Shown here: in pieces, positions 1 to 64,000 of the stretch
Numbering within the stretch: the stretch's first letter is position 1
Layout of the letters: each line of letters begins with the position of its first letter
Assembly (NCBI GenBank): GCA_041320515.1
Contig: JBGLNR010000001.1
Location: 1,510,201-1,574,200, forward strand
Direction: 5' to 3'
Length of the DNA stretch: 64,000 bases
Origin: Planctomycetota bacterium
GTDB lineage: Bacteria > Planctomycetota > PUPC01 > DSUN01
Program-made: the position numbers and the translations under genes
Notes under the pieces: generated by a model
Databases searched by the model: none
Seen by the model: only the letters and a program-made list of their open reading frames with translations
What the model was told of the DNA's origin: nothing

Positions 1-131
1 CCGAACGGTAAGGCACGGTTCTTCGATTTCGGGGTCAGCCGTGATGGCTTGGCAGTGACCGCCTGCTGATTCGCTTGACCGGCTGCTTCGAGCGTCTGCG
101 GCTTCTCACCTGCACTTGAGCGAGGAATACC

Positions 132-3100
132 ATGGTGGAAAGATTCGCAAGAGCGAGGGGTGTCTGGTGCGTCTTCGCTGTGGTGTTGATGGGCATGTCT
201 TCCAGCGCGACCGGGGCGAACACGCCGCCCGTGGCGCAGAATGATGCCTACAATGTACCCAGGAATGGGACGTTGAGTGTGTATGCCCCAGGGGTGTTGG
301 CGAACGACACGGACGTCGACGGCGACACGCTCACTGCGGTTCTTTCCGACGACGTGAGCCGCGGCGCGCTGACGCTCAACGAGAACGGCTCGTTCACGTA
401 CACGCCGACCCCCAACACCAGTGGCACCGACTCGTTCACCTACTGGGCGTACGACGGCTCGGCGTACAGCAACACTGCCACGGTAACGATCACCGTCCAC
501 ACCAGCAACAGCGCGTCCGTGGCGCAGGCCGATGCCTACAAGGTCGCAGTGGATCGCGAGTCGAGCGTCGCTGCTCCCGGAGTGCTGGCGAACGACACCG
601 ATGCGAACGGCGACAATCTCGCCGCAATCCTCGTGAGCCCTGTGACCCACGGCTCGCTGACGCTCAACGCCAACGGCTCGTTCAGCTACACGCCAGACCC
701 CAACTACCTATCCGCCTCGTTCACCTACAAGGCGAACGACGGCCTGGCGGACAGCAGTACTCAGACGGTGACGATCACCGTGCTTTCCGCCTACGCGTAC
801 CGCATCCCCGATGCGGAGCTGCTCGACACAGCCAACTTCGTAAAGCTCCCCTGGAGCACCAGCGCCAGCACCCTCGATCACAGGTACGATGTGGGGGGCG
901 AGGGCGTCGTCTACTGGTTCACGCTCCAGGGGCCCGACAACGGCAAGATCGTGCTCGGGGACGATTGGCCGACCAGCCCCAATGCAGGCTTCGGATGGGA
1001 TGCGGAGCTGGGCCACTCGACAAGCCTCGCCGCCTACGGCTGCTACGAGTTGGTGATCTCGTATATCAACGGCCCGGCTGGCAGCGATATTGACGTCGAC
1101 CTCTTCCTCAACACGGGGTTGACCGGGCCGAGCGGCTACCCCTCCAATGACGGGACGAACGACACGTTCTGGGAAGGCGGGTGGACCACGCTCTCGCTTG
1201 GCCAGACTAAGACGCTGCGACTGGACTTCAACAACGCGCGTGCCGACAACATCTCCGACAATAAGGTGCCCCACACCGGCGGCGGAAAGGGGTGGCTGAA
1301 CTGGGGCTGGTATCCGATCAACGACCGTGACCGCAACGAGATCAGCAACATCGGGTTCCAGGTCGCCGACTTCGATGGAGACGCGCTCGGCCACTCCGTT
1401 GAGATCACGCTCAACGTGATGAACCCCACGGCCGCTCAGGTTAAGCTCAAGGGGGCGCGCGTGGAGGACGAGAGCGTGGTCGTCGAGTGGGACACGGCGT
1501 CGGAGGTTGGGACCGCCGGTTTCTACGTCGTGCGTCGCGAGGGCGCCGGCGGCAAGGCCAAGGTTCTCGGCCCAGGCCTGCTGCCCGGCTTGCTCCACCG
1601 CCCGCAGGGCGGCGCGTATCGGCTGGCGGATCCCGACGTGCGGGAGGGCCAGACCTATACGTATGAGATTGTGGAAGTGGAAGCCAGCGGCGGGAAGCGC
1701 GCCTGTGGCAAGTGTCAGATCACGGTAGACAAGCTGACCGCGGAGGGCGCAGGGGGTGCGAAGCCGAAGCGGGAGCCTGATGGCCTAGCCTACAGCAAGG
1801 TGCCTCGCCCCCGCTCCGCGCCGGGCGTGGCGGGCACGATCCGCTTGCGGCGCGCCGCAGCAGGCAACGCGGCAGGCCGCGCGCTCCCGAGGGCGGCTGG
1901 GCACGCGGTCAAGATTGCAGTGAAGGAGAATGGGCTGTACTACGTGGGGGCGACGGACCTCGCGCCGTTGCTGGCAGGCTCCGCGCGGTCGGTCGCACAA
2001 CTGATCAGGCTGGGCCATCTCTCGCTCACCTGTCGCGGCGAGGCGGTGGCCTATCTTCCAGCGCAAGACGGCGTTGGCCTCTACTTCTATGGACAGGCAA
2101 TCCAGAGTATCTATGCCGCTGAAAACGTCTACTGGCTGGAGTTCGGCTTGGGCGACCTCATGGCCGAGATGGGGGAGAGCGGGGTCCAGCCGGCCGCTGT
2201 GGCGCAGAGGTTCACCGAAGTTGTGCACGCCGAAGAGAACAGGTACCCAGCAACAGGCATCTTCTTCGACCCTACGGCAGACTTCTGGTTGTGGGACTAT
2301 GTGATCAGCGGTCAGGAGAGCAAGTCTGTCACGGTACGCGCCGATGGTGCGGCCTTGTCGGGCAGGACGATCCTGACCGTACACTTGACGGGCGCGACAA
2401 GCACGAAAGTCGACCCAGAGCATCACGCCCGAATCTCCCTGAACGGCGTGGCCGTCGGTGAAGCCCGGTGGGACGGCCTGGATGGCCATTCGCTGGCGGT
2501 GTCTGTGAATCCTGCCCTGTTGCGCTTGGGGGCGAACACGGTGGCTGTGGAGGGCATCCTGGACACGGGAGCCCCGTATAGCATCTTCTACATTGACTCC
2601 CTTGACCTCGTCTACGAGCGACGCTATGAGGCCGTCGGAGACTCCTTGCTGTGCCGTGCCGAGGACCATGCCGTCGTGACCGTCGGTGGGTTCACCCAGT
2701 CGCAGATCTCCGTCCTGGACGTGACCAGCCCAAGGAAGCCGAGGCACGTGGCCGGAGCGACCGTCGAGGAGGCGGACGGCGGCTACCGGGTGAGCTTCGC
2801 CTCTCCGGGGCCAGGGAGCGCCTGCCTGGCCGTGACGCCCCAGGCGGCCAAGCGTCCCTTGTCGCTGACCTCTGATGAGCCATCGCAGCTTAGGCATCGA
2901 GGCAACCGCGCAGACTACGTGATAATCGCGCCTGCCGAGCTGAAGGAGGCCGCCCAAGCGCTGGCCGGCTATCGGGCGGGCCAGGGCCTCGCCACAATGG
3001 TGGTGACGCTCGAAGACATCTACGACGAATTCAACTACGGCATCGCTGACCCGCATGCGACACAGGCATTCCTCGCATACGCCTGCGGAAGCTGGCGCCG

Positions 3101-3992
3101 TGGGCCGAAGTACGTGGTGCTGGCTGGGAGGGGCACGTATGACTACAAGAACTACCTGGGCTACGGCGACAATCTGGTACCGCCGCTGCTGAAGAGCACG
3201 GGATACGGATTGTTCGTGTCGGACCGGCAGTTCGCGCCGCAGTTGGCCATCGGGCGCCTGCCGGCGACCAGCGCGGCGGAGTTCGACGCCCTCGTGCAGA
3301 AGATCATCGCCTACGAGCGGGGATCGGGGAGCTGGACGAAGCGGGTCGTGATGGCGGCGGATAACGCCGACGGCGGCGGAGACTTCCCTCGCGACAGCGA
3401 CGATCTGGCGCGGCGCATTCCAGCAGCCTACGCGGTGAGCAAGGTGTACTTGTCGAATGCGCCGCTGAGCGTGGCCCGCGAGCAACTCCGCCAGGGATTC
3501 CTCAACGGGGCATTGCTCGTGAACTACATGGGGCATGGCGGCATGGACCGCCTGGCCCAGGAAGGGTTGCTGACCGTGGGCGATGTGGGCGCCCTGAACA
3601 ACGCGGAGCGCCTGCCCGTCGTGATGACGCTAACCTGTGTAGCCGGCCGGTTCGATGTCCCGGGCTACGAGTGCGTCGGCGAGGCATTGGTGTTGCAGCC
3701 TGCGGGCGGCGCCGTTGCGTTCCTGGGGCCGTCGGGGCTTCTCCTCAATGGCCAGAGCAAGGCGCTTGGGGAAGGGTTCCTCCAGGCCAGCCTGAGGCCC
3801 GGGGAGCGTGTGTTGGGCGACGTGGCCGCGGAAGCGTTCCGAAACGCCACGGGCACGGGCTCCTCGGCGGGGCTTCTGGAACTCTACAACCTCCTCGGCG
3901 ACCCCGCCCTGAAGCTCAGGGGCGCCGACGCAGCCACTGGGTCGGGCCCGCGAAACGCCAACCCGAGAGCCACGCAAGCCGAGAGTCGCTGA
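132..3992 (+). CDS. Secreted multidomain protein: two cadherin/VCBS-like repeats followed by a C-terminal peptidase C25 (gingipain-like) domain
   Basis: 1286-aa ORF with a hydrophobic signal-like N-terminus. Two copies of AQxDAYxV...PGVLANDTDxxGDxLxA...LTLNxNGSFxYTP. The C-terminal half has ADYVIIAP, NYMGHGG (His) and MTLTCVAGRFD (Cys), as in clan CD C25 peptidases. Confidence 0.85.
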   Translation: MVERFARARGVWCVFAVVLMGMSSSATGANTPPVAQNDAYNVPRNGTLSVYAPGVLANDTDVDGDTLTAVLSDDVSRGALTLNENGSFTYTPTPNTSGTDSFTYWAYDGSAYSNTATVTITVHTSNSASVAQADAYKVAVDRESSVAAPGVLANDTDANGDNLAAILVSPVTHGSLTLNANGSFSYTPDPNYLSASFTYKANDGLADSSTQTVTITVLSAYAYRIPDAELLDTANFVKLPWSTSASTLDHRYDVGGEGVVYWFTLQGPDNGKIVLGDDWPTSPNAGFGWDAELGHSTSLAAYGCYELVISYINGPAGSDIDVDLFLNTGLTGPSGYPSNDGTNDTFWEGGWTTLSLGQTKTLRLDFNNARADNISDNKVPHTGGGKGWLNWGWYPINDRDRNEISNIGFQVADFDGDALGHSVEITLNVMNPTAAQVKLKGARVEDESVVVEWDTASEVGTAGFYVVRREGAGGKAKVLGPGLLPGLLHRPQGGAYRLADPDVREGQTYTYEIVEVEASGGKRACGKCQITVDKLTAEGAGGAKPKREPDGLAYSKVPRPRSAPGVAGTIRLRRAAAGNAAGRALPRAAGHAVKIAVKENGLYYVGATDLAPLLAGSARSVAQLIRLGHLSLTCRGEAVAYLPAQDGVGLYFYGQAIQSIYAAENVYWLEFGLGDLMAEMGESGVQPAAVAQRFTEVVHAEENRYPATGIFFDPTADFWLWDYVISGQESKSVTVRADGAALSGRTILTVHLTGATSTKVDPEHHARISLNGVAVGEARWDGLDGHSLAVSVNPALLRLGANTVAVEGILDTGAPYSIFYIDSLDLVYERRYEAVGDSLLCRAEDHAVVTVGGFTQSQISVLDVTSPRKPRHVAGATVEEADGGYRVSFASPGPGSACLAVTPQAAKRPLSLTSDEPSQLRHRGNRADYVIIAPAELKEAAQALAGYRAGQGLATMVVTLEDIYDEFNYGIADPHATQAFLAYACGSWRRGPKYVVLAGRGTYDYKNYLGYGDNLVPPLLKSTGYGLFVSDRQFAPQLAIGRLPATSAAEFDALVQKIIAYERGSGSWTKRVVMAADNADGGGDFPRDSDDLARRIPAAYAVSKVYLSNAPLSVAREQLRQGFLNGALLVNYMGHGGMDRLAQEGLLTVGDVGALNNAERLPVVMTLTCVAGRFDVPGYECVGEALVLQPAGGAVAFLGPSGLLLNGQSKALGEGFLQASLRPGERVLGDVAAEAFRNATGTGSSAGLLELYNLLGDPALKLRGADAATGSGPRNANPRATQAESR

Positions 3993-4009
3993 GGACAGGA
4001 GAGCACGCG

Positions 4010-4507
4010 ATGCCGATGTATGAGTTCCTCTGCGAGGGCTGCAACCGCGTCTTCCACTTCCTCGCGCGCACGCCCGAGGCGGCGAAGCGCAAACCCACCT
4101 GCCCCAAGTGCGGCGGCAGGAAGATGACCAAGCAGTTCTCCCTGTTCGCGACGGGACGAAAGGGGGCCACGCGTGGCAAGGAGGCGGAGGCGTCGGCGCC
4201 CGACGCCGGCCGCGGCCCAAGCCCCGCAGAAGACGAGCGCATGGAGCTGGCCATGACGGAGCTGGCCCGCGACATGGAATCCGTTGACGAGAGCAACCCG
4301 CGGCAGCTGGCTGCCGTGATGCGGCGGCTGTCCGACGCGACGGGCGAGGACCTGGGACCCGAGATGGACGAGATGGTTCGCCGCCTCGAGGCCGGCGAAG
4401 ACCCCGAGAAAGTCGAGGAGGACATGGGAGATGCCCTCGGCGACGAGGGCCTCGGCGGCGAGGCCCGTGGCGCGCCAACCCACGACGACGGCCTCTATGA
4501 CCTCTAG
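4010..4507 (+). CDS. FmdB-family zinc-ribbon protein (CxxC...CxxC) with an acidic C-terminal tail
   Basis: MPMYEFLCEGCNRVFHFL...KPTCPKCGG matches the FmdB/CxxC_CxxC_SSSS putative regulator signature. ATG at 4010 lies in frame within track ORF 3671..4507. Confidence 0.85.
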   Translation: MPMYEFLCEGCNRVFHFLARTPEAAKRKPTCPKCGGRKMTKQFSLFATGRKGATRGKEAEASAPDAGRGPSPAEDERMELAMTELARDMESVDESNPRQLAAVMRRLSDATGEDLGPEMDEMVRRLEAGEDPEKVEEDMGDALGDEGLGGEARGAPTHDDGLYDL

Positions 4508-5672
4508 GGAAGCTCCTGTCACTGCGGCATGCGGCGCTGAGGTGGAACTTCTCCTCTGTTGCGCGCGGACCCCATTGGCCCCCGAGGTGGCGGACAGGAT
4601 CAAGTCACTGGCCCAGGAGCAGATTGACTGGGCCTGCCTCGTGGAAATGGCCTATCTGAACGCTGTAACCCCGTTGCTCTACCGAAGCCTCACAGGCGCC
4701 TGCGCTGACGCCGTCCCCGGGGCTATTCTCGATAGCTTGGCAGAGCGCTGCCGGACGAACACCATCCGGAGCCTGCTCTTGACCGCAGAGCTGCTGAGGC
4801 TCCTGGACTTGTTCGCCGAGCACGGGATCCAGGCGGTGCCCTTCAAAGGCCCGGTGCTGGCTGCTTCCGCCTACGGGGACGTGGCGCTCCGCGAGTACTG
4901 CGATCTGGACATCCTGGTTCGCAAGAGGGACCTCAGGAGGACCAGGAAGCTGGGTGTCTCGCAGGGGTACCACGCGTACCGCTGGAACCTCGAAAAGCCA
5001 GGTTCCCGTTTGACCGTGGAGTTGCACTCCTACGAGTTCGGCGCGTGCCTGCTCCCCGGCGCTGGCCATCGCTCCCAGGAGAAGGAGAGCTTGGCCACGG
5101 TATCTCTTCTGGGCGCGGACGTGCCCACTCTTGGCCCCGAGGAAGGGCTCTTGGGGCTTTGCACGCACGGCTCAAAGCACTGCTGGGACAGGCTGTCATG
5201 GGTCTGCGACATCGCGCAGTTCCTCCATTCGCAGCCCCGAATCAACTGGCACGGCGTGCTGGCGCTGGCCACGAGGACGGGGGAGCGGCGAAGGCTGCTC
5301 TGGGGGCTCCTTCTCGCCTTGGACCTCCTGGGCGCACCCGTGCCGCGGGAGGTCTCGGCGCTGGGATCGGGAGATGGCCGTCTGACCCGGCTTGTTGCTG
5401 AGGCGCGTCGCCGCATCCTGGACCCGCCAAGCGCCCCTCTCGGCAACATCGAGCGATGGGCCACCCACCTCCGCATGATGGAGCGGCCGCGGGACCGGCT
5501 GCGCTTCTGCCTGGGCCTCCTGCACGAGGGCCTCAGGCCGAACCTGACCGACCGCACTGTAGTGCCGCTCCCGCGATGGCTGCACGTGCTCTACTATGCG
5601 ATCCACCCCATGCGCATCGCCCTGACCTATGGCCCGCGCGCCGTGAAGCGCCTCTTCAGGCGCGCCACGTGA
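4497..5672 (+). CDS. Uncharacterised nucleotidyltransferase family protein (NTP_transf_5-like)
   Basis: N-terminus ELLLCCARTPL...IDWACLVEMAYLNAVTPLLYRSL and CDLDILV are typical of this family. ATG at 4497 overlaps the upstream stop by 11 nt. Confidence 0.7.
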   Translation: MTSREAPVTAACGAEVELLLCCARTPLAPEVADRIKSLAQEQIDWACLVEMAYLNAVTPLLYRSLTGACADAVPGAILDSLAERCRTNTIRSLLLTAELLRLLDLFAEHGIQAVPFKGPVLAASAYGDVALREYCDLDILVRKRDLRRTRKLGVSQGYHAYRWNLEKPGSRLTVELHSYEFGACLLPGAGHRSQEKESLATVSLLGADVPTLGPEEGLLGLCTHGSKHCWDRLSWVCDIAQFLHSQPRINWHGVLALATRTGERRRLLWGLLLALDLLGAPVPREVSALGSGDGRLTRLVAEARRRILDPPSAPLGNIERWATHLRMMERPRDRLRFCLGLLHEGLRPNLTDRTVVPLPRWLHVLYYAIHPMRIALTYGPRAVKRLFRRAT

Positions 5673-6000
5673 GCCCCTTGCCCTCAAGATGCTCGCCTTC
5701 CCTCCCCTGCGAGGTGAGGTGAACACCTCGCCGCGGCCCTCACCCGTGTCGCCCGATGAGCACATGTGCTTGCCATTGCTGAGCTTGCGGCGGGGCGTTC
5801 CTGGCGGGCGCCTGCCCATTCCAACATGTTCACCCCGTGTGTCGCGCGGTGAACATGTCGAACGCCTTGGGCGCCAGGGTCGGCGGCCACGCTCGCCGCT
5901 GCCGGAGCGCTTGCACTGGGGGCGGGAGTGCGCTATACTGCGATCATGTCAGGGGTGGCCCCTACAGCGCGCTCTGTGGTCAGAAGCAGGAGTCCAGACA

Positions 6001-6654
6001 GTGAGGCCCAGGCGAGCGGCGTTGTTCGGGGTTGCGCTGGCGGCACTACTGGTCCGAGCGGGGTTCGCGGTCCCCATCACGGACCCCTCGCAGTTCACCA
6101 GCGTGGCGGTTGTGATTGACTACCTGAACTCCCCGGTCGGCATCCTTGGTCCGACCACTCCTGTCACCAACCAGTACGCCTTGCTGGGTATCCTCCACAG
6201 CGGCCAGACCACGACCCCCCCGGGTCCCTTGGGGATGACAAGCCTGTCAGGCTTGCCGGCTCTGGAGGCGGGCACTGACGATGGTGCCGCACAGGTCCGG
6301 GTCGACTTCACGATACTCGTCGATCAGGTGGGCGCGTTCTTCGCCATGGCCGCTCCCGAGGACTCGATGAGCATCGTGGCGTACCGCCTGGACGACAGCA
6401 TCATCGAGCAGTTCATCATGTCGCCTGCTGCCATGCCCCGCGTGCCTGGCCCATTCGACTTCAACGAGGGCTTCATAGGCCTGAACACGGACGAGTACAT
6501 CGCGTACGTCATCTTCGGCCCCGCCGGCCCCCGGAACCTCGCGATTGTGATTGACGATCTGCACGTCGGCGCATCCCCGATCCCCGAGCCGGCCACCCTG
6601 TCCCTGCTCGTCCTCGGCGGCCTCGGCCTGCTGCGTCGGCGCCGCACGCGCTGA
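6001..6654 (+). CDS. PEP-CTERM sorting-domain protein
   Basis: GTG at 6001 is preceded by AGGAG. Signal peptide RRAALFGVALAALLVRAGFA. C-terminus PIPEPATLSLLVLGGLGLLRRRRTR is a PEP-CTERM anchor. Confidence 0.8.
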   Translation: MRPRRAALFGVALAALLVRAGFAVPITDPSQFTSVAVVIDYLNSPVGILGPTTPVTNQYALLGILHSGQTTTPPGPLGMTSLSGLPALEAGTDDGAAQVRVDFTILVDQVGAFFAMAAPEDSMSIVAYRLDDSIIEQFIMSPAAMPRVPGPFDFNEGFIGLNTDEYIAYVIFGPAGPRNLAIVIDDLHVGASPIPEPATLSLLVLGGLGLLRRRRTR

Positions 6655-6852
6655 GCCGACGGCTCCGCAACCGTCCAAGGCACCCTGCACCTCGCCGGGT
6701 GCCTTTGCTTTAGCTCGACTTTCGCCGTCAGGCGGGGAGCCGGAGGGCGAAGTCGGTGACAGTCGGCTCACTTGTGGCAGGGCCGCCGATTTCTGACTCG
6801 ACGGTTCCCGAAGGCCGCCACCTTCCCCCTCAAGCGCCTCACCTACGTGAAC

Positions 6853-7347
6853 ATGAAGGGCGAGGTCTTCGCCCACAACTTCATCAAGTGGCTCAAGCCC
6901 AACGACCCGGCCGCCCCCGCCGCCTGGATACTGCTGATCGGGGTGGACGACGTGAAGCTGCCCGAGGCGAAGAACCTGGCCGGCGCGAAGCTCATCTTCC
7001 ACGTCGTCGAGGCCCACGACAAGGCGAACATGGAGGCCGCCGCGGTCACCCTCAAGGCGCCCTTCGAGACGGGCAAGCCCTACGACTTCAAGAACCTGGG
7101 CGACATCGTCGGCTCGGCCATCGTCAAGCAGGGTGGGGGCGCCGGCAAGCCGTTCGACCCGCCGCTGCGCTACGAGATTGACGTGACGAAGGCCGTCCGC
7201 ACCTGGATCGGCGGCGAGAAGCCCCACGGCCTGGCCCTCCGCATCGTGCCCAACCGCGGCGTGGACGACGGCTGGACCGTCCGCTTCACCCCCTCGAAGG
7301 ACAAGCTGCCCGAGCTGGAGATCACGACCTACGAGGAGAAGAAGTAG
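6853..7347 (+). CDS. Hypothetical protein (weak resemblance to DNRLRE-type domains)
   Basis: Balanced amino-acid composition. Start taken at ATG 6853; the in-frame upstream start at 6772 is an alternative. Function unrecognised. Confidence 0.6.
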   Translation: MKGEVFAHNFIKWLKPNDPAAPAAWILLIGVDDVKLPEAKNLAGAKLIFHVVEAHDKANMEAAAVTLKAPFETGKPYDFKNLGDIVGSAIVKQGGGAGKPFDPPLRYEIDVTKAVRTWIGGEKPHGLALRIVPNRGVDDGWTVRFTPSKDKLPELEITTYEEKK

Positions 7348-7372
7348 GCCGCGGGCATGTCTGAGGACACGC

Positions 7373-8680
7373 ATGGGCACTGACGTCGTGCCGGGCACAC
7401 GCTCCTGGCTGGCCCTCACCGCGGCGCTCGGGCTCCTCGGCGCCTCCGCGCGGGCGGGGGAGCCTGGGGGCGTCGCGGCGCTCGGTGACGCCGAGCGGCG
7501 GGGAATCCTCGCCCTGATCGAGCAACTGGGGGCCGAGGACTACCGTACGCGCGAGGCGGCTCAGGCCGCCCTGGAAGATGCCCCGCCCGTCGCGCTCCCC
7601 CTGTTGAGAGAGTATGAACACAGCGACGACCCAGAGATCCGCCTCCGCATCCGCGAGATCATCCCGCGCGTTCGCGAGAGCCCGCGGCGCATGGAGAAGG
7701 AGCTTCGGGCGCGGTTGAAGCGCGACGGGGTCAAGTTCGGGCACCTGGCCGTGGACGACCGCAAGCGCGTCACCCTGAGCCTCACTGGCACCGACATCGC
7801 CGACCTTACGCCTCTCAAGGGCATCCCTCTGGCGACGCTCTACGTCCAGAACACAAAGGTGACCGACCTTTCCCCCCTCGCCGACATGCCGCTCGAGAAG
7901 CTCAACGCGCCCCTCACCGTCACCGACGGCTTCGACGCCATCCTCAAAATCCCCACCCTCAAGCTGGTCTGGGACATGCCGGTTGAGCAATTCCGCCGGG
8001 AGTGCCTTGCCAGGAAACGCTTCCGCGACGCAGGCGTCGTCTGGCATACATTCGAGTTGTGTGACGACGGGCAGTGCATCCTGAGCTTCAGCCCCGAGGC
8101 TGCGGCGAACCTGGCGGGCCTTCGCGGCCTGCCGGTCAAGCACCTCGACTTCCGCAACTGCAAGTGGCTCGATGACCTCGCCCCGCTCAAGGGGCTGCCT
8201 CTCGATAGCCTCGACCTCCAGAACACGAGCGTCCGCGACGCGGCGCCCCTGGCCGGCATGCCGCTGACGAAGCTTCTCGTCAGCGGCGCGGGGGTCGCCG
8301 ACCTGCGGCCCCTGGCCGGCCTTCGGCTCACGTACCTCAGCATGTACGGCGCGCCGGTTGCCGACATCGCTCCGCTGCGCGGCCTGCCGCTCAAGACCCT
8401 CATCCTCACCCACACCCAGGTCGCCGACCTGCGTCCCCTGAGCGGGATGCCCCTGCGGAGCCTTCACATCGAGGGGACCAAGGTCACCGACCTCTCGCCG
8501 TTGCAGGGCATGGCGCTCACCGAGCTGTTCTTCTCCCCGGAGCGGATCAAGGCGGGCATCGAGGCCATCCGCAACATGCCCACCATCCGCTGCCTCGGCG
8601 GAGGCGCGGTCAGCGACCACTTCATCGGCGCAGCGGAGTTCTGGGCTCGCCACGACGCCAGCCTCAAGCAACCACGGTAG
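7373..8680 (+). CDS. Secreted leucine-rich-repeat protein
   Basis: Signal-like N-terminus, then many repeats of the form L..L.GxPLxxLxLxxTxVxDLxPL. Confidence 0.8.
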   Translation: MGTDVVPGTRSWLALTAALGLLGASARAGEPGGVAALGDAERRGILALIEQLGAEDYRTREAAQAALEDAPPVALPLLREYEHSDDPEIRLRIREIIPRVRESPRRMEKELRARLKRDGVKFGHLAVDDRKRVTLSLTGTDIADLTPLKGIPLATLYVQNTKVTDLSPLADMPLEKLNAPLTVTDGFDAILKIPTLKLVWDMPVEQFRRECLARKRFRDAGVVWHTFELCDDGQCILSFSPEAAANLAGLRGLPVKHLDFRNCKWLDDLAPLKGLPLDSLDLQNTSVRDAAPLAGMPLTKLLVSGAGVADLRPLAGLRLTYLSMYGAPVADIAPLRGLPLKTLILTHTQVADLRPLSGMPLRSLHIEGTKVTDLSPLQGMALTELFFSPERIKAGIEAIRNMPTIRCLGGGAVSDHFIGAAEFWARHDASLKQPR

Positions 8681-8711
8681 CCGCGGAAGGAGATGCCCAT
8701 CTGACGCCAGG

Positions 8712-9668
8712 TCAGCCCGCGGCCTTGAGCTTCGGCGGCTCCGGCGCGGGCACCTTGCGGGGGACCGGCCCCAGGTCGAGCTTCCGCTTCCCCTTGGAGT
8801 GCGTGGCCTCGTAGAACACGCCCTTCTCGATGACCAGGCAGGCGGCCGGGCCGCCGAAGAACAACCCTACGTCCGCACGAATCAGCCGCCCACCCGCCCG
8901 AACCGAGACGCCCTCTGACGACACGGTGTGGCCGACGACCATGCGCTTCGCCCCGAACTTCGCAAACACCTCGTCGAGCGCCTTCACGACCTCCTCCTCG
9001 TCCCCGAGCGCCAGGAAGCGGGTCCAGAGCGGGCCGGTGTAGCTTGTGGCCAGCCCGTCCTCGTCGTCCTTCCCAAGCTCTTTTCGAATCGTGTCGTTGA
9101 TCTCGCGGAGCGACAGGCGGGCGCACTCGGGCGTGATGCCGGCGTGGACGAAGAGGACGTCGTTGATCTGGATGGCCGCGTTGTGCCCGCGAATCCACTT
9201 GCCGTAGGCGCCCTCGGCGCTCATCGCCTTGCCGAAGTCATCCTTCGTCCCGAACGCCTTGATCTGGGCGGGGATGACATAGGTCCAGACGCCAGCCAGG
9301 ACCATCGCCTCGTGGTTGCCGATGAGAGCGTGGACCGCCCCGCCCGCCTTCGCGGCCTGGGGCTCCAGCTTCATCAGGAGGTCCATCACCTTGCGCGAGT
9401 CGGGGCCGCGGCCCAGCACGTCCCCGAGCTGCACGAGATGCGTCTTGCCCCCCGCCCAGTCGTTCTTCTCATCCACCACGCCGGCGGCCTGAAGCGCTTT
9501 CACGAACTGCTCGAAGTCCCCATGCACGTCGCCCACGGCCACGATGCGCTCGACGTCGCTCCACTTCTCCTGGCGCTTGTCCTCCTGCTGTGCCGGCGCC
9601 GCGCAGCCGAAGAAGAGAACGAGCAGAAGGATGGGGCCAAGCCTCAGTTTTCTACTTTTCGTGCTCAT
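8712..9668 (-). CDS. Secreted metallophosphoesterase (PPP/ApaH-like phosphatase fold)
   Basis: Motifs VGDVHGD, QLGDVLGRGP and GNHE are present, with an N-terminal signal peptide. Confidence 0.85.
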   Translation of the reverse strand: MSTKSRKLRLGPILLLVLFFGCAAPAQQEDKRQEKWSDVERIVAVGDVHGDFEQFVKALQAAGVVDEKNDWAGGKTHLVQLGDVLGRGPDSRKVMDLLMKLEPQAAKAGGAVHALIGNHEAMVLAGVWTYVIPAQIKAFGTKDDFGKAMSAEGAYGKWIRGHNAAIQINDVLFVHAGITPECARLSLREINDTIRKELGKDDEDGLATSYTGPLWTRFLALGDEEEVVKALDEVFAKFGAKRMVVGHTVSSEGVSVRAGGRLIRADVGLFFGGPAACLVIEKGVFYEATHSKGKRKLDLGPVPRKVPAPEPPKLKAAG

Positions 9669-9763
9669 CTGTCGTCCTCGCCTCAGATCGCGGGTTGACG
9701 CGCTCTCGTCCTCATGCCATCATTATGCCGTGGGGAGGGCGTCCGTGCAACGAGGGGTTCGGG

Positions 9764-11446
9764 ATGAGGCGTGCCGAGGCAGTCATCGCGGCGGCGATTC
9801 TGGCGGGCAGCGCCGCGCTCATCTTCACCCGCCTCGGCCACTACGCCTTTTGGAACGACGAGGCATACACCGCCCTCCTGGCCAAGAGCGTGTGGCGGAC
9901 GGGCGACACCCACGCCGTCGTCGGCCACAACATCATCGCGTTCCAGGGCGGAGCGGCGCTGGAGAACCTGCGCCACCGCTTCGACCCGCCGCTGGCCTAC
10001 TACCTGGCCGCCCCCTTCCTCGGCATTCTGGGCGATTCCACCCTCGCGGGGCGCCTGCCCTTCGCCCTCTGCGGCCTGGCCACCGTAGCTCTCATGGTAT
10101 GGTGGGCCTGGCGCGAACGGGCGAGCCGCCTCACCTGGCTCGTCCTCGCCGTCGCGGTCCTCGGCAACGTGTCGCTCATGCTCTACTCGCGCCAGTGCCG
10201 CTACTACGCCCTGGCAATGCTCCTCTCAACCGTGCTGGCCTACCTGTACCTCCACCCACGCGGGGCAGAGACGCCCCGCCTACAAGCGGGACGCGGGGCA
10301 CGGGAGCCCATCGCTGGCGATGGGCGCCCCCGCCTACAGCGCATCCGATGGCTTGTGACGATGGCCGCCGTGTCGGTCTGCCTCCTGGCAACGAACTACA
10401 TCAACTACGCCGCGTTCTACGCCTGCGCCGCCGTGGACTACGTGGTCTGGAAGGGCCGCCATCGCCTCACGCGGCGGGACGCCCTCGTGCTCTTCGCGCC
10501 CCAGCTCATCATTGGCGTGGCCATCGTCTCCGTGTGGAACCCCCTCGGCAAGGCTGTGCCGTCTGAGGGGATCGTGCCCCCTGAGAGCGTGTCCTGGGTG
10601 GCTGACAAAGCGGAGCTGCTCTGGCGGAGCTTGCGGGACATCAACCGCTGCGAATACGGCGTCGGCCTGCTTCTCCTCGCAGCCCCGCTCATCTACCCGC
10701 TGGCCAAGGACCCGTGGCTTCTGCGTTTGCCGGCCGCTGTGCTGGTCTACCTTGTGGCTGTGACGCTAGCTTCGCCCCAGGTGCTGTATCTGACCGACGA
10801 GGCCGACGTGCGCTACCTCGTGCCGCTCATCCCCCTGTGCATCGCTCAGGGGGTCGTGACCGCGAGGGCGCTCACCAAGGCCCTCCCCATCGCCGCCTTA
10901 CCCTTGGCCATTGTGGCGTTCGGCACAAACCTGCTCCACGCAGCGCCCCTCTGGGGCCAGCCCGTGCGCTCCACCATCGTCGAGTACGTTGGCGAGCTGG
11001 CCCGGCCGCGAACGACCGCCTACGGCGCCGCAGCCGCGTGGATCAACGCGAACGTCAGGGAGGGCGAGAGCATCTGGGCGCTGCCCGAATACGCCATCTC
11101 GCCCCTGATGTTCCACGCCCCCAAGGCCGTCTACGCCTGGCAACTCACGGATCCGCCGGAAGAGCAGTTCCGCGGCCTGCCGGCCGTCCATTTCAAGAGA
11201 CGCATGCCGCCTGACTACATGATCGCCTTTGGGCCATTCGTCCTCCCGCTGAAGAACAGGCTCAAGCAATGGGGCGGATACGCCCCGGCCGCGACCCTCG
11301 ACGCCTACTGGCGCGACGACACGCGCCCAGAGCTGCACTGGCACGCCTTCCGCCCCGTCACCCGCTTCAACCGGGCGACAGAGGGCATCTACGTCTTCCG
11401 CCGCGTAGGAGAGCAGACGCAAAGAGCGGACAAAGCGGAGGACTGA
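9764..11446 (+). CDS. Polytopic membrane glycosyltransferase, GT39/ArnT/PMT-like
   Basis: N-terminus AAILAGSAALIFTRLGHYAFWNDEAYTALLAKS is typical of ArnT-like enzymes. Many hydrophobic segments follow. Start ATG 9764 chosen inside track ORF 9590..11446. Confidence 0.75.
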   Translation: MRRAEAVIAAAILAGSAALIFTRLGHYAFWNDEAYTALLAKSVWRTGDTHAVVGHNIIAFQGGAALENLRHRFDPPLAYYLAAPFLGILGDSTLAGRLPFALCGLATVALMVWWAWRERASRLTWLVLAVAVLGNVSLMLYSRQCRYYALAMLLSTVLAYLYLHPRGAETPRLQAGRGAREPIAGDGRPRLQRIRWLVTMAAVSVCLLATNYINYAAFYACAAVDYVVWKGRHRLTRRDALVLFAPQLIIGVAIVSVWNPLGKAVPSEGIVPPESVSWVADKAELLWRSLRDINRCEYGVGLLLLAAPLIYPLAKDPWLLRLPAAVLVYLVAVTLASPQVLYLTDEADVRYLVPLIPLCIAQGVVTARALTKALPIAALPLAIVAFGTNLLHAAPLWGQPVRSTIVEYVGELARPRTTAYGAAAAWINANVREGESIWALPEYAISPLMFHAPKAVYAWQLTDPPEEQFRGLPAVHFKRRMPPDYMIAFGPFVLPLKNRLKQWGGYAPAATLDAYWRDDTRPELHWHAFRPVTRFNRATEGIYVFRRVGEQTQRADKAED

Positions 11447-11598
11447 GGCCCGAGCGCGCCGAGACTGGCGAAGCCGAGCTTGCGCTCAGATGGGATGGAG
11501 CCTAGAATGGACTCCGGGCCGCCGCTGGCCTCAACGGAGTTGAGGACATCGCCAACGGGCGGCCAACCCGAGCAATCAAGCAACGAAGGAGCAACGCT

Positions 11599-13512
11599 AT
11601 GAACCGGAGACGAACGGTTCATGTGGCATGCCTGGTGGCAACGGCCGCACTTGGCGTGGCGCACGCATGGGCAGCCGTGAAGGCGGCGCCTGAGACCCCA
11701 CTCACCAAGGCCGGGGAGAAGCTCCTCGCACGGTACTCCGCCATGCTCATGGCATTGCAGGCGGAGATCGTCAAGTCGGCCCCGAAGATTGACGAGGCGA
11801 AGCGGGCCGCCTTCCTGAGAGCGTATCAGGACGAGGCGGCGGCGGCGGCGGCCGAACTGAATGCGATGCGAGTTCAAGACAGGAGCAAGGACAAGGAGGC
11901 GGCGGCAAAGGCTTACACTGCCGCCAAGGAGGCCCTCGCGCTGGCGGCGACGAACGCGCAGGCGCCGGCCAAGGCCGTGCTGACGAACCTGGAGAAGTTC
12001 CTGGCGAGCGACAAACTGGATCCGCAACTGGTGAAATACGTGGTGCTGGCCGAGGCCACGCCGCGCGGCCTGGCGGAGTTCGCCCAGCAGGGGAAAGAGC
12101 AGGAAGCCCTCGTGGAGAAGCTCCTTGTGGACGATGCCCTGATGAAGCAGATGCTGATCGCGGACGGCACCAAGGGTGGCAAGTATGGCCAGGCAATGAA
12201 GATCTACACCGACATCCAGAAGGCGAGCGCCAAGGCCAGGGATGGCGTCCTGCAGCGGCTGGCACTGGGCATCAGCTCGGAGCATGCGGTGCCGGTCGAG
12301 CAGACCAACCCTGCGGACCAGCCCGACGCTCCGGCCACCGTGGATCCGGTGAAGCGGTACCTGCACTTCGAGAAGGCGTACCTCGATGGCGAGCTGGATC
12401 CCGGCTTCAAGGATCTGACCGTCTGGGAGTATCGAAATGTCGTCAACGGCGATGAGTCGGATAGCACTCTCGCCTGGGGGCGCCAGATGCTCCGAAACTA
12501 CCGGCCCGACCACATCTCCACTTCGGACTATCGCTGGCGTTATGTGGCAGCCGTCAAGACCGATGTCAAGTACGGGTCGCAGGACGTCAAGAATGACCTC
12601 CCCACGCTGCACAAGTACCAGAATATCCTCATGAACGGTGGCGTGTGCGGCCGGCGCGCGTTCTTCGGGCGCTTCATCCTCCGCAGCTTCGGCATCCCGA
12701 CCGTTGCCCGTCCCCAGCGTGGCCATGCTGCCCTGGCCCACTGGACGCCCGATGGTTGGGTGGTCTGCCTTGGCGCCGCCTGGCCGTGGGGCTGGACAAG
12801 TTATGGCGAGGGAGTCGATTTCGCGTTCCACACGCAGGCGAGGGAGAATGAGCAGGCATTTCTCGAAGCGCTGCGCGCCCAGTGGGTGGGCTCTGTGCTC
12901 GGCGAGAGCAAGGCCTTCGGTTTCCACGCCTCGGCTTCCGGCTTCTGGAATGGCGTCGCGCTCTACCGGCAGCGGGCGATTATCGAAACGGCCAAGGCGA
13001 CGGCGCTGGCCGCGGTCGGCACGGACATTGGCGAGGCGAATGAATCCAAGGAGAAGGAGGTCGTTGAAGCAGTAACCGTGACCGATGCCGACAGGAAGAT
13101 CGTCGTCGGGCAGGACGGGGTGATCACGATTCCGGCCGTGGCCTGCAGCAAACCGGCCAACAGCACGGGGAAGATCGCCTTCATGAAGAGCTGCCTGGGC
13201 GAAATGCAGTTGCACTACAACCGGAACGGGAAGCCCGAGGAGTTCGAATACACCTTCGAGGCCCCAACCGCCGGAAAGTATGCGCTCGTCGCGCGCGTGG
13301 TGACGGTGAACAAGGACCAGCACCTCCTGGTCGCGGCCAACGACGCCAAGGAGCCGACCGACATCGCGGTGCCTTTCACCGGCGGCATGTGGGATAAGAC
13401 GAAACCGGCCGAGATCTCATTGGCCAAGGGCAGAAATGTCCTTCGCTTCTCGCGCAACGAGCCGGTCAAGGGGTTGACCATCAAGGACTTCACGCTGACC
13501 CCCGTGAAGTGA
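11599..13512 (+). CDS. Secreted protein with a transglutaminase-like Cys-His core and a C-terminal CBM-like beta-sandwich
   Basis: Signal peptide present. GGVCGRRAFFGRFILRSFGIPT...GHAALAHWTPDGW resembles the transglutaminase-like core. The C-terminal ~130 aa (GKYALVARVV...LTIKDFTLTPVK) looks like CBM6/35. Confidence 0.5.
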   Translation: MNRRRTVHVACLVATAALGVAHAWAAVKAAPETPLTKAGEKLLARYSAMLMALQAEIVKSAPKIDEAKRAAFLRAYQDEAAAAAAELNAMRVQDRSKDKEAAAKAYTAAKEALALAATNAQAPAKAVLTNLEKFLASDKLDPQLVKYVVLAEATPRGLAEFAQQGKEQEALVEKLLVDDALMKQMLIADGTKGGKYGQAMKIYTDIQKASAKARDGVLQRLALGISSEHAVPVEQTNPADQPDAPATVDPVKRYLHFEKAYLDGELDPGFKDLTVWEYRNVVNGDESDSTLAWGRQMLRNYRPDHISTSDYRWRYVAAVKTDVKYGSQDVKNDLPTLHKYQNILMNGGVCGRRAFFGRFILRSFGIPTVARPQRGHAALAHWTPDGWVVCLGAAWPWGWTSYGEGVDFAFHTQARENEQAFLEALRAQWVGSVLGESKAFGFHASASGFWNGVALYRQRAIIETAKATALAAVGTDIGEANESKEKEVVEAVTVTDADRKIVVGQDGVITIPAVACSKPANSTGKIAFMKSCLGEMQLHYNRNGKPEEFEYTFEAPTAGKYALVARVVTVNKDQHLLVAANDAKEPTDIAVPFTGGMWDKTKPAEISLAKGRNVLRFSRNEPVKGLTIKDFTLTPVK

Positions 13513-13541
13513 ATCCGTCACTCGAGAAAGGAGACGAAGGG

Positions 13542-14549
13542 ATGAAGAAAGCAGCACTGGCGCTGGCCGCCCTGGTGTGGGCCAGCCTGACCGTCCTGGC
13601 CGTCGAGGTGCCAAAGGAACTGCCGCGGCCGGACGGCAAGGAAGCGGACATGAGCAAGCCCGTGCAGGTCTACATCCTCCTCGGCCAGTCCAACATGGTG
13701 GGCGCGGGCAAGATCGCCGGCGACAAGGACGGCACGCTGGAGAATGCAGTCAAGGCGAAGAAGAAGTACCCCTACCTTGTGGATGACGCCGGCAACTGGA
13801 CCGAGCGCAAGGACGTGCGTTTCGTGCGTGTCATGGGAAGCGGCACGGGACCGATGCGAGAGTTCAACAACGAATGGATGAGCGTCAAGGGCAGGACCAT
13901 CGGCCCGGAACTCGGCATTGGGCATTACGTGGGGCATGTCACGGATGCGCCCGTGATGATCCTCAAGAGCTGCATCGGCAACCGCAGCCTCGGCTGGGAC
14001 CTGTTGCCCCCCGGCAGCAAGGGATATGAGTTCACGGACAAGAAGCCGATCACCTGGTACGCCGGCATGCAGTACGACGGCGACGTGGCCAACGCGAAGA
14101 AGGTGCTGTCGGAACTCGACAAGTACTACCCCGGCGCCAAGGGCTACGAGATCGCGGGCTTCTTCTTCTGGCAGGGCGACAAGGACCGCTACGATGCCGG
14201 GCTCGCCAGCCACTACGAGCAGAACCTCGTCCACTTCATCCAGCAGTTGCGCAAGGACTTCAATGCCCCGAACGCGAAGTTCGTCGTCGCCACCCTCGGC
14301 CAGACCAAGAAGGGCGACGGGGGCAACGAGGGAAAGATACTCGAGGCCCAGCTCGCCGTTGACGGCAACAGTGGCAAGTACCCGGAGTTCAAGGGCAACG
14401 TGGCCTCCGTCTACTCCAACCCCTTCTGCCATGGCGGCGCCTCCAACAGCCATTACGGCGGCAACGCGGAAACCTACATGGATATCGGCGAAGCCATGGG
14501 CCGGGCGATGGCTGAGTTGATCGGGGCAAGCAGCGGCTCATCCAAGTAG
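13542..14549 (+). CDS. Sialate O-acetylesterase-like (SASA/DUF303) carbohydrate esterase
   Basis: RBS AAAGGAG precedes the start and a signal peptide follows. Family motifs YILLGQSNMVGAG and FFFWQGDKD are present. Confidence 0.85.
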   Translation: MKKAALALAALVWASLTVLAVEVPKELPRPDGKEADMSKPVQVYILLGQSNMVGAGKIAGDKDGTLENAVKAKKKYPYLVDDAGNWTERKDVRFVRVMGSGTGPMREFNNEWMSVKGRTIGPELGIGHYVGHVTDAPVMILKSCIGNRSLGWDLLPPGSKGYEFTDKKPITWYAGMQYDGDVANAKKVLSELDKYYPGAKGYEIAGFFFWQGDKDRYDAGLASHYEQNLVHFIQQLRKDFNAPNAKFVVATLGQTKKGDGGNEGKILEAQLAVDGNSGKYPEFKGNVASVYSNPFCHGGASNSHYGGNAETYMDIGEAMGRAMAELIGASSGSSK

Positions 14550-14550
14550 C

Positions 14551-14655
14551 CACTTCCGCGGCTACCACTACAACCGCAACGCCGAGACCTACATGGAAGT
14601 CGGCAACGCCCTCGGCTGGGCCATGGCGGAGCTGCTGAGGAACAAGAGAGAATGA
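14551..14655 (+). pseudogene. 34-codon C-terminal remnant of a second SASA-type esterase paralogue
   Basis: It starts 1 nt after the 13542..14549 stop. It translates to HFRGYHYNRNAETYMEVGNALGWAMAELLRNKRE*, which aligns with the intact gene's HYGGNAETYMDIGEAMGRAMAELIG. There is no start codon. Confidence 0.75.
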
Positions 14656-14699
14656 TCGCTCAGGTAGAAGCGTGCCAAGGTCCTCGTGGCTCCTCCGCA

Positions 14700-14771
14700 T
14701 GCCGTGCCAGGCACATCCTGCAGGCGCTGGAGGGCATCCACGTCTTCCGCCGCGTGGCAAAGGAGAGATGA
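14700..14771 (+). pseudogene. 3'-end remnant resembling the C-terminus of the GT39-like gene
   Basis: 14730-14757 gagggcatccacgtcttccgccgcgtgg matches 11385-11412 gagggcatctacgtcttccgccgcgtag apart from 2 mismatches. It reads ..ALEGIHVFRRVAKER*, compared with ATEGIYVFRRVGEQ in the intact gene. Confidence 0.55.
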
Positions 14772-14772
14772 C

Positions 14773-15906
14773 ATGAGACTGCTCACGGCTTGTCTGCTCG
14801 CACTCTCGGCCGCAGTGTTCGCGGCGGACGCGCCGACCCGCGTAGCCTGCGTGGGCGACAGCATCACGGAGTTCTCCGGCTATCCGGCTCAGTTGCAGAA
14901 GATGCTGGATGAGTACGCCAAGGAGAAAGGGCGCTATGAGGTCAAGAACTTCGGCGTGAGTGGCTCGACCATGCTCTTCAGGAGCGAGAAGCCCTACGTC
15001 AAGCAGCCCCAGTACAAGGCCGCCCTGGAATACCAGCCGCAACTTGTCGTGCTGATGCTCGGCACGAACGACACGCGCAGAGCTGGGCCGAACACGTTCC
15101 AGCACATCGGCGAGTTCGTTCCGAATGCCGTGGAACTGATCAAGTCGCTCACCGACTTGCCGAGCAAGCCCAAGGTGTTCGTGTGTCTGCCAGTCCCGAT
15201 TGCGAAGGCCGGAAACTGGGGGCTGAACAACGAGAACCTGGTTGCAGGCGTGCTTCCGGGCGTGCGCAAGGCAGCGGAGGAGTCGGGGGCCACTCTCGTT
15301 GACATGCACACGCCGCTCCTTGGCCGTGAGGAGTGGTTTCCTGACAACGTGCATCCTCAAGGTGAAGGAACCAAGGCCATCGCGTGCGTGGCCTTCCAGG
15401 CCATCACGGGAATCAAGCCACCTGTCTGGCTGCTGCCCCCGCCCAAGACCATCATCGGCCCGAATCTGCTCACCAATCCAGGCGCTGAGGAGGGCCTGAG
15501 TGGGTGGACTGCACGCGGCGGAAAGATGGAGCTGGTTCAGGCCCCCGTACATGCGGGGAGGAATGCCGTGAAACTCACCGGCCGCACAGCAAGCTGGCAC
15601 GGCTGCGGACAGGACGTGACCGCGTTGCTGAACCAGCAGGGTCCCGGCGCCTACCTGTTCCGCTGCTACCTGCGCGCGGCGAGGCCGGAGGACAAGATTT
15701 CCGCGACAGTCACGATGATGCTCTCGGAAGGCGGCTATCCCTCATCGAGGTTCGAGCCACTCAGCGCGGAGAAGTGGACGCAGTTGACCGCCATCTACCG
15801 CCTGCACTGGAAGGCCGAGAAGCTCAAACAAGCTGTGCTCTACTTCCAGACCCAGGGGAACGGCGACGTATTCGCTGATGACTTCGAACTGATCAAGGGG
15901 GAATAG
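14773..15906 (+). CDS. SGNH/GDSL hydrolase fused to a C-terminal CBM4/9-like carbohydrate-binding module
   Basis: SGNH blocks are present: VGDSITE, GTNDT and DNVHPQGEG. The C-terminal NLLTNPGAEEGLSGWTARGG region is CBM_4_9-like. Signal peptide and RBS are present. Confidence 0.85.
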   Translation: MRLLTACLLALSAAVFAADAPTRVACVGDSITEFSGYPAQLQKMLDEYAKEKGRYEVKNFGVSGSTMLFRSEKPYVKQPQYKAALEYQPQLVVLMLGTNDTRRAGPNTFQHIGEFVPNAVELIKSLTDLPSKPKVFVCLPVPIAKAGNWGLNNENLVAGVLPGVRKAAEESGATLVDMHTPLLGREEWFPDNVHPQGEGTKAIACVAFQAITGIKPPVWLLPPPKTIIGPNLLTNPGAEEGLSGWTARGGKMELVQAPVHAGRNAVKLTGRTASWHGCGQDVTALLNQQGPGAYLFRCYLRAARPEDKISATVTMMLSEGGYPSSRFEPLSAEKWTQLTAIYRLHWKAEKLKQAVLYFQTQGNGDVFADDFELIKGE

Positions 15907-15976
15907 GGGAGCATAGGTGTGGGGGTGGGCATCATGTGCCGTAAGACGTGTTGCGGCAATCACTTAGGCGATGCGT

Positions 15977-16017
15977 TCAGATGATCAAACCCAGGGAGGG
16001 GGGAAGTGATCATCTGA
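15977..16017. repeat. Hairpin repeat; same family as the hairpins at 53135-53345
   Basis: tcagatgatca / tgatcatctga arms (11 bp) flank a loop aacccagggaggggggaag. The core CCCnGGGRGRGRGAAGTGAT is shared with the 53.1-53.3 kb hairpins. Confidence 0.7.
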
Positions 16018-16066
16018 GCGCCTGACGCGCGCTGGGGGGGCGACTGGGGCGGGGGCGGGGCTATGC

Positions 16067-16095
16067 TTGACGCCGTGCTGCGGCTTTGCTACAAT
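16067..16095 (+). promoter_or_regulatory. Sigma70-like promoter: TTGACG, 17-nt spacer, TACAAT
   Basis: Read directly from the sequence: TTGACG at 16067-72, a 17-nt spacer, TACAAT at 16090-95. Confidence 0.5.
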
Positions 16096-16137
16096 ACTTG
16101 ACCGACTAAGTCGAGATTGCGCGGCCGCAAGCGTTCC

Positions 16138-16166
16138 TTGACCGAGTCCCGTCCCGCGAGTACAAT
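16138..16166 (+). promoter_or_regulatory. Second sigma70-like promoter: TTGACC, 17-nt spacer, TACAAT
   Basis: TTGACC at 16138-43, a 17-nt spacer, TACAAT at 16161-66. It lies 71 bp downstream of the first and about 60 nt upstream of the 16227 ORF. Confidence 0.5.
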
Positions 16167-16226
16167 GCAAGGGCAGTCCACCCCGGTTCATGGGCGGCCG
16201 GCAGCGGCCCCGGAGAGGCAGCGAAG

Positions 16227-17168
16227 GTGAATAAGTCGTATTGCATGAAGTGCCACGACCTAGTGCCCACGCGGCGCGAGACGCGCGAGGGCAAGGTCTA
16301 CCTGGTAAAAGAGTGCCCCAAGTGCGGGCCGAACGAGACCTATCTCTCGTCGGACGCCGAGCGGCACTTCATCAAGCGCAACCTGGACCCCGGCTTCGGG
16401 TACGAGGGCTGCCAGATCACCTGCATGGACTGCGCGCACCACAGGGCGCCCACCTATGCGTTCGTGGACGTGACGAACCGCTGCAACCTGAACTGCCCGA
16501 TGTGCGCCGACGGCGTGTTCGCCCACGGCTTCGCGTTCGACCCGCCGCTCGCCCGCTCGGGCACCAACCCGTGCCTCTGGCGCGTGGCTGATGGCACGCC
16601 GTCGGGCCAGCCCGTCCTGCTCACGCGCAAGGGAAGCTGGCTCGGCTTCGACGGCATGGCCTTCGCCACCGACGGCAAGACGGTGCTGCTCGCGTGGACG
16701 ACGTTCCGCGATGGCGGCGGCCGCAGCAGCGGCGCCGACAAGAGCGGCCTGCTTGTCCTCGATGCTGACGGCACAGGCCTCTGGCCTGCGGAGGCCACAG
16801 GCGGGACGCCTGTGCCACCGACGCCTGTGCCACCAGGGCCGGCCGTCCAGAGCCTCAGCTCTGCCACTGAAAGGCCGCGCGTTCGTCACCCCTCGCCCGC
16901 CTGGGACGGCGCTCGCTACGTGGTGGCCTGGGACGTGCCGCGGAAGAGCAAGGAGTTCAGCTACGAGGGTGTCTTCTATCGCTGCTTCGCCCCCGACGGC
17001 AAGCCGCTCGGCGGCGACGAGCCCGTGGTGGACGACCCCGCCAGCCCGGCCTACTCGCCGGCCGTGGCGTCCGACGGCGCCGGCACGACGCTCCTCGCCT
17101 ACGAGCGGCACCCGCGCGCGGGCGACACCCCGATCAGGATTGGCGTCCGCGTGCTGGCGGCCAAGTGA
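16227..17168 (+). CDS. Chimeric ORF: Zn-ribbon plus radical-SAM N-terminal fragment (about 108 aa) fused in frame to an unrelated C-terminal region
   Basis: The N-terminus has CxxC...CxxC and the radical SAM motif VTNRCNLNCPMC. Radical-SAM-like sequence stops near GFAFDPPL (about nt 16550). The remainder (DGKTVLLAWTT..., ARYVVAWD..., TTLLAYERH) has a different character, and no SAM-binding or TIM-barrel remainder is seen. Confidence 0.55.
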   Translation: MNKSYCMKCHDLVPTRRETREGKVYLVKECPKCGPNETYLSSDAERHFIKRNLDPGFGYEGCQITCMDCAHHRAPTYAFVDVTNRCNLNCPMCADGVFAHGFAFDPPLARSGTNPCLWRVADGTPSGQPVLLTRKGSWLGFDGMAFATDGKTVLLAWTTFRDGGGRSSGADKSGLLVLDADGTGLWPAEATGGTPVPPTPVPPGPAVQSLSSATERPRVRHPSPAWDGARYVVAWDVPRKSKEFSYEGVFYRCFAPDGKPLGGDEPVVDDPASPAYSPAVASDGAGTTLLAYERHPRAGDTPIRIGVRVLAAK

Positions 17169-18589
17169 TGAAGAGAGCGTCGCTCGCCGCTGCCCTCGTT
17201 TCGCTGCTGCTCGGCTGCCAACAGGCTTCCCGCGATGCCGCGGCGCCCTTCGTGGTCCCTCACGCCGCGGCGCCCGTCGAGAGGGTCTTCGCCAGCGAGG
17301 CGGGCGGGTGGGCCGCCCGTCTCGCCGCCTTGGGCAAGGGCGTGACGGCTGTGCCCGCCGAACAGGATGCAGCGTTCCCATCCTGGCCGACCGATGCCTG
17401 GGTGTTCGGCTACCGCGGCGGCCGCCTCGAAGTCCTGGAAATGCCTGTCGAGCGACCGCCGGCAGCGCGGAGTTGGCGCCGAATCCGCGTCGGCGCGAAG
17501 CGCGAGTTCCCAGAGGGCCGCTTCGACGCCGGCGGCAACATCCTCGTCTCGCCCCCCGTGCCGGGCCGCTTCCCGCTCGGACGCATCATCACGAGCGCCC
17601 AGGTGCAGCCGGCGCTCAAGGAGTTCTTCCGCGCCCAGCGGGTGCAAGCGGGGCACGACGGCCAACTCGTCGAGCTGGACACGGCATGGCTCAAGGTGGG
17701 CCACGTGGACGAGATAGTGGCCTTCGTGCCGGCTGCTGCCGGCGGCTTTCGCCTAGTCCTGCCTGACCCAGAGGCGGGGCTGAAGCTCCTGGCCGCCGTG
17801 CCGCCCGAGCGCGTGCTGTTCGCGGCCCAGAGCGGCGCCCAGATGGCAGGCGCGGTCACGGCGGCCGGGGCGCGGTTCCTGGAAGACCGCTCGCGCGACT
17901 TCGGTAAGGGGCGGTGGACGCACGTGCGCATCACCTCGGGCAAGGCGGCGGGCCTGGTGGCGCGCGTCGCCCGCGCCGAGGGGAGCCGCCTGATCATCGA
18001 GCGCTGCTGGGACCTGCGCGGCGGGGCAGCGGCAGCCGTGCGCGCCGCCCGCGACGGCGTGGCCGAGGCGATGCCCGTCTGGTTCGACGTGCCCGACGCC
18101 ACGAGCCGCTACATCGCCGTCGAGGACTCGCGGATGTGGCTCGACGGCAGGGGGGAGGAGTTCCCCGCGCTCATCACCGCGGGCGAGCTGGTCCGCGACC
18201 CCTCTCTGGCCTCTGCCGCAGCCGTTTCCGGGCGACGCATCTACGGACCTGGCGGCATTCGCGAGACCGTGAGCCGCGCGCTCGGCCTGGTTGAGGATGA
18301 GGCGATTCGCCTCCCCGTCCTCTTCTGCGCCGACGAGGCCGGCGGCGCCGTGGCCGCGCTCGCGCCCAACCCCGTCAACCTGGTTTGCCTGGGCGGCGCT
18401 GTACTGCTGCTCAAGCCGCTTGGCCCGCGTGAGAATCCAGCCGATGAATCCACCGATGTGCTTCTGCGTGCCTGGCGACAGGCCATCGAGCGGCTGGGCG
18501 TCCGTCCCGTGTTCCTGGACGGCTGGGACGGCCTCCACCGGCGCGACGGCGGCGCGCGTTGCGGCACCAACGTCCTGCGCAGGCTCTGA
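17168..18589 (+). CDS. Lipoprotein homologous to protein-arginine deiminase (PAD, eukaryote-type catalytic domain)
   Basis: Lipobox LLLGC. [22 protein letters not shown] parallels human PAD4 [32 protein letters not shown]...PLGRII parallels GNLEVSPPV..PLGRIL. The C-terminal CGTNVLRRL corresponds to the catalytic Cys motif HCGTNVRR. Confidence 0.8.
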   Translation: [473 protein letters not shown]

Positions 18590-18599
18590 CAGTACGGCG

Positions 18600-19574
18600 T
18601 TACGGTTCGGGGGTCGCGAGGTCGGCGAGGAACTCGGGTGCCTTGCCCCACCTGGGCACGCGGGCAGGGGCGATGGCCTGGAAGCCGGAGACCTTCAGGA
18701 TGCTCTGGCCCCGGGGGGAGAGGACGAAGCGGATGAAATCCCTGGCGTCGGAGGGGTTCGGGGCGTCATTGAGAAGCGTGATGCCGAAGGCGATGGCACT
18801 GCCCGTGAGGGTCTCGGCGCCGCCGCGGTAGTTGGGCACGTTGACCTGTACCGTGCCGTAGTAGTCGTCGAGCGCCAGGTCGCCCAGGTTCACCTCCTTC
18901 GGCAACGGGGTGAAGGGGAGCTTGAGGTCCACGGCGTGGACCTTGTAGACGAAGGCGTAGTCCACGCGGGCCATGTTGAGGTAGGCGGAGATCAGCTCGT
19001 TGGCGTCGAGGGCGACGAATTCCGGGGGGCACTTGGCGATCAGTTCCCGGGCGAGGGGGTGGGGGTTGCCCTTCGAGGTGAGGTAGTGCTTCTGGGCCAG
19101 CTCCCAGGATAGGCGGGCGTAGTAGCCGCACGGGTCCTGGGAGGGGTTGGCGATGCCGAAGCGGACGTCGGGCCTGAGCAGGATTTCGTACCAGTTGTCG
19201 CTCGTGATCTCGGCTCGGTGGGCGCTGGAGGTGTGGCCTGCGAGGACGATCTCTGTGGAGGCGAACTTGGCGACCCAGGCGGCGTGGGCCTCGCCGAGGA
19301 TTTTCTCGATGAGGCGGTGGTCGGCCACGGCCAACACGTCGCCCCGCCGCAGGGGCACCAGGCGCGTGGCCATCACGCTGCCCATGACCTCGAGGTGCAC
19401 GTCCACGTCGGGGTGTTGCTTCTCGAAGGCGTTCTCGACGTCGCGGAAGCTGGCGGCCAGGGCGTCGGCGGCGAAGACGCGGAGGGTCCGCCGCCCGTCC
19501 TCGCAGCCTGTGACGGCGAGCGCGGCAGCGGCCGCTATGGCCGCGAGCGTCGAGCGACGGCAGTTCGCGTGCAT
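18600..19574 (-). CDS. ABC transporter periplasmic binding lipoprotein, molybdate/tungstate (WtpA/ModA-like) type
   Basis: Lipobox AVTGC. LRVFAADALAASFRDVENAFEKQHPDVDVHLEVMGS fits oxyanion-binding PBP2 proteins. It abuts the ATPase gene. Confidence 0.7.
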   Translation of the reverse strand: MHANCRRSTLAAIAAAAALAVTGCEDGRRTLRVFAADALAASFRDVENAFEKQHPDVDVHLEVMGSVMATRLVPLRRGDVLAVADHRLIEKILGEAHAAWVAKFASTEIVLAGHTSSAHRAEITSDNWYEILLRPDVRFGIANPSQDPCGYYARLSWELAQKHYLTSKGNPHPLARELIAKCPPEFVALDANELISAYLNMARVDYAFVYKVHAVDLKLPFTPLPKEVNLGDLALDDYYGTVQVNVPNYRGGAETLTGSAIAFGITLLNDAPNPSDARDFIRFVLSPRGQSILKVSGFQAIAPARVPRWGKAPEFLADLATPEP

Positions 19575-20669
19575 CTATTCCTCTCTTTCGTCGGCGACGG
19601 CGAAGACCATGAACCGCTCGGGCGGAAGTTCCACGAGGAGGCCGCCCCCGACTGGCGCCGGGAGCGCCTGCGGGTCGGGCCAGGGGCCGCACTCGATGCG
19701 CATGCCCTCCGCCAACCGCACGAGGGCGCGCGGCGCACTCGCCGATGGGGTGAAACCCTCCAGGACACCGGGGTAGACCGATGCATCCGGCAGGCGCGCG
19801 CCGCCAGGGTGGAGCTTCACGTGGCATCCTCGGATGGCAACCCGCACCGCGTCGGCGCCGGCCAGGAACTCGGGCAGCACGACGCGGAACGTCAGTGGCC
19901 CGCACTCGACCGCGCGTGGGCCGTTCGCCGGCGACTCGCGCAGCAAGCGGCCGGGGAAGATGTTCTCGACGAGGAGGAAGCGTGCCGTCGCCAGGTCGGC
20001 GGGGTGCTCGAACACCTCGGCCGGGGCTCCGTACTGCTTCAGGCGGCCGTCCATGAGGATTGCGAGCCGGTCGGCCAGCGCGGCGGCCTCCTCCTGGTCG
20101 TGGGTAACGAGAATGGCGGTGAGGCCGAGGCGGCGCCAGACCTCGCGGAACTCGCGCTGAAGCTGTCGCCGCGTGGCCGGGTCGAGGGCGGAGAACGGCT
20201 CGTCGAGGAAGAGCACGCGGGGCTCGACGACGAGGGCGCGGGCCAGCGCCACCCGCTGCTTCTCGCCGCCGCTGAGGCTGCGGATGTCGCGCCGGTCGAG
20301 CAGACGCTCGATGCCCAGGAGGCGGGCGACACCCCGGACCCGCTCGTCAGCGGTCGCGCGACCCACGCGCCGAACCAGCAGCCCGAAGGCGATGTTCTCG
20401 CGCACCGACAGGTGGGGGAAGAGCGCCAGGTCCTGGGGCAGGTAGCAGAAGCCGCGCTCCTCGGGCCGGGTGCGGCCAATGTCCCGGCCGTCCAGCAAGA
20501 TGCGGCCAGCGTCGGGCGGCTTCACCCCCAGCACGGTCTCCAGGAACAGCGTCTTGCCCGCCCCCGAAGGGCCAAGGAGGACAAAGCACTCGCCCTGCGG
20601 AATCCTCACGCTGATCCGCTGGAGGGAGAAGACTCCGTAATGGGCGACGAGGTCGGCCACTTCGAGCAT
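19575..20669 (-). CDS. ABC transporter ATP-binding protein with a TOBE-like C-terminal domain
   Basis: Walker A GPSGAGKT, signature LSGGEKQRVALARAL, Walker B VLFLDEPFSALD. Start taken at MLEVADL (ATG at 20669, TGATG overlap with the permease stop). The track ORF's long Arg/Gly-rich N-terminal extension is rejected. Confidence 0.9.
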   Translation of the reverse strand: MLEVADLVAHYGVFSLQRISVRIPQGECFVLLGPSGAGKTLFLETVLGVKPPDAGRILLDGRDIGRTRPEERGFCYLPQDLALFPHLSVRENIAFGLLVRRVGRATADERVRGVARLLGIERLLDRRDIRSLSGGEKQRVALARALVVEPRVLFLDEPFSALDPATRRQLQREFREVWRRLGLTAILVTHDQEEAAALADRLAILMDGRLKQYGAPAEVFEHPADLATARFLLVENIFPGRLLRESPANGPRAVECGPLTFRVVLPEFLAGADAVRVAIRGCHVKLHPGGARLPDASVYPGVLEGFTPSASAPRALVRLAEGMRIECGPWPDPQALPAPVGGGLLVELPPERFMVFAVADEREE

Positions 20670-21436
20670 CAGCGCCGCCCTCCGACGAGCAGCCGCACGG
20701 CCACCAGCCCGCCCAGCGTGAGCAGGGTGAGGACCACGCTCAGGGCCACCGCGCGGTCTATGCTCACCGAGGCCATGTTGAGGTAGACGGCCACGGGCAT
20801 CGTCTCGGTGTAGCCCTTCACGGCGCCGGCGATGGTCGAGGTCGAGCCGAAGTCGCCGATGGCCCGCGCCCAGCCGAGCACGAAGGCCGCCACGATGCCG
20901 TTGCGGGCCAGCGGCAGCGTGACCCGCCGGAACGCCTGCCACGGCGTGCAGCCGAGGAACCGCGCCACCTGCTCGAACCGGGGATCAATCCCCGAGAACG
21001 TCGTCCGCGCCACCAGCACGATGAAGGCATAGGCCACGAAGAACTGGGCCAGGATGATCCCCGGCACCTCGAAGACGAAGAAGCGGGCGAGCCAGAGCCC
21101 GGGCGGATTGCGGAAGAGCAGGAGCAAGGCCACGCCGAGCGCCATCGGCGACATCGTGACTGGGATCAACAGCACGGCCTCGGCCAGCCACGCCCCACGG
21201 AAGCGCCAGCGGGCCAGCGCGTAACCCGTAGGCACGGCAAGCACGAGGGCGGCCAGGCTCCCGACAACCGACGTCCAGACGCTGAGCCAGATGGCCTGCA
21301 GCACGTCGGGCTGGCCCAGGGCACTCAGCGCCGGGCCGCCCCCCGTGTAGCCCACCTGCACGGCCACCAGCGCCACCATCAGGGTGACCGAGCACCCAGC
21401 GGCGGCGAGGCATAGCCAGTCGAGCCACGACCGCAT
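20669..21436 (-). CDS. ABC transporter permease (ModB/CysTW-type)
   Basis: About 6 hydrophobic helices and an EAA-like loop (FEQVARFLGCTPWQAFRRVTLPLARNG). Confidence 0.9.
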   Translation of the reverse strand: MRSWLDWLCLAAAGCSVTLMVALVAVQVGYTGGGPALSALGQPDVLQAIWLSVWTSVVGSLAALVLAVPTGYALARWRFRGAWLAEAVLLIPVTMSPMALGVALLLLFRNPPGLWLARFFVFEVPGIILAQFFVAYAFIVLVARTTFSGIDPRFEQVARFLGCTPWQAFRRVTLPLARNGIVAAFVLGWARAIGDFGSTSTIAGAVKGYTETMPVAVYLNMASVSIDRAVALSVVLTLLTLGGLVAVRLLVGGRR

Positions 21437-21439
21437 GGG

Positions 21440-22294
21440 TCACCACCCCTTCGGCAGCGGCCACTCGCCGCCCACCGGGCAATCGGGCCGAGTGTGCTTG
21501 CGGGCCTCGTCCACGCTGGCCAGGTAGTGCCACTTGTGGAAGATAGCCTTCCCCTCCTTGCTCAGGAGGAAGTCCACGAACTGCCTGGCGGCCTCTGGCT
21601 GCCTGCAGAAGGTGCTCTGGGCGATGGGTATGTAGCCGATCCTCGGAATCTGCTCCGGCGTCAACATGATAGTCTTTATCTTCTCAGGGTTCCAGTACTG
21701 GAACACCCGCCAGCCGAGAACAGCATCAACCGTACCCAACGCAACGAGCTGCGCGGTCTTTTCGCACGACTCGGCGTGGGTGACGATGTTCGGCTTCACG
21801 GCGCCGGCCACCTTGTTGTGGATCATCACCTCGACCGCGTAGAGGCCGACGCACACGGTGTCGGGCCGCGCAATGCCCACGCGGACCCCTGGCTTCCCGA
21901 GGTCCTCCAGCTTCTCGATCTTCTTCGGGTTGTCGGCGGGCACGTTGATGGCGGGGAGGAGATAGACGACGAGTTTCTCGGTGTCGGGCACGACGAGTTT
22001 CTCGCGCTTTGCCAGTTCCATGAAGTCAGAGGAACCAGGGAAGTACAGGTCGCCGCGTCGCGTGAGCTTCATCTGGCTCAGCATGGCCCCCGAGCCGCCA
22101 AAGTGCAGGAGCATCCTGCACCCTGTCTTGTCCTCGAATGCCTTAGCGGCATCCTCGGTCGCCGGCTTGGACGCCGAGCCGATGAAGAGTTCCAGTGCCT
22201 TCCCTGCCAGCGGCTTGTCCCCATCGCCTGCCAGCCCGCCCGTCGCCAGCCCCAGCGCCGCTGCCGCCGCCAGCCAGCCCCATCGCCTCTTCAT
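21440..22294 (-). CDS. Molybdate-type (ModA-like) periplasmic binding protein
   Basis: Signal peptide MKRRWGWLAAAAALGLATGG. LELFIGSASKPATEDAAKAFEDKTGCRMLLHFGGSGAMLSQ is typical of the ModA family. Start taken at 22294 inside the longer track ORF. Confidence 0.8.
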   Translation of the reverse strand: MKRRWGWLAAAAALGLATGGLAGDGDKPLAGKALELFIGSASKPATEDAAKAFEDKTGCRMLLHFGGSGAMLSQMKLTRRGDLYFPGSSDFMELAKREKLVVPDTEKLVVYLLPAINVPADNPKKIEKLEDLGKPGVRVGIARPDTVCVGLYAVEVMIHNKVAGAVKPNIVTHAESCEKTAQLVALGTVDAVLGWRVFQYWNPEKIKTIMLTPEQIPRIGYIPIAQSTFCRQPEAARQFVDFLLSKEGKAIFHKWHYLASVDEARKHTRPDCPVGGEWPLPKGW

Positions 22295-22725
22295 CTCGCC
22301 GTCTCCTCTCGTCGTGTGGGCCGTTGCAGGTGCCCTGTGCCCCTGCCGATCCTTCATTCGCTCGGTGGCCAGCGGCTGTGACGCATTCCTGATCTTGCCG
22401 CTCGGAACACGAGTTCGCGTCACATGACGACCGATAGCCAACGAGATGGGTGATGGATATGGGGTCCGCTATCCTCTCTTGCGGACCGCTGCTCCGTCAA
22501 CGCACTGAACGGCGAGCGTCAGGCATCGCATGCTCCCCCCCTTACGAGGTGGCCCGCGCCTGGGGGCACGAAAGGAGACCGCCCCGACCCTGACCGGCGG
22601 CGGACATGTTGTGTCACGCGCCCGCCTGGGGAGCGAATGGAACTATGGTCGTGGGAGAGAGGAGCCTGCGTGTGACGGCATGTGCTCGGGCCATCACACC
22701 CTGCGCAAGAGAGGAGTTGGGTGTT

Positions 22726-23514
22726 ATGCGACGCCTGTTGCTCGGCCTGTGGTTCTCAGCGTCTGGTGGCGCTGTGTGGGCGGTGCCCGTCACCGTCACG
22801 ATCACGCCGACGGCGGACGCCTTCGTGCGGTCGCTGGCCCCCAACTCCAACTACGGCGCAGCGGGCGCCCTCTCAGTCTCGGGCTCAACCGCAGTAAACG
22901 GACAGGGAGTCCAGAGGGGTCTCCTGGATACGTTCATGAAGTTCAACGTGGCCGGCGTCGTGTCTCAGATGGACGCGCAGTTCGGGGCCGGCAACTGGGG
23001 ATTCACCGATGCCGTCCTCCGGCTCACGGAGGATCCTGCTCCGAACAACCCGATCTTCAACCGGGGCGTGGGGCAGTTCGAGATCCGTTGGATCGCATCC
23101 GATGCCTGGCTGGAGGGGACTGGCACCCCGAACGCGCCGACGACGAATGGCGTGCGCTATTCGGACGAGGCGACGTTCCTCAATCCCGCGGTGGACGTCG
23201 CGCTGGGGCTCTTCAGCAATACGCTCACCATGGATGCCCACTTGTACACGCTCGACCTGGTCGAGCCGTTCGTAGACGATCTGCTGGCAGCGGGCGACGT
23301 GAGCCTTTTCCTCACGGCGGAGGATTCCTCGGTTGGGTTCACGCTCAACTCGCGGACGGTTTCGGATCCTGTTTGGGAGACGCGCTGGTCTCCCACGCTC
23401 CATTTCACGGCGGACGTGAGCCAGGCGGTCCCCGAGCCAGCCACGGCCACGCTGCTGCTCGTCGGCATGCTCGGGGCGCTCAGCAGGCTCCGGAGAGGCC
23501 GGAGGGCGCCATGA
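22726..23514 (+). CDS. PEP-CTERM protein with an N-terminal DNRLRE-like domain
   Basis: Signal peptide present. [27 protein letters not shown] is DNRLRE-like. C-terminus [26 protein letters not shown] is a PEP-CTERM anchor. Confidence 0.75.
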
Positions 23515-24133
23515 AGTCTCGAGCATCGGCAGGGTTCACGCTCATCGAGCTGCTCGTGGTCATCGGCGTCATCGGCAGCTTGGCTGGCATGCTGCTCCCG
23601 GCGCTGCACAAGGCGCGCGGGTGCGCGCGCAACGCCGGGTGCATATGCAACCTCAAGCAGATGGGCTACGCGCTGTCGCTGTACGTGGACGACAACGACG
23701 GCTACATCCCGCGGCGCGGCCAGGGGGTCCAGAGGCTCACGCAGATCAGCCGAATGTCCGACTGGTTCAAGCCGAGGGCAAGAGGCCGAAGGAGGGGGAC
23801 CGCCACGTCTTCCTGTGCCCCGCGGCCGCTGACCCCGGGTGGATGTACTTCCTGCCGTACGGGATGAACATGTACCTCTCCCCGTGGATACGGCCCGTGC
23901 AGCACAAGTTCACCGAATTGCCCCGGCCCGCCTCGCTCGTGTTCCTGGCCGACGCCTCACAGCCCTACAGCGTGCCCGCTCGCCACGATGGCCGCGCCAA
24001 CTTGGTGTTCCTCGACGGCCACGTGCAGGCGTTCGAGGGAACATACCTGGGCTGCGGCGTGGGCGACCCCCATCGGAGTGATGTCCGATGGGAGACCGGA
24101 ACGGGCGGGATCAACCAGACACCCGTCAAGTAG
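23511..24133 (+). pseudogene. Prepilin-type N-terminal cleavage/methylation protein (DUF1559, H-X9-DG), frameshifted
   Basis: The N-terminus [25 protein letters not shown] lies in one frame (ATG 23511, ATGA overlap with the upstream stop). The C-terminal part, including HDGRANLVFLDGHV (H-X9-DG), lies in another frame (track ORF 23621..24133). The shift is near 23760-23780. Confidence 0.75.
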
Positions 24134-24145
24134 GAGACGCGGACG

Positions 24146-25054
24146 GTGCCGCGGCGGCTTGTCATTCCCCTGATCCTCGCGGCGTGTTCCGCCTGCTCGT
24201 CGGAGCGCGCGAAGGACAGCTCCCAGCCCCAGCCCTCCGTGGTCCGCTGCGCCGTGATCGGCGGCATGACGATGACCGGGCTATGGCCGGAGATCGCCAA
24301 GCGGTTCGAAGCCAGGCACGCCTACAAGGTCGAGGTCGTGGCCACGGGCCCGCGCCCAGGTCTCGCCGAGGCCTTCCAGCAGGGGAAGGCCGACCTGCTG
24401 ACCATGCACTCGGGCGACATCACGACCGACCTGGTGGCCGACGGCTACGGGACCAACTCCCGGCCGTGGACGAAGAACGACCTGGTGATCGTGGGGCCGC
24501 CGTCGGACCCCGCCGGGATCAGGGGGATGAGGGACGGCGCCGCGGCCCTGCGGCGCATCGCCGAGCGCGAGGCACCGTTCGTGGACTTCCACGGCATCGG
24601 GAGCCGCGAGCTGACGCACAACCTGTGGAGGAAGGCAGGCGTCGAGCCGCAGGGCAAGTGGGTGCTAAAGGACGAGAGCAAGAGCGGCCTCGCCATCCTC
24701 CAGTTCGCGCGTGACCACAACGCCTACGTGATCGTCGGCCGCATGCCCGTCCTCTTCGGCAAGATGCAGGTGGGCGACATGGAGGTCATGGTGGAGGGGG
24801 ACCCGGTCATGCGCCGCCCGTACGTAGTGATGGAAGCCAACCCCCAGCGCTTCCCGCAAGCCAACCACGCCGGCGCACGGGCACTGGCCGACTTCCTACT
24901 GTCCGAGGAGGTCCAGAAGTTGCTTGCGGAGTTCGGCGCCGCCGAGCACGGTGGCATCCCGCTCTTCCACCCCATCGGCGGCGCGCCCTCGGCCCAGGTC
25001 CCGACCGGCGCCGCGTCACCACGCGGGCCGGCAACTGAGGAGAGACAAGGATGA
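24146..25054 (+). CDS. TupA-like tungstate/oxyanion-binding lipoprotein (PBP_like_2)
   Basis: GTG start with an AGGAGA RBS. Lipobox LAACSAC. VRCAVIGGMTMTGLWPEIAKRFE...LLTMHSGDIT fits the TupA family. Confidence 0.7.
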   Translation: MPRRLVIPLILAACSACSSERAKDSSQPQPSVVRCAVIGGMTMTGLWPEIAKRFEARHAYKVEVVATGPRPGLAEAFQQGKADLLTMHSGDITTDLVADGYGTNSRPWTKNDLVIVGPPSDPAGIRGMRDGAAALRRIAEREAPFVDFHGIGSRELTHNLWRKAGVEPQGKWVLKDESKSGLAILQFARDHNAYVIVGRMPVLFGKMQVGDMEVMVEGDPVMRRPYVVMEANPQRFPQANHAGARALADFLLSEEVQKLLAEFGAAEHGGIPLFHPIGGAPSAQVPTGAASPRGPATEERQG

Positions 25055-25662
25055 GGCAGCGGTTGTGCCTCGCGGCGATGGCTGCCCTGGCAGTGGGGTG
25101 CGCCCAATGGCACGTCGCGGCTGCGGGGCAGGAACTCCGCGCCTAAGTTGTTCATCACGGCGAGCCGACGTGGAACCAGCTTTTCGCCGACTTCGAGCGC
25201 GACAGCGGCATCCACGTGGAACCCTCGTACGCGTGCCGGGGCGTCAACCTGGTGAGCACGGCGCTGGCCGACCTGGCGCGGCCGGGCGTGCGCATCGTGC
25301 TCTGCTTCTCGAAGGGCTGCCTCGGCCGCGTGAGCGACAAGATCCTGGCAAACGCGGGTGTTGCCGAGAAGGTGGCGCCGAACATCGTGAAGCGCATCCC
25401 CGGCGAAGAGGCCGTGGCGAAGGCTGTGGACGGCGTCAACGCCGACGTGGCTATCATGTGGAGCTGGGTGCTGCCGATCATCGGTGAGGACCGCTACCAA
25501 GCCGTCCCAATTCCGCCCGAAGTGAACGTTATCGACCCAGTGGTCGCTGTGCCGCTCAAGACGGGGACGAACGTAGCGGGCGCAGAGAAATTCGTTGCCT
25601 TCCTCCGAACTGGCAAGGCGCAGAAGCTCCTCGCGGCCGCGAGGCTTGCGGGACAGAAATGA
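25051..25662 (+). pseudogene. ModA-like binding lipoprotein interrupted by an in-frame TAA at codon 32; also shorter than its paralogue
   Basis: ATG 25051 (ATGA overlap with the upstream stop) gives MRQRLCLAAMAALAVGC..ELRA, then TAA at 25144-25146. The same frame continues VVHHGEPTWNQLFADFERDSGIHV..., matching the ModA-like gene at 21440..22294. Confidence 0.7.
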
Positions 25663-25735
25663 GGGGCAGGCGCCCGCGCTTGACAGCCGTTGGACGCCAG
25701 CCTATCATCATGCGGTCACTTCCAGGAGGAACAGC

Positions 25736-26620
25736 ATGTTCATGGGACGGATGCGGCTCGTCGCCGCGGTGTGCTGCCTCACAGGAAGCGTGGCCCTCGC
25801 CGGCGAGGCCGGCCCGGCCAAGGCGGCGGAGCCACCCGCCAAGGCGGAGGCGGACCCCCTCGACAAGCTCAGGACCGTCCACGCCGGCGGCGCCGTGTTC
25901 CAGTTCGGCTTCGAGGAACGCATCCGCGTCGAGCACTGGAACAACGAGGACCTCAATCGCCACGCGGACGACGAGGACCACCGCTGGTTCAACCGCACCC
26001 GCCTGCGGATGGACACGATCTTCAACACTGTGTTCCGCACCCGCGTGGAGCTGGTGGACGGGCGGGAGTGGGAGTCCGACCGCGAGCCCAGGCCCCAGAT
26101 GGATGAGCTGGACCTGCATCAGGCCTACGTTGAGATCGGCAGCAAGCCGTGGATGGCCCGCCTCGGGCGGCAGGAGCTGGACTTCGGGTCCCGCAAGCTC
26201 GTCGCCGCGCCCACCTGGGGCAACCTCCTCCGCTCGTTCGACGGGGCGCGCATCTCCTATACGAGCGACTTCGTGGATGTGAGCGCCTTCTGCGGCAGCG
26301 TGGTGGCGCCCGTGGACGATCACTTCAACAGGCACCGCCACGGCGAGCGCTTCTGCGGCATCTTCGCCACCCTCAAACCCGTCAAAGACCACAAGCTCGA
26401 CCTCTACGCCCTCCGCCTCCACACCTGGAACGACGACTACTACGTCACGGGCGAGGACAGGGCAAAGGGCGAGCACAAGCGTTACACCTACGGCGCCCGC
26501 CTGTCCGGCAACATCACCAGGCGGTGGACCTATGACGTCGAGGGAGCCATCCAGCGCGGCCACTACGCGCACGACAAGATTCGCGCCTGGGCCTTCCACG
26601 CCGACACGGCCTACACCCTG
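25736..26620 (+). pseudogene. Alginate-export-family (AlgE-like) outer-membrane beta-barrel, 3'-truncated
   Basis: AGGAGG RBS and a signal peptide. Beta-barrel-like alternating sequence runs up to ..AFHADTAYTLK (about nt 26620). After that the frame turns into Arg/Pro/Ser-rich junk while a TPR reading frame begins. Confidence 0.65.
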
Positions 26621-26793
26621 AAGGCAGGCTGGACGAGGCGATCGCGAGCTTCGAGCTGGCGCGCGCCGCGCGGCCCGGCGACCCCGCGCCTCTCTGCGGC
26701 CTGGCCGCGTGTTACAAGGGGAAGGGGCAGCTCGACAGGGCCGCGGCCTGGGCCGAGCAGGCCATCGCGCTCGACCCCTCGCCCGACTCGCTT

Positions 26794-29655
26794 GTGCTGG
26801 GCGCCGAGGTCGCTCTTGCCGCGGCGGGCGGCTGGGACCCGTTCGCAGCGCCCCCGAAGGAGTCGGATGACGCCAGACGGAAGCACCTCCAGAAGGCGGA
26901 AAAGCTGGCGCAGTCGGCCCTGGAGAAGCACCCCAACTGTGGCCCCGCCCACCGCCTGCTCGCCGAGGCGGCCATGCGGATGGGCGGCGCCGACCGCGCC
27001 ATTCTCCACCTCCGCCGGGCGCTGCAACTCGAGCCCGAATCTCGTGCGACCCGTTTGGCCGCCGCGGACGCGTTCATCCGCGCGGGGAGGCCCCAGGAGG
27101 CCCTCGAACACTGCCGTTACGTGGCCACGCAACTGGACGCCCTGGGCGAGCTGGGGGACCAGGAGCGGAGCCAACTCCTGCGGGCGTTGAGCCGCGCGGG
27201 ACGGCTGGCGTCGGACCTCAAGATGGGCGAGCAAGCCGTCCGCTTCTGGAACACGTATCTCCTGGCAGGCGGAGACAGGGGGGTGGGACACGTGGGCCTA
27301 GTCATCGGCCACTACGTGAAGGGCGACTACGCGCAGGCCGTCGAGGAGGGCAACAGGGCCACCCGCTACATCACACCCACGGAGCCCAGTTGGGAGCTTC
27401 GCTACTACCGGGGGCTGTCGTACCTGGAGATGAAGCGCTACGACCCGGCGGCGGAGGACCTGCGGGTCGCCGCCACGATTCGCCAGGACGCCCGAGCGCT
27501 GTACGCGCTCGGCATCGCGCTCCTGCGGGATGGCGAGCGTGCCGAGGCGCGGGGCGCCCTCGTGGAGGCGTTGCACCTGGACCCGCGCCACGCGGCAGCG
27601 CTCCAGGAGCTGGTGGGCCTGTACGAGGCCGATGGCGAGACCGTGGCCGCCCTGGAGATGCTGCGGCGCTCCGTCGCCGCGGCGCCGGCGGCGCGCGAGC
27701 TGCGCGAGCTGCTCGCCCGCTTCTGCCTGCGCCACGGCCTGGACGCCGATGCCGAGGAGGCCCTTCACGCCCTCCACCAGCTCAAGCCGCCGTCGGCCCC
27801 GGCCGCGGCCGCTCTGGCCGCGTTCTACGGGGAGAGGGATGACCCCGAACGGGCGCTGCCACTTGCCCGCGAGGCCATGGCGCTCGAGCCGGCCTCCGCC
27901 GACTTCGCCCACCTGGCGGCCAAGCTCGAGGCCGGCCTCGGGCGCACCGGGGAGGCGATCGCGCATTTCGAGCAGGCCCTGCGCCTGGACCCCAAGCGAG
28001 CCGAGGCGTACGTGGACTGGGCCGCCACACTCGAGGCCGCAGGGGACCAGGCTGGCACGGAAGAGGTCCTCGCCCGCGCTCGCAGGGCCCTGCCCACCGC
28101 CACAGCCGTGCGCTGCGCCTACGCGCGCTTCTGCCTCGCGGGCGGGCGCGCGGAGGAAGCCGTCGCCGAACTCCGAAGGGCGAGCGACGCGGACCGCCGC
28201 GACCTCAGGCCGCGCACGGCGCTCGTGGACCACTTCCTGGCGGCCGGCGGGCGCGAGGAGGCGCTCCAAGTGGCCCGTGAGGCGGTGGACGCACTGCCGA
28301 AGAACATCGAGGCCCACAAGCTCGTCGCCCGCGTCCATCGGGCGCGCGGCGACTGGGAGAAGCTGGTCCTCGTTCTGCGTGAGGCCGCGAGGCTGCCGGG
28401 GGGCAGGGAGGAGGTGCTGCCACAGCGGCTGGCCGCCGAGATGCACGAAGGCATCTACGGCGCTGCGCAGGAGGCAGGCGCCCCCGAGCCTGCCGGCACC
28501 CAGGCCGCGCGGAGGAGCCTGGCCCTCATGGTGGCGATCTCGCGGTTCTTCGCGGGAAACAGGACGGAGGCAGTCGCAGACGTGGGGCGCGTCGCCAGTG
28601 GGGACCGCCACGACTGCGACGCCGGCTTCGTCCTCTCCCTCATGCAACTGGCCATGAGCCAGCCGGCGCTCCGGGCGCCAGCCTGCCGCGACTACGCCGT
28701 GCCCAGCGTGGCGCTCGACGCATGGCGCGACCTCGCCCAGCCCAAGGACGCCTCCGGCGTCGAGGATACGGAACGCGACCCGCGCAACCTGCCCGACCGG
28801 GGGACCGTGGGAAGCCCGCACAAGGACCTCCGGGCCGAGGAAGTGAAGCAGATCGCCGAGCGCCTCCTTCATGCCTACGCGTACGAACGGGCCGGCTGGC
28901 CCGACACGGCGGCGGGGGAGATGGAGCGCATCCTGAAGATCGCGCCCGACTGCTTGTTCGCCTGCACCATGGCCCCCGTGCTGTGGGAGCGCGCCGGCGA
29001 GCGCGCGAAGGCCATCGCCGCCTGCGAACGCGCCATCGGGAGCCGCAAGGGCTTCGCCTACGGCCGCCTCCTTCTAGGGGACCTGTGCCTGCTGGATGGC
29101 AAGCTGGACCGTGCGAAGGCCCTCTACGCGGAGGCGGCAAAGGACGAGAAGGCGCCCTTCGAGGCACGCACGAAGCTCGCCCTCATCGCGTCGCTCGCGG
29201 GGGACGAGCAGGGCGCCATCGAGGCCTGGCGGGAGATCGTCCGCGTGCAGCCCCGGCACATGCCCGCCTGTAACAACCTTGCCTGGCTTCTGGCCACCGC
29301 GTCCGAGCCGCAACTCGCCGAGGCCGCCGCAGCGGCCCAGAACACCTTCGAGGTGGCGGGAGAAATCCCCGCCGCACTCGACACCGTGGGCTGGGTGCGG
29401 CACCTGCGTGGCGACCGCCTGCGGGCGCTCGATGCCCTGCAAGCGGCTGCGCGGCTGGCCCCGCACAGGGCGATAGCGCTGCTTCATCTCGGCATGGCCT
29501 GCCTCCGGGAGGGGCGGGTGGCGGAGGCCAGAAAGGCCCTGGCGCGTGCGGTCGAACTCGCGCCGCACGAGCCCCTCGCGGACCGCGCCCGCCAGGCGCT
29601 CCGCGACCTGCGCCTGGCTGGGGCCGGTGAGAAGGGGGCGGGCGATGGCCAGTAG
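26794..29655 (+). CDS. Large TPR-repeat protein, apparently 5'-truncated (TPR homology extends upstream to about 26620 with no start codon)
   Basis: 953-aa ORF of TPR-like helices. The same frame upstream reads EGRLDEAIASFELARAARPGDPAPLCGLAACYKGKGQLDRAAAWAEQAIALDP without a start codon. Confidence 0.75.
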   Translation: MLGAEVALAAAGGWDPFAAPPKESDDARRKHLQKAEKLAQSALEKHPNCGPAHRLLAEAAMRMGGADRAILHLRRALQLEPESRATRLAAADAFIRAGRPQEALEHCRYVATQLDALGELGDQERSQLLRALSRAGRLASDLKMGEQAVRFWNTYLLAGGDRGVGHVGLVIGHYVKGDYAQAVEEGNRATRYITPTEPSWELRYYRGLSYLEMKRYDPAAEDLRVAATIRQDARALYALGIALLRDGERAEARGALVEALHLDPRHAAALQELVGLYEADGETVAALEMLRRSVAAAPAARELRELLARFCLRHGLDADAEEALHALHQLKPPSAPAAAALAAFYGERDDPERALPLAREAMALEPASADFAHLAAKLEAGLGRTGEAIAHFEQALRLDPKRAEAYVDWAATLEAAGDQAGTEEVLARARRALPTATAVRCAYARFCLAGGRAEEAVAELRRASDADRRDLRPRTALVDHFLAAGGREEALQVAREAVDALPKNIEAHKLVARVHRARGDWEKLVLVLREAARLPGGREEVLPQRLAAEMHEGIYGAAQEAGAPEPAGTQAARRSLALMVAISRFFAGNRTEAVADVGRVASGDRHDCDAGFVLSLMQLAMSQPALRAPACRDYAVPSVALDAWRDLAQPKDASGVEDTERDPRNLPDRGTVGSPHKDLRAEEVKQIAERLLHAYAYERAGWPDTAAGEMERILKIAPDCLFACTMAPVLWERAGERAKAIAACERAIGSRKGFAYGRLLLGDLCLLDGKLDRAKALYAEAAKDEKAPFEARTKLALIASLAGDEQGAIEAWREIVRVQPRHMPACNNLAWLLATASEPQLAEAAAAAQNTFEVAGEIPAALDTVGWVRHLRGDRLRALDALQAAARLAPHRAIALLHLGMACLREGRVAEARKALARAVELAPHEPLADRARQALRDLRLAGAGEKGAGDGQ

Positions 29656-32600
29656 CACCCCCCGAACTCTCCTCGCCGCGCTGGCGCTCGCCGCCGTGGG
29701 GACGCCTGGCAGGGCGGACCCCATCACGTCATGGCCCTCCCTCGAAGCCCAGCGCGCGCGGCCTGGGGGCCTCTTCGCCGCCTGGAGCCTCGACCAGAGG
29801 AATGTCCTGGCCGCGCTCCGAGCCTTCGAGAGAGCGGACCCTGACAGGGACATCGCGGCGTTGCGGCGGCGCGCGGCGGATGACCCCGCCGACCTGGACA
29901 CAGCGGACGCCTTGGCGGCGCGGTGCGCCCGCAAAGGGTTGTTCCACCAGGCCGTGCCGCTGTTCCAGGGGATTCTGGAACTCGACCCCACGTTCACGCG
30001 AAGCCGGCTGAACCTCGCCGAACTGCTCCGCGACCTGGGGTCGCTCGACCTCGCCGACCAGGAGCTTGTGGCGGGGCTCAAGCGGGAGCCGGATTCGCAG
30101 GTTCTCTGGCGTGCCACGGCTGAGCTTCGGGCGGCCAGGGGGGACGCAAGCGGGGCCGCGGTGGCCTGGAAGGAAGTCGTTCGCCTGAGGCCCGACGACC
30201 GCGAAGCGCTGCTTCACCATGCGCGCGCCTGGGCGCGAACCGGCGCCCGAGAGGCGGCGCAAGCGGCATTGGGTCGCGTGGAACGGGCCGCTACGGGGAC
30301 ACACTCCGTTGCGAGTGTGTCCCCATCTGCGCAACTGGAGCTGGGGAACCTCCAGCGCGGCCTGGGCGACCTGCGGGCCGCGCGCGAGGCGTGGGAGAAG
30401 CTCCTCAACGGGCCGGCGCGGGGCGCCGCGGCGGTCCAGCTCGCCCTCCTGCACCTCTATCGCGGCGAGTTCCGCGAGGCCAACGCGCGCCTGGGCGGCG
30501 CGGGGACACACTCCGTTGCGAGTGTGTCCCCTGAAGATGCGACCCCGCCGGACGGGGACGCCATGCTGCTGGCCGCACGGGCAGCGATTGCGCAGGGGCT
30601 TGGGGACCGCGATGCGGTGCTGTCGTTGTGCGGCCAAATCAGGGCGGTAGGCCGGCCACGCCTGGCCGCGACCCTCCTGACGAGCCTTTGGCTGGCCGAA
30701 GGCGACTCCGCGGCCATCCAGGCCGTGTGGGCGGCGTTCCCCCAGGGAGGCGATGGCGCGGCGGATGCCTACCGCCAACTGGTCACACTCACGGCCAGCA
30801 CCCCCGACAGCCGTCCCGCGCTGGCCCTCAAGCTCAGCCGGGCCGAGGTCCTCAAGGAAGCCGGCTGGCTGGCCCAGGCCATCGAGCTTCTCGAGGCGGC
30901 CGGGGGGACACACTCCGTTGCGAGTGTGTCCCCACAGGTCAAGAGCAGCCTCGTCGTCGGCGAGGCCCTGGCCCTGTGCTACAAGGCTGCCGGCCGCCGA
31001 GAGCGCGAGCTGGCCGTGCGCCAGGAAGTCGCCGATGCCCGCCCCGACAACCCCCTGGCGTCCAGCAGGCTCGTCTGGGCACTGATCGACTGCGGCGAAT
31101 GGACGCGGGCCGAGGAGCGGTGCCGGGACTTCCTCAAGCGCTTCGAAGGCGACCTCGAGAGCCGTGTGGCGGGCGCTACCATCGCCATCCGCAAGGGCGA
31201 CTACGCGACGGCCAAGGAAGACTGGGAGAAGATCGCCGGGAAGCACACCGCCGACGAGAGGCCGTATGCCTTGCTGCTCGACGCCATTGTGCGGTCCGGG
31301 CAGTTCAAGGACGGCCCGGTGGCCATCCGAGGCAGGGAGGGGACGCTCCCCACCTTCGTGCCCGGGCCGCTGGAACGGGCCATCCTGGCCGCCGGCGAGG
31401 AAAAGTGGGACGAGGCGCTGACCCAAGCCCAGCGGGGGCTGCGCCTGACCCCGCGGGACCATAGACTCTGGCTGCTCGCCGGGGCCGCGCTGGAGCGCAA
31501 GGGCGATGTCGGCGGGACCGCGGCGCGGTACCGCGTCGCGGCCTGGCTCCGGCCCGACCAGCCCTCTCTCCAGGAGACGCTGGCGCGCACAGCCTCCCGT
31601 GCCGGCATGCTCGCCGTGGCGGCCGATGCATACCGCACGGCGATCGGCCAGGGAGCGCCGTCCGACGTGCAGCTTGAGTTCGCGGACGCCCTTCTCCAAT
31701 GGGGCCGCCAGGACGAAGCGATCGCCGTCCTCGGGGCCGTGCGGCCCGCCTCCGCCGCGCAGCGCGAGGCGGTCACCCTGCGCCTGGCCGAAGCTCGCCT
31801 CGCAAAGGGCGAGGCCGACCAAGCTCTGGAACTTGTCCAAGGCCTCCTCGCCAAGGACCCTGGGGCGCCGAGTGCGAAGCGCGTCGCACGGATGGCGTGC
31901 CAGGCCAAGGGCGACCTGGACGGGGCGATCAAGATCTGTGAGGCGGCGGGTCCGGGTCCCGACGCTGCCTCGGCGGATGCCGAACTGGGGCTGCTGTACC
32001 TCCTGGCACGGCGCTACAGGGAGGCCGGCGAGAAGCTCGACAGCGCCGGCGCACGGGCCACCGAGGGCGCCACACGCGCGGAATTGCGCCAGAGGCAGGC
32101 CATCGCACTCATCGGGCAGAACGCCCCGGAGAAGGCTCTGGCCGTACTGAAGGAGATTCAGACGGAACTCAGCGTGCGCACGGGGCGGAACGACGACCTG
32201 GTGGTGCTGTTCGCCGCCGTGGGAGGCGGGGCCGCGGCCGAAGCGTTGCTCAGCCAGATCGCCAAGAGCGACGCGACCAGGGGCGGCTGGCTCCGCGGCG
32301 CCCTGCCGGCCCTGGCGAAGGACAGGGCACTCGCGGCCATGGTCCTCACCGCATACGAGGCCGAGCGCTCGCAGTGGCACGGCAAGGCGGGGGAACTGTT
32401 CGCCAAGGCGGCCAAGAGCGCGCCCGACGCCGCCCTCTGGCTCCTGGAGGCGGCCGAAGCCCACGCCAACGCGGGCCAGCTCGACGCCGCGCTCGCCCTC
32501 GCACGGCAACTCGTCGCCGCCTGCCCGAGCACGGCCGAAGCCTATCTCCTCCTCGCCTCGGTCCTCGACAAGCAGGGCAACGCGGAGGCCGCCTTGGCCG

Positions 32601-33121
32601 AACACGCGCGCGGCGCCGCCATGCTGGGCAAGCAGGCCGTCAGCCGGCGACGCGCCGTGGCCGACAGGCTTCGGGCGGGAGGCAGCATCGAGGCCGCCAT
32701 CGCCGCCTACCGCGCCCTCCTCGACGCGGCGCCCGACGACCTGGCGGCCGCCCGCGCGCTCGCCTCGCTCTACGCCGCCCACAAGCCCGACCTCTTGGCC
32801 GAGGCCGAGCGCCTCGCCGCCCTCGCCGTCAAGGGCGACCCCAGCAACGCCGCCGCCCGCGACACGCTCGGCTGGATACACTTCCTGGCGAAAAGGCCGG
32901 AGGCCGCACGGCCCGAGATACTGGCCGCCATCGCCCTCGAACCCCGAAACGCCCTCCACTACTACCACCTGGGCATGGTCGAGTTCGTCCGAAGCCGCAA
33001 GGAGCGGGCCGGCCGCGCCCTGCGAATCGCCCTCGCCCTCGACCCCAAGCTCCCCGACGCCCAGACCGCGCGCTCCACCCTCGAGGCCATCGAGAGCGAG
33101 TCCCCCGCCCCGCGGCCCTGA
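29645..33121 (+). CDS. Very large secreted TPR-repeat protein
   Basis: ATG at 29645 overlaps the upstream stop by 11 nt. Signal peptide TLLAALALAAVGTPGRA, then TPR-like repeats throughout. It carries three in-frame 30-bp palindromes. Confidence 0.8.
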   Translation: MASSTPRTLLAALALAAVGTPGRADPITSWPSLEAQRARPGGLFAAWSLDQRNVLAALRAFERADPDRDIAALRRRAADDPADLDTADALAARCARKGLFHQAVPLFQGILELDPTFTRSRLNLAELLRDLGSLDLADQELVAGLKREPDSQVLWRATAELRAARGDASGAAVAWKEVVRLRPDDREALLHHARAWARTGAREAAQAALGRVERAATGTHSVASVSPSAQLELGNLQRGLGDLRAAREAWEKLLNGPARGAAAVQLALLHLYRGEFREANARLGGAGTHSVASVSPEDATPPDGDAMLLAARAAIAQGLGDRDAVLSLCGQIRAVGRPRLAATLLTSLWLAEGDSAAIQAVWAAFPQGGDGAADAYRQLVTLTASTPDSRPALALKLSRAEVLKEAGWLAQAIELLEAAGGTHSVASVSPQVKSSLVVGEALALCYKAAGRRERELAVRQEVADARPDNPLASSRLVWALIDCGEWTRAEERCRDFLKRFEGDLESRVAGATIAIRKGDYATAKEDWEKIAGKHTADERPYALLLDAIVRSGQFKDGPVAIRGREGTLPTFVPGPLERAILAAGEEKWDEALTQAQRGLRLTPRDHRLWLLAGAALERKGDVGGTAARYRVAAWLRPDQPSLQETLARTASRAGMLAVAADAYRTAIGQGAPSDVQLEFADALLQWGRQDEAIAVLGAVRPASAAQREAVTLRLAEARLAKGEADQALELVQGLLAKDPGAPSAKRVARMACQAKGDLDGAIKICEAAGPGPDAASADAELGLLYLLARRYREAGEKLDSAGARATEGATRAELRQRQAIALIGQNAPEKALAVLKEIQTELSVRTGRNDDLVVLFAAVGGGAAAEALLSQIAKSDATRGGWLRGALPALAKDRALAAMVLTAYEAERSQWHGKAGELFAKAAKSAPDAALWLLEAAEAHANAGQLDAALALARQLVAACPSTAEAYLLLASVLDKQGNAEAALAEHARGAAMLGKQAVSRRRAVADRLRAGGSIEAAIAAYRALLDAAPDDLAAARALASLYAAHKPDLLAEAERLAALAVKGDPSNAAARDTLGWIHFLAKRPEAARPEILAAIALEPRNALHYYHLGMVEFVRSRKERAGRALRIALALDPKLPDAQTARSTLEAIESESPAPRP
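30295..30324. repeat. 30-bp perfect palindrome GGGGACACACTC-CGTTGC-GAGTGTGTCCCC, copy 1, inside a CDS
   Basis: 12-bp stem and 6-nt loop. Translated in frame as GTHSVASVSP. Confidence 0.95.
30502..30531. repeat. 30-bp perfect palindrome, copy 2, inside a CDS
   Basis: Identical 30-mer in the same codon phase. Start-to-start distance from copy 1 is 207 nt. Confidence 0.95.
30904..30933. repeat. 30-bp perfect palindrome, copy 3, inside a CDS
   Basis: Identical 30-mer in the same codon phase. Start-to-start distance from copy 2 is 402 nt. Confidence 0.95.
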
Positions 33122-33141
33122 CGCGCCGCAAGGAGAACCAC

Positions 33142-33387
33142 GTGAGCGAGCAGCGAACCCTCCTCGCCTACTTCCCCTCCGAGGAGATCAGGATCTACCA
33201 GCGAGGGGACGAGATGGACATTGACCACCCCGACGTGGTCGAGCGCCGCGTCGCCGAGGAGGCCGGCGCCTTCGTCATCCACCTCCTCGAAAAGGAGGCG
33301 GAGACCTTCGAGAAGATACGGGAGTCGGGCAACTGGAAGAAGCTGGACGCCGCCTTCGCCGCCTGGCGCCGCGCCCGCGGCGTGTAG
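33142..33387 (+). CDS. Small acidic hypothetical protein (81 aa)
   Basis: GTG start 5 nt after AAGGAGAA. Composition looks coding. No recognisable domain. Confidence 0.55.
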   Translation: MSEQRTLLAYFPSEEIRIYQRGDEMDIDHPDVVERRVAEEAGAFVIHLLEKEAETFEKIRESGNWKKLDAAFAAWRRARGV

Positions 33388-33397
33388 GCCCAACGAA

Positions 33398-33427
33398 GAA
33401 GGGCAGCGGCCACAGCCACTGCCCTTC
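33398..33427. terminator. Stem-loop between the small ORF and tRNA-Gly
   Basis: GAAGGGCAG ... CTGCCCTTC forms a 9-bp stem. There is no U-tract. Confidence 0.4.
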
Positions 33428-33431
33428 GCGG

Positions 33432-33507
<76 letters not shown>

Positions 33508-33581
33508 ACTGTCAGCCAGTATCTTACCGCGCGGGCGGCCGCTTGTCAAGTGGTTTTCATGGCACCGTGGAGCGCCTGACG

Positions 33582-33720
33582 GAATGAAGCCGCGCTCCGG
33601 TCAAGGCGCTGCCCTGTAGGCGGGGCGTCTCTGCCCCGCGTGGCCACCCTGTAGGCGGGGCGTCTCTGCCCCGCGTGGCGGCCCGCGGGCCAGGGAACGG
33701 CCCGCCTACAGGCTTCATTC
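33582..33720. repeat. MITE/REP-like composite palindromic element
   Basis: Outer inverted repeats are GAATGAAGCC...CTGTAGGCGGG and CCCGCCTACAGGCTTCATTC. Inside are two tandem copies (33612-33644, 33647-33679) of ccctgtaggcggggcgtctctgccccgcgtggc. The core also occurs at 52389-52414. Confidence 0.85.
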
Positions 33721-33841
33721 GTCTTGATGCTCTCAGGGCGGGGGGTGTTGCCCGCATGGCCGACGACCTGTACACCGACCTCCTCGGCATCCCGCGCCGG
33801 CGGTCACGACCGATGCCGCGTTCAAGCGAATCAAGGACTTC

Positions 33842-35638
33842 GTGCTCGCCCTGAAGGAGAGTCCCAGCCGAGACCAGATCATCTTCACAACAGTGGAGTT
33901 GCGGGCAGCGCTGGAGGGCCCCTCCACACCGGGCGTCGGGCCGCGTCCTACCGAGGAGCATGAGGGGACACTGGCCGACGATCAACTGCTGACCGCAGTC
34001 GGGCACTTGGCCAGTGAAGGCTTCGTTCGGCTGCTCACGTTGTCAACCGGGGAGCAGCGCATCCTGCTCGTGCCCGAGCTGTTGAATAATCTGGCATCGT
34101 CGGTCGTGCTCGAAGCCCGGCGGAACCCGCGTGGGCTGGGGGCAGTCGAGGAGAGCAAGCTCTTCGACAACAGCTACGGCTTTCGGGAACTCGAATCCCT
34201 ATCCGAGTCCGATCAGGCGCTGTTGCTCGACGGAACGGTCACGGCGTTCCTCGAGAACCGGCTCACTTACCGTTGCTTCCGCGAGTCGTGGGGCGAGATG
34301 AAGCTGCTGGTGTTCCCCGAGCTGATGAACCTGAAGAAGCCGCAGCGCGACGACCTGGCGACCGAGGATGGGGCCTCGTACATCCTCTCGGGCTCGACCG
34401 AGAACACCTTTGCCGGACTGGTCGTGCTGCTCGGCTACACGGATCTGTTTCTCCGCACCGATCAGGCGCACGACGTGGCGTGGTTCGAGTCCGACCGCAA
34501 GGATATCTGCGGCGTGCGACAGGTTCGCGACGACCAGGAACGGGCGCTGGTGCTGCTCTTCAGCCGCAGCGTCAGCGCCCACGTCCGCAGGGTCTTCGAG
34601 GGGCTGGTGGAACAGGTGCTGGGCCACCGGGAAATCAGCGTGCGACGGCTGCGTCCGGTGAACTGTCCGCACTGCCACATGGTGGTGGAGCGGACCGTGA
34701 TGGCTCGGCGGCTCAAGCAGGGCAAGGCGACGGTCTACTGCGAGGACTGCGGCAACCTCGTCGTCTTGCCGCCCGACGAGCCGCTCACCGTTTACCCGGC
34801 GGAACGAGTAGCCATCACGCACCAAGGAGCCATCGCCGAACTGCGGACGCGGTTCGAGGAAGTGATCTACGAACTGCTGCGACTCGCGCAGGCCGAGAAG
34901 CGGCCCGCGCCAACCTGTTTCCTGAGCTATGCCTGGGGCAACGCGGATCACGAGCGCTGGGTCGAACGCCGGCTGGCAATGGACCTCGAGAAGGCCGGCA
35001 TCACCGTGGTGCTCGACCGGTGGGAGACAGCGCGCGCCGGAGCCAGCATCGAGCGTTTTCTGGAGCGCATCGCAAAGGCGGACCGGGTGCTAGTCGTGGG
35101 CACGCCGGCGTATCGGCAGAAGCACGAGAAGCAAGACCCCAGCACTGGCACAGCGGTGGCCGCCGAGATCAAGCTGGTCTTGGCTCGGCTGTCGGCAACC
35201 GAAGCCGAGAGCGACTCGGTCATCCCGTTGCTGCTGGAGGGCGCGCCCGAGGAGTCGCTGCCTCCCGCCCTGCGGACCCGCGCCTTCAGCGACTTCCGCG
35301 ACGACGACCGCTACTTCGACACCGCGCTCGATCTGCTGCTGGGCCTGTATCGCATCCCGTCCGACCATCCGGCGGCGAAGCACTGGAGACAAGTGCTGGG
35401 CGGCGGCGAGCTGGGCCGGCGTGCGATGGAAGCAAGCGGGGAAGATGAGCTGCCAACCGACGAGAGGCTGATGAAACGCGCCCTGAGGCAGGTTGGCCGC
35501 CACGCACTGAGCCTGGCGTTCAAGAACGGCAAGCCTGTGGTCGTCGAGCAACATGGCCAACTGGTCTGGCTGTATGCCGATGGAACGACGAAACCCTACG
35601 ACCCCGGGACGAACGGCAATACCGGGGCTGTCCCATGA
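33842..35638 (+). CDS. Multidomain protein: COR-like winged-helix region, CxxC...CxxC zinc ribbon, TIR-like domain and a small C-terminal antitoxin-like tail
   Basis: The N-terminal ~270 aa resemble Roc-COR COR domains. Zinc ribbon CPHCH...CEDCG is at nt 34664-34750. The TIR-like block CFLSYAWGNADHERWVERRLAMDLEKAGITVVLDRWE...ADRVLVVGTPAYRQK...AAEIKLV is at about nt 34913-35356. The start is uncertain: an ATG at 33756 in another frame reads MADDLYTDLLGIP and would join this frame with a 1-nt indel. Confidence 0.75.
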   Translation: MLALKESPSRDQIIFTTVELRAALEGPSTPGVGPRPTEEHEGTLADDQLLTAVGHLASEGFVRLLTLSTGEQRILLVPELLNNLASSVVLEARRNPRGLGAVEESKLFDNSYGFRELESLSESDQALLLDGTVTAFLENRLTYRCFRESWGEMKLLVFPELMNLKKPQRDDLATEDGASYILSGSTENTFAGLVVLLGYTDLFLRTDQAHDVAWFESDRKDICGVRQVRDDQERALVLLFSRSVSAHVRRVFEGLVEQVLGHREISVRRLRPVNCPHCHMVVERTVMARRLKQGKATVYCEDCGNLVVLPPDEPLTVYPAERVAITHQGAIAELRTRFEEVIYELLRLAQAEKRPAPTCFLSYAWGNADHERWVERRLAMDLEKAGITVVLDRWETARAGASIERFLERIAKADRVLVVGTPAYRQKHEKQDPSTGTAVAAEIKLVLARLSATEAESDSVIPLLLEGAPEESLPPALRTRAFSDFRDDDRYFDTALDLLLGLYRIPSDHPAAKHWRQVLGGGELGRRAMEASGEDELPTDERLMKRALRQVGRHALSLAFKNGKPVVVEQHGQLVWLYADGTTKPYDPGTNGNTGAVP

Positions 35639-36405
35639 CCGAAGCAGCAGCGAAACGCTTGCGGATGTTTGCTGGGCCGAACGGCTCCGGCAAATCGCGC
35701 ATCAGCCGGGATCTGGCGGCGGCCGGGCTGTTCCACCTGTACCACTACCTGAACGCCGATGACGTGGAACAGGCGTTGGTCAGCACTGGATTGGACTTCG
35801 CGCGTTTCGGCATTGATGTCTCGTTCGCGGACCTGTGCCGCTCACTCAAGGGAGGCGGGCGGTTGGCGGACGACCATCCTTTCTTCCGTGACGCCCGACT
35901 CGATGGTTCCGTGTTGAGCGCACCACTGGGCAACGGATACCTCGCCGCAGCCATCGTGGATTTCCTCCGCGAACAACTGATGCAGAAGGGCGTTTCGTTC
36001 TCGTTCGAAACCGTCATGTCGCACCCCAGCAAGATCGAGTTCTTTGCGAGAGCGAGGGCCGCGGGCTACAAAACCTATCTGTACTTCGTCTGCACGAACT
36101 CGCCGGACTTGAACGTTGCAAGGGTGCGCACTCGCGTGGAGAACACCGGCGGGCATGCCGTACCGGAAGACAAGATCCGCGAACGGTACCCCCGCTGTCT
36201 GAAACTGGTACGCGGCGCGCTCCAGCACGCGTACCGGGCCTACTTCTTCGACAACTCGGGGAGCGAACCTGTCTGGCTGGCTGAGTTCGACCCGGAACAC
36301 ATCTGTCATCTGAAGCTGTCCTCAGCCAGCTTGCCAACATGGTTCCGCGAGTGGGTTTGGGACCCCGACGCGGCCTCAAAGGATTGGCAGGGGAACACCT
36401 CATGA
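35635..36405 (+). CDS. Zeta-toxin-like P-loop kinase/ATPase (COG4185-type)
   Basis: Walker [31 protein letters not shown] and YFFDNSG are typical of zeta/COG4185 proteins. The start overlaps the upstream stop (ATGA). Confidence 0.8.
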
Positions 36406-37925
36406 GACGACGCGATTTCTTGAAGGCCGCGGCCCTGGGCGCGACGGCGGCGGGGCTTTCCTGTCAGCGTCTCCCAGGGGCACGCCGCGGCGAACGCAGG
36501 CCCAACGTGGTCTTCATCCTGACCGATGATATGCGGTGGGACGCGCTGGGTTGCGCGGGGCATCCGTTCCTCAAGACGCCCCACCTCGACCGCATCGCCG
36601 CCGAAGGGGCACGGTTCGCCAACGCCTTCTGCACCACCTCCCTCTGCTCGCCCAGCCGGGCCTCGATGCTCTCGGGCCTCTATGCCCACGCCCACGGCGT
36701 GACGAACAATTTCACCGACTATCCGAACGCCCTCCCCAGCTTCCCCCGCCAGCTTCAGGCCGCAGGCTATGCCACCGCCTATATCGGCAAGTGGCACATG
36801 AACGAGGAGAGCGACGAACGCCGCCCAGGCTTCGACTTCTGGGCCTCACACAAAGGCCAGGCGAAATACTACGACACCGAGTTCAATATCAACGGCACCC
36901 GCGATGTGCTCAAGGGCTACTACACGACCCGCATCACCGACCTGGCGATTGACTGGATCGCGCAGCAGCGGCCGCAGGACAAGCCGTTCCTGCTGATGCT
37001 CGGCCACAAGGCCCCCCACTCGCCCAACACGCCCGAGCCGCAATACGAGCACCTCTTCGATGACGTGAAGATCGAGTATCCCCCCACGGCGTTCGCGCTG
37101 GAGGGCAAGCCCGACTGGATTCGCCAGCGGCTCGACACCTGGCACGGCATCTACGGCCCGCTCTGGGGCTTCCGCAAGGACTTCCCCGACCGACGCGTCG
37201 AAGCGTTCGCCGCCTTCTGCCGAGCCTATTATGCCACCATCAAGAGCGTGGACGACTCGGTCGGCCGCCTCTACGCGGCTCTCAAGCTGTCAGGCCAGCT
37301 CGACAACACGCTCATCATTTTCGTGGGCGACAACGGCTTCTTCCTGGGCGAGCACGGGGTGATGGACAAGCGGACGATGCACGAGGCCAGCATCCGCATC
37401 CCCCTCCTCGCCCGCTATCCCGCACTCATTCGCCCAGGCGCCGTGGTGCCCCACATGGTGCTCAACGTGGACCTGGCGCCCACCATCCTCGACATGTGCC
37501 GCGCGGCTCCACTCCCGAAGGTCCATGGCCAATCGTGGAAGAACTTGCCGAACTGGGTGACGCAACCTGGCCGGGAGGACATGGTGAGGTACTTCGACTG
37601 GCGAAACTCCTGGTTTTACGCCTACGACTACGAGAAGCAGTTCCCCTACACGCCGAACGTCCGGGGTGTGCGGACCGACCAGTGGAAGTACATCCACTAC
37701 CCGCACGGCGACAGCGGCCCCGACCGCCACAAGGCCGAACTCTATCACCTCAAGTCCGACCCGCTCGAAACGAAAAACCTCATAGACGACCCCGCCCACG
37801 CCCCGAAGCTGGCCGAACTGAAGGCCGAGCTGGAGCGCCTGATGAGGTCCGCCGGCGCCCTCCCCGACCGCATGCCCCTGGACGAGGGCGTCAAGGCTAC
37901 GCTCCCCGAGAAGTCCATCCGCTGA
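36402..37925 (+). CDS. Formylglycine-dependent sulfatase with a Tat-type signal
   Basis: [18 protein letters not shown] is a twin-arginine signal. [15 protein letters not shown] and the [11 protein letters not shown] (C-x-P-x-R) motif are present. Confidence 0.9.
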
Positions 37926-38883
37926 ACGCAGGAAGACCTCGGCGACGGCGGAGGAGAAGCTGCAACGCGAGAAGGCGTTCCACGGCCAACGCTGGGGCGA
38001 CGACTCGCCGCGGCAGCTCAACGACGAGTTCCACTCGATCATGGAGGCCGCCCGCGCCTTCTAGCGCAGCGGCGTCCTGTCCCAGTGCAGACAAGTGGGG
38101 AGAAAGGGCGGGGGCGACTGGCCGCACTCTGACGGCCGTTGCGACGTTGCTGGCCGTCGCACCGGCCAAGGAAACGGTGCGTGAGACAGCCGTTCGCCGG
38201 GCGTCCAGACTGCCGTGGCGGTTAGCTCGCGGGCGGCGGGGGGGATATCCGCGAACTCACACTCCGCCACGGCGGCCGGACGAGACGCTGGCGTTCAGCC
38301 AGTCGCCCCCGAGATTATCAAGTGTGGCCCCTCGCCCCGGCGCCATCACGTGAGAGCCGATGTAGCGCCGATGCCTTGTCCGCCTCCTGAGTTTTCACTC
38401 TCGATGCCACACGGTTCAAGGGGCCTCCTGGGACATCAATTTGTCCCAGGCTGTCTTACGTAAGAGCAAGTGCCGTGCCAAGAGGGGCGGAAAAACGCGA
38501 AGAGCACACCGGTCTGGGGTCATCGGCATGCGTAAAGCGCGTGTAGGCAATGTGTTACGATTCAGACGGCACGACATGGCCGCGCTGCCGGGATGCGCTC
38601 TGGCACTGGCCTGGCGATCGGTGTGTCTGAAGTGATCTTCCGACTCTGTCCGCGCAATCCTCGGCGTTCCGGAGCGTAAGAGATTGGTGCGACAGTAGTT
38701 AGCCCTGGCGCCACACTGCTGTGGCGCCCGTGCGGCGCCTCAAGCGGCATCCGAGCGGGGGAAAGTGAAGCACCCGAGTCCCAAAGCAGTTTCGCTGAAT
38801 ACCCGGGCCAGCGAGCCGTCAAACATGATAGAATAGTAGAGGGGGCGGGGTGCGCCCCGAAGTGTCCAGAAAGGAGCACGACC

Positions 38884-39738
38884 ATGTATCCCAGCAGAGC
38901 ATTCGCCACTGTCGTCCTTGGCCTTGCCGCCGCGCTGGCGCCGCGTGGGGCGTCCGCCGCGGCCACGCCGCTCTCGACCGACTACCGGCATGCCGCCCAG
39001 GCCGACAAGCAGGCCGCGCAGGGGGGCGGCACGCTCTCCGAGAGCGCGGTGCTGCCCCGCGGGCTGCGGCTGGCCGCGCCCGACGCGAAGGGGGAGAAGT
39101 CCCAGGCCGCCGCGACGGCCATCTACCTCTTCAAGGTGTCGCCGGACGCCACATCGTTCACCATCGAGGTGGGCTACCGCGCCGACGCCGCGACGAAGGA
39201 CAAGGGGGCCGCCGGCCTCCTCTTCGTCCGCAACAGCAGGCCGGCGGGCGGGAAGCCCATCGAGCCCCAGAACCGCCCCGTGGCGCAAAAGCCCGAGGCG
39301 GCCCCCTCCGGCGACCTCTACCCCCTGAAGGGCGCCGAGACGACCGCGTCCTTCACCGTGCCAAGCGCGGGCCGGGTCGTGGATGGCGCCCTGGAGGTTC
39401 ATCTGGTCGCCCAGGCGGGGCAGGCATTCGACGCGCTATACGTGCAAGTCGAGTCCCATCGCGCCGCGGACGGCTACGCGGGCCGCGGCAGCTACCAGGT
39501 GCCACAGGTGCCCTCGGGGCGACCCTACGACCCGCTGAACTACGGGCAGCCGCCGCCCCTGGCCGGCTGCGGCGTGCCGAACCTCTACCCCAACCTCTAC
39601 GGAGCCGGCCACGCGACCTCGCAGGACCCCATCTTCTGGAACCAGGTCTGGCAGATGCAACGGCCGCACATGTACAACCTCTACCCGTACCCCTACCCCT
39701 ACCACGGCGGGCACGGGCACGGGCGGCATGGCAGGTAG
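38884..39738 (+). CDS. Secreted hypothetical protein with a Tyr/Pro- and His-rich C-terminal tail
   Basis: AAAGGAG RBS and a signal peptide. The C-terminus is NLYPYPYPYHGGHGHGRHGR. A possible extended -10 (TGATAGAAT) lies at 38826-38834. Confidence 0.7.
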   Translation: MYPSRAFATVVLGLAAALAPRGASAAATPLSTDYRHAAQADKQAAQGGGTLSESAVLPRGLRLAAPDAKGEKSQAAATAIYLFKVSPDATSFTIEVGYRADAATKDKGAAGLLFVRNSRPAGGKPIEPQNRPVAQKPEAAPSGDLYPLKGAETTASFTVPSAGRVVDGALEVHLVAQAGQAFDALYVQVESHRAADGYAGRGSYQVPQVPSGRPYDPLNYGQPPPLAGCGVPNLYPNLYGAGHATSQDPIFWNQVWQMQRPHMYNLYPYPYPYHGGHGHGRHGR

Positions 39739-39947
39739 GCCCTGCCGCATGCCCGGGCGGCCCCAATGCCGGGCCGGCGGCGCGTAGGGGCGCCCCTGCG
39801 TGGGCGCCCTCTGCCGGCGCCAGGGCCGGCGCTGGCTACGTGTGTCGGGGCATCCGCGCCTGCCCAGGCGCCTGAAGAGGGCGGCCACACAGGGCCGCCC
39901 CTACCTGCGCCGGACGAGCGCGTCGCTGTCACGGGCAGGAAAGCAGA

Positions 39948-39975
39948 CTGGCACAGCCGGGGGCGGCTGTGCCAG
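39948..39975. terminator. 11-bp stem-loop between convergent genes
   Basis: CTGGCACAGCC-GGGGGC-GGCTGTGCCAG. Confidence 0.5.
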
Positions 39976-40009
39976 TGGGGGGGAATGCGAGGGACCGCGA
40001 GGGGGCGGC

Positions 40010-40978
40010 TCACTTCTCCTTGGTGATCTTGTAGGCCTGGCCCTCGACGACGAGGATCATCGGCTCGTTCTTGGCCAGGTAGATGCCGATGGTCGGGTGC
40101 TTCTTGAGGAGGGCGAAGCACTCGTCGCTGAGGGACTTGACCTCGATGAGCTTGGCCTTGTGCGTCGCCTCGTCGTAGAGGCTGTCGTGGAGGAAGCCGT
40201 CGGCCTTGCGGTAGAAGGTCTTGTCGCCGATGGTCACGATGGTCGCGGCGGCGGCGCGGTCGAGGTCCAGGCTCTTCGCCTCGTCGTCCCCGAAGCCCAC
40301 GCGGTGGCCGCCGCCTCCTGGTCCGGCGGGGGCTGGGGCTGCGCTGCTGCCCTGCTTGTGGAGTTCCTGGGCGCGCTCGACGGCGCCGCGGCCGTCGCGG
40401 GGCGCGTTGGCGAAGGTTGCCCCTGCCTCGCGCAGGCGCTCGGCAAGCTGGGGCCGGGCGCCGTCCTCGACCACGAGGAACGAGGTGTAGGGGGTGACGA
40501 TGCCGTACTGCTTGCCGAGCTTCACGATCTCGTCCTCAAGCTCCTTGTTCTTGCCGCGGAGGCGGATTTCGTCGAGGAGGTAGGCCACCTTGCGGACGGC
40601 CCACAGGCGGGGCAGGAAGCCGTTGTCGGCGGTCTCGGCAAAGGTGGTCTCGTAGACGAACTCCTGGGGCTTGCCGCCCACGGTGCCCGAGAGCTTGATG
40701 GCCTTGGCCCCGCCGCCCTGGAAGCGGCCGAGGAGCATAAGCTGGCTGCCCCTGAAGAGATCGGGCAGCGTCTTCGGATACACGTCGAGGGTCTTCAGGC
40801 CGGGGATGTCGAGCTTCAGGTCGGACAGCACGGGGTTGGCCACCTTCTGGTAGAAGGTGGAGACCTTGACCTCGATGTTCTCCTTGGGCGTCACGTAGTC
40901 GGACGTGGCGCGGTTGTCGCCCGCCAGGCGGTCGAGGAGTTCGGTACTGCCGATTGTGCTCGCCCAGACACGCGACAC
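40010..40978 (-). pseudogene. C-terminal portion of a VIT/vWA-family (inter-alpha-trypsin-inhibitor-like) protein, 5'-truncated
   Basis: The ORF starts (GTG) at ..TIGSTELLDRLAGDNRATSDYVTPKENIEVKVSTFYQKVANPVLSDLKLD.. In homologues this follows the vWA domain. No VIT or vWA domain is present, and a stop lies 2 codons upstream. Confidence 0.6.
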
Positions 40979-41052
40979 AACTCACGGTATATCAACAACT
41001 TACGAATTGACTCACTCCAAACCAGCCCGAATCTGACAATCCCCACAACACA

Positions 41053-41093
41053 CAACAGGTTGTGGCTGCCGCCGAGCACGCCACAACTTGTTG
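41053..41093. repeat. 13-bp inverted repeat with a 15-nt spacer at the left edge of the defence island
   Basis: CAACAGGTTGTGG ... CCACAACTTGTTG; 12 of 13 positions are complementary. Confidence 0.7.
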
Positions 41094-41297
41094 ACTCGGC
41101 AGAGTCGGCAGACTCGGCAGGTTCTCGGGGGGGGGCTCGCCGGCCCCACGTGGCCGCACCACGGAGACACGGAGGCCACGGAGGGTCCCGTGCGGAGAAA
41201 GCCCCCCGCAATCGGTTCTCACACAGAGGCGCAGAGGCCGCAGAGAAGACCTGCCCCCGAAAGGACGCGAAACGCGAGACGCGAAACCCATACTTGA

Positions 41298-41328
41298 CCA
41301 CGGATGGCACGGATGGGCACTGATGGGA
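41298..41328. repeat. Tandem CACGGATGG(G)-type repeat, left island edge
   Basis: accacggatggcacggatgggcactgatggg. An inverted, near-identical copy lies at 48021-48060. Confidence 0.7.
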
Positions 41329-41379
41329 GAAGAGGGGGCCAACCACAGAGACACTGAGAACATGAAGCAGGCCGCAGCA

Positions 41380-43800
41380 TCAGCCGCGCACCAGGGTATC
41401 AATCGCCTGCCAGTCGGGGCCTTTGGGCATGACGAAAAGGCACCGCCCACGGCTCCGGTCCGACCACAGCTCGCCCACGTCGCGCTTCTCCTTCGAGTCG
41501 TCGTTGCTCCACCGATCCACGCTCTTGTACTCTACGACAGCAGTCCGACCGTTCTTGAGCCACGCTATGAAATCGGGGTGGAACTTGTCGGTGGAGGTCT
41601 GGAGCGAGAAGGACTTGTCGCCCCTATCCAGGTTCCTCAACCACACGTCCACTTCCGGCATCTGATCGATGTGCGCGGCGCATTCGGCCTCCTCGCCATT
41701 CATGTCGCCCACCACGCCGAACAGGTGCTTGCGGAAGCGCTGGGGCACTTCATAGAAGCGGTTCGGCGCATAGCTGGCCTCGTCCATTGTCAGGCATACC
41801 TCAGGGCTGACCTCGAACGCCCCGCGGTTCGGCCTCAGCAGCATCCTCTGGTAGCCGCGGGCCTTGTGCTCGCGCATCACGCCGTCAATCCTGAGCCACA
41901 GGGCATCGGCTAGCCGGAACTTGTCTCTCGCCAGTTGATCGAGCGCCAGGCCGCGCGACTCCATCAGATGCTTGACGGCATTGTGGATGAAGAGAGCCGA
42001 TTGGCTCTGCGGGATTGCGTTGCGCCGTTCCTGGTCAAGCAGTGTGCGCCGGTCGAGCCAGTTGGCGAAGCTCGGCAGGGTCCACCCCTCCTCGTGGCCG
42101 AAGAAGGCGATCTGCGCGTGGAGGTCGGTGACAAAGTTCCCCACCCTCACCTTCCCCGCCTCGTCCACGTCCACCTGGGCCTCTTGCGCCGCGGCAACCA
42201 TGGACGGGAACTCAGCTTCGGTCAGAGCCGCGTCGCACGCCGCCAGGTTCCAATCGTCCGGCAGCAGGTGGCTGCTGTCGAAGACCTCCAGTTGCCTGCC
42301 CCTGCGGATGCACAGTAAGGGGATTGAGAAGGGTAGGGCCGTTCCGCGCCGCGCCGGCGCCTCGGGCACACCACCCGGGCCGAACAACGGCCCGAAGTCC
42401 TGCTGCTCCGCCGGCTCCACAAAATCGCTTGCCTCCATGCGCTGGAAACCGGCGCCCTCGATCAAGGCATCCCGCAGCGACGCCGCGGTCTGAAGGAAGT
42501 TCTCCGAAGCAGCAAAGGCATACGCGCAGTTCAGCCCCTCGCGCCTCTTCCGCCTGGCATGTGGCAGCCGCAGAATGCGGCCCAGCACCTGCTCCACGGC
42601 CGTGGCTGTACTCACCTGCGTCAGAGAGCACAGGACGTAAGCGAAGGAGCAATCCCATCCCTCCGTCAGCGCCTTCACCGTGATGATGTAGCGAAACTTG
42701 CACTTCGGGTCGAACAGGTCAACGTTCTCGATCCCACGGGTCTCGCCTGTCGCTATCGCTATCTCTTCCTGGGGGACCTTGTGGTCGTCTATCAGCGCGC
42801 GGCGCAGCACGCCCACATTCACGTCGTCGCCGTGGATCGACTCGGCCTGGAACAAGACGATGGGCCGGATGTGCTCGCCGGTTTCACTCTCCTCGGCCTC
42901 TGCGAGTTCCCGTAGCTCGCGCTCCTTGTCCAAGGCGTCTCGCACGATAGTCTGCCAGTCGCCCCGCGTCCGCAGCTTGATCGGCAGCTTGATCATGTTG
43001 TCGGCCTTCAACTCGCGGGCCGACACGTGGTGCAGGACGTTGCTGGCGTACCTCTTCTGCGCTGGGTCATGCGTGGTCTCAGGCGTCGCAGTGAACTCAA
43101 CGATGCAGGACGGCAGCAGGCGCGTCAGGGTCTCAAAGGTCAGCTCTGTCCTCGCCTTGTGCGCCTCGTCCATGACCACGACCGGCCGCCGCATGCGCAA
43201 CACGTTCGCCAGCGAGTGCAGCGGCCGGCCCGCGCTCTCTGTCTCCAGGAGCGCCAGCACGCTCCCCTGCACCGCGTCGAAGTGGTGCTGCAAGTGGCCA
43301 TCGGACTCGTAGACCTTGCGCCCCTCCGTGTCCTGCACCCGCAGCGATTGGAGCGTCGTCACGATGATCGTCGTGTTCCCATCCAGGGCCGCTCGCGACA
43401 CGTAGAGCGCGTCGGCCAGGTCGAGCACGGCGACGCGCCCGGGGAAATCGGCCTCCAGGGCCTGCCGATACGGATGCCGCGGCTCCCTCAGCGCCCGTAT
43501 CGTCTGCTCGCGGATGGCGTTCGACGGCACGAGCCACAGGCACACGGCGCGGTCGGCCCGCAGGTATTCCCGCGTCACGATGCCCAGGGCGTGGCAGGCC
43601 ATGAAGGTCTTGCCCCCGCCCGTAGGCACGCGCAGGCAGACGTAGGGCATGCCCTCCAGCCGCGGCGCGCTCACACGCTTGTAGGCCCGCTCGGTGATCT
43701 CGTAGAACGCCACGCTCGGGTTGCCGCTCTGCACCACCAGGCGCAGGTACTTCGCCAGGGTGTCCAGGCTGTCCCGCTGGTATCCGCGCAACTCCAACAT
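41380..43800 (-). CDS. res: Type III restriction enzyme Res subunit (SF2 helicase plus C-terminal PD-(D/E)xK nuclease)
   Basis: Start at MLELRGYQ. Walker A-like VPTGGGKT and DEAH-like VVMDEAHK are present. The C-terminus HPDFIAWL...VVEYK is nuclease-like. The track ORF's upstream extension into the repeat is rejected. Confidence 0.85.
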   Translation of the reverse strand: MLELRGYQRDSLDTLAKYLRLVVQSGNPSVAFYEITERAYKRVSAPRLEGMPYVCLRVPTGGGKTFMACHALGIVTREYLRADRAVCLWLVPSNAIREQTIRALREPRHPYRQALEADFPGRVAVLDLADALYVSRAALDGNTTIIVTTLQSLRVQDTEGRKVYESDGHLQHHFDAVQGSVLALLETESAGRPLHSLANVLRMRRPVVVMDEAHKARTELTFETLTRLLPSCIVEFTATPETTHDPAQKRYASNVLHHVSARELKADNMIKLPIKLRTRGDWQTIVRDALDKERELRELAEAEESETGEHIRPIVLFQAESIHGDDVNVGVLRRALIDDHKVPQEEIAIATGETRGIENVDLFDPKCKFRYIITVKALTEGWDCSFAYVLCSLTQVSTATAVEQVLGRILRLPHARRKRREGLNCAYAFAASENFLQTAASLRDALIEGAGFQRMEASDFVEPAEQQDFGPLFGPGGVPEAPARRGTALPFSIPLLCIRRGRQLEVFDSSHLLPDDWNLAACDAALTEAEFPSMVAAAQEAQVDVDEAGKVRVGNFVTDLHAQIAFFGHEEGWTLPSFANWLDRRTLLDQERRNAIPQSQSALFIHNAVKHLMESRGLALDQLARDKFRLADALWLRIDGVMREHKARGYQRMLLRPNRGAFEVSPEVCLTMDEASYAPNRFYEVPQRFRKHLFGVVGDMNGEEAECAAHIDQMPEVDVWLRNLDRGDKSFSLQTSTDKFHPDFIAWLKNGRTAVVEYKSVDRWSNDDSKEKRDVGELWSDRSRGRCLFVMPKGPDWQAIDTLVRG

Positions 43801-43840
43801 CCGCGCCCTTCCTCTTCGCGTCCGTAGTGCGGCCCTCAGG

Positions 43841-44010
43841 CCAGGCGGCGGAGGGAACCTATAAGGAATGCAGGAAGGCAGGAAAGGAGGAGAGAACGCC
43901 ACGGACGGTCCCGGCAACCCAACCCCCGCTCTGCTTCCTGGGTTCCTGCATTCCTTAGAGGCATCTCCTCTGGCCTCGATGGTTCCGCGTGCAAGTCTGC
44001 ACGCCCTACC
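43841..44010. repeat. About 170-bp structured repeat, copy A, between res and hepT-1
   Basis: It aligns along its full length with 44788-44959. It contains long hairpin arms CTATAAGGAATGCAGGAA / TTCCTGCATTCCTTAGAG and the terminal hairpin CGTGCAAGTCTGCACG. Confidence 0.85.
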
Positions 44011-44380
44011 GCTGCTCTTCCTTTTGGAACGGCAGCCTGTCCGGGAACTCCTTGGCCAGCACTTCCGCCACGAGGCCACGGAGCTTGGGCGTATCCTGAG
44101 TGGCCGCGGCCCACACGAACTCCCACTTGACGCCGAAGTAGACGTGGACTGCCCGATTGCGAAAAGTGATGACGTCGTCCCATTGGACTTGCGGGTGCCG
44201 CTTGCGGAGTGCCTTGGACACCCGCGCGGCTGCCTCGCCGATGATGATCAGCTTGTAGAGAACGGCGTCGTGCCTGACCTCATCTTTCAGGAAGGCACCC
44301 TGATCCACGCCGGCCAAGTACCGCGCGATCGTGTCCGCGGTCTCGACGATGTCGCACAGGTACAGTTCCTCACGCCGCAT
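44006..44380 (-). CDS. hepT: HepT (DUF86, HEPN) toxin, copy 1
   Basis: The Rx4HxY motif is in FRNRAVHVYF. It overlaps the upstream MNT gene by 11 nt. Confidence 0.9.
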   Translation of the reverse strand: MRREELYLCDIVETADTIARYLAGVDQGAFLKDEVRHDAVLYKLIIIGEAAARVSKALRKRHPQVQWDDVITFRNRAVHVYFGVKWEFVWAAATQDTPKLRGLVAEVLAKEFPDRLPFQKEEQR

Positions 44381-44672
44381 AGAGCACCTTAGCGCTGGCC
44401 AACACCGCGTCGCGGATCAGGGGCTTGAGGCAATCCCTGGGAACCAGGTCCACGCGCCGATGGAAGAGCTGGCTCAACTCTCGCTCGCACTGCGCCCAGG
44501 CGAGGAAGCCCATGTGGGCGTCGTCGGCAAACAGCACCAGAAGATCAATGTCGCTCTTCGGCCCGAAGTCATCCCGCACGGCGGACCCGAAGATCTCGAG
44601 CCGCGTGATCTTCCAGCGGCGGCAGAAGTCGGCCAGCGTCTCCATCGGCACCTCGATGACGAATGGGGCCAT
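44370..44672 (-). CDS. mntA: MntA minimal nucleotidyltransferase antitoxin, copy 1
   Basis: FGSAVRDDFGPKSDIDLLV carries the GSx10DxD motif. AAGGAG RBS precedes ATG 44672. Confidence 0.9.
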   Translation of the reverse strand: MAPFVIEVPMETLADFCRRWKITRLEIFGSAVRDDFGPKSDIDLLVLFADDAHMGFLAWAQCERELSQLFHRRVDLVPRDCLKPLIRDAVLASAKVLYAA

Positions 44673-44787
44673 GCCGGTTTCTCCTTCCGCCCTCATTATG
44701 CGCGAACCGCGCCTGGGGCGCAAGCCGCCCTCAGGGGCCTGTCATTCCGGGCGGAGCGCAGCGAAGTCGAGGAATCTCTCTGGCTCC

Positions 44788-44959
44788 CCAGGCGGCAGAG
44801 GGGACCTATAAGGAATGCAGGAAGGCAGGAAAGGAAGAGGAAACGCGACTCGGGGGTTCGGCAACCCAACCCCCGCTCTTTTTCCTGGGTTCCTGCATTC
44901 CTTAGAGGCATCTCTTTTGGCCCCGATGGCTCCGCGTGCAGGTTTGCACGCCCTACCAC
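44788..44959. repeat. About 170-bp structured repeat, copy B, immediately 3' of the DUF2283 gene
   Basis: See copy A. The terminal motif ccgcgtgcaRgtYtgcacgccctacc recurs a third time at 46150-46178. Confidence 0.85.
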
Positions 44960-45157
44960 TCAGCTCGCGACCTGAAAGTCCACCCGCCGCGCCTCGGGCA
45001 CGCGCCGCGAGGCGTCGAGGATTTCGATGCCCACGAGATTCCCCTCGGCATCGTAGTCCAGGATCACTCCCGGCTTCCCCTCGTCGCTCTCTGCCACGGG
45101 GCCGGGCTTCAGCTCCATGGTCAGCGTGTCGGTGTGGGGATCATACACTATCCTCAT
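44960..45157 (-). CDS. DUF2283-family small protein
   Basis: MRIVYDPHTDTLTMELKPGPVAESDEGKPGVILDYDAEGNLVGIEILDAS is the classic DUF2283 pattern. Confidence 0.85.
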   Translation of the reverse strand: MRIVYDPHTDTLTMELKPGPVAESDEGKPGVILDYDAEGNLVGIEILDASRRVPEARRVDFQVAS

Positions 45158-45190
45158 AGTCCGCTCTTGTGATGTCCTCTCATCTGCGCC

Positions 45191-45565
45191 TTACGGCGGG
45201 TCTCCCGTTGCGAACGGCAATCGCCCGGGGAACTCCTTGGCCAGGATGTCGCCCACGAGGCGGCGGACCTCTGGCGCATCCTTGCTTGCCGCAGTCCATA
45301 CGTTTTCCCATTTGACCGCGAAGTAGACGTGGACGGCTAGGTTGCGGAAGATGATCAGGTCCTCCCACTCGACCAGCGGGTACCGCTTACGGAAGGCCTT
45401 GGGGAGGCGAGCGGCAGCTTCGCCGATGATGATCAGCTTCATGAGCACCGCGTCGCGTTTGTCCCTGTCGGCCAGGAACGCCGCGCGGTCCACACCACGA
45501 AGCGATACTTCGATCGCGTCGGCCGCCTCGACCATGTCGGCCAGGTAGAGTTCCTCACGCCGCAT
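45191..45565 (-). CDS. hepT: HepT (DUF86, HEPN) toxin, copy 2
   Basis: FRNLAVHVYF carries Rx4HxY. By eye, about 45 of 124 positions differ from copy 1. Confidence 0.9.
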   Translation of the reverse strand: MRREELYLADMVEAADAIEVSLRGVDRAAFLADRDKRDAVLMKLIIIGEAAARLPKAFRKRYPLVEWEDLIIFRNLAVHVYFAVKWENVWTAASKDAPEVRRLVGDILAKEFPGRLPFATGDPP

Positions 45566-45857
45566 ACAACACCTTCGCGCTGGCCAGCACCGCGTCGCGG
45601 ATCAGCGGCTTGAGACCGTCCCTGGGCACCAGGTCAACTCGCCTGCCGAAGAGCTGACCCAACTCGCGCTGGCACCGCGCCCAGGCCAGGAAGCCCATTT
45701 CCACGTCAGGCTCAAACAGCACGAGGAGGTCAATGTCGCTCTTCGGCCCGAAGTCATCCCGCAACGCGGAGCCGAAGACCTCGAGCCGCGTGATCTTCCA
45801 CCGGCGGCAGAAGTCCGCCAGCGTTTCCATCGGGACATTCATGGCATATGGGGCCAT
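45555..45857 (-). CDS. mntA: MntA minimal nucleotidyltransferase antitoxin, copy 2
   Basis: FGSALRDDFGPKSDIDLLV is present and a GGAGGA RBS precedes the start. By eye, about 15 of 100 positions differ from copy 1. Confidence 0.9.
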   Translation of the reverse strand: MAPYAMNVPMETLADFCRRWKITRLEVFGSALRDDFGPKSDIDLLVLFEPDVEMGFLAWARCQRELGQLFGRRVDLVPRDGLKPLIRDAVLASAKVLYAA

Positions 45858-45899
45858 CGCCCGTCCTCCTTCTGCCTCCATTATCTGCCAACCACGCGG

Positions 45900-46317
45900 G
45901 ACGCGCAAGTGGAGCAGGCATCCTGCCTGCCGATTGCAGGCGGGACGCCTGCACCACTTCACTCTCGTCGCGAAGCTCCTGCTTCGCCACGGTCATACGG
46001 AAGCTCCTGCTTCCGCTCTTTCGCGGCGGGAGCCGCGCGGTTCACGCTAGAAGACACAGCCGAGGGCGGCTGCGCCACACAATCGCCACGATCGTGCGGC
46101 TCTCGTAGGGTGTGCACACCTGCACACGCAACTCCCGCCCCCGTCCTTTCCGCGTGCAAGTTTGCACGCCCTACCACGATGGCAGCCGTAGGGACGGGCG
46201 GCCCGCCTGTCCCATCTTCGACTACGGCAGGCGTGGGGACAGGCGGCCCGCCTGTCCCATCTTGGACACGCGAGCCGCGTGTCGCTACGACCAGAAACGG
46301 AGTGCACGCAGCGCCCA
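45900..46317. repeat. Cluster of REP-like hairpins between mntA-2 and mod
   Basis: Hairpins present: GCAGGCA-TCC-TGCCTGC, GCAGGCG-GGA-CGCCTGC, GTGTGCACACCTGCACAC and CGTGCAAGTTTGCACG. There are also two tandem copies of GGGAC(G/A)GGCGGCCCGCCTGTCCCATCTT. Confidence 0.8.
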
Positions 46318-47940
46318 TCATGTGACCTTGATCTCATAGGGAACCTGCCGGAACACAATCCCCTCGCGGGCCAACCGCTCGGCCGACAGCCGGCACGCCT
46401 CGCCATACACGATCTTCGGCCCGTCGTGCGCCGGCAGCTTCGCCAGCATGGCGCCCGTGAGCACGTTCCCACCCTTCGACCGCCTGTCCCCCATCACGCC
46501 GTTGAACAGGAGATACACGGCCTTGCCCTCGTGAACCCCCAGGAGCGGCGACTTCCCCGTCGCCCGCTTCGGGATCGGCGCCCCCGTCTCCGTGAAGAAC
46601 ACATGCGCCGCCAGGTCCGCAAAGCTCACCAGCGCCGCAATGTTCCCCCCTTCGTCGAACAGCGGAGTCCCAAGACGGCAGTACCGAAACCCGCCGCCAA
46701 TACCCGCCATATCTATGTTCTGCTCCCCCCAGGTGGACTTCTGTCCGGTGATCACCCGCGCCAATCGCTGGGCGGCCACGCCTCTGCAGACTTCCTGCTG
46801 CATCTCGACGAGGATGAACCGCCTTTTCCCGCCGTCCGCACGGTTCTTCAGAAGCACCGCGTGACCTGTGGTCGCGCTGCCCGCAAAAGAGTCGAGGACA
46901 AGGGAATCGCTCTCTGTTGCAATGTGCAGAATGCGCTCGATCAACCTGGTGGGCTTGGGGGTTATGAAGAGATCGCTGGATGCCCCTCCGTCCATGATCT
47001 TGCTGAGTTCCTGCTTGGCATGGCGGGTGCTCCCGACCACTTTCCATGGCCAGAGGGTTTGGGGCACAACTCCATGCCTGACCTCGGACAAGAATCTCTT
47101 GATGCCAGGTCTGTTGCTTCCGGTCTTCCCCCACCAGATTCGGTTGTCACGATCAAGCTCCTGGAATTTCTCTTTGCTGACGCGCCAATAGCTCCCGGCC
47201 GGGGGCCCCTGAATGACCTTTCCGGATGGCGTTTGGATCGGGTACCGGCCCTGTGAATACAGATTGCGCGCAGCTAGATCGCTGAGAAGCCATGGGCCAC
47301 GCGGGTCTTTGTCAGGATTCTTGTACCGGGCCACCATATCGTCCGTCCGTGGTACCCTGTTGGGCCGCCAGACCTCTGCATTGCGTGCGTATAGCACGAT
47401 ATAGTCGTGGTCCTCGCTGAGATGGATGGCCGTGTTCTTCGGGCTGTCCATCTTCTGCCACACAATCGTTGCGATGAAGTTGCGCGGCCCAAATACTTCG
47501 TCCATCAGCAGGCGGAGGTTGTGAACTTCGTGATCATCAATGCTGACGAAGATGGCTCCTTCTTCGCGCAGGAACTCTCGGAGGAGTGCGAGGCGGGGGT
47601 ACATCATGCAGAGCCACTTGTCGTGGCGGGTGAGGTCCTCGGCCTCCTTGCCGACGGTCTGGTGGAGCCAGTTGCGGATTTCGGGGCTGTTGACGTTGTC
47701 GTTGTAGACCCAGCCCTCGTTGCCGGTGTTGTAGGGCGGGTCAATGTAGATGCACTTGACCTGGCCGGCGTAGTAGGGGAGGAGGGCTTTGAGGGCCTCG
47801 AGGTTGTCGCCCTCGACGAGGAGGTTGCCCGCGTCGGGGTCGCCGGCGGAGAGCTCGGGGTCGCAGGTGAGCAGGCGGTAGGGCACCTGGTGGTGATGGT
47901 TGACGACGGCCTGCTTGCCGATCCAGTTGAGCGTGGGCAT
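46318..47940 (-). CDS. mod: Type III-like (beta-class) DNA methyltransferase Mod subunit
   Basis: Start at MPTLNWIGK (ATG 47940). DPPY (motif IV) precedes FAGSATTGHA (motif I). Everything upstream in track ORF 46318..48702 is antisense to the aldo-keto reductase fragment. Confidence 0.85.
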   Translation of the reverse strand: MPTLNWIGKQAVVNHHHQVPYRLLTCDPELSAGDPDAGNLLVEGDNLEALKALLPYYAGQVKCIYIDPPYNTGNEGWVYNDNVNSPEIRNWLHQTVGKEAEDLTRHDKWLCMMYPRLALLREFLREEGAIFVSIDDHEVHNLRLLMDEVFGPRNFIATIVWQKMDSPKNTAIHLSEDHDYIVLYARNAEVWRPNRVPRTDDMVARYKNPDKDPRGPWLLSDLAARNLYSQGRYPIQTPSGKVIQGPPAGSYWRVSKEKFQELDRDNRIWWGKTGSNRPGIKRFLSEVRHGVVPQTLWPWKVVGSTRHAKQELSKIMDGGASSDLFITPKPTRLIERILHIATESDSLVLDSFAGSATTGHAVLLKNRADGGKRRFILVEMQQEVCRGVAAQRLARVITGQKSTWGEQNIDMAGIGGGFRYCRLGTPLFDEGGNIAALVSFADLAAHVFFTETGAPIPKRATGKSPLLGVHEGKAVYLLFNGVMGDRRSKGGNVLTGAMLAKLPAHDGPKIVYGEACRLSAERLAREGIVFRQVPYEIKVT

Positions 47941-47978
47941 GGCCTGCGGGCCCTCCGAAGGGGCTGGGACGCGGAAGC

Positions 47979-48007
47979 AGTATAGCGCCGGCCCGTCGGC
48001 CCTGCAA
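47979..48007 (-). promoter_or_regulatory. Sigma70-like promoter for mod: TTGCAG, 17-nt spacer, TATACT
   Basis: On the minus strand: TTGCAG at 48007-48002, a 17-nt spacer, TATACT at 47984-47979. It lies about 40 nt upstream of the mod ATG. Confidence 0.45.
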
Positions 48008-48020
48008 GGCCATCTCTTCC

Positions 48021-48060
48021 CCCGTGGAATCCGTGCCCATCCGTGGCATCCGTGGTGTGG
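48021..48060. repeat. Inverted copy of the CACGGATGG-type repeat, right island edge
   Basis: The reverse complement ..accacggatgccacggatgggcacggat.. matches 41298-41325 at 26 of 28 positions (by eye). Confidence 0.7.
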
Positions 48061-48876
48061 TTTATCGAGCAGAGCACGGAACTCGTCCGCACGGCCCTCG
48101 CCCTCGGCATCAACTACATTGACACCGCGCGCCTCTACGGCCGCTCCGAGGAAATCCTCGGCATCGCCCTCGAAGGCGTCACGCAGCCCTACTACCTGGC
48201 GACCAAGGCCGGCTGCGTGCCACGCGACTTCGACTATTCGGCCGACGCCGTGCTCCGCAGCTTCGAGACCAGCCTGCGCCTCCTGCGGCGAACCCGCGTG
48301 GACCTGCTCCAGATACACGACGCGGAGTCGGCCGGCTGGGACCGCGTGATGGGCAAGGGCGGCGCGCTGGAAGCCCTTCGTCGCCTGAAGAGCGAGGGCG
48401 CTGTCGCCGCCATCGGCGTCACGGGGCGCAACCCCGAGGTCCAGGCCCGATTCGTCGCCACCGATGAGTTCGACAGCGTCCTCTCCTACTGCGACTACGA
48501 CGTGACGACGCGGCTCGCCCGCGAGACGCTGCTGCCCGTGGCGGCGGAGCACCGCGTCGCAGTCGTCCTCGGCTCGCCGTTGCGGGTGGGCACGCTCGCC
48601 CTGCCGCGGGGCGCCGCCCTCTCCGCCTGGGCCGCGCCGATACGCCCCAAGCTCGAACGCCTTCACGACCTGGCCGAGCGCGAGGGCACGCCCCTCCCCC
48701 ACCTGGCGATTCGCTACCTCCTCAGCGACCCCGATTTCGCCACGGTCCTCACCGGCGCCGGCTCGGTGGACGAATTGCGCGACGCCCTCGCCGCCGCATC
48801 CGCCGGGTCGCTGCCGGGCGCCGTGCTCGCTGAAGTTCGGGACATTCAGGGGAGACCGTCCGGTTCGGCGAGTTGA
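48043..48876 (+). pseudogene. Aldo/keto reductase, 5'-truncated (about 35-40 N-terminal residues missing)
   Basis: It begins inside the family's first conserved block (..LALGINYIDTARLYGRSEEILG). The usual N-terminal beta-hairpin and LGxTG region is absent, and the first codons lie within the repeat. Confidence 0.65.
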
Positions 48877-48947
48877 CTTTCCCCCGGTGCGCGGGCATAA
48901 TGCAGCGCGGCAGGCGATCCGCTGTGGTGGCGATCGGGAGAAGAGCC

Positions 48948-49181
48948 ATGGTCTGCGGCATTTGCGGACAGGAGGGCGCGCGGCTCCGCCGCATGGCCCG
49001 CACCTATGGCAAGGGCGACGATCTCCTTGTCATAGAGAACGTCCCCGTCGTCTCATGCCCTCATTGCGGCGAGAGCTATCTGACCGCCGACACGGCCCGG
49101 GAGCTGGACCGCATCCGACGCCACCGGCGCGAAGTCGCCGTCAGCCGTCCCGTACCCGTGGCGGAGTACGCCACGAAGTAG
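48948..49181 (+). CDS. YgiT-type zinc-finger protein (MqsA N-terminal-like)
   Basis: CGICG...VVSCPHCGESYLTADTARELDRI matches the YgiT finger pattern. Confidence 0.8.
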   Translation: MVCGICGQEGARLRRMARTYGKGDDLLVIENVPVVSCPHCGESYLTADTARELDRIRRHRREVAVSRPVPVAEYATK

Positions 49182-49229
49182 GCGGCACGCATCCCGCAGC
49201 GCCCGGGGCGCAAACTTGGGGACCGGGCC

Positions 49230-49676
49230 ATGAAACGCTTCAGCCATCTCGCGGGCCTCGCCGGTGCAGCGCTTCTCCTCGGCGGGTGCGTTGATACTTT
49301 GTTCCGGACCCGGTACCAAGTCCTGCCCTCAGCCTCCTCAGCACCTCCCGCCGCGCAGACCCCCGGCTCAGCCGAAGATGACCGCCGTGCCATCCGTGAG
49401 ACCCTGGCGGGGATCGCGACCGGCCTCGGCTACTTGGAGACGGACGAACTCAAGGTGCCCGACATGCTTGCCAGCTACCGCCAGAACATCCGGTACTTCC
49501 CCATCAGGCTGATAGCGAGGGAAGAGGGCCGCGCCGCCGTCGTTAGCGTGTTCCTTTTCACGGGGGGCCTCGGCTGGGCGCGGGCAAGAGAGTACGCGAG
49601 AGTTCGAGACAGGGTAGAGGCGGACCTCCGAGCGCGCTTCGGCAACAGGGTGAAGCGCATGCCCCGGGGCGAGTGA
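49230..49676 (+). CDS. Lipoprotein, function unknown
   Basis: The lipobox LLLGGC is present. No recognisable domain. Confidence 0.65.
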   Translation: MKRFSHLAGLAGAALLLGGCVDTLFRTRYQVLPSASSAPPAAQTPGSAEDDRRAIRETLAGIATGLGYLETDELKVPDMLASYRQNIRYFPIRLIAREEGRAAVVSVFLFTGGLGWARAREYARVRDRVEADLRARFGNRVKRMPRGE

Positions 49677-49734
49677 ACCCCGCACCCCAGGCCAGCGGAG
49701 GACGCCGGGGCCAAGCATTGAAGGGGAATCTGGA

Positions 49735-52700
49735 ATGTGGAATCTGGCATCTGGAATCCCGCTTCTGTTCGCCCTGGCCGCGGCCGCCGCCGCCGCCGCG
49801 GGGCGGCCGACCATCCCCCTCGATGGCGCATGGCAGTTCCGCCTCGATCCCAACGACGCGGGCGAGAAGGAACAGTGGTTCGAGGGCAAGGCCCCGTTCG
49901 ACGCGACGATTCAAGTGCCCGGGGCGTGGGACGCCCAGGGCTTCGGCGCCGAGACGCCGAAGCTGAAGCACAACTTCGTGGGCAAAGCCTGGTATCGCCG
50001 CCAGGTCGCCATCCCCGCCGAGTGGAAGGGCAGACGGCTCTTCCTCACCATCGGCGGGGTCCACCGTTACGCCAAGGTCTGGGTGAACGGCTCCTGCCTC
50101 GGCGAGCACATCGGCTATCTCTCGCCAATCGAGCACCAGATCAACGAGTTCGCCCGGGCCGGCGAGACCGCAACCATCGCCCTCTGCGTGGATTCCAAGC
50201 AGCGATGGGACGTTGATACCCTGGCCGGCTGCTTCGACATCATTGACGAGATGTTCACGGCCTGGGGCGGCATCTGGGGCCACGTGGCCATCGAGGCCCG
50301 CGGCGATGGCTGGTTCGAGGACATCCTCATTCGGCCGGGGCTCGACCCGCCCTCTTGCTTCCTCACGGCCAAGATCACAAATGCCGTGGCCGATGGCTCG
50401 TCGTTCCGGCTGGAGATTCTCGACGCGGAGGGTCGGGTCGCCGCCAAGGCCGACTCGCCCAAGCTGCGTTCAGTCAGTTTCCGGCTGGAGATCCCACAGG
50501 CCAAGCTATGGTCGCCCAACCACCCCGACCTCTACACCGCCCGCCTGTCGCTCGTGCGGGGCGAGGAGGTGCTCGACAGCGTGGAGACCCGCTTCGGCCT
50601 GCGCGTCATCGAGATCAAGGGGCCGCACATCCTGCTCAACGGCAAGCGGGTGTTCCTCCACGGCTACGGCGACGACGGGGTCTACCCCGAGACGATGGCC
50701 GCGCCGTCCGACAAGGCGGTCTACCTCAAACGCCTCAAGCTCATCAAGAGCTACGGCTTCAACTACGTCCGCCACCACAGCCACTTCCTGCCGCCCGAGT
50801 ACTACGACGCGGCGGATGAGGTGGGGATGCTCATCTCGCCCGAGCTGCCCATCGCCTATCTCAACTACTATCAGCGGGCGAAAAAGCCCGCCCTCGACCT
50901 CTACAAGCAGGAATGGGCCGCCGTCATCCGCCGCTTCCGCAACCACCCCTCGATCCTCGACTGGTGCATGGGCAACGAGATGTGGGACGGCGTGCCTTTG
51001 GCGCCCGACCTCTATCACGCGGCGAAGGCGCTTGACCCCACGCGGCCGGTCATTGACTCCAACGGCCTCAGCGGCGGCGGCTGGCTCGATGGCAAGCGCG
51101 ACCGCCCGACCCTGGACTTCCTCGTCTACATGTTCGACCTCCGCCACACGCCGCTGGAGCAGCCCAAGCGTCACCACTTCCCCGAGCCGAACAAGCCCGT
51201 CATCTCGCACGAGATGGGCAACTTCGTCACCTTCCCCCGCCTCGACCAGATTCAGGCCTTCCAGCACAACTTCAAGCCCTTCTGGCTCACCCCCGCCCGC
51301 GAGAAGATGGAGAAGCTGGGGCTGCTCGGCGAGGCGGAACTGTGGGCGCGAAACTCCGAGCGCCTCTACCTCCTCTGCCACAAGCTCAACATCGAGGACC
51401 TGCGGAAGAACCCCTTCGCCAGCGGACACCAGTGGTGGCTGTTCCAGGACTACTGGACCGGCTCGAACGGCATCGTGGACGCCTATTTCCGCCCCAAGGC
51501 CGAGATTCCGCCTGAGAGCGTCTTCCCCTTCGTTAATGACATCGTTTTCCTTGTTGATGGGCTTAATCCGGTCTACCGAGCGGGACAGACACTGAGTATC
51601 AGGTTCATTGTGTCTGACTTCTCTGAGAACAGGCTGGATGCCGAGTTGAAAGCCTCGTTGGCGATGGGTGACCGCCTCCTTCCGCCTGTCTTGGGGCCCA
51701 AGCGCGCGCAATTCGGCAAGGGCCAAGTTGCTCCGTGGTGTGATTTCACGTGTACCATACCCGAGGTCTCCTCCCCGCAGGAGTTGCGCGTTCACTTCGC
51801 TATGAACTACGAGAACCGGGTCGGCGTACGGTTCCATCGCAATAACGGGTGGACAGCCTGGGTCTACCCTGCGGCCCCTCCCCGGCCACAGCTCGAGTTG
51901 CCGCTCTTCGCCGGGCCGGAGCTTGTGCGGGCGCTGGAGTGGCTGGGGGCGAAGCCGTTGCCCGGCGGCGTGAAGCTGCCGGCCGAGGCGGTGTATGTGA
52001 TGAATCAGCCGACGAAGAAGGTGCTCGACGCGGTGGCCGAGGGGGCGTGCCTCGTGATGCTCTCGCCCCAGGGCATCTTCCCGACCGAACGCAATCGCTT
52101 CAAGACCGGCTGGTGGCTCGGCGGGCCGGGCGACAGCAACGTGGGCACCGTGGTCTACGACAACCCCATCACGCGGGCCATCGCGCCCGACGGCTGGTGC
52201 GACATCGGCTGGCACCGCCTCGTCGAAGGCTCGCAGGCCATCATCCTCGACGACCTGCCCTCACAGCCCGGGGTGCTCGTCCGCGCCATCGAAGTCCACC
52301 GCCTCTGCCGCAGCAAGGCCCTCCTCTTCCAGGCCAGGCTTGGCAGAGGCTCCCTCATCGTCAGCGGACTCAACCTGTCCTCGATTGTGGGCGGGGCGTC
52401 TCTGCCCCGCGTGGCTTCGCGGGACGGGGACGTCCCGCCCACAATTGAAGGACCTCCGGAAGTGGAATGGCTCCTCGCCCGCATGGTCGAGCACGCAGGC
52501 ACGCTCCCGAAGCCGAAGGGCGAACTGCCTCTCGACTTCCTGCGCCAGCGTGTCGCCGCGATGGAGCCGCCCGAAGGCCCATTCCTCTCGGGCTTCCAGC
52601 GAATCGTCCGCAACGACGGCGAGACCGACAAGTGGGTGAGCTGCCGCGAGGACGCCGCGACCTATCACATCTGCCGCCAGACCGCCCCCGGCCACCTCGT

Positions 52701-53073
52701 CGAGTGGGAGACGGCGCCCCTGCCCGCCGACTGGAAGGGCACGACGGCCACCTTCGTCTTCGCCGGCGGCCTCGGCTGGGTGGACCAGCCGAGGATGAAG
52801 GGCTTCGCCCTCCTCGTCAACGGCAAGGAGGCCCTGGCCTTCGACGTGACGCAGGACCGCTCGGTCTGGAAGAGCGCCGACAAGCGGGTCGCCCTCCACT
52901 TCGTCCCCATGCGCCCCATGCCGCAGGACGGCATTGGCCTCTTCTACGTCGCTCTCGCCACCGACCTGTTGACGCCCGGCAAGCCCTGCACCTTCGCCGT
53001 CCGCTCGAACGCCTCCGCCAGCCGCCGCTGGTTCGGCCTGAACCCGTATGCGGACGTGGCAGGACCCAAGTGA
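49735..53073 (+). CDS. Glycoside hydrolase family 2-like large enzyme
   Basis: Signal peptide present. The GH2 sugar-binding N-terminus is seen in GAWQFRLDP...VPGAWDAQGF...GKAWYRRQV...GGVHRYAKVWVNG. The TIM-barrel region is seen in FNYVRHHSHF and NHPSILDWCMGNEM. Confidence 0.85.
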   Translation: MWNLASGIPLLFALAAAAAAAAGRPTIPLDGAWQFRLDPNDAGEKEQWFEGKAPFDATIQVPGAWDAQGFGAETPKLKHNFVGKAWYRRQVAIPAEWKGRRLFLTIGGVHRYAKVWVNGSCLGEHIGYLSPIEHQINEFARAGETATIALCVDSKQRWDVDTLAGCFDIIDEMFTAWGGIWGHVAIEARGDGWFEDILIRPGLDPPSCFLTAKITNAVADGSSFRLEILDAEGRVAAKADSPKLRSVSFRLEIPQAKLWSPNHPDLYTARLSLVRGEEVLDSVETRFGLRVIEIKGPHILLNGKRVFLHGYGDDGVYPETMAAPSDKAVYLKRLKLIKSYGFNYVRHHSHFLPPEYYDAADEVGMLISPELPIAYLNYYQRAKKPALDLYKQEWAAVIRRFRNHPSILDWCMGNEMWDGVPLAPDLYHAAKALDPTRPVIDSNGLSGGGWLDGKRDRPTLDFLVYMFDLRHTPLEQPKRHHFPEPNKPVISHEMGNFVTFPRLDQIQAFQHNFKPFWLTPAREKMEKLGLLGEAELWARNSERLYLLCHKLNIEDLRKNPFASGHQWWLFQDYWTGSNGIVDAYFRPKAEIPPESVFPFVNDIVFLVDGLNPVYRAGQTLSIRFIVSDFSENRLDAELKASLAMGDRLLPPVLGPKRAQFGKGQVAPWCDFTCTIPEVSSPQELRVHFAMNYENRVGVRFHRNNGWTAWVYPAAPPRPQLELPLFAGPELVRALEWLGAKPLPGGVKLPAEAVYVMNQPTKKVLDAVAEGACLVMLSPQGIFPTERNRFKTGWWLGGPGDSNVGTVVYDNPITRAIAPDGWCDIGWHRLVEGSQAIILDDLPSQPGVLVRAIEVHRLCRSKALLFQARLGRGSLIVSGLNLSSIVGGASLPRVASRDGDVPPTIEGPPEVEWLLARMVEHAGTLPKPKGELPLDFLRQRVAAMEPPEGPFLSGFQRIVRNDGETDKWVSCREDAATYHICRQTAPGHLVEWETAPLPADWKGTTATFVFAGGLGWVDQPRMKGFALLVNGKEALAFDVTQDRSVWKSADKRVALHFVPMRPMPQDGIGLFYVALATDLLTPGKPCTFAVRSNASASRRWFGLNPYADVAGPK
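52384..52445. repeat. 62-bp palindromic REP/MITE-like element embedded in frame in the GH2 CDS
   Basis: Terminal inverted repeats ATTGTGGGCGGG / CCCGCCCACAAT. Inner hairpins GGGGCGTCTCTGCCCC and GGGACGGGGACGTCCC. The core ggcggggcgtctctgccccgcgtggc is shared with 33582-33720. Confidence 0.85.
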
Positions 53074-53134
53074 CGAGTATGGCCCCGAACCCTGGCAGTT
53101 CTCGCCGGGGAGCCATTCAGCTCATCCCCCGCTC

Positions 53135-53345
53135 CCTATCTGTATCACCCCTGGGAGGGAGGGAAGTGATACAGATAGGCAGCAACGGCCCCGGAAGCCC
53201 CCGGATCGCCAAGGCGCCCATACTGTATCACCCCCCAGGGGGAGAGAAGTGATACAGTATGGTGGAGAAGGGCGTAGAACCGCCCGGATCGCCAAAGCGC
53301 CATACTGTGCCAGCTCGCGGCGGCGGCAGAGGTGATACAGTATGG
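53135..53345. repeat. Three tandem hairpin units (about 82-bp period) in the GH2 to PQQ intergenic region
   Basis: Hairpin 1 (53135-53179): CCTATCTGTATCAC...GTGATACAGATAGG. Hairpin 2 (53218-53262): CCATACTGTATCAC...GTGATACAGTATGG. Hairpin 3 (53300-53345) is degenerate. The spacer cccggatcgccaaRgcgcc is repeated. Confidence 0.85.
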
Positions 53346-53504
53346 CGGTCGCGTGTCTGGTTTCCAGGACAACGGGGACGAGTCGGGAGTGGAGCAGGCG
53401 CCAGGGTTGGGGGCCATACTCACAAGTGCCCCCCGAACTTGACATGGGCCGCCACTTTGGCTAGGGTCAGTGGCCCCCGTGACGGGCGCGGGACAAGGAG
53501 TCCG

Positions 53505-55031
53505 TTGTTGAGCAACGCCCTCGGCATCGCCACGTCCGTTCTCCTCTTCGCCACCGCCGTCGCCGGCGACCAGCCGCAGTGGGGGCAGCGCTTCTCGCGC
53601 AACATGGTCTCCGACGAGAAGGGCCTGCCCGACTCCTTCGACCCGAAGACGGGCGAGAACGTCAAGTGGGCCGTCCCCCTCGGCACCGAAACCTGGTCCA
53701 CCCCCATCGTCGCCGGCGGCCGCGTGTTCATCGGCACCAACAACAACCGCCCCCGCGACCCGCGCCACCAAGGCGACCGCGGCGTGCTCCTGTGCCTCGA
53801 CGAGAAGGACGGCTCGCTCGTCTGGCAGCTCGTCGTGCCCAAGCTCACGGCTGACCCGCCCGACCCCTATCTCGACTGGCCCAACATTGGCCTCTGCTCG
53901 CCGCCCACGGTCGAGGGCGACCGCGTCTACGTGATGACCAACCGCTACGAGATGGCCTGCCTGGACATCCACGGCCTGGCCAACGGCAACGACGGGCCGT
54001 TCCAGGACGAGGCGAAGCACATGGTGCCCCAGGGCGGTCCGCCCCTGTCGCTCGGGAAGAGCGATGCCGACATCCTGTGGCTCTTCGACCTCGTCGCTGG
54101 CGCCGGCATTCACCCGCACGACGGGGCACACGCCTCCATCCTCATCCACGGCGACTTCGTCTACGTGAACTCGAACAACGGACAGGATAACACGCACCAC
54201 AAGATTCGGCACCCCGACGCGCCCAGCCTGGTCGTGCTCGATAAGGCCACGGGCCGCCTCGTGGCCAAGGACGCCGAGGGCATGGGCCACCGCACCGTCC
54301 ACTCCACCTGGGCCTCGCCAGCCCTCGGCGAGGTGGGCGGGCGACCGCTCGTCTTCTTCGGCGGCGGCGACGGCGTGTGCTACGCCTTCGATGCCCTCGC
54401 CGCGGCTCCCCCCGTCGGCCAAGTGGCCACTCTCAAGAAGGTGTGGTCCTTCGATTGCGACCCCACGGGTCCGAAGCAGGACATCCACCGCTACATGGGC
54501 AACCGCAAGGTGAGCGCCAGCAACATCAAGGGCATGCCCGTGTTTCACGAGGGGCGCGTCTACGTGGCCGCCGGCGGCGACATCTGGTGGGGCAAGGAGG
54601 AGGCCTGGCTCAAGTGCATTGATGCCACAAAGGCCGGGGACATCACGAAGACTGGCGAACTCTGGTCCTACCCCCTCAAGCGCCACTCGTGCTCGACCCC
54701 CGCCATCTGGAACGGGATGGTCTTCATCACCGACTGCGGCCGCATGCTCCACTGCCTCGACGCCGCGACGGGCAAGCCCCACTGGACTCACGAGACGAAG
54801 GGCGAAATCTGGGGCTCGCCCCTCGTCGCCGATGGCAAGGTCTACATCGGCACCCGCCGCGGTGACTTCTGGACCCTCGCCGCCAGCAAGGACAAGCAGG
54901 TCCTCGGCTCCGTCGAGCTGGGCGCCGGCATCCCCGGCTGCGCCATCGCCGCCAACGGCACCCTCTACATCGCCACCATGAACCGCCTCTTCGCCGTCCA
55001 CAAGGCCACCCAGCGCACCGCGGGACAATAG
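53505..55031 (+). CDS. PQQ-like beta-propeller repeat protein (BamB/YfgL-like fold), secreted
   Basis: TTG start 4 nt after AAGGAG. Signal peptide LLSNALGIATSVLLFATAVAG. Repeated motifs of the type STPIVAGGRVFIGT, GSLVWQ, VYVAAG, GKPHWTH, GKVYIGT and GTLYIAT. Confidence 0.8.
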   Translation: MLSNALGIATSVLLFATAVAGDQPQWGQRFSRNMVSDEKGLPDSFDPKTGENVKWAVPLGTETWSTPIVAGGRVFIGTNNNRPRDPRHQGDRGVLLCLDEKDGSLVWQLVVPKLTADPPDPYLDWPNIGLCSPPTVEGDRVYVMTNRYEMACLDIHGLANGNDGPFQDEAKHMVPQGGPPLSLGKSDADILWLFDLVAGAGIHPHDGAHASILIHGDFVYVNSNNGQDNTHHKIRHPDAPSLVVLDKATGRLVAKDAEGMGHRTVHSTWASPALGEVGGRPLVFFGGGDGVCYAFDALAAAPPVGQVATLKKVWSFDCDPTGPKQDIHRYMGNRKVSASNIKGMPVFHEGRVYVAAGGDIWWGKEEAWLKCIDATKAGDITKTGELWSYPLKRHSCSTPAIWNGMVFITDCGRMLHCLDAATGKPHWTHETKGEIWGSPLVADGKVYIGTRRGDFWTLAASKDKQVLGSVELGAGIPGCAIAANGTLYIATMNRLFAVHKATQRTAGQ

Positions 55032-55044
55032 GGGGTGCCTAGAC

Positions 55045-55171
55045 CCCTCTCCCTTCCAGGGAGAGGGCAGGGTGAGGGTTGGGGCTTCGGGACGGGGACA
55101 GGCCCCGACCCTCCCCCCGCCCCCTCCCTGAGAGGGAGGGGGGCCCCGCCCCCTCCCTGAGAGGGAGGGGG
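55045..55171. repeat. REP-like G/C hairpin cluster downstream of the PQQ-propeller gene
   Basis: CCCTCTCCCT-TCC-AGGGAGAGGG at 55045-55067, and two copies of CCCCCTCCCT-GAG-AGGGAGGGGG at 55120-55142 and 55149-55171. Confidence 0.85.
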
Positions 55172-55208
55172 GTGAGGAGGCGGAACGATCACGAAAGGGG
55201 GAAGCTCA

Positions 55209-57509
55209 ATGAAGCTGACGTTTCCTGATGGCTGCGCGATGGAAGGCTACGCCGTCGCCGTCGCGTGGGATCCGCGGATTCTGGCGCTGGAAGACGACAC
55301 CTCGGAAGTCGCCCTGTGGCTGAAGCCCGACGCCCTGGCCGCGGCCCCGCCGCCGGACCTGGCCGTCGCCGGGCCATTCGCGTCGTCGAAGGAGCGCATC
55401 GTCATCCCCACCGCCGAGGCCGAGCGCGCGCTGCACCTGCCGCGCGACACCCGCCTCGCCTGCCTCCGCCCCGCCGGCACCTGGATGCCCATCGGCACCG
55501 TGGGCCAGCACCCCGCCGCGCTCGTCGGCAACGAGGAGGCCGCCTTCGCCTTCGACCCCACCGACCTCATCGGCCGCTACCTCAACATGATGGACACGAC
55601 CGTGGCCGCCGACGTGCTCGATTGGATGGCGGGCTGCGCGCTCCGCGCCGTGGGCCTGCGGCCCGCGCGGCTGCGGCGGGACTGGCGGGACTTCCACGCG
55701 CTCGGCATCGCCGTCTGGACCGTCGAGCGGCTGGCGGAAGAACTCGGCCAGCCCTTTGACCCCTCGCCCATCCGCCGGCTCGCGGTCGCCGCCGCCGAGT
55801 TCGGCGACGACCTTGGTCCCGCCTTCGCCGCGCTCGCCGAGGCACGCAGGCGGGTGCTCGACCTGCCCATCTACTTCATTGACATTCTCCACGGCGGCAT
55901 TCTCGTCGGCCGCGAGGGCTTCGCCGAATACGACTGGCCCCAGGCCGCCGCCGACCTGCTCGACTTCTACGAGACCTGGAGCCGCGACCTCGGCTACCGC
56001 TACTCGCACGACGTCGCCGCCGGCACGCTCCTCAACCTCGCCCCCATGTTCCCCGAGACCGTCGCCCGCCTTCGCGCCGCGTGGGACGAGGGGCGGACCG
56101 AGTTCGCCAACGGCACTTGGTCCCAGCCCTACCTCCATCTGTGGAGCCGCGAGGAATGCCGCCAGCAATTCGTCCACGGCCTCGCCGCGTTCGACCAACT
56201 CTTCGGCCGCCGGCCGACGACCTATGCCGCCCAGGAGTTCGCCCTTCACCCCGCCCTGCCCGACATGCTCCGCGAATTCGGTTTTGAGCACGCCATCCAC
56301 CGCGTGCAGAACATGGGCACCGCGCCCGACGACGACCGCCCGCTGATTGACTGGGAAGGCGTCGGCGGCGCCGTCATCCCCACGCTCCCGTCGCACTCGC
56401 CCAAGTCCGAAAAATTCGGCAGCGGCATCTACGCCAACTGGCCCCGCCTGGTGGCCGACACGCAGCGCCGCGGCCTGCCCTTTGTGGCGCTCGTGAACCT
56501 GATTGACCAGACCTTCATCGGCGCCTACAAGGAGGAGTTCGTCCGCGCCGCCCGCTTCGGCGACGCCCTCGGCCGCTTCGCCACCTGCACCGACTTCTTC
56601 GCCGCGACCGCCGACGTGCCGCGGGTCCGCCACCGCTATGCCTGGGACGACTACGTCTTCGACCTCGAGATGCCGACGGCCAACTACCACCGCTACGAAT
56701 CGGGCAGCTTCGCGAGCACCATCGAATACTGGCGCGGTGTTGTCGCGGACACGGCCGGCCGCGAGCCGACCGTCGCCGAATGGCGCCGCGTCCTCGACGG
56801 CGAAGCCCACGACACCTACGTCCTCCCCAACTTCAAGACCGGCGCCTTCCTCGACCTCTATCTCACCGACTACCCCGGCCCGCGCTACCGCGTGACCGTG
56901 GACGAGCGCCGCGGCGTCACCCGCTACATCCGCGACGCCGTCGGCTTCCCCCGCGAGTTCCACGCCACGCCCCCCGTTCCCGTCGGTGGCGATGGCCCCG
57001 TCGAGGTGGACCCGAAAACGGGCGGCGTCATCGTCGAGGGCCGGCTGTTCGGGGTCCTCGCCTCCACGCGCGGCGACAGCCACGTCGTGGCCATTGAGCC
57101 AGGCGCGGCCACTCGTGTCGTCGTGGCCATTGATGCCGTCGGCGAGTTCCTCATCCATCTGTGGCGGCGCGACGGCGTCGTCTACGGTCGCGTTCAGCGT
57201 CCCGCCGACATCCCCTGGTTTTGCCACGACGTGCCGTACTGGGAGGACTGCGTCTACCTCCGCCACGCGCCGGGGGACGACGAGGCGCCGGTCGTCCGCT
57301 ACTACTGGGGCATCGGCGAGGCCACCCGCCTTGCGGACTTCTACTCGCGCGACCGCGTCACCGTGGGCCGCGTCGAGCTGTTCCACGGCGGCAACGGCTT
57401 CTATCGCCTGGCCAACGGCGAATTGCACAACCGCCTCTGGTCGCACAACGAATCCGCCCGCTCCTTCTGGTGGGGCGTGCGGGTTGACGCGGCGCAACCC
57501 CGCCCGTAG
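55209..57509 (+). CDS. Hypothetical 766-aa protein; weak GH38 (alpha-mannosidase N-terminal)-like region
   Basis: Clear coding ORF with an RBS. ANGTWSQPYLHLWSREECRQQFVHGLAAFDQLFGRRPTTYAAQEFALHPALPDMLREFGFEHAI resembles the GH38 core. The functional call is tentative. Confidence 0.6.
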   Translation: MKLTFPDGCAMEGYAVAVAWDPRILALEDDTSEVALWLKPDALAAAPPPDLAVAGPFASSKERIVIPTAEAERALHLPRDTRLACLRPAGTWMPIGTVGQHPAALVGNEEAAFAFDPTDLIGRYLNMMDTTVAADVLDWMAGCALRAVGLRPARLRRDWRDFHALGIAVWTVERLAEELGQPFDPSPIRRLAVAAAEFGDDLGPAFAALAEARRRVLDLPIYFIDILHGGILVGREGFAEYDWPQAAADLLDFYETWSRDLGYRYSHDVAAGTLLNLAPMFPETVARLRAAWDEGRTEFANGTWSQPYLHLWSREECRQQFVHGLAAFDQLFGRRPTTYAAQEFALHPALPDMLREFGFEHAIHRVQNMGTAPDDDRPLIDWEGVGGAVIPTLPSHSPKSEKFGSGIYANWPRLVADTQRRGLPFVALVNLIDQTFIGAYKEEFVRAARFGDALGRFATCTDFFAATADVPRVRHRYAWDDYVFDLEMPTANYHRYESGSFASTIEYWRGVVADTAGREPTVAEWRRVLDGEAHDTYVLPNFKTGAFLDLYLTDYPGPRYRVTVDERRGVTRYIRDAVGFPREFHATPPVPVGGDGPVEVDPKTGGVIVEGRLFGVLASTRGDSHVVAIEPGAATRVVVAIDAVGEFLIHLWRRDGVVYGRVQRPADIPWFCHDVPYWEDCVYLRHAPGDDEAPVVRYYWGIGEATRLADFYSRDRVTVGRVELFHGGNGFYRLANGELHNRLWSHNESARSFWWGVRVDAAQPRP

Positions 57510-57519
57510 AATGCAAGCA

Positions 57520-57583
57520 CACAGGCTGGAAGCCTGTGCCACCTTCCGGCCTGTAATCTGGTGGCACAGGCATCTTGCCTGTG
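57520..57583. terminator. Two 8-bp CACAGGC-type hairpins downstream of the 55209 gene
   Basis: CACAGGCT-GGA-AGCCTGTG at 57520-57538 and CACAGGCA-TCT-TGCCTGTG at 57565-57583. There is no U-tract. Confidence 0.4.
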
Positions 57584-57607
57584 GCCCACTTCCCCAGGAG
57601 GCCCCCA

Positions 57608-58846
57608 ATGCCAGAGAAGGCCATTGACGTGACCCAGCCCCCCAAGGCCGCCCAAGTGCGCGCCGCCTACAAGCTGGCCCGCGATCGCTTCGCCGCCCTC
57701 GGCGTGGACGCCGACTGGGCGGTCGGCGCCGCCCTCGCGATTCCCATCTCGGTCCAGTGCTGGCAGGCCGACGACGTGCGCGGCCTCGAAACCCACGAGG
57801 GCGCCCTCGACGGCGGCGGCATCCAGGCCACGGGCAACTACCCCGGCGCCGCGCGCAACGGCGACGAGATTCGCGCCGACTTCGATGTCGCCGCGGGTCT
57901 CATCCCCGGCACGCTCCGGTTCAACATCCACGCCATGTACGCCGAAACCTCAGGCAAGCGCGTGGACCGCGATGAACTCGAGCCGAAGCACTTCTCCCGC
58001 TGGATTGACTGGTCGAAGGCCCGCAAGCGCGGCCTCGACTTCAACCCCACGCTCTTCGCCCACCCGATGGTCAAGGATGGCCTCACGCTGTCGAGCCACG
58101 ACGACGCGGCCCGCGCCTTCTGGATTCGCCACTGCATCGCCACCCGCCGCATCGCGTCCGCCATCGGCAAGGCCCTCGGCTCGCCCTGCGTCAACAACAT
58201 CTGGATTCCCGACGGCCGCAAGGATTCGACCGTGGACCGCATGGGGCCCCGCCATCGGCTGCTCCACGCCCTCGACGAGGTCCTCGACCGCAAGTTCCCG
58301 CACGTGATTGACGCCGTCGAGAGCAAGCTCTTCGGCATCGGCTGCGAGGACTACACGGTCGGCTCGCACGAGTTCTACCTCGCCTACGCCGCCACGCGCG
58401 GCGTCGCCCTGTGCTACGACCTCGGCCACTTCCACCCCACCGAGAGCATCGCCGACAAGCTCTCCGCCACGCTCCTCTTCGTCGAGAAGCTCCTCATCCA
58501 CGCCAGCCGCGGCATCCGCTGGGACAGCGACCACGTCGTCCGCTTCACCGACGAGTTGCGCGCGGTCTGCGACGAGGCGGTCCGCAGCGGCGCGTTGCCC
58601 GACATCCTCTGGGCCCTCGACTACTTCGACGCCAGCATCAACCGCGTCGCGGCCTGGGTCATTGGCGCGCGGGCCTTGCGGAAGGCGCTCCTCTATGCTA
58701 TGCTCGAACCGTTCGAGGCCGTTGCGGAACGCGAGGAGGCCGGCATTGGCGCGGCCAAGCTCGCCCTCGTCGAGCACCGCGCCGAACTCCCCTTCCCCGC
58801 CGTCTGGGACTTCGCCTGCCTCACCGCCGACGTCCCCCTCGGCCCC
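57608..58846 (+). pseudogene. rhaA: L-rhamnose isomerase, lacking about the last 25 codons (ORF runs on into a foreign frame)
   Basis: AGGAGG RBS. It is collinear with E. coli RhaA: QCWQADDVRGLE, GGIQATGNYPG.ARN, VESKLFGIGCEDYTVGS, GHFHPTE, WDSDHVV and FDASINRVAAWVIG. Similarity ends at ..AVWDFACLTADVPLG. Confidence 0.8.
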
Positions 58847-58847
58847 C

Positions 58848-59474
58848 AAGGTCTACCCCCTCGTCCTCTTCCTCCACGGCGCGGGCGGACGCGGCGCCGA
58901 CAATTGGGGGCAGATCAAGGACCAGCCCGCGGCCCTCCTCGCCCTGGCGGGCGACGCCGTGCAGGTCAAGCATCCGTGCATCGTCGTTGCCCCCCAGTGC
59001 CCCGGCGGCAAGCAGTGGGTGAACACGCCCTGGGGCAAAGGCTCCTACTCGCAGGACAAGGTGGCCATCTCCGCCGAGCTGAAGCGCGTGCTCGAGGCCC
59101 TGGCCCAGCTCCGCACGGAGTTCCAGGTGGCCCCCAACCGCATCTATGTGACAGGCATCTCGATGGGCGGCTACGGCACGTGGGACATCATTCTGCGGGA
59201 GCCGAAGCTGTTCGCGGCGGCCATGCCCGTGTGCGGCGCGGGCGACCCATCGCGTGCGGCGAGCGTGGCGAAGATGGCCATCTGGGCGTTCCACGGGGAC
59301 AAGGATGGCGTGGTGCCCGTGGCCGGCTCGCGCGAGATGATCGAGGCCCTCAAGAAGGCCGGCGGCGCCCCCAAGTACACCGAGTTCCCCGGCGTCGGCC
59401 ACGCCTCCTGGACCCCCGCCCACGCCACCGAGGGCCTGTGGGAGTGGCTCTTCGCCCAGAAGCGGGGGGAGTAG
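58848..59474 (+). pseudogene. Alpha/beta-hydrolase esterase (phospholipase/carboxylesterase-like), 5'-truncated with no start codon
   Basis: It is in a different frame from rhaA. It begins at KVYPLVLFLHGAGGRGADN. The nucleophile elbow is GISMGG, and HGDKDGVVP and GVGH are also present. The N-terminal signal region is absent. Confidence 0.75.
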
Positions 59475-59776
59475 AATGGCACGCCACGATTCCCGGTCGT
59501 TGCAGCCACAAGCGTCCCGCTTGTGGACTGCGCCCCCTACAGGTCGTATGCCCGAAACGGCCGCACACAATCCCTGCCAGCGTCCCCAGTGTCCCCAGCG
59601 TCCCACTTTCCGAGGGGCGGGGGCCAGGTGTTAACTTTCCATGGCGCAGGGTCGGACCGTAAGGGCGTGTTGCCCAAATCGAGAGCGCGGTTCGGAGTGC
59701 AGCCTTCAGGCCGTATCATGCGCGTCGGGAGCGGCAGATTACGGGCTAGAGCCCGCACTCCGAACTCGCCTGCCCT

Positions 59777-59883
59777 TTCCACCCCCGCTGCCGCCACGCC
59801 ATGCCCATCTGCCGCGAGGTCTACCCGCCCGAAACGCGCCTCGGCTCCGGCCGCAGCGTCCGCTGCCACCTCTATGGGCAGCA
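59777..59883 (+). repeat. Direct repeat copy 1: remnant 3' end of an Opp/Dpp-type ABC ATPase gene
   Basis: Translates to FHPRCRHAMPICREVYPPETRLGSGRSVRCHLYGQ, the oligopeptide ABC C-terminal motif. A stop lies just upstream. About 8 mismatches to copy 2 (by eye). Confidence 0.8.
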
Positions 59884-59902
59884 TGCATGCCAATCAGATG
59901 GC

Positions 59903-59931
59903 TTGACATCTGATGCGTGATGCGCTAGCAT
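59903..59931 (+). promoter_or_regulatory. vapBC promoter candidate (TTGACA, 17-nt spacer, TAGCAT) overlapped by inverted repeats
   Basis: TTGACA at 59903-08 and TAGCAT at 59926-31. The inverted repeat catctgatgc / gcattagatg (9 of 10 complementary) brackets the -10, as is typical of an autoregulated TA operator. Confidence 0.45.
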
Positions 59932-59970
59932 CATGCATTAGATGGCGGCACATGAGAACAGGAGGTCGCT

Positions 59971-60198
59971 ATGCGGACCACATTGGACGTTGAAGAGGAT
60001 GTTCTGCTGGCGGCCAAGGAGATCGCCCGGAGTCGAAGAACTTCGGTCGGCAAGGTGTTGTCCGACCTGGTGCGGCAGGCGATGACGCGGCAGCCGGCCT
60101 CGGCTACTCGGGGGGATGTGCCGCTGTTCCCCGTGCAGCCCGACGCGGGGGTCGTGACGCTCGGACTGGTGAACCAACTGCGGGACGAGACGCCATGA
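59971..60198 (+). CDS. vapB: VapB-type antitoxin
   Basis: MRTTLDVEEDVLLAAKEIARSRRTSVGKVLSDLVRQ is present, with an AGGAGG RBS. The stop overlaps the vapC start (ATGA). Confidence 0.85.
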   Translation: MRTTLDVEEDVLLAAKEIARSRRTSVGKVLSDLVRQAMTRQPASATRGDVPLFPVQPDAGVVTLGLVNQLRDETP

Positions 60199-60626
60199 CC
60201 GCGTATCTTCTTGATGTGAACGTACTTCTGGCGCTGAGCGACCCGATGCACGTCCATCACGAGGCGGCCCACCAGTGGTTCGCGGATAAGGGCAGCCAGG
60301 CCTGGGCCACCTGCCCGATCACCGAGAACGGCTTCGTCCGCATCGCCAGCCATCCCAAGTACGCCAACCGGCCGGGGGACGTGCCCGTGGTCCTGGCGAT
60401 TCTGCGCCGATTCTGCGAGGCCGCGGGGCACCAGTTCTGGACGGAAGACATCAGCCTCCGCGATTTTCTGCGCCCGGATGTCGTGCTCACCCACGCCCAG
60501 ATCACCGACGCCTATCTACTCGCCCTGGCGGTGCAAAAGGGTGGGAAGCTCGCCTCCCTCGACCAGCGTATCCCTGCCGCCGCAGTACCCGGCGGAGCCG
60601 ACGCGCTGGAGCTGATCGCGCCGTAG
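60195..60626 (+). CDS. vapC: VapC PIN-domain toxin
   Basis: YLLDVNVLLAL, TENGFVRI, ITDAYLLALA and LASLD carry the PIN acidic residues. Confidence 0.9.
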   Translation: MTAYLLDVNVLLALSDPMHVHHEAAHQWFADKGSQAWATCPITENGFVRIASHPKYANRPGDVPVVLAILRRFCEAAGHQFWTEDISLRDFLRPDVVLTHAQITDAYLLALAVQKGGKLASLDQRIPAAAVPGGADALELIAP

Positions 60627-60653
60627 CCGAGTGCCCCTCCCCCTGGCTGCCAC

Positions 60654-60760
60654 TTCCACCCCCGCTGCCGCCACGCCCTGCCCATCTGCCGCGAGGTCTA
60701 CCCGCCGGAAACGCGCCTCGACGCCGGCCGCACCGTCCGCTGCCACCTCTACGGCCAGCA
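60654..60760 (+). repeat. Direct repeat copy 2: Opp/Dpp-type ABC ATPase 3'-end remnant
   Basis: It follows the vapC stop in frame and reads PSAPPPGCHFHPRCRHALPICREVYPPETRLDAGRTVRCHLYGQ. Confidence 0.8.
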
Positions 60761-60859
60761 GCGTCCGCTATGGCTGCTGACCCGACATTTGCCCATTGTT
60801 GCCACCCACTTGTGCGGACGCCAAGGACGACCCTTACGGGTCTGAGGCACCGTGGCGAG

Positions 60860-62557
60860 CTAACGAACCGAGAAATCCGGTCTCTTTGCGTTCACCCAAC
60901 CGAAGACTTCGGCATAGTCCCACGCGGGTCCACCGCACCCACCGGCACCAAAACCGCCCACAATCTCTCGCGAGGTCTCGGCCCGGGATCGGTTGGACCC
61001 ACGCACGGCGTCTGCGAAACTCGTTCGGCTCTCCTGTGACCGGTGCATGGCCATGGCCTGGCACTTGGCGAACATCGCATGCTTGTCGAGGGGGACTAGG
61101 ACGTTGATTTCGCTTGCATCTACATGCCCCCAGGGGCTCTCATACGTCCATACTTGGGATTCGCGATATGTTGTCTTGATCAGTTTCAAGGTGGCCCGCG
61201 TAATCCGACTGTGCGTTGGGTGGCTATCAGAAAGGAGCGGGATGAGGAAGACGCAGCCAGCCCCGTCGGGAGACTCAGACAAAAGGGCCGTCAGGTGACT
61301 GTTCAGCGCGGGTTCCTCCATTTCGAGTGTGTTTGCCCCAAGCCAACGCATATCCGAGACACCGAGTAGGCTCGCCTCCGAAAGCGCCTCGTTCTGCCGA
61401 ATGTCATCAGCTCGCGCGTCGTGCACGCTCTTCACGTCAACGGGCGAGCTCAGGCCGCCAGAGAGGCCTCGCCGCGCTTGGTAGTACCTTTGTATGTACT
61501 GGACCTCAACACCCTTCGGGCTCGGTGTTACAATCAGCGTGTAAACGCTTGGCTGCGGCTTCTGCCTCTGTTGCCACAGCGGGCCATTGCGCAAATAATA
61601 CAACAGACCACCACATCCCAGAACGACATCATCGCTGTGAGGGGAGATCACGACTACAGTCTTGCGCGTAAAGAACTTGAAGAACTCATCGCCGAGAGGA
61701 ACACCCATGTCGATAGTACGCCTCGTCGCCTTCCCAGAATCGCACGCCGCCCCCAAGTTGATGATCAGCCGCTCAGTCACATTTCTCAGTGGCTGTGACG
61801 GGGGCGGTGGGATGATGAACTGGTCCGCTATCGCAATATCGCTCTGTGTCACGGTCGCACCGCTCGGTGTAGCTCCCACGATTATGAAGACACTGTTAAG
61901 TAAGTGCGGGGGCAAGTGGTAGTTCGACAGAACAAGGTCAGCTATGTCCTTGGCCACTGCTGGCTGGGTCACGGCTAGTGCAGCCGCCAGTGTTCCCGTA
62001 CTATGCAGCCCGGCCAGCAGCAACACCTTGGTCTTGGATGAGCCCGAGGAGTCGTCGTAGGGATTATCAGTTAGCAGCACAACACCGTAGTCCTGGGTCA
62101 CGTTCCCTGACTCGTCATGCGCTGCCCGCCAAGTTCTCCCGTGAATGGAGAGCGAACGGTAGCCGGGGTCATCCAGGTCCAGCCTCATAGCACTTGCTAC
62201 TCGCCTATTCGTCTTCTGAATCTTCTCGATCACCTGCTTGGTCAGGCCATTTGTCTTGGGACCACCTATGAGGACCAGATGCGAGCTGGCTCGGGCACTT
62301 TCCCAAAGCGCGTCGTTGGCAGTTCCTTCAAAATGGAGCCTAGGCTGCGAGCTGTCCATCGCTAGCTGGCCTAGAGCATGGGTAAGTGCGATGAGCGCGC
62401 TGAAATCATTCGGGAGCCCGTTGTGAGAGCCAAGAGCCCCGACTTGACTGCCGCTCGCGCTGTTGCTCTCAGGGCATCGCATCAGGAACAAGGTGCGATC
62501 TAGCTGGTTGGCGAACGGCCATAGCATTGCGAGGTCAGAGAAACTAGTTGTAGACAT
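60860..62557 (-). CDS. Two-domain protein: unknown about 290-aa N-terminal alpha/beta-like domain fused to a PIG-L/LmbE-family deacetylase
   Basis: The C-terminal half has VVVISPHSDDVVLGCGG and SDSHPTH, which are PIG-L motifs. The N-terminal half (HLVLIGGPKTNG...DYGVVLLTDNP...KVLLLAGLHSTGTLAAALAV) is unrecognised. The gene is visibly less GC-rich than its surroundings. Confidence 0.75.
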   Translation of the reverse strand: MSTTSFSDLAMLWPFANQLDRTLFLMRCPESNSASGSQVGALGSHNGLPNDFSALIALTHALGQLAMDSSQPRLHFEGTANDALWESARASSHLVLIGGPKTNGLTKQVIEKIQKTNRRVASAMRLDLDDPGYRSLSIHGRTWRAAHDESGNVTQDYGVVLLTDNPYDDSSGSSKTKVLLLAGLHSTGTLAAALAVTQPAVAKDIADLVLSNYHLPPHLLNSVFIIVGATPSGATVTQSDIAIADQFIIPPPPSQPLRNVTERLIINLGAACDSGKATRRTIDMGVPLGDEFFKFFTRKTVVVISPHSDDVVLGCGGLLYYLRNGPLWQQRQKPQPSVYTLIVTPSPKGVEVQYIQRYYQARRGLSGGLSSPVDVKSVHDARADDIRQNEALSEASLLGVSDMRWLGANTLEMEEPALNSHLTALLSESPDGAGCVFLIPLLSDSHPTHSRITRATLKLIKTTYRESQVWTYESPWGHVDASEINVLVPLDKHAMFAKCQAMAMHRSQESRTSFADAVRGSNRSRAETSREIVGGFGAGGCGGPAWDYAEVFGWVNAKRPDFSVR

Positions 62558-63002
62558 CCACTACGCCCCTACTGATAATACAGGAGTCAATGCCATATTC
62601 AGGTGAGACTGTGCGGCTCCCGCGTACCTCTCATTCCCTCCCTTTTCCTCAGTTTCCCCGGCCTCCTGGGCTTCGCCGCAGGCCACGGTGCCTGACACCG
62701 ATAGGTCCATTCTGGATCGAGCGTTAAGTGCAAGAGGGGGCCAATATGGGTCAGATGTCGGGCCGAGGGCATCTATGGGCTTGCGGCAGTAGGGGGGAGC
62801 AGGGATTCGGAAGAAGGAAGTGCTGGCGGATGGTCGCATCGTGACATGCCCCCTGGCCGCTGTGCCGAGGTCGGCGCCCGATGGCGCGCAGGATAGCCTT
62901 TTCGGAGGGCGAAGTCAAGCGGATTTTCGGCAAGGATGATCTCACGCAGAGGCCACAGAGCACACAGAGAGGAGGAGACAGGAGGGCCTCACCACGGATT
63001 GC

Positions 63003-63335
63003 TCAGCGAACAGCCAGGGCGAGCGAGAGTCGAGCTTGGATCTCCTGCCAGTCGCGGCTGGTGAGGTGCCCGACGATGCGGGCCACCGTCGAGGGGTACG
63101 TGTTCAGGAAGGCTCGGAAGGCGGACGGCCTGGTCAGGCCTGCCTCTGCCCAGTCCTTCAGGGCATAGTCCGTCGGGCCGCTGGCCGCCTCGACCCGGCT
63201 GGTCAGCAGCCCAACGATGATATCGGGGCGATGTTGGTGATAGAGGGCGGACGAGACGACGATGGCCGGACGCCGCTTGGTCTCCCAGGCGCCGGCGAAC
63301 TCCACGACGGCAATGTCGCCGGGCCTAATGGTCAT
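63003..63335 (-). CDS. MazF/PemK-family toxin
   Basis: PGDIAVVEF...KRRPAIVVSS...IVGLLTS fits the PemK fold pattern. It overlaps the upstream small gene by 11 nt. Confidence 0.8.
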   Translation of the reverse strand: MTIRPGDIAVVEFAGAWETKRRPAIVVSSALYHQHRPDIIVGLLTSRVEAASGPTDYALKDWAEAGLTRPSAFRAFLNTYPSTVARIVGHLTSRDWQEIQARLSLALAVR

Positions 63336-63555
63336 TGGGGGCCTCCCACAGGACTGATTCCTCGGCGTACTGGCTGGATGACTTCAGGAAGTCGCGGATG
63401 TCCTCGTCGGTCCACTCATCACTCTCGTCGATCGTCTCCGGGTGCTGGGATCGCTCCTTGAGGAAGAGCGCGAAGTCCCTGACTTCGCGGACTCTCTCGG
63501 CAGGCAATCCCCGCAGCGCGCGGATGATCTGGGCGGCCTCGTCTCGCGTGAGCAT
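63325..63555 (-). CDS. Cognate antitoxin candidate (76 aa, acidic C-terminus)
   Basis: Start taken at MLTRDEAAQIIRAL... (ATG 63555). Its position and overlap with the MazF-like gene support the call. Family not recognised. Confidence 0.6.
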   Translation of the reverse strand: MLTRDEAAQIIRALRGLPAERVREVRDFALFLKERSQHPETIDESDEWTDEDIRDFLKSSSQYAEESVLWEAPNDH

Positions 63556-63678
63556 GTGTTCATGTCCCCCAAAGCGAATGTCCCGTAACCGCATTATGGC
63601 GCTGGGGGAATGGGATGTCAAGGAGCAAGCGGGCCGCTTGCTGCGCGGTTCGATGCGCTAGCCGCGTGCCGCTACGCA

Positions 63679-64000
63679 TTACTCCGCCTCCTCCCCGGCG
63701 GCGCGGAAGCCGATCTGGCCCCGCTTGGGGGCCGGTTCGGGAGGCGGGTCGAGAATGTCCATGAGGCGGTGGAGGACTTCCACGATGGCGGTTTCGTGGA
63801 GGTCGAGGCGGCTCCTGAGTTCCTTCTCCAACTGGGCGAGCTTGCGGGCCAGTTGGCGGCTATCGGAGAAGGCGGACCGCATCTTGACGAAGGCGCGGAC
63901 GACGTAGACGCTCATCTGCACGGCCCGCGGGCTGTTGAGGACGTTGGCCGCCATGATGGCGCCGTGTTCGGTGAAGGCGTGGGGCAGATAGCGGCGCCCG
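63679..64000 (-). CDS. ORF6N (KilA-N-related) domain protein; the 5' part lies outside the window
   Basis: ..RRYLPHAFTEHGAIMAANVLNSPRAVQMSVYVVRAFVKMR is the ORF6N signature. The reading frame is open to the window edge. Confidence 0.8.
   Translation of the reverse strand, partial: GRRYLPHAFTEHGAIMAANVLNSPRAVQMSVYVVRAFVKMRSAFSDSRQLARKLAQLEKELRSRLDLHETAIVEVLHRLMDILDPPPEPAPKRGQIGFRAAGEEAE

What the first reader, a model, noticed from the sequence alone, without database searches (positions are those of the whole stretch)
30295..30933. Three identical 30-bp perfect palindromes inserted in the same codon phase inside a TPR gene
GGGGACACACTCCGTTGCGAGTGTGTCCCC (12-bp stem, 6-nt loop) occurs three times, at 30295, 30502 and 30904. 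All copies are 100% identical, in the same orientation and in the same reading phase. Each adds the peptide GTHSVASVSP after an ..AAG/..GAG turn between TPR helices, and the flanking DNA differs at each site. Perfect nucleotide identity together with palindromy argues for a DNA/RNA-level element rather than protein-level selection. It recalls Rickettsia palindromic elements, which insert in frame into genes, and REP/RAYT-type mobilisation. Length 30, being a multiple of 3, keeps the host ORF intact.
Basis: partly seen in the sequence, partly recalled or inferred. Interest (0 to 1): 0.7.

Follow-up and report, generated by a model that had tools for sequence, protein, structure and literature searches.

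The report
In-frame palindromic DNA inserts in TPR gene
Three identical 30-base hairpin-forming DNA repeats were recently copied, in frame, into loop-coding spots of a planctomycete TPR protein gene; this is a new family of a phenomenon already known from Rickettsia and REP elements.

Summary
GGGGACACACTCCGTTGCGAGTGTGTCCCC (12-bp stem, 6-nt loop) occurs exactly three times, at 30295, 30502 and 30904. All copies share strand and codon phase inside a 1158-aa TPR gene of a Planctomycetota genome, and each encodes GTHSVASVSP.

Evidence that this is a DNA-level insert:
- Six orthologues (76-38% identity) lack all three inserts.
- Three assemblies of the species carry them unchanged.
- They use rare codons.
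- They fall in three of the four internal low-confidence inter-helix loops of an AlphaFold model.
- The sequence has no stop codon in any of six frames.
- A related metagenome contig carries the same family as an inverted doublet, in frame, in the linker of an unrelated sigma-54 response regulator. One stem change there is compensated on the other arm.

The same window also holds a classical GTAG-tagged REP doublet in frame in a GH2-like gene, absent from nine orthologues. In-frame palindromic inserts are therefore a trait of this genome.

Best reading: a small REP/RPE-like palindromic repeat family, tolerated where it adds a harmless loop. The mobilising enzyme is unknown. The element has no GTAG/CGTC tag, and I found no transposase in 64 kb. 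Genome-wide copy number could not be measured. I rate it a new member of a known kind, of moderate interest.

The parts
30295..30324 (+). Copy 1 of the 30-bp perfect palindrome (12-6-12). Encodes GTHSVASVSP, residues 218-227 of the TPR protein.
   Evidence: Exact match. It lies in a pLDDT<50 loop between helices 202-217 and 227-239. It is absent from five orthologues covering this site.
30502..30531 (+). Copy 2, identical, same strand and codon phase. Residues 287-296.
   Evidence: Exact match. It lies in the low-confidence segment 287-303, before helix 304-318. It is absent from five orthologues.
30904..30933 (+). Copy 3, identical, same strand and codon phase. Residues 421-430.
   Evidence: Exact match. 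It lies in the low-confidence loop 422-429, between helices 409-420 and 436-448. The empty site is seen in DNA of the 76%-identical orthologue L055, with a net difference of +27 nt, and in all six orthologues at protein level.
29645..33121 (+). Host gene: a 1158-aa TPR solenoid protein with an N-terminal signal-like segment (P0001). It sits downstream of, and overlaps by 11 nt, another TPR gene.
   Evidence: Pfam TPR_19/TPR_16/TPR_11 and other TPR hits. An identical protein is on record. The AlphaFold model is an all-helical solenoid with mean pLDDT 84.5. GC3 is 0.87.

Best explanation
The three 30-mers are copies of a short, lineage-specific palindromic DNA repeat. It belongs to the same general kind as REP elements and Rickettsia palindromic elements. 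The copies entered the TPR gene after this lineage split from its nearest sequenced relative.

Shown here:
- The inserts are absent from orthologues and identical at DNA level.
- They keep the frame (30 nt) and have no stop codon in any of six frames.
- They use rare codons.
- They land in inter-helix loops, where ten small residues can be tolerated.
- A sister lineage has the same family in another gene, in both orientations, with the palindrome maintained by a double (compensatory) change.

Inferred, not shown:
- The unit propagates as a single-stranded DNA hairpin. It is either moved in trans by a hairpin-recognising enzyme (a RAYT-like HUH/Y1 transposase is the only known precedent) or copied locally by template switching or gene conversion.
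- Selection then removes every copy that breaks a protein. The survivors are in-frame copies in loops and linkers, in the phase that gives a Cys-free, uncharged peptide.
- The clustering (three copies in 640 bp here, three in 3 kb in L033) points to short-range copying. It could be one insertion followed by two intragenic copy events.
For: - Exact triplicate; none expected by chance.
- All six orthologues (76-38% identity) lack the inserts. The DNA empty site for copy 3 is seen in L055.
- Three assemblies of the species carry all three copies with zero substitutions, although one host protein differs by one residue.
- L033 has GGGGACACACTCCGCCGCGAGTGTGTCCCC followed, one base later, by the reverse-orientation GGACACATTCGCAACGGAATGTGTCC. 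Both are in frame in the REC-AAA+ linker of an NtrC-type regulator. They are absent from the 11 orthologues that cover the linker, and from the window species' own orthologue P0292.
- The C>T change in one arm of the second L033 copy is matched by G>A in the other arm.
- The L033 contig ends in a further partial copy.
- No stop codon in six frames.
- Rare codons ACA 8%, GTT 8%, AGT 4% and CCA 9% are used; the joint codon choice has probability about 10^-7.5.
- The inserts coincide with three of the four internal pLDDT<50 segments, all between helices.
- The same genome tolerates a GTAG-tagged REP doublet in frame in a GH2-like gene, absent from nine orthologues.
- Intragenic REPs, including two per ORF and including bacteria of the PVC superphylum (Planctomycetes, Verrucomicrobia, Chlamydiae), are documented (PMC3733652).
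Against: - No GTAG/CGTC tag at either end.
- No Y1/RAYT, other transposase or recombinase domain in any called gene of the 64-kb window.
- No extragenic or other copy in the window.
- No exact copy in the species-representative genome set or the metagenome set, other than a variant pair in L033 and one same-stem hairpin in L025. High copy number and dispersal, which define REPs, are therefore not shown.
- No presence/absence polymorphism among the three available strains, so mobility itself is inferred from orthologue comparison only.
- Site 3 shows a net +27 nt rather than +30 nt, so the insertion was not a clean 30-nt addition, or the loop also lost a codon.
- All three copies share orientation and phase (1/36 if random). 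That fits intragenic copying or selection but is not explained by simple random transposition.
Confidence: 0.62

Rival explanations
1. Recombination sites. Each 30-mer has the layout of a tyrosine-recombinase core site: two perfect 12-bp inverted arms around an asymmetric 6-bp spacer, as in loxP or dif. There are three direct repeats in the same codon phase. Recombination between any two would delete 69, 134 or 203 codons in frame, giving length variants of the TPR protein.
For: The architecture is 12-6-12 with a non-palindromic spacer. All three copies are direct repeats in one phase, and both spacings are multiples of three. They are confined to one gene.
Against: No recombinase was found in the window. 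Three assemblies all have the full-length gene with three copies and no deletion form. In L033 two copies lie head to head 1 nt apart, which leaves nothing to invert or excise. A matched change in both arms is what a hairpin needs, not what a protein-binding site needs. Equal phase follows automatically if copies spread by intragenic copying or are filtered by peptide tolerance.
Confidence: 0.07
2. An adopted cis-acting hairpin. The inserts began as selfish DNA but are kept because the stable mRNA hairpins (-23 kcal/mol) act in the transcript. Possible roles are ribosome pause points between TPR modules, RNase entry or protection sites, or a binding site for a dimeric regulator on DNA.
For: The hairpin is very stable. 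There are zero substitutions in 90 nt across three copies and three strains, despite rare codons. The palindrome is preserved by a compensatory change in L033. All copies lie at module boundaries.
Against: Identity is equally explained by recent origin, because the strains are 99.7-99.85% identical over the shared 7.2-kb segment and identical across the gene region. There is no Rfam family, no terminator-like T-run and no promoter-like site at the copies. Orthologues do without them. The L033 copies sit in an unrelated gene in both orientations.
Confidence: 0.15
3. A protein-level motif. GTHSVASVSP is a selected peptide (a linker, a modification site or a cleavage site) duplicated along with TPR units, and the palindromy is incidental.
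For: The same peptide phase occurs four times (three here, GTHSAASVSP in L033). The peptide is Ser/Thr/Pro-rich and lies in loops.
Against: The flanks share no homology, so units were not duplicated together with the insert. The three copies use identical rare codons. The palindrome is perfect. The reverse-orientation copy in L033 encodes a different peptide, GHIRNGMCP. The peptide is absent from all orthologues.
Confidence: 0.04
4. An assembly or sequencing artefact, such as adapter or hairpin-derived sequence.
For: The copies are perfect and identical short palindromes. The exact 30-mer is not found in the large public scans outside this species.
Against: The copies are present in three separate assemblies with different flanking arrangements. 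The ORF stays intact with the same phase three times. Diverged relatives of the element occur in an independent JGI metagenome contig.
Confidence: 0.02

Closest known systems
Intragenic REP elements (GTAG/CGTC-tagged repetitive extragenic palindromes found inside ORFs, e.g. in O. terrae, a member of the Verrucomicrobia, and in Thauera; Di Nocera et al. 2013, PMC3733652)
   Same: Both are short (20-40 bp) hairpin-forming repeats found in frame inside genes for known proteins. Both occur as single units or as inverted dimers encoding 20-30 aa, sometimes twice in one ORF, and occur in the PVC superphylum. The window itself has such a tagged REP doublet in frame in a GH2-like gene.
   Different: This element has no GTAG or CGTC tag. 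Its palindrome is perfect rather than imperfect. No extragenic copies were seen, no RAYT was seen, and the copy number is unknown.
Rickettsia palindromic elements (RPE; Ogata et al. 2000/2002, as summarised in PMC3733652)
   Same: Both are palindromic repeats inserted in frame into genes that stay functional. Both add a peptide segment that orthologues lack, and both are lineage-specific.
   Different: As I recall, RPE-1 is roughly 100-150 bp, whereas this element is 30 bp. Per PMC3733652, RPE-4 and RPE-6 are CGTC-tagged REPs. The phylum differs, and no sequence similarity to RPEs was tested.
REPIN doublets mobilised by RAYT transposases (Bertels & Rainey 2011; cited in PMC3733652)
   Same: The L033 pair is two inverted units 1 nt apart that fold into one long hairpin of -44.7 kcal/mol.
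   Different: The window copies are singletons in direct orientation, 177 and 372 nt apart. No RAYT was found in the available sequence.
Tyrosine-recombinase core sites (loxP 13-8-13, dif 11-6-11; from general knowledge)
   Same: Both have inverted arms around a short asymmetric spacer, which gives the site a direction.
   Different: These copies are coding and lie inside loops of unrelated proteins. One pair is adjacent and head to head. There is no recombinase and no recombination product.
Coding palindromes and GC-rich palindromic clusters in mitochondrial genes (e.g. Nematomorpha, PMC6649704)
   Same: Both are perfect inverted repeats embedded in protein-coding sequence without breaking the frame (abstract only).
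   Different: The mitochondrial cases are far longer (up to 284 bp) and belong to different biology. I did not examine them further.

Membership tests
REP / REPIN (RAYT-associated) | A 20-40 bp palindromic unit that folds into a stable hairpin | tested here: met
   The unit is 30 bp with a 12-bp stem and folds at -23.3 kcal/mol.
REP / REPIN (RAYT-associated) | A conserved GTAG or CGTC tetranucleotide at one end of the unit (PMC3733652) | tested here: not met
   The ends are GGGG.../...CCCC. The flanks differ at the three sites, and only copy 1 happens to be preceded by CTAC. By contrast, the window's other repeat, TGTAGGCGGGGCGTCTCTGCCCCGC, is tagged.
REP / REPIN (RAYT-associated) | Many dispersed, mostly extragenic copies per genome | tested here: inconclusive
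   Only 64 kb plus about 14 kb from other strains could be read. All three copies lie in one gene and none elsewhere. The 5.97-Mb source contig was not retrievable.
REP / REPIN (RAYT-associated) | Units often paired in inverted orientation (BIME/REPIN) | tested here: inconclusive
   This is met in L033, where an inverted pair lies 1 nt apart and folds jointly at -44.7 kcal/mol. It is not met in the window, where there are three direct singletons.
REP / REPIN (RAYT-associated) | A cognate Y1 HUH transposase (RAYT) gene flanked by the repeats | tested here: inconclusive
   No Y1_Tnp or other transposase Pfam hit was found in the called genes of the window that were scanned. The rest of the genome was not testable.
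Rickettsia palindromic elements | In-frame insertion in an intact ORF; the insert is absent from orthologues | tested here: met
   Shown by alignments A1 and A2. The ORF is intact.
Rickettsia palindromic elements | The inserted peptide lies outside the folded core (surface or loop) | tested here: met
   In the AlphaFold model, the inserts coincide with the low-confidence inter-helix loops 219-224, 287-303 and 422-429. This is a prediction, not a solved structure.
Rickettsia palindromic elements | Element length of about 100-150 bp and sequence relationship to RPE families | tested here: not met
   The length is 30 bp. Sequence similarity to RPEs was not tested. The RPE length figure is from my general knowledge.
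Tyrosine-recombinase target site | Inverted arms around an asymmetric 6-8 bp spacer | tested here: met
   The layout is 12-6-12 with spacer CGTTGC, which is not self-complementary.
Tyrosine-recombinase target site | A cognate recombinase and detectable recombination products | tested here: not met
   No recombinase domain was found in the window. All three assemblies hold the undeleted gene. Reads were not available.
CRISPR array | Repeats separated by unique spacers of similar, short length; cas genes nearby | tested here: not met
   The spacers are 177 and 372 nt, and the whole region is one ORF with orthologues. No cas domains were found in the window.
Intrinsic terminator | A GC-rich hairpin followed by a T-run | tested here: not met
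   No terminator-like site was found at the copies. The tails are ATCTGC, TGAAGA and ACAGGT.

The most novel reading that the evidence does not exclude
The family could be a distinct class of minimal (30-bp, perfect 12-6-12, untagged) mobile hairpin with its own, still unknown mobilising enzyme and a codon-phase-specific way of entering genes. Alternatively, it could be a set of directional recombination sites that lets the cell delete TPR modules in frame. Either would go beyond REP/RAYT biology.
Probability: 0.12. Interest if true: 0.7.

Novelty: new member of a known kind. Interest (0 to 1): 0.4.

Why it matters
The locus gives a clean, datable example of selfish or neutral palindromic DNA adding loops to a bacterial repeat protein without breaking it. 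It has empty sites in orthologues, a sister copy pair in another gene, and a compensatory change that shows the constraint acts on the hairpin. It extends in-frame palindromic inserts to an uncultured Planctomycetota lineage that carries at least two unrelated families of them inside genes. If the complete genome shows a dispersed, untagged family with its own enzyme, that would widen the known range of hairpin-mobilising systems. If not, it is a tidy but ordinary case. In practice, such inserts break assemblies (L033 ends in one) and add spurious-looking peptides to protein families.

Tried and rejected
- **Public scans for the stem.** Scans for the stem with any 3-9 nt loop returned 14 genome and 39 metagenome stretches. 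Nearly all were unrelated single hairpins in low-GC organisms. Only L033, and possibly L025, are relatives. Neither scan found the window itself, so the source genome is not in those sets, and a genome-wide census was impossible.
- **Viral contigs.** This scan gave 7 unrelated hairpins.
- **Peptide search.** I searched with a concatenate of the six-frame peptides to find other host proteins. 334 candidates shared words, but none reached E<=10. Ten residues carry too little score against 5.8 billion proteins, so the search was wasted.
- **P0059 look-up.** P0059 is the regulator orthologue on the source contig. It is not on record.
- **Long linker of orthologue P0029.** I tested it for palindromes and found none.
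- **Relatives' loci.** About 150 kb (L055-L058, L066-L078) were scanned by pattern and covariance model. No family members were found.
- **The 300-nt direct repeats at 43.8-46.2 kb.** I suspected transposases, but they are two HepT/MNT toxin-antitoxin pairs.
- **Rfam and promoter/terminator scans.** They found nothing at the copies.
- **Readings rejected.** CRISPR, terminator, protein-motif and artefact readings are rejected for the reasons given under rival explanations and the membership test.
Full report
**1. The observation**

The sequence GGGGACACACTCCGTTGCGAGTGTGTCCCC is present at 30295-30324, 30502-30531 and 30904-30933 on the + strand.
- No other match exists in the 64-kb window at up to three mismatches on either strand, and none occurred in 100 dinucleotide-preserving shuffles.
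- It is a perfect 12-bp inverted repeat around the non-palindromic spacer CGTTGC. As a single strand it folds at -23.3 kcal/mol, against -8.8 ± 2.5 for shuffles.
- The stem cannot be extended at any site, and the flanks differ at each site.
- A covariance model built from the family and run with filters off over the whole window returns only these three copies at 52 bits. The next best hit is an unrelated hairpin at 17 bits.

**2. The host gene**

The copies lie in ORF 29546-33121. The start on record is the ATG at 29645, which gives a 1158-aa protein (P0001).
- The gene has strong Pfam TPR matches, GC3 of 0.87 and six orthologues in Planctomycetota MAGs.
- The long ORF on the opposite strand is a high-GC shadow.
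- All three copies begin at the same codon position. The spacings are 207 and 402 nt, and each copy encodes GTHSVASVSP, at residues 218-227, 287-296 and 421-430.

**3. Inserts, not ancestral sequence**

In the alignment of P0001 with its orthologues (76, 57, 49, 47, 46 and 38% identity in the search), every orthologue that covers a site lacks the peptide there.
- For copy 3 the DNA of the closest relative (L055, 82% nucleotide identity) gives an empty site. It reads GCC CGC GAG GAG ATA AAG, against GCC GGG GGG ACA CAC TCC GTT GCG AGT GTG TCC CCA CAG GTC AAG in the window, a net +27 nt.
- All orthologues have the same loop length at this site. The 30-nt gain therefore came with the loss of one codon, or the loop lost a codon separately.
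- At sites 1 and 2 the loops vary in length among orthologues, so exact boundaries cannot be set.

**4. Real, and recent or conserved**

Two further assemblies of the same species carry all three 30-mers without change. They are GCA_041308325.1 (L054) and GCA_041308305.1 (L079, whose protein differs by one residue).
- The strains are identical to the window across the whole gene region. The lack of substitutions among strains therefore says little.
- The identity of the three copies to each other stands out more, given 18% nucleotide divergence from L055 in the flanks. It argues for recent copying, homogenisation or constraint.

**5. A DNA-level element**

- The peptide is encoded each time by the same codons, which include ACA (8% of Thr codons in the window's genes), GTT (8% of Val), AGT (4% of Ser) and CCA/CCT (9%). 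The probability of this codon choice given the peptide is about 10^-7.5.
- The 30-mer has no stop codon in any of its six frames. I estimate that roughly a quarter of random 30-mers of this composition would share that property, so this is permissive rather than striking.
- Three independent insertions would share orientation and phase with probability 1/36. The two other forward frames would encode GDTLRCECVP and GHTPLRVCP. Selection against Cys and charge in an exported protein, or intragenic copying, can both explain the bias.

**6. The family exists elsewhere**

The collection scans did not find the source genome. Among 53 stretches, one GC-rich metagenome contig is informative: L033 (Ga0315284_10148692, 3084 bp, 69% GC).
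- It has GGGGACACACTCCGCCGCGAGTGTGTCCCC at 159-188. One base later comes GGACACATTCGCAACGGAATGTGTCC, which is the same element in reverse orientation; its loop GCAACG is the reverse complement of the window's loop.
- In this second copy, the C>T change in one arm is matched by G>A in the other, so the palindrome is kept.
- Both copies are in frame in the linker between the receiver and AAA+ domains of a sigma-54-dependent response regulator, giving GTHSAASVSP followed by GHIRNGMCP.
- The 11 orthologues that cover the linker lack this 18-residue stretch. So does P0292, the full-length orthologue from the window's own species.
- P0059, the source genome's version, is 80% identical to the L033 protein, the highest identity among the orthologues listed. 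The two organisms are therefore close relatives.
- L033 also ends in a truncated further copy (GGGGACACAT), as expected if the repeat breaks the assembly.
- The doublet can fold as one long hairpin at -44.7 kcal/mol.
- L025 has the same 12-bp stem with a 4-nt loop, between two co-directional genes. It may be an extragenic relative or a coincidence.

**7. Structural context**

An AlphaFold2 model of P0001 (7-sequence alignment, mean pLDDT 84.5, pTM 0.70) is an all-helical solenoid.
- Apart from the two termini, its only segments below pLDDT 50 are 42-47, 219-224, 287-303 and 422-429.
- Three of these four are the inserts, and each lies between consecutive helices.
- This is a prediction. It agrees with the orthologue alignment in placing the inserts in loops.

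**8. The genome tolerates other palindromes in genes**

The window has 18 perfect hairpins with stems of 9 bp or more, against about 4 expected, and it has several repeat families.
- One family, TGTAGGCGGGGCGTCTCTGCCCCGCGTGG, carries the GTAG tag of classical REPs. It occurs as an extragenic tandem at 33612-33681.
- The same family also occurs as a 68-nt inverted doublet at 52381-52448 inside the GH2-like ORF 49735-53073, with high GC3 on both sides. A library search and alignment show that nine orthologues lack the corresponding ~20 residues, SIVGGASLPRVASRDGDVPPTIE.
- A further copy lies in frame at 10256-10298 in ORF 9590-11446. Another family lies at 16793-16819 in ORF 16227-17168. I did not check these two against orthologues.

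**9. What is known**

Di Nocera et al. (PMC3733652) report that REPs occur inside genes in several species. O. terrae, a member of the Verrucomicrobia in the PVC superphylum, has the most GTAG cases.
- Some ORFs carry two inserts.
- R. conorii RPE-4 and RPE-6 are CGTC REPs.
- REP families exist in Planctomycetes.

The phenomenon is therefore established. What is specific here is an untagged, perfect 12-6-12 unit, three identical copies in one phase in one gene, and the lineage.

**10. Mechanism**

The best-supported account is that the unit spreads as DNA and is constrained as a hairpin, and that survivors are the copies a protein can bear.
- The mobilising step is inferred. The only precedent is cleavage and transfer of single-stranded hairpins by RAYT-type HUH transposases.
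- No such gene, and no other transposase or recombinase, was found among the called genes of the window that were scanned. The tag these enzymes use is also missing.
- Local copying (template switching or gene conversion after a single insertion) would explain the clustering and the shared phase equally well.

The rival readings are weighed in their own sections: recombination sites, adopted RNA or DNA function, protein motif and artefact. None is favoured. An adopted function cannot be excluded with sequence alone.

**11. Limits**

- The complete source genome could not be scanned, so copy number, dispersal and the presence of a cognate enzyme are unknown.
- No strain-level presence/absence polymorphism was available.
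- No reads or expression data could be examined.
- The gene calls used for the domain survey are my own crude GC3-based calls.

**12. Verdict**

The element is best filed as a new, untagged family of REP/RPE-like in-frame palindromic inserts. I place confidence of about 0.6 in that reading and much less in any particular enzyme. I rate the interest as moderate.

Noticed in passing
window 52381-52448 (inside ORF 49735-53073): A 68-nt inverted doublet of a GTAG-type REP family lies in frame in a GH2-like glycosidase gene and encodes SIVGGASLPRVASRDGDVPPTIE. Nine orthologues lack these ~20 residues.
   Followed up: yes
window 10256-10298 (inside ORF 9590-11446) and 16793-16819 (inside ORF 16227-17168): Two more palindromic repeats sit in frame, with high GC3 on both sides. 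One is a reverse-oriented GTAG REP giving PRGAETPRLQAGRGA. The other is a CACAGGC...GCCTGTG hairpin giving EATGGTPVPP. Neither was compared with orthologues.
   Followed up: partly
window 33612-33681; also 45935, 46238, 57520, 57560, 55045-55171, 53131-53296: The window contains extragenic hairpin repeats of several families. They include a tandem pair of the GTAG REP just beyond tRNA-Gly and an 83-nt tandem repeat. Overall there are 18 perfect hairpins against about 4 expected.
   Followed up: partly
window ~26605 and ~33800: The 7.2-kb segment holding the TPR gene is 99.7-99.85% identical to two other assemblies, but its flanks differ from both at the same two points. On the left, an Alginate_exp-like ORF (25595-27190) runs into an N-terminally truncated upstream TPR gene. 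On the right, a TIR-domain protein replaces an FGE-sulfatase protein that has the same first ~13 residues (MADDLYTDLLGIP). The other assemblies keep the synteny of distant orthologues. The window therefore shows a rearrangement, a second copy of the segment, or a misjoin.
   Followed up: partly
window 33432-33507 (-) and 33842-48056: tRNA-Gly(CCC) is followed by a run of defence or addiction-type genes: a TIR-domain protein, a zeta-toxin-like kinase, a ResIII helicase, two tandem HepT/MNT pairs (the 300-nt direct repeats at 43.8-46.2 kb) and an N6/N4 DNA methylase. A sulfatase gene and two ORFs with no Pfam hit are interspersed. 28-nt inverted repeats at 41297-41324 and 48029-48056 bracket the helicase-to-methylase part. 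This looks like a genomic island.
   Followed up: partly
P0059 versus P0292 (not in the window): On the 5.97-Mb source contig, the sigma-54 regulator orthologue is called as only 293 aa and starts inside the Walker A region (MAVGTDSRTGKELV). Another strain has the intact 468-aa protein. This suggests a frameshift or interruption in the source assembly.
   Followed up: no
L033 3075-3084: The metagenome contig ends inside another copy of the element (GGGGACACAT). This suggests the repeat is frequent enough in that organism to break assembly.
   Followed up: partly
window 59770-59883 / 60647-60760 and 60195-63621: A 114-nt direct repeat (92% identical) lies near small toxin-antitoxin-like genes (PIN domain, PemK/MazF). 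It was not examined further.
   Followed up: no

Follow-up and report, generated by a model that had tools for sequence, protein, structure and literature searches.

A type III restriction-modification operon split by two predicted MntA-HepT modules and bordered by apparent contig joins

The window analysed here is a stretch of 64,000 nt of contig JBGLNR010000001.1 (GCA_041320515.1), covering positions 1,510,201-1,574,200 of the forward strand, and the feature under study occupies window positions 40,979-48,060. Seven genes, all on the minus strand, are found there in the order mod, mntA2-hepT2, a DUF2283 gene, mntA1-hepT1 and res, and Pfam and PADLOC uphold both the order and the identities given by a first-pass annotation of this DNA, PADLOC calling the outer genes MTase_III and REase_III. 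The mod gene (46318-47940, minus strand) encodes a type III methyltransferase of 540 aa (PF01555, E=2e-37; PADLOC MTase_III PDLC03644, 1-541/542, E=2e-210) with motif IV (DPPY, in IYIDPPYNTG) upstream of motif I (FAGSGTT, in DSFAGSGTTG). The res gene (41380-43800, minus strand) encodes the type III restriction subunit of 806 aa (PF04851, E=3e-14; PADLOC REase_III, E=8e-128), carrying the helicase motifs PTGGGKT and DEAH (MDEAH) and a C-terminal PD..EYK nuclease motif (PDF..VVEYK), all conserved with the closest relative in the same class, genome G011.

The inner genes comprise two pairs of a minimal nucleotidyltransferase antitoxin (MntA) and a HEPN RNase toxin (HepT), together with a DUF2283 gene. 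In the pair next to res, mntA1 (44370-44672, minus strand; PF01909, E=3e-14; PADLOC PDC-S09) would encode 100 aa from MAPFVIEV, the program-made ORF starting at a TTG at 44723 (117 aa), and hepT1 (44006-44380, minus strand; PF01934, E=3e-22) encodes 124 aa with an intact Rx4HxY motif (RNRAVHVY). In the pair next to mod, mntA2 (45555-45857, minus strand; PF01909, E=4e-16) would encode 100 aa from MAPYAMNV, with its ATG at 45857 and the program-made ORF extending to 45962, and hepT2 (45191-45565, minus strand; PF01934, E=1e-20) encodes 124 aa, also with Rx4HxY intact (RNLAVHVY). Both MntA proteins retain GSx10DxD (GSAVRDDFGPKSDID and GSALRDDFGPKSDID), and in both pairs mntA is directly upstream of hepT with an overlap of 11 nt. 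In the systems of Shewanella and Aphanizomenon, the Rx4HxY motif of HepT includes the Tyr that is AMPylated, and the toxic HepT is neutralised by this MntA-catalysed AMPylation. The genome shows no large expansion of HepT/MntA: a search gave three pairs in all, the third being just 36-40% identical to those of the locus. The latter are mutual closest relatives, with identities of 85% between MntA1 and MntA2 and 67% between HepT1 and HepT2, and they probably arose by local duplication of a unit formed by mntA, hepT and a hairpin repeat, because the repeat that follows the genes is also 87% identical between its two copies. The DUF2283 gene (44960-45157, minus strand; 65 aa; PF10049, E=3e-19) is present in a single copy in the genome and has no partner toxin gene adjoining it.

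The spacers of the block are rich in repeats. Copy a of the intergenic repeat (43801-44005, minus strand) begins with a REP-like hairpin, GGTAGGGCGTGCA..TGCACGC, right behind the hepT1 stop, followed by a long hairpin of ~110 nt, and its predicted fold has an energy of -103.8 kcal/mol (z=-3.4). Copy b (44673-44959, minus strand; z=-4.5), to which copy a is matched over 44788-44960, likewise consists of a REP-like and a long hairpin directly past the DUF2283 stop. In the spacer between mod and mntA2 (45858-46317, minus strand), the REP-like hairpin appears for a third time (46149-46177), together with a 45-nt palindromic repeat arranged in tandem (46171-46260). Finally, a mosaic of short repeats of the dispersed type lies 3' of res (41044-41379), being composed of an GGTTGTGG..CCACAAC hairpin followed by (GACTCGGCA)3, (CCACGGAGG)3, (CAGAGGCCG)3, (ACGCGAA)3 and (CACGGATGG)3.

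Type III enzymes cleave DNA in an ATP-dependent reaction that needs two inversely oriented sites, and their Mod subunit hemimethylates. The first-pass annotation had named as a possible objection that mod and res might belong to different, unrelated systems. Their sequences argue instead for one cognate system, since both are most similar, over their full length, to a single pair in G011 (G011:C69) whose genes abut (59% identity for mod and 54% for res); moreover, res is the sole res gene of its genome. In canonical type III systems the two genes are neighbours in one transcript, mod coming first; here they are separated by ~2.5 kb, with the order from mod to res and the strand retained, and the res ATG is preceded by an SD-like GAGGAAGG. 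A promoter and terminator scan of the region returned no promoter-like site, and its one terminator-like hit lies on the plus strand (48041-48055), the coding (minus) strand having none. A search of sequence records for the exact Mod protein found no record encoding the same sequence.

A survey of homologous mod/res pairs, which had been proposed together with the first-pass annotation, covered 47 type III loci out of ~600 matches. The two genes are adjacent in 27 of these loci, six have a gap of 60-350 nt, 13 carry an insert of 0.5-1.1 kb, and one is disrupted by an IS. The inserts, which are found in independent assemblies including complete genomes, encode ParE with its antitoxin, HicA with HicB-like and DUF2281 proteins, a zeta-like kinase (twice), ORF6N (three times), RhuM, BRO-N and PDDEXK_3. 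Intervening genes are therefore borne out in 13/47 loci, but HEPN-MNT genes, the kind sought, occur in none of the surveyed relatives, and neither does an insert of 2.5 kb; the one described here is the longest and the sole HepT/MntA case among the loci examined. These comparisons indicate that the mod-res junction is a permissive site at which small cassettes of a selfish or defensive kind have landed repeatedly, and the split operon looks real, a variant of a known recurrent pattern and not a unique arrangement.

The surroundings of the operon have a different origin. On its left, a VIT/vWA gene is represented by its 3' part only (40010-40945, minus strand; codons ~422-733), which is 91-92% identical to frames of 799-871 aa in genomes of the same genus. 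The predicted ORF (40010-40978, 322 aa) aligns with its relatives only from residue 11, and these relatives have 732-870 aa, so that the gene is truly truncated, as noted at first, and its relatives are not similarly short. However, the 5' half (residues 1-457) is present at genome positions 3402534-3403874, 1.85 Mb from the fragment in the window, and its end (3403800-3403874) is identical over 75 nt to window positions 40871-40945. When the two pieces are joined, an intact ORF of 733 aa is obtained, the counterpart in genome G001 having 732 aa. Because the missing half exists elsewhere with this exact overlap, the cut in the vWA gene is explained by a contig join, and the insertion that had been invoked at this border, with loss of a divergent promoter region, is contradicted. 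Past the overlap, the 5' half at the second locus continues directly into a methylase fragment, and the first gene of the block that bears it, a radical-SAM gene, is itself cut, at residue 257. In both this second locus and G001, the upstream neighbour of the vWA gene is a spermidine-synthase-like gene, which by this comparison is its true neighbour in place of the R-M block.

The left join, an artefact, falls at 40945/40946, where the vWA overlap stops and a 98-nt repeat, here called R (40946-41043), begins. There are 17 near-identical copies of R in the genome, which share the base at their right-hand end and of which none reaches left of ~40943. The right flanks of the copies group into in-register families, and the frame leaving R is not conserved among them. 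R probably represents a stub, left where the assembler failed to get through a multi-copy mobile element, and it supplies the false GTG start and the first ~11 codons (MSRVWASTIGS) of the 322-aa vWA ORF. Two other readings of R were considered and rejected. According to the first one, R would be a mobile leader or promoter that provides a common N-terminus (MSRVWASTIG); however, the outgoing frames are open for only 11-436 codons and are unrelated among the 17 copies. The second one placed a join at the right edge of R (41043|41044), against which stand the related, in-register right flanks of several copies and the end of the vWA overlap at exactly 40945.

On the right, an aldo-keto reductase (AKR) gene without its first ~30 codons (48057-48876, plus strand) would be the start of another contig. 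Its match to PF00248 starts from profile position 19, and the alignment with an orthologue of 74% identity in genome G003 opens at residue 67 of that protein, at window position 48064. The homology therefore sets in at 48058-48064 and the gene begins in the middle of the domain, at about 48057-48064, whereas its predicted GTG start (48043) falls in a repeat of the neighbouring contig. This repeat is an (CCGTGGCAT)n module (48022-48056) that closes the R-M contig on the right. It repeats 41297-41324 in inverted orientation and has ~9 other genomic copies, all of which stop matching at 48056. Also, an orphan AKR N-terminus, LRHRTFGRLGWQVSEVG, is found at about genome positions 3764425-3764478, followed by an abrupt change of sequence, and about 13 codons are still missing when it is combined with the AKR of the window. 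Thus, the right border (48056/48057) is a probable contig join, placed to within a few bases by the end of the module and the onset of homology rather than by an overlap such as the one on the left.

Several features of the whole record point in the same direction. In a self-comparison of the 5.97-Mb genome, the longest exact repeat has 106 nt, exact repeats pile up at 93-101 nt, and no self-match of at least 300 nt is found. The estimated completeness is 68% although the genome consists of one contig, and genomes of the same genus have 8-9 Mb. A second case of a join is present inside the window, an esterase at 58847 with an exact overlap of 100 nt with genome positions 1152243-1152342, so the exact overlaps at joins differ in length, being 75 nt for the vWA gene and 100 nt for the esterase. 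The join sites carry neither an N spacer nor a linker and resemble genuine sequence. All this indicates that the "single contig" is a pseudo-chromosome in which short-read contigs are strung end to end. A full-length 16S rRNA gene was found in the genome, an observation that is uninformative on the status of the bin. Accordingly, this record should be handled as a glued bin, in which a truncated gene, a chimera or a sharp island border needs a check for contig joins before it is given a biological reading.

Based on these observations, we consider it about 80% probable that 40946-48056 is one short-read contig of ~7.1 kb glued between unrelated ones, and that it carries an intact type III operon split at a permissive junction. 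In this scenario, the mod-res junction, at which the two genes normally abut or overlap in this family, would have acquired a 2.5-kb insert with two MntA-HepT modules, a solitary DUF2283 gene and REP/MITE-like hairpins. The order of methylation before restriction would be preserved by the position of mod ahead of res, whereas the translational coupling of the relatives would be lost and res would rely on its own SD-like site. By analogy with the Shewanella and Aphanizomenon systems, the cassettes may act as independent addiction or abortive-infection modules, with HepT cleaving RNA once MntA-mediated AMPylation lapses, and they could incidentally stabilise the R-M locus. A layered or addictive defence unit, as suggested in the first-pass annotation, is at most plausible by analogy.

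A tighter arrangement, in which HepT would be a PrrC-like back-up set free once a phage has put the type III enzyme out of action, making the whole locus one layered system, is unlikely. The position of the HepT genes inside the operon equals that of the other toxin genes in the relatives with inserts, and MntA matches the PADLOC candidate defence family PDC-S09. Also, HEPN nucleases embedded in R-M operons have a precedent, passages of Anantharaman et al. (2013, PMC3710099) describing R-M operons with embedded HEPN, RhuM and similar genes. However, the insert genes of the relatives are mutually unrelated, as would be expected of a permissive site rather than of a specific partnership; HepT and MntA form self-contained TA pairs, and they are seen at this site in no surveyed relative. 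A more general form of the same idea, which we regard as quite doubtful, takes the mod-res junction of this widespread type III family as a dedicated docking site to which ParE, HicA, the zeta-like kinase, RhuM, ORF6N and HepT/MntA would be recruited as guards of the restriction enzyme, their activity being set off by a phage block of Mod or Res. If it were true, the locus would be the type III counterpart of PrrC-EcoprrI, and the asymmetrically diverged tandem HepT pair would broaden sensing or cleavage.

In a poor assembly such as this one, the interior could also be an artefact, with mod, the TA block and res coming from separate molecules or strains mis-joined at shared hairpin repeats; the 29-nt REP-like hairpin has three copies in the block and over 30 genome-wide. 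Nonetheless, this is very improbable. The shared repeats are only 29 nt long or 87% identical, which was judged too short or too diverged to provoke a mis-join, given that this assembly keeps exact repeats of up to 106 nt apart elsewhere. Within 41044-48056 there is no exact repeat of at least 34 nt, and all seven genes of the block are complete, none being truncated, with their catalytic motifs intact. Random gluing would not set a cognate mod and res 2.5 kb apart in the correct order and orientation, seeing that 1.85 Mb came to lie between the two vWA halves. Moreover, relatives known from independent assemblies, complete genomes among them, commonly carry inserts at this position. The stretch is without sign of an internal join, which supports that the TA genes truly lie between mod and res and upholds the earlier description of ~2.5 kb of TA genes and structured repeats parting the two.

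Finally, a real genomic island of ~7 kb, inserted between divergent vWA and AKR genes and costing each of them its 5' end along with their common promoter region, is scarcely credible: the cuts in the two flanking genes coincide with the borders and inverted copies of a 28-nt repeat (41297-41324 and the 48022-48056 module) bracket the block, but the "deleted" vWA half lies elsewhere with its overlap and native upstream neighbour, an orphan AKR N-terminus is found elsewhere too, like breaks recur across the genome, and the bracketing repeat is a dispersed module of about 10 genomic copies. No integrase or transposase was found in 40946-48056. Of the sharp borders described at first, the coincident cuts in vWA and AKR stand, but they reflect glued contigs and not the biology of the organism. 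The relatives compared show no empty site either: the vWA gene of G001 is preceded by the spermidine-synthase-like gene, like the second vWA locus of this genome, and the AKR orthologue of G003 has a different neighbour.

About 28% of the homologous type III loci examined have a small cassette, with toxin or accessory genes, in the mod-res gap. The finding would extend to type III the embedded-toxin pattern that is best known from type I operons, and a literature search found nothing specific on type III operons with embedded TA genes. The surveyed loci could serve directly as natural mod-X-res constructs in asking whether embedded toxins aid restriction. Moreover, the tandem of HepT/MntA pairs, in which the antitoxin is conserved while the toxin drifts, could be a small natural experiment in TA insulation.

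Compared with known systems, the record resembles a concatenated-bin or pseudo-chromosome artefact in its gene-breaking junctions, in the complementary gene halves lying far apart with exact end overlaps, in the absence of long repeats and in the low completeness of its "single contig", and differs in that the joins are unmarked by N or linker. The operon itself resembles type III R-M systems of the EcoP15I/EcoPI type, with a beta-class N6/N4 methyltransferase Mod upstream of Res, a Res bearing the motifs of an SF2 helicase and, at its C-terminus, a PD-(D/E)xK motif, and type III matches in PADLOC. However, unrelated genes and hairpin repeats (2.5 kb) divide mod from res, and the locus is without the mod/res stop/start overlap of most relatives. 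The TA modules correspond to the type VII MntA-HepT systems (Shewanella SO_3165/SO_3166; Aphanizomenon) in having mntA ahead of hepT, with the stop of the one overlapping the start of the other, in the Rx4HxY and GSx10DxD motifs and in the sizes of about 100 and 124 aa, whereas here the pairs, predicted from sequence, are in tandem, unequally diverged and embedded in an R-M operon. The best-known embedded nucleases, such as PrrC in EcoprrI, belong to type I operons and are mostly single and antitoxin-less. With the embedded-toxin R-M operons treated in passages of PMC3710099 that leave the R-M type unstated (PrrC in EcoprrI, RloC, Abi2/AbiD, ApeA, RhuM and Fic/Doc), the locus shares a HEPN-family RNase toxin inside an R-M operon and a site occupied by RhuM and other toxins in its homologues, the difference being that the operon is of type III and that its insert consists of two complete MntA-HepT pairs and a DUF2283 gene.

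The restriction-modification (R-M) block encodes seven genes on the minus strand, as judged from the ORF listing together with Pfam and PADLOC scans, and their order is the one given by the first-pass annotation. The methyltransferase gene mod (46318-47940, 540 aa), a full-length match to the PADLOC type III methyltransferase model (E=2e-210), is followed by mntA2 (45555-45857), which overlaps hepT2 (45191-45565), then by a DUF2283 gene (44960-45157, 65 aa), by mntA1 (44370-44672), which overlaps hepT1 (44006-44380), and finally by the restriction subunit gene res (41380-43800, 806 aa; PF04851; PADLOC REase_III, E=8e-128), whose ATG is preceded by an SD-like GAGGAAGG. The mntA coordinates are read from a conserved ATG (MAPYAMNV in mntA2 and MAPFVIEV in mntA1), the mechanical ORFs reaching upstream to 45962 and 44723, respectively. 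Among the catalytic motifs, DPPY and FAGSGTT are intact in Mod, as are PTGGGKT, DEAH, and the C-terminal PD..EYK in Res, Rx4HxY in both HepT, and GSx10DxD in both MntA of the block. Judged by its predicted proteins, one block holds a type III system and two HepT/MntA modules, all of them complete.

The mod and res genes of the window form a single system. In G011, a relative of the same class, a mod with 59% identity to that of the window ends directly where a res begins, the latter being 54% identical along its whole length. A more distant pair lies 264 nt apart in the relative G001, and the window's genome contains only one res. Because of these observations, an assignment of the two genes to unrelated systems finds no support, and the pairing initially proposed holds. 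A second type III-like mod homologue (40-44% identical) is located roughly 48 kb ahead of the window, at genome 1462074-1463240, and no second res was detected in the genome.

The first-pass annotation also described the block as an island whose insertion deleted the 5' ends of both flanking genes, a VIT/vWA gene on the left and an aldo-keto reductase (AKR) on the right. The vWA ORF (40010-40978) matches its 91-92% identical orthologues, of 732-870 aa, only from residue 11. A search with the G001 orthologue places residues 1-457 at genome 3402534-3403874, on the opposite strand and at a distance of 1.85 Mb, preceded by the same spermidine-synthase-like gene as in G001. The final 75 nt of this 5' half are identical to window 40871-40945, and joining both pieces through the overlap yields an uninterrupted ORF of 733 aa, against 732 aa in G001. 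Since the supposedly lost half is present, shares this exact overlap, and restores an intact ORF, sequence comparison refutes the deletion at the left border, and the join lies at 40945/40946. Beyond the overlap, the reading frame of the 5' half stays open and enters an unrelated methylase midway, which marks another contig join at genome 3403874/3403875; there, the vWA half and a large type IIG/BREX-like N6-methylase make up a false open frame of 1576 aa. The sequence block carrying this half is itself broken at its start, where a radical-SAM gene is truncated at residue 257.

To the right of the left join lies a 98-nt sequence (40946-41043) with 17 near-identical copies in the genome (other sites include genome 1638062, 3276373, and 4436610); the "322-aa" vWA ORF takes its codons 1-11, MSRVWASTIGS, from this sequence. 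A shared N-terminus was rejected because the frame leaving the repeat is unrelated from copy to copy. All copies stop at one right-hand base, none reaches left of ~40943, and several have related right flanks in register, with a GGTTGTGG..CCACAAC hairpin and (GACTCGGCA)3, the copies abutting a few families of REP-like modules, also in register. The common right-hand end, the lack of leftward extension, and the in-register flanks argue that the repeat is contiguous with the R-M side. Most simply, it would be the end of an element present in many copies, at which the assembler had to stop; the parent is likely a target-specific mobile element collapsed or absent in the assembly.

At the right border, insertion with deletion is very unlikely. 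AKR homology begins at 48058-48064 (Pfam from profile position 19; a 74% identical orthologue in the relative G003 from its residue 67), and the GTG at 48043 sits inside a (CCGTGGCAT)n module whose other genomic copies all stop matching at 48056. Moreover, an orphan AKR N-terminus, LRHRTFGRLGWQVSEVG, occurs at about genome 3764425-3764478, followed by an abrupt sequence change. A contig join near 48056 is probable, inferred here from these features and not from an overlap as on the left. The R-M contig is bracketed by a 28-nt inverted repeat (93% complementary, (CACGGATGG)3) at 41297-41324 and 48029-48056. This module is part of a mosaic of triplicated 7-10-mers; the genome carries about 10 copies of it, and finding two of them within 7 kb exceeds the expectation from this density. 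Overlapping the AKR stop, a 102-aa Zn-ribbon ORF (48873-49181, plus strand) resembles the MqsA antitoxin weakly, below the threshold (E=6e-4; 20 bits, where the cut-off is 30).

The genome is listed as one 5.97 Mb contig with an estimated completeness of 68%, same-genus genomes being 8-9 Mb. Its self-comparison shows no repeats of at least 300 nt, a longest exact repeat of 106 nt, and a pile-up at 93-101 nt, a profile read as the signature of short-read contigs and not of a finished chromosome. A second join within the window is apparent at a 5'-cut esterase, where contig ends overlap: its first 100 nt (58847-58946) are identical to genome 1152243-1152342, at which the gene's upstream portion stops. 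The "island" is thus one contig of ~7.1 kb (40946-48056), and an empty site is not definable because in the organism the vWA and AKR flanks do not lie next to each other. Within 41044-48056, no stretch of 34 nt or more recurs exactly elsewhere in the genome, no gene is truncated, and cognate mod and res keep the right order and orientation, an arrangement not expected from the random gluing that placed the vWA halves 1.85 Mb apart. The initial observation is partly confirmed: the gene content stands and the split operon is probably real, whereas the island with deletion is refuted on the left and very unlikely on the right.

Within the genome, the two toxin-antitoxin (TA) pairs are most closely related to one another (protein identity 85% for MntA and 67% for HepT), the only other HepT/MntA pair in the genome being 36-40% identical to them. 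At the DNA level, these tandem pairs (44006-45857) diverge unequally, with 85% identity for MntA against 72% for HepT. Directly 3' of hepT1 and of DUF2283 lies a ~170-nt element composed of a REP-like hairpin, GGTAGGGCGTGCA..TGCACGC, and a ~110-nt long hairpin; the two share 87% identity, and their folds have z-scores of -3.4 and -4.5. The REP-like hairpin has a third copy in the block, downstream of mod, and dozens in the genome. The spacings, 1185 nt between TA pairs and 947 nt between hairpin elements, fit a duplicated [mntA-hepT-hairpin] unit, one copy having acquired DUF2283 or the other having lost it. A region scan found no promoter-like sites and, on the minus strand, no terminator-like sites.

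The survey covered 80 loci with mod homologues at 47-71% identity, and a search of 50 genomes located res in 47. Both genes are less than 60 nt apart in 27 loci, separated by 60-350 nt in six, and by 0.5-1.1 kb in 13, mod being disrupted in the remaining one, Labrys okinawensis. In this complete genome (DSM 18385; locus L063, positions 11500-14050 of the locus), tyrosine-recombinase-like and transposase-like ORFs, putatively IS91-like, split the orthologous mod, and are followed by its last 86 codons and an intact res. Pfam scans of ORFs in the 13 larger gaps reveal ORF6N (L046, L061, and L062), a zeta-toxin-like kinase with a small partner ORF (L044 and L072, both betaproteobacterial), PDDEXK_3 (L027), Unstab_antitox with ParE (L030), BRO-N (L048), RhuM (L068), DUF2281 with HicB-like and HicA (L053), and no Pfam match in three (L041, L047, and L077). 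These contents indicate that in this type III family the mod-res junction is a place where small cassettes of toxin, TA, or accessory genes have landed repeatedly; among the loci surveyed, the window insert is the largest and the only one with HepT/MntA.

The TA modules are most likely self-contained cassettes for addiction or abortive infection that inserted at a permissive position and would stabilise the R-M locus, the Mod-before-Res order being kept while the translational coupling present in most relatives would be lost. A PrrC-like guard function of these modules is possible but unsupported, and we consider it improbable. R-M operons with embedded HEPN nucleases, RhuM, and Fic/Doc, as well as the clustering of MNT-associated HEPN genes with R-M operons, are among the cases described by Anantharaman et al. 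(2013, PMC3710099). The general phenomenon of toxins embedded in R-M operons is already known, and the split operon of the window adds an instance to it.

Follow-up and report, generated by a model that had tools for sequence, protein, structure and literature searches.

A rare fusion of an unannotated alpha/beta domain to a PIG-L deacetylase, probably a conflict-system protein, beside planctomycete toxin-antitoxin genes

Results

Within a stretch of 64,000 nucleotides of planctomycete DNA (the window), a single gene encodes a cytoplasmic two-domain protein in which an N-terminal alpha/beta domain, here termed X, precedes a PIG-L/LmbE deacetylase. The gene, X-PIG-L, was acquired horizontally and lies at a small site where toxin-antitoxin (TA) genes have accumulated; its product is probably a conflict-system protein of a rare kind, whose enzymatic output is unusual.

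The gene and its surroundings

The features discussed are as follows.

59971..60626 (+): VapBC-type TA module (PIN, E = 2.7e-7, plus weak RHH/DUF6364)
60761..62950 (no strand): low-GC segment, GC ~0.57–0.61, comprising the gene and a 445-bp upstream intergenic region, from composition profiles
60860..62557 (-): X-PIG-L gene, complete, 565 aa, stop codon included, from the open reading frame list and translation
60863..61690 (-): PIG-L/LmbE (CE14-type) metal-dependent deacetylase domain, residues 290–565
61211..61222 (-): catalytic motif HPTH, residues 446–449
61628..61645 (-): catalytic motif 1, SPHSDD, residues 305–310
61691..61822 (-): inter-domain linker, residues ~246–289, predicted disordered
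61823..62557 (-): N-terminal X domain, alpha/beta, residues ~1–245 (core ~5–245)
63003..63621 (-): MazF/PemK toxin and its overlapping upstream partner (PemK_toxin, E = 4.6e-10)
63679..64000 (-): 3' part of an ORF6N gene, from Pfam on the locus extended beyond the window

The frame at 60860–62557 opens with an ATG and is intact, with no internal stop or frameshift. The gene call of the genome itself is shorter (499 aa, from M67 onwards), but 62557 is the correct start because residues 1–17 (MSxxxFSDLAxLWPFAN) are invariant across the X-PIG-L family. Every sequence string quoted in the first-pass annotation could be placed in the 565-aa translation, with LVLIGGPKTNG at residues 94–104, DYGVVLL at 156–162, LLLAGLHSTGTLAAA at 179–193 and SPHSDDVVLGCGG at 305–317. 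A full-length AF2 model of the protein (pTM 0.81) has pLDDT < 50 over residues 250–287 of the linker; the corresponding family alignment columns (300–450) are variable or gapped, and the linker of the window protein is shorter than that of most relatives. A signal peptide is absent from the protein.

The gene has a GC content of 0.578 and a GC3 of 0.663, the resident genes upstream having a GC3 of 0.91–0.95, and it falls among the 3 lowest-GC of 624 sliding 1.7-kb windows across the 64 kb (z = -2.9). The initial remark that it is AT-rich was thereby borne out, as GC reaches its minimum for the window in this 1.7 kb (GC 0.58, GC3 0.66). The whole low-GC segment is presumed to be the acquired piece, and it includes a sigma-70-like site (consensus match only) at 62918–62890 (-), upstream of the gene.

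Pfam matches agreed with the flanks first described, VapBC on one side and a MazF pair plus ORF6N on the other. The VapBC module consists of an RHH-like ORF and a PIN protein and is bracketed by 114-nt direct repeats, both copies of which encode the C-terminus of an Opp-type ABC ATPase; an integron-cassette or dispersed-repeat origin of the repeats was rejected, since the genome holds only two copies. On the other side, the PemK/MazF gene itself occupies 63003–63335 (-) and is overlapped by its upstream 98-aa partner, while the ORF6N gene extends past the end of the window to 64236 (full-length Pfam match, 1.2e-28). Resident genes (SBP_bac_8, GHL6 glycosidase) resume directly after ORF6N, at ~64.5 kb, and the region is otherwise rich in sugar-metabolism genes. 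Neither a tRNA-bounded nor an integrase-bounded island was found, there being no tRNA within 40–64 kb and no integrase before the return of the resident genes. The VapBC and MazF pairs on either side need no further partner, each being complete by itself, and no small ORF is conserved beside X-PIG-L loci, so a role for X-PIG-L as a component of a type II TA system was rejected.

The deacetylase half

The assignment of the C-terminal half to PIG-L stood up well. The Pfam model (PF02585) matched residues 302–458 above its gathering score (E = 7.6e-8, 33.3 bits compared to 28.2), a genome-level profile search recovered the match again (31.9 bits), and the gene is the only PIG-L gene in this genome. 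Foldseek with the C-terminal half returned 34 PDB chains at E ≤ 1e-3, every one from the PIG-L family; the top 23 matches by E-value were PIG-L family deacetylases with TM-scores on the target of 0.6–0.72, and E-values of 1e-9 were obtained to diacetylchitobiose deacetylase, TT1542, BC1534, BshB, Dbv21 and MshB. By the same comparison this half has the LmbE-type Rossmann-like fold. The catalytic residues are all present, and H307, D309, D310, R387, E390, H446 and H449 are invariant in the family alignment (22 members). The roles of residues in PIG-L motifs are established for MshB, BshB and Dac, and by analogy H307 and D310 are predicted to be metal ligands, D309 the general base, and H449 the third metal ligand. 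Judged by its motifs and fold, the C-terminal half is a PIG-L/LmbE amidohydrolase with an intact active site and is predicted to be Zn-dependent.

Identity with BshB was rejected on equivalog cut-offs (BshB2, 24.7 compared to 195 bits; BshB1, 13.1 compared to 182 bits). BshC is absent from the genome, as is a true MshC, the only MshC-like match lying below the cut-off as it does in 13 of 14 control genomes (the remaining one scored above it). With BshC and MshC missing and the BshB scores below cut-off, a role in the bacillithiol or mycothiol pathway was ruled out.

The X domain and its superfamily

Residues 1–290 had no Pfam, NCBIfam or PADLOC match except for a sub-threshold match to S_layer_C, and the first-pass annotation, which could not assign this half, was right in so far as the curated libraries offer no assignment. 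A profile search with X nevertheless gathered 915 clusters (50% identity), all annotated as hypothetical. The AF2 model of the domain (pTM 0.81, pLDDT 76) has two glycine-rich strand-to-helix loops (IGGPKTN and AGLHSTGT) along with ND51 and D156-Y-G, and the superfamily-conserved residues D51, G98, N103, D156, G158, P166, G183, G188, T189 and A192 are all kept here. On its sequence, X belongs, in intact form, to a large superfamily of alpha/beta domains that has no annotation.

The S_layer_C model (PF05124) matched this protein at E = 0.0027, with 17.8 bits compared to a gathering score of 23.9, which falls short of membership. As 13 of the 119 superfamily members match the same model at E ≤ 0.01 (best, 5.6e-7), the sequence relation between X and S_layer_C is one of distant homology, not membership. 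The best Foldseek matches of X were BcsB (E = 3e-4) and an S-layer anchoring domain (9FSA, 7e-3), and the 50 best PDB matches of the model comprised BcsB, S-layer anchor, GH115/GH67 and MoeA/gephyrin. A profile search of X against PDB sequences gave no match, even at E ≤ 10.

A faint resemblance of the N-terminal half to SLOG/LOG sensor domains had been proposed at first, and this did not survive comparison. No SLOG Pfam matched the protein at E ≤ 10 or any of the 119 superfamily members at E ≤ 0.01, no LOG, ThsA or DprA chain was among the best 50 Foldseek matches, and an hhalign comparison between the X profile and an LSDAT_prok protein gave a probability of 0.5% (from a single-sequence template of limited power). 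The glycine-loop pattern of X is like that of SLOG/LOG in kind only.

Across the 119 members, X is found with Nuc_deoxyrib_tr (n = 44), CAP12-PCTIR_TIR (n = 35), TIR_2 (n = 11) and, in a few, HTH domains; the commonest architecture has a TIR-like domain (Nuc_deoxyrib_tr, CAP12-PycTIR or TIR_2) at the N-terminus, followed by X. PADLOC TIR effector models match 63 of the 119 members, the matches of the TIR-X relatives arising through their TIR halves only, and ~10 match the candidate PDC-S35. Some TIR-X genes lie in islands of TIR, RyR, NUDIX, RelA-SpoT-SLOG and STAND genes. One TIR-X locus (L036) holds a STAND-WD40 gene, two NUDIX genes, a RelA_SpoT-LSDAT-RyR gene and an RyR/P-loop protein, and a second (L037) holds ThsB-TIR/TPR, three further TIR proteins and a homolog of the RyR/P-loop protein of L036. 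Two others (L038 and L039) adjoin TA genes, and a NAGPA gene lies near the TIR-X gene in L039. All of the TIR-X proteins are annotated as hypothetical, and no study of them was found in the literature searched.

Distribution and acquisition of the family

The gene had been called an orphan, a label that does not hold, as about 20–30 full-length X-PIG-L relatives (roughly 570–690 aa) were found. A full-length alignment of the window protein and 21 relatives has 78 invariant columns, and all 78 residues are retained in the window protein, though no other family member has so long a terminal branch (2.68 compared to a median of 0.2), a length that could reflect relaxed constraint. X-PIG-L is patchily distributed: it occurs in 4 of about 185,000 species genomes and is missing from each of 40 related genomes, same genus included; the window's genome itself has no TIR-X gene or other copy of the X domain. 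The foreign composition and the absence from 40 of 40 relatives support horizontal acquisition of the gene by this planctomycete, as had been proposed at the outset.

The largest group, the Dus clade, contributes 14 of the 22 proteins and belongs to Thermoguttaceae-like Planctomycetota. Its gene is chromosomal, has host-like GC, is syntenic with Dus and Usp in ordinary surroundings, and is a stable, vertically inherited, long-resident gene. Outside the Dus clade, where a second clade and the very divergent window copy fall, all seven X-PIG-L loci have defence or mobile genes within ~6 kb, a small count taken without a formal background rate.

Window locus: VapBC, MazF pair, ORF6N
L020: GajA (Gabija) at 1e-95 and an HTH protein
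L047: Shedu SduA
L044: type II REase
L017: WYL with Rad52/RuvC/PD-(D/E)XK genes (prophage module)
L045: integrase and IS genes
L016: BrnT/CopG

Recurring small ORFs and large neighbours were searched and no partner gene is conserved across all X-PIG-L loci; the sole recurrence was a Cys-rich ORF of ~70 aa in L017 and L020, which has no counterpart in the window. A phage origin was rejected, as no family member was found among IMG/VR viral contigs and X had no structural match in BFVD.

The first-pass annotation had suggested a link to conflict systems, to be doubted if homologs lay in biosynthetic operons or if the N-terminal domain proved to be a housekeeping family. Homologs were not found in such operons, the genome has no bacillithiol or mycothiol pathway, and the domain matched no housekeeping family. 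The link itself stands in part: X is mostly fused to TIR-like domains, and defence or mobile genes adjoin the family members that fall outside the Dus clade, but the context of the Dus clade is unlike a defence island.

Discussion

A possible function and its rivals

The interpretation preferred here, held tentatively and at slightly less than an even chance, is that X-PIG-L is a conflict module made of one gene, with X responsible for sensing or assembly and the deacetylase for the output. X would be the sensing or assembly module, either binding a small anionic ligand, possibly a nucleotide derivative, or driving oligomerisation; ligand binding is suggested because of the two glycine-rich strand-to-helix loops and the invariant Asp/Asn residues. 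The enzyme fused to X would be the output, and in the rare X-PIG-L family the usual TIR would have been replaced by a sugar N-deacetylase. Once activated, the deacetylase would take the N-acetyl group off some GlcNAc-containing metabolite of the cytoplasm, the most economical guess being UDP-GlcNAc or a different envelope precursor, and the effect may be growth arrest or an altered glycoconjugate when the cell is in conflict with phages or other mobile elements. With no conserved partner found, the window copy would work as a single gene. A broader version, in which X is an unrecognised immunity domain of ligand sensing or activation by assembly that gates TIR-type NADases in hundreds of lineages, and X-PIG-L the first sugar N-deacetylase to act as an immune or abortive effector, killing or arresting the cell by deacetylating a GlcNAc-bearing envelope precursor, is unlikely as a whole.

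Several results count against the conflict module. No family in PADLOC-DB v2 matched the X-PIG-L protein at E ≤ 1, and the proposal is weakened because the vertical, host-like pattern of the Dus clade is unusual for defence genes. We know of no PIG-L enzyme that acts as a toxin or immune effector. The lack of family members in viral contigs, the nagB and NAGPA neighbours described below, the kinds of protein that X most resembles in structure and the long branch of the window protein weigh against it as well. The literature searched held no description of PIG-L/LmbE in defence, except that an LmbE gene is noted in the G2L reverse-transcriptase/queuosine cassette (PMC8632793), and none of a TIR fused to an S-layer-like domain or of RyR/TIR islands.

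The main rival gives X-PIG-L an ordinary role in metabolism, as an N-deacetylase of aminosugars or glycoconjugates (chitobiose, GlcNAc or GlcNAc-phosphate type) that arrived among the TA genes by chance and whose X domain, related to carbohydrate-associated alpha/beta modules, serves in substrate binding or oligomerisation. This is a serious possibility, though we rather doubt it. The closest solved structures are chitin-catabolic diacetylchitobiose deacetylases, the best NCBIfam match falls on the LmbE portion of a family of NagB-LmbE fusions, and sugar-metabolism genes fill the rest of the window region. The best structural matches of X, the flavodoxin-like/CBD module of BcsB and an S-layer anchoring domain, are oligomeric and carbohydrate-associated, not known nucleotide sensors; BcsB and S-layer domains are extracytoplasmic, however, whereas the protein here has no signal peptide, and in most relatives of X the fusion partner is a TIR-like or HTH domain and not a carbohydrate enzyme. 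A nagB gene lies directly downstream in L045, a NAGPA gene is upstream in L016 (with another near the L039 gene), and a sugar-binding regulator adjoins the gene in L017, which hints at aminosugar metabolism, but the nagB adjacency occurs once only, across a 400-bp gap and with integrase and IS genes beyond, and no operon partner is conserved across loci. The Dus-clade copies, as stable host-like chromosomal genes, suit a metabolic enzyme, while the accessory or defence contexts of all seven loci outside that clade do not, and the rarity of the gene and its absence from close relatives would be odd for a catabolic function.

Two further readings are each very improbable. X-PIG-L might be a signal-processing or counter-defence off-switch instead of a killing effector, in which X would bind a TIR/RyR-type signal and PIG-L would hydrolyse an amide in it, on the model of CARF-fused ring nucleases. 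X is common to TIR-like proteins in nucleotide-signalling islands, the HTH-X fusions fit a ligand-binding domain, and the PIG-L family includes amidases that act in non-sugar amide contexts, such as Mca. The window's genome, however, has no TIR-X protein or other copy of X to make the signal, we know of no such signal that is acetylated or carries an amide, and the case for an off-switch is inferential throughout. Alternatively, the gene could be a decaying passenger, foreign and under relaxed selection, that is no longer useful in its host; the long terminal branch, the shortened linker and the truncated genes and duplicated gene ends of the surrounding region point this way, but the 565-codon frame is unbroken, both domains are predicted with confidence, and the family-invariant, catalytic and superfamily-conserved X residues have all been retained.

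If the conflict module is correct, naming and characterising X, a regular partner of TIR-like enzymes in Planctomycetota, Phycisphaerae and Anaerolineae, would give an annotation to hundreds of probable immune proteins from phyla whose defence systems have hardly been studied, and a PIG-L effector would add the removal of N-acetyl groups from sugar metabolites to the effectors that act on NAD+, nucleic acids and membranes. If the metabolic enzyme is correct, the result is more modest: a CE14 enzyme that carries a new domain for regulation or oligomerisation.

Comparison with known systems

The C-terminal 275 residues share their fold (E ~1e-9) with Pyrococcus diacetylchitobiose deacetylase (3WE7, 4XM1, 8BGO), TT1542, BshB and MshB, and the motifs pair with those of Pyrococcus Dac (SPHSDD with EPHPDD, IRxNE with IRRKE, HPTH with HPDH). 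The known CE14 enzymes are single-domain proteins of 220–300 aa in defined pathways (chitin catabolism, bacillithiol, mycothiol), and none of those named carries the 245-residue N-terminal domain found here. The best NCBIfam match, the NagB-LmbE fusion (NF002557, ‘glucosamine-6-phosphate deaminase-like protein’; E = 1.1e-11, residues 437–516), likewise has a PIG-L domain fused to a second domain, but the score is 43.6 bits compared to a 384-bit cut-off, there is no NagB domain in this protein, and the fused domain is unrelated. For X, the only annotated relatives are S_layer_C, with the Methanococcus voltae structure 9FSA, and the BcsB flavodoxin-like/CBD module (9FMT, 7L2Z, 6YG8), at TM-scores of only 0.30–0.47; those domains are extracytoplasmic and structural or oligomeric, whereas X lies in the cytoplasm, joined to enzymes or HTH domains.

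In architecture, and in architecture only, X-PIG-L is like the ThsA SIR2-SLOG protein, PycTIR and the Cap4/Cap5 SAVED-nucleases, which also join a swappable enzymatic output to a non-catalytic alpha/beta domain in one polypeptide and lie in defence islands. Unlike their sensors, X is not SLOG, SAVED or cNMP-binding by sequence or fold; unlike nucleotide-signalling defence systems, no signal-producing partner gene is present here, and to our knowledge no such system has a sugar deacetylase as its output. The TIR-like-X proteins of Planctomycetota, Phycisphaerae and Anaerolineae (~380–420 aa; for example L009:329-1486, from a same-genus genome) share the X domain itself (BLASTP 1e-10, 26% identity over residues 24–205; profile E-values down to 1e-25), with the same conserved residues, and are mostly standalone genes of patchy distribution. 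They differ in having the order reversed, with the effector N-terminal and X C-terminal, and in the partner of X, which is a TIR or nucleoside-deoxyribosyltransferase-like N-glycosidase, not a deacetylase.

A foreign gene among toxin-antitoxin modules

The gene at 60860-62557(-) is an intact ORF of 565 codons in the ORF list and translation, and each motif quoted in the first-pass annotation was found at its position. With a GC of 0.578 and a GC3 of 0.663 (0.91–0.95 for resident genes just upstream), it is among the three lowest-GC 1.7-kb windows of the 624 in 64 kb (z = -2.9), and the low-GC segment (~60.76 to 62.95 kb) comprises the gene together with the 445-bp spacer upstream of it. The foreign composition proposed from the sequence is confirmed. 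In 40 relatives of the genome, two of them from the same genus, no full-length homologue was found, and recent horizontal acquisition is well supported. The flanks are likewise as first described:

59971-60626 (+), VapB-like ORF and PIN protein (VapBC)
63003-63335 (-), PemK/MazF gene with an overlapping 98-aa partner
63679, extending past the window end to 64236 (-), ORF6N gene

Ordinary genes (solute-binding protein, GHL6 glycosidase, GFO/IDH oxidoreductase) resume directly after the ORF6N gene, so the accessory islet is only ~4.7 kb; a search of it for tRNA and integrase found neither. A 92-aa ORF within the spacer (62561-62839(-)) matches no Pfam family, lacks homologues in the related loci and is therefore probably not a gene. 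Direct repeats of 114 nt (59770-59883 and 60647-60760, 92% identical), the only two copies in the genome, lie either side of VapBC. Both encode CxFHPRCRHAxPICREVYPPETRL...VRCHLYGQ, the Cys-rich C-terminal end that characterises Opp/Dpp-type ABC ATPases. The rest of such a gene is absent, and the arrangement suggests that VapBC went into the 3' end of a since-lost transporter gene, or duplicated that end.

A rare family with two kinds of genomic setting

The product joins an N-terminal alpha/beta domain (residues ~1-245), here called X, to a PIG-L/LmbE deacetylase domain (residues 290-565). Though first taken for an orphan, it has 21 full-length relatives (570–690 aa, ~34–38% identity, 98–100% coverage) among 5.8 billion proteins. 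Family-invariant residues start at M1, F6, S7 and D8, placing the true start at 62557 and not at M67, where the genome's own 499-aa gene call begins. The X-PIG-L family is rare, occurring in at least 4 of ~185,000 species genomes (all Planctomycetota) and, in a scan of 241 million metagenome records, at least ~8 loci, counts that are lower bounds as both scans were seeded on exact peptide patterns; none was found in viral contigs.

In a tree of the family, fourteen proteins form a well-supported clade (the Dus clade) whose genes have host-like GC and a conserved gene order, with Dus before them and/or Usp and a Na/Ala symporter after them. In these Thermoguttaceae-like bacteria the gene has the look of a long-standing chromosomal resident. 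The window copy aside, members outside the clade come from hosts of 39–61% GC. The longest branch of the tree by a wide margin is that of the window protein (2.68 vs. a median of 0.2), which has no settled place relative to the Dus clade and the second clade. Only one defence-type gene was seen near any Dus-clade member, in two contigs (L001:3091-4518 and L002:284-1711); it encodes an ApeA_NTD1-HEPN_Apea protein, is accompanied by an HTH gene and precedes the Dus-adjacent X-PIG-L copy by ~5.5 kb.

All seven loci outside the Dus clade, including the window copy, adjoin defence or mobile genes, and no conserved partner gene was found across the X-PIG-L loci.

Genes adjoining X-PIG-L outside the Dus clade
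Window: VapBC, MazF pair, ORF6N
L020: Gabija GajA (PADLOC 1e-95) and an HTH protein
L047: Shedu SduA
L044: TdeIII-type restriction enzyme
L017: WYL regulator and a Rad52/RuvC/PD-(D/E)XK prophage-like block
L045: nagB, then an integrase fragment and an IS-type gene
L016: BrnT/CopG and a NAGPA gene

Several smaller features were seen at these loci. Two second-clade loci (L017:12408-12614 and L020:3281-3511) share a small Cys-rich ORF (68 or 76 aa; C-x-C ... KGC-x-WC; 41% identical) that directly adjoins X-PIG-L, on its downstream side at one locus and its upstream side at the other; the window and the other loci have no counterpart. Glucosamine-6-phosphate deaminase NagB (L045:1568-2356; Pfam 1.8e-23), after a 400-bp gap from a second-clade X-PIG-L gene, is the sole aminosugar-catabolism neighbour in ~17 loci. 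A NAGPA-domain (phosphodiester glycosidase) gene lies two genes upstream of X-PIG-L in L016 (170-3277), with a 986-aa ORF of no assignment between, and another directly upstream of a TIR_2-X gene on an unrelated contig (L039:6864-7787); the two proteins have no BLAST hit on each other, so their proximity to X genes may be coincidence.

The deacetylase domain

The C-terminal half exceeds the Pfam PIG-L gathering score, and a full-length AF2 model (pTM 0.81) matched 34 PDB chains at E <= 1e-3, every one of the PIG-L/LmbE family, led by Pyrococcus diacetylchitobiose deacetylases (Dac), TT1542, BC1534, BshB and Dbv21. Profile-to-PDB alignment placed SPH307-S-D309-D310 on EPHPDD, I-R387-x-N-E390 on IRRKE and H446-P-T-H449 on HPDH of a solved enzyme. 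The aligned residues H307, D309, D310, R387, E390, H446 and H449 are family-invariant, and we take them to be the zinc ligands, general base and substrate-binding Arg known for MshB, BshB and Dac; on these grounds the enzyme is regarded as catalytically competent. The 5.97-Mb genome has no other PIG-L gene. A thiol-pathway enzyme was rejected, as scores fall far under the BshB equivalog cut-offs and the genome is without BshC and true MshC.

X as a mobile domain usually joined to TIR-like enzymes

An AF2 model of residues 1-262 (10-sequence alignment) was confident (pTM 0.81) and shows X as an alpha/beta domain into which a beta-hairpin is inserted. The PDB structures it resembles were the flavodoxin-like/CBD module of BcsB (E = 3e-4, TM 0.40–0.47), the anchoring domain of the S-layer protein of Methanococcus voltae (E = 7e-3) and accessory domains of GH115/GH67. 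The faint SLOG/LOG-like resemblance initially noted for this half failed all tests applied, with no LOG, ThsA or DprA structure among the 50 listed PDB matches; the X profile had no match among PDB sequences. Ten residues are conserved across the superfamily (D51, G98, N103, D156, G158, P166, G183, G188, T189, A192), all kept in the window protein. In the model, G98, N103, G183, G188 and T189 fall in two strand-to-helix loops, a typical placement for phosphate or anion binding in Rossmann-like folds, and may serve X in this way.

X is a mobile module, most often paired with a TIR-like enzyme. Its HMM matched 915 of 1.84 billion cluster representatives at E <= 1e-3; the 12 at E <= 1e-30 are X-PIG-L proteins or fragments of them, and the remainder are mostly 380–420-aa proteins with X at the C-terminus. 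Among 119 X proteins, Pfam matches were to Nuc_deoxyrib_tr (44), the CAP12/Pycsar TIR model (35), S_layer_C (13; best 5.6e-7) and TIR_2 (11), with HTH or RHH domains in a few, and PADLOC TIR-effector models matched 63. Domain order was partner-X in 68, X alone or with short extensions in 44, and X-partner, as in the window protein, in only 6. The TIR-X relatives are all annotated as hypothetical. A genome of the window's genus (G001) has no X-PIG-L and three paralogous TIR-like-X genes, each standing alone in a sugar-metabolism setting and without a counterpart in the window's genome:

L009:329-1486, TIR-like-X
L034:1441-2610(-), TIR-like-X
L035:946-2223, TIR-like-X

Neighbourhoods of four further TIR-X genes
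L036: nucleotide-signalling island (STAND NTPase-WD40, two NUDIX genes, RelA_SpoT-LSDAT-RyR, 899-aa RyR/P-loop protein)
L037: TIR-rich island (ThsB-TIR/TPR, three more TIR proteins, TrkA-RyR, 905-aa RyR/P-loop protein)
L038: adjoining toxin-antitoxin-type genes (HicB-like antitoxin and nucleotidyltransferase)
L039: adjoining the toxin-antitoxin genes BrnT/BrnA

The ~900-aa proteins encoded next to or near TIR-like-X genes on two unrelated metagenome contigs (L036:10740-13439 and L037:9251-11968) carry a P-loop ATPase (GxPGxGKSF) in their centre and a RyR domain at the C-terminus. They are homologous over their full length (31% identity, E = 3e-119), and PADLOC matches neither. TIR-X and the RyR-ATPase may form a recurrent, undescribed pair inside TIR/NUDIX/STAND islands.

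Possible roles of the fusion

The conflict context first drawn from the flanks has gained ground, as it extends to all seven loci outside the Dus clade and to the TIR-like partners of X. X would act as a regulatory module, by ligand sensing or assembly, with the fused enzyme as its output, in this family a deacetylase predicted to act on a cytoplasmic GlcNAc-type metabolite. We hold this reading tentatively, at a little under even chances. An ordinary aminosugar or glycoconjugate enzyme has about one chance in three; the Dac-like deacetylase fold, nagB adjacency at one locus, the NAGPA genes close by and the stability of the Dus-clade copies all point that way. A signal-degrading role is improbable. 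Equally doubtful is a decaying passenger gene; both the deacetylase and X domains are intact.

Neither the curated libraries nor the literature searched describes X, TIR-X proteins or a PIG-L effector. The protein probably fits best among the sensor- or adaptor-plus-enzyme fusions found in conflict islands, a fusion type already known, in which the adaptor domain X is new and the predicted output enzyme without precedent.
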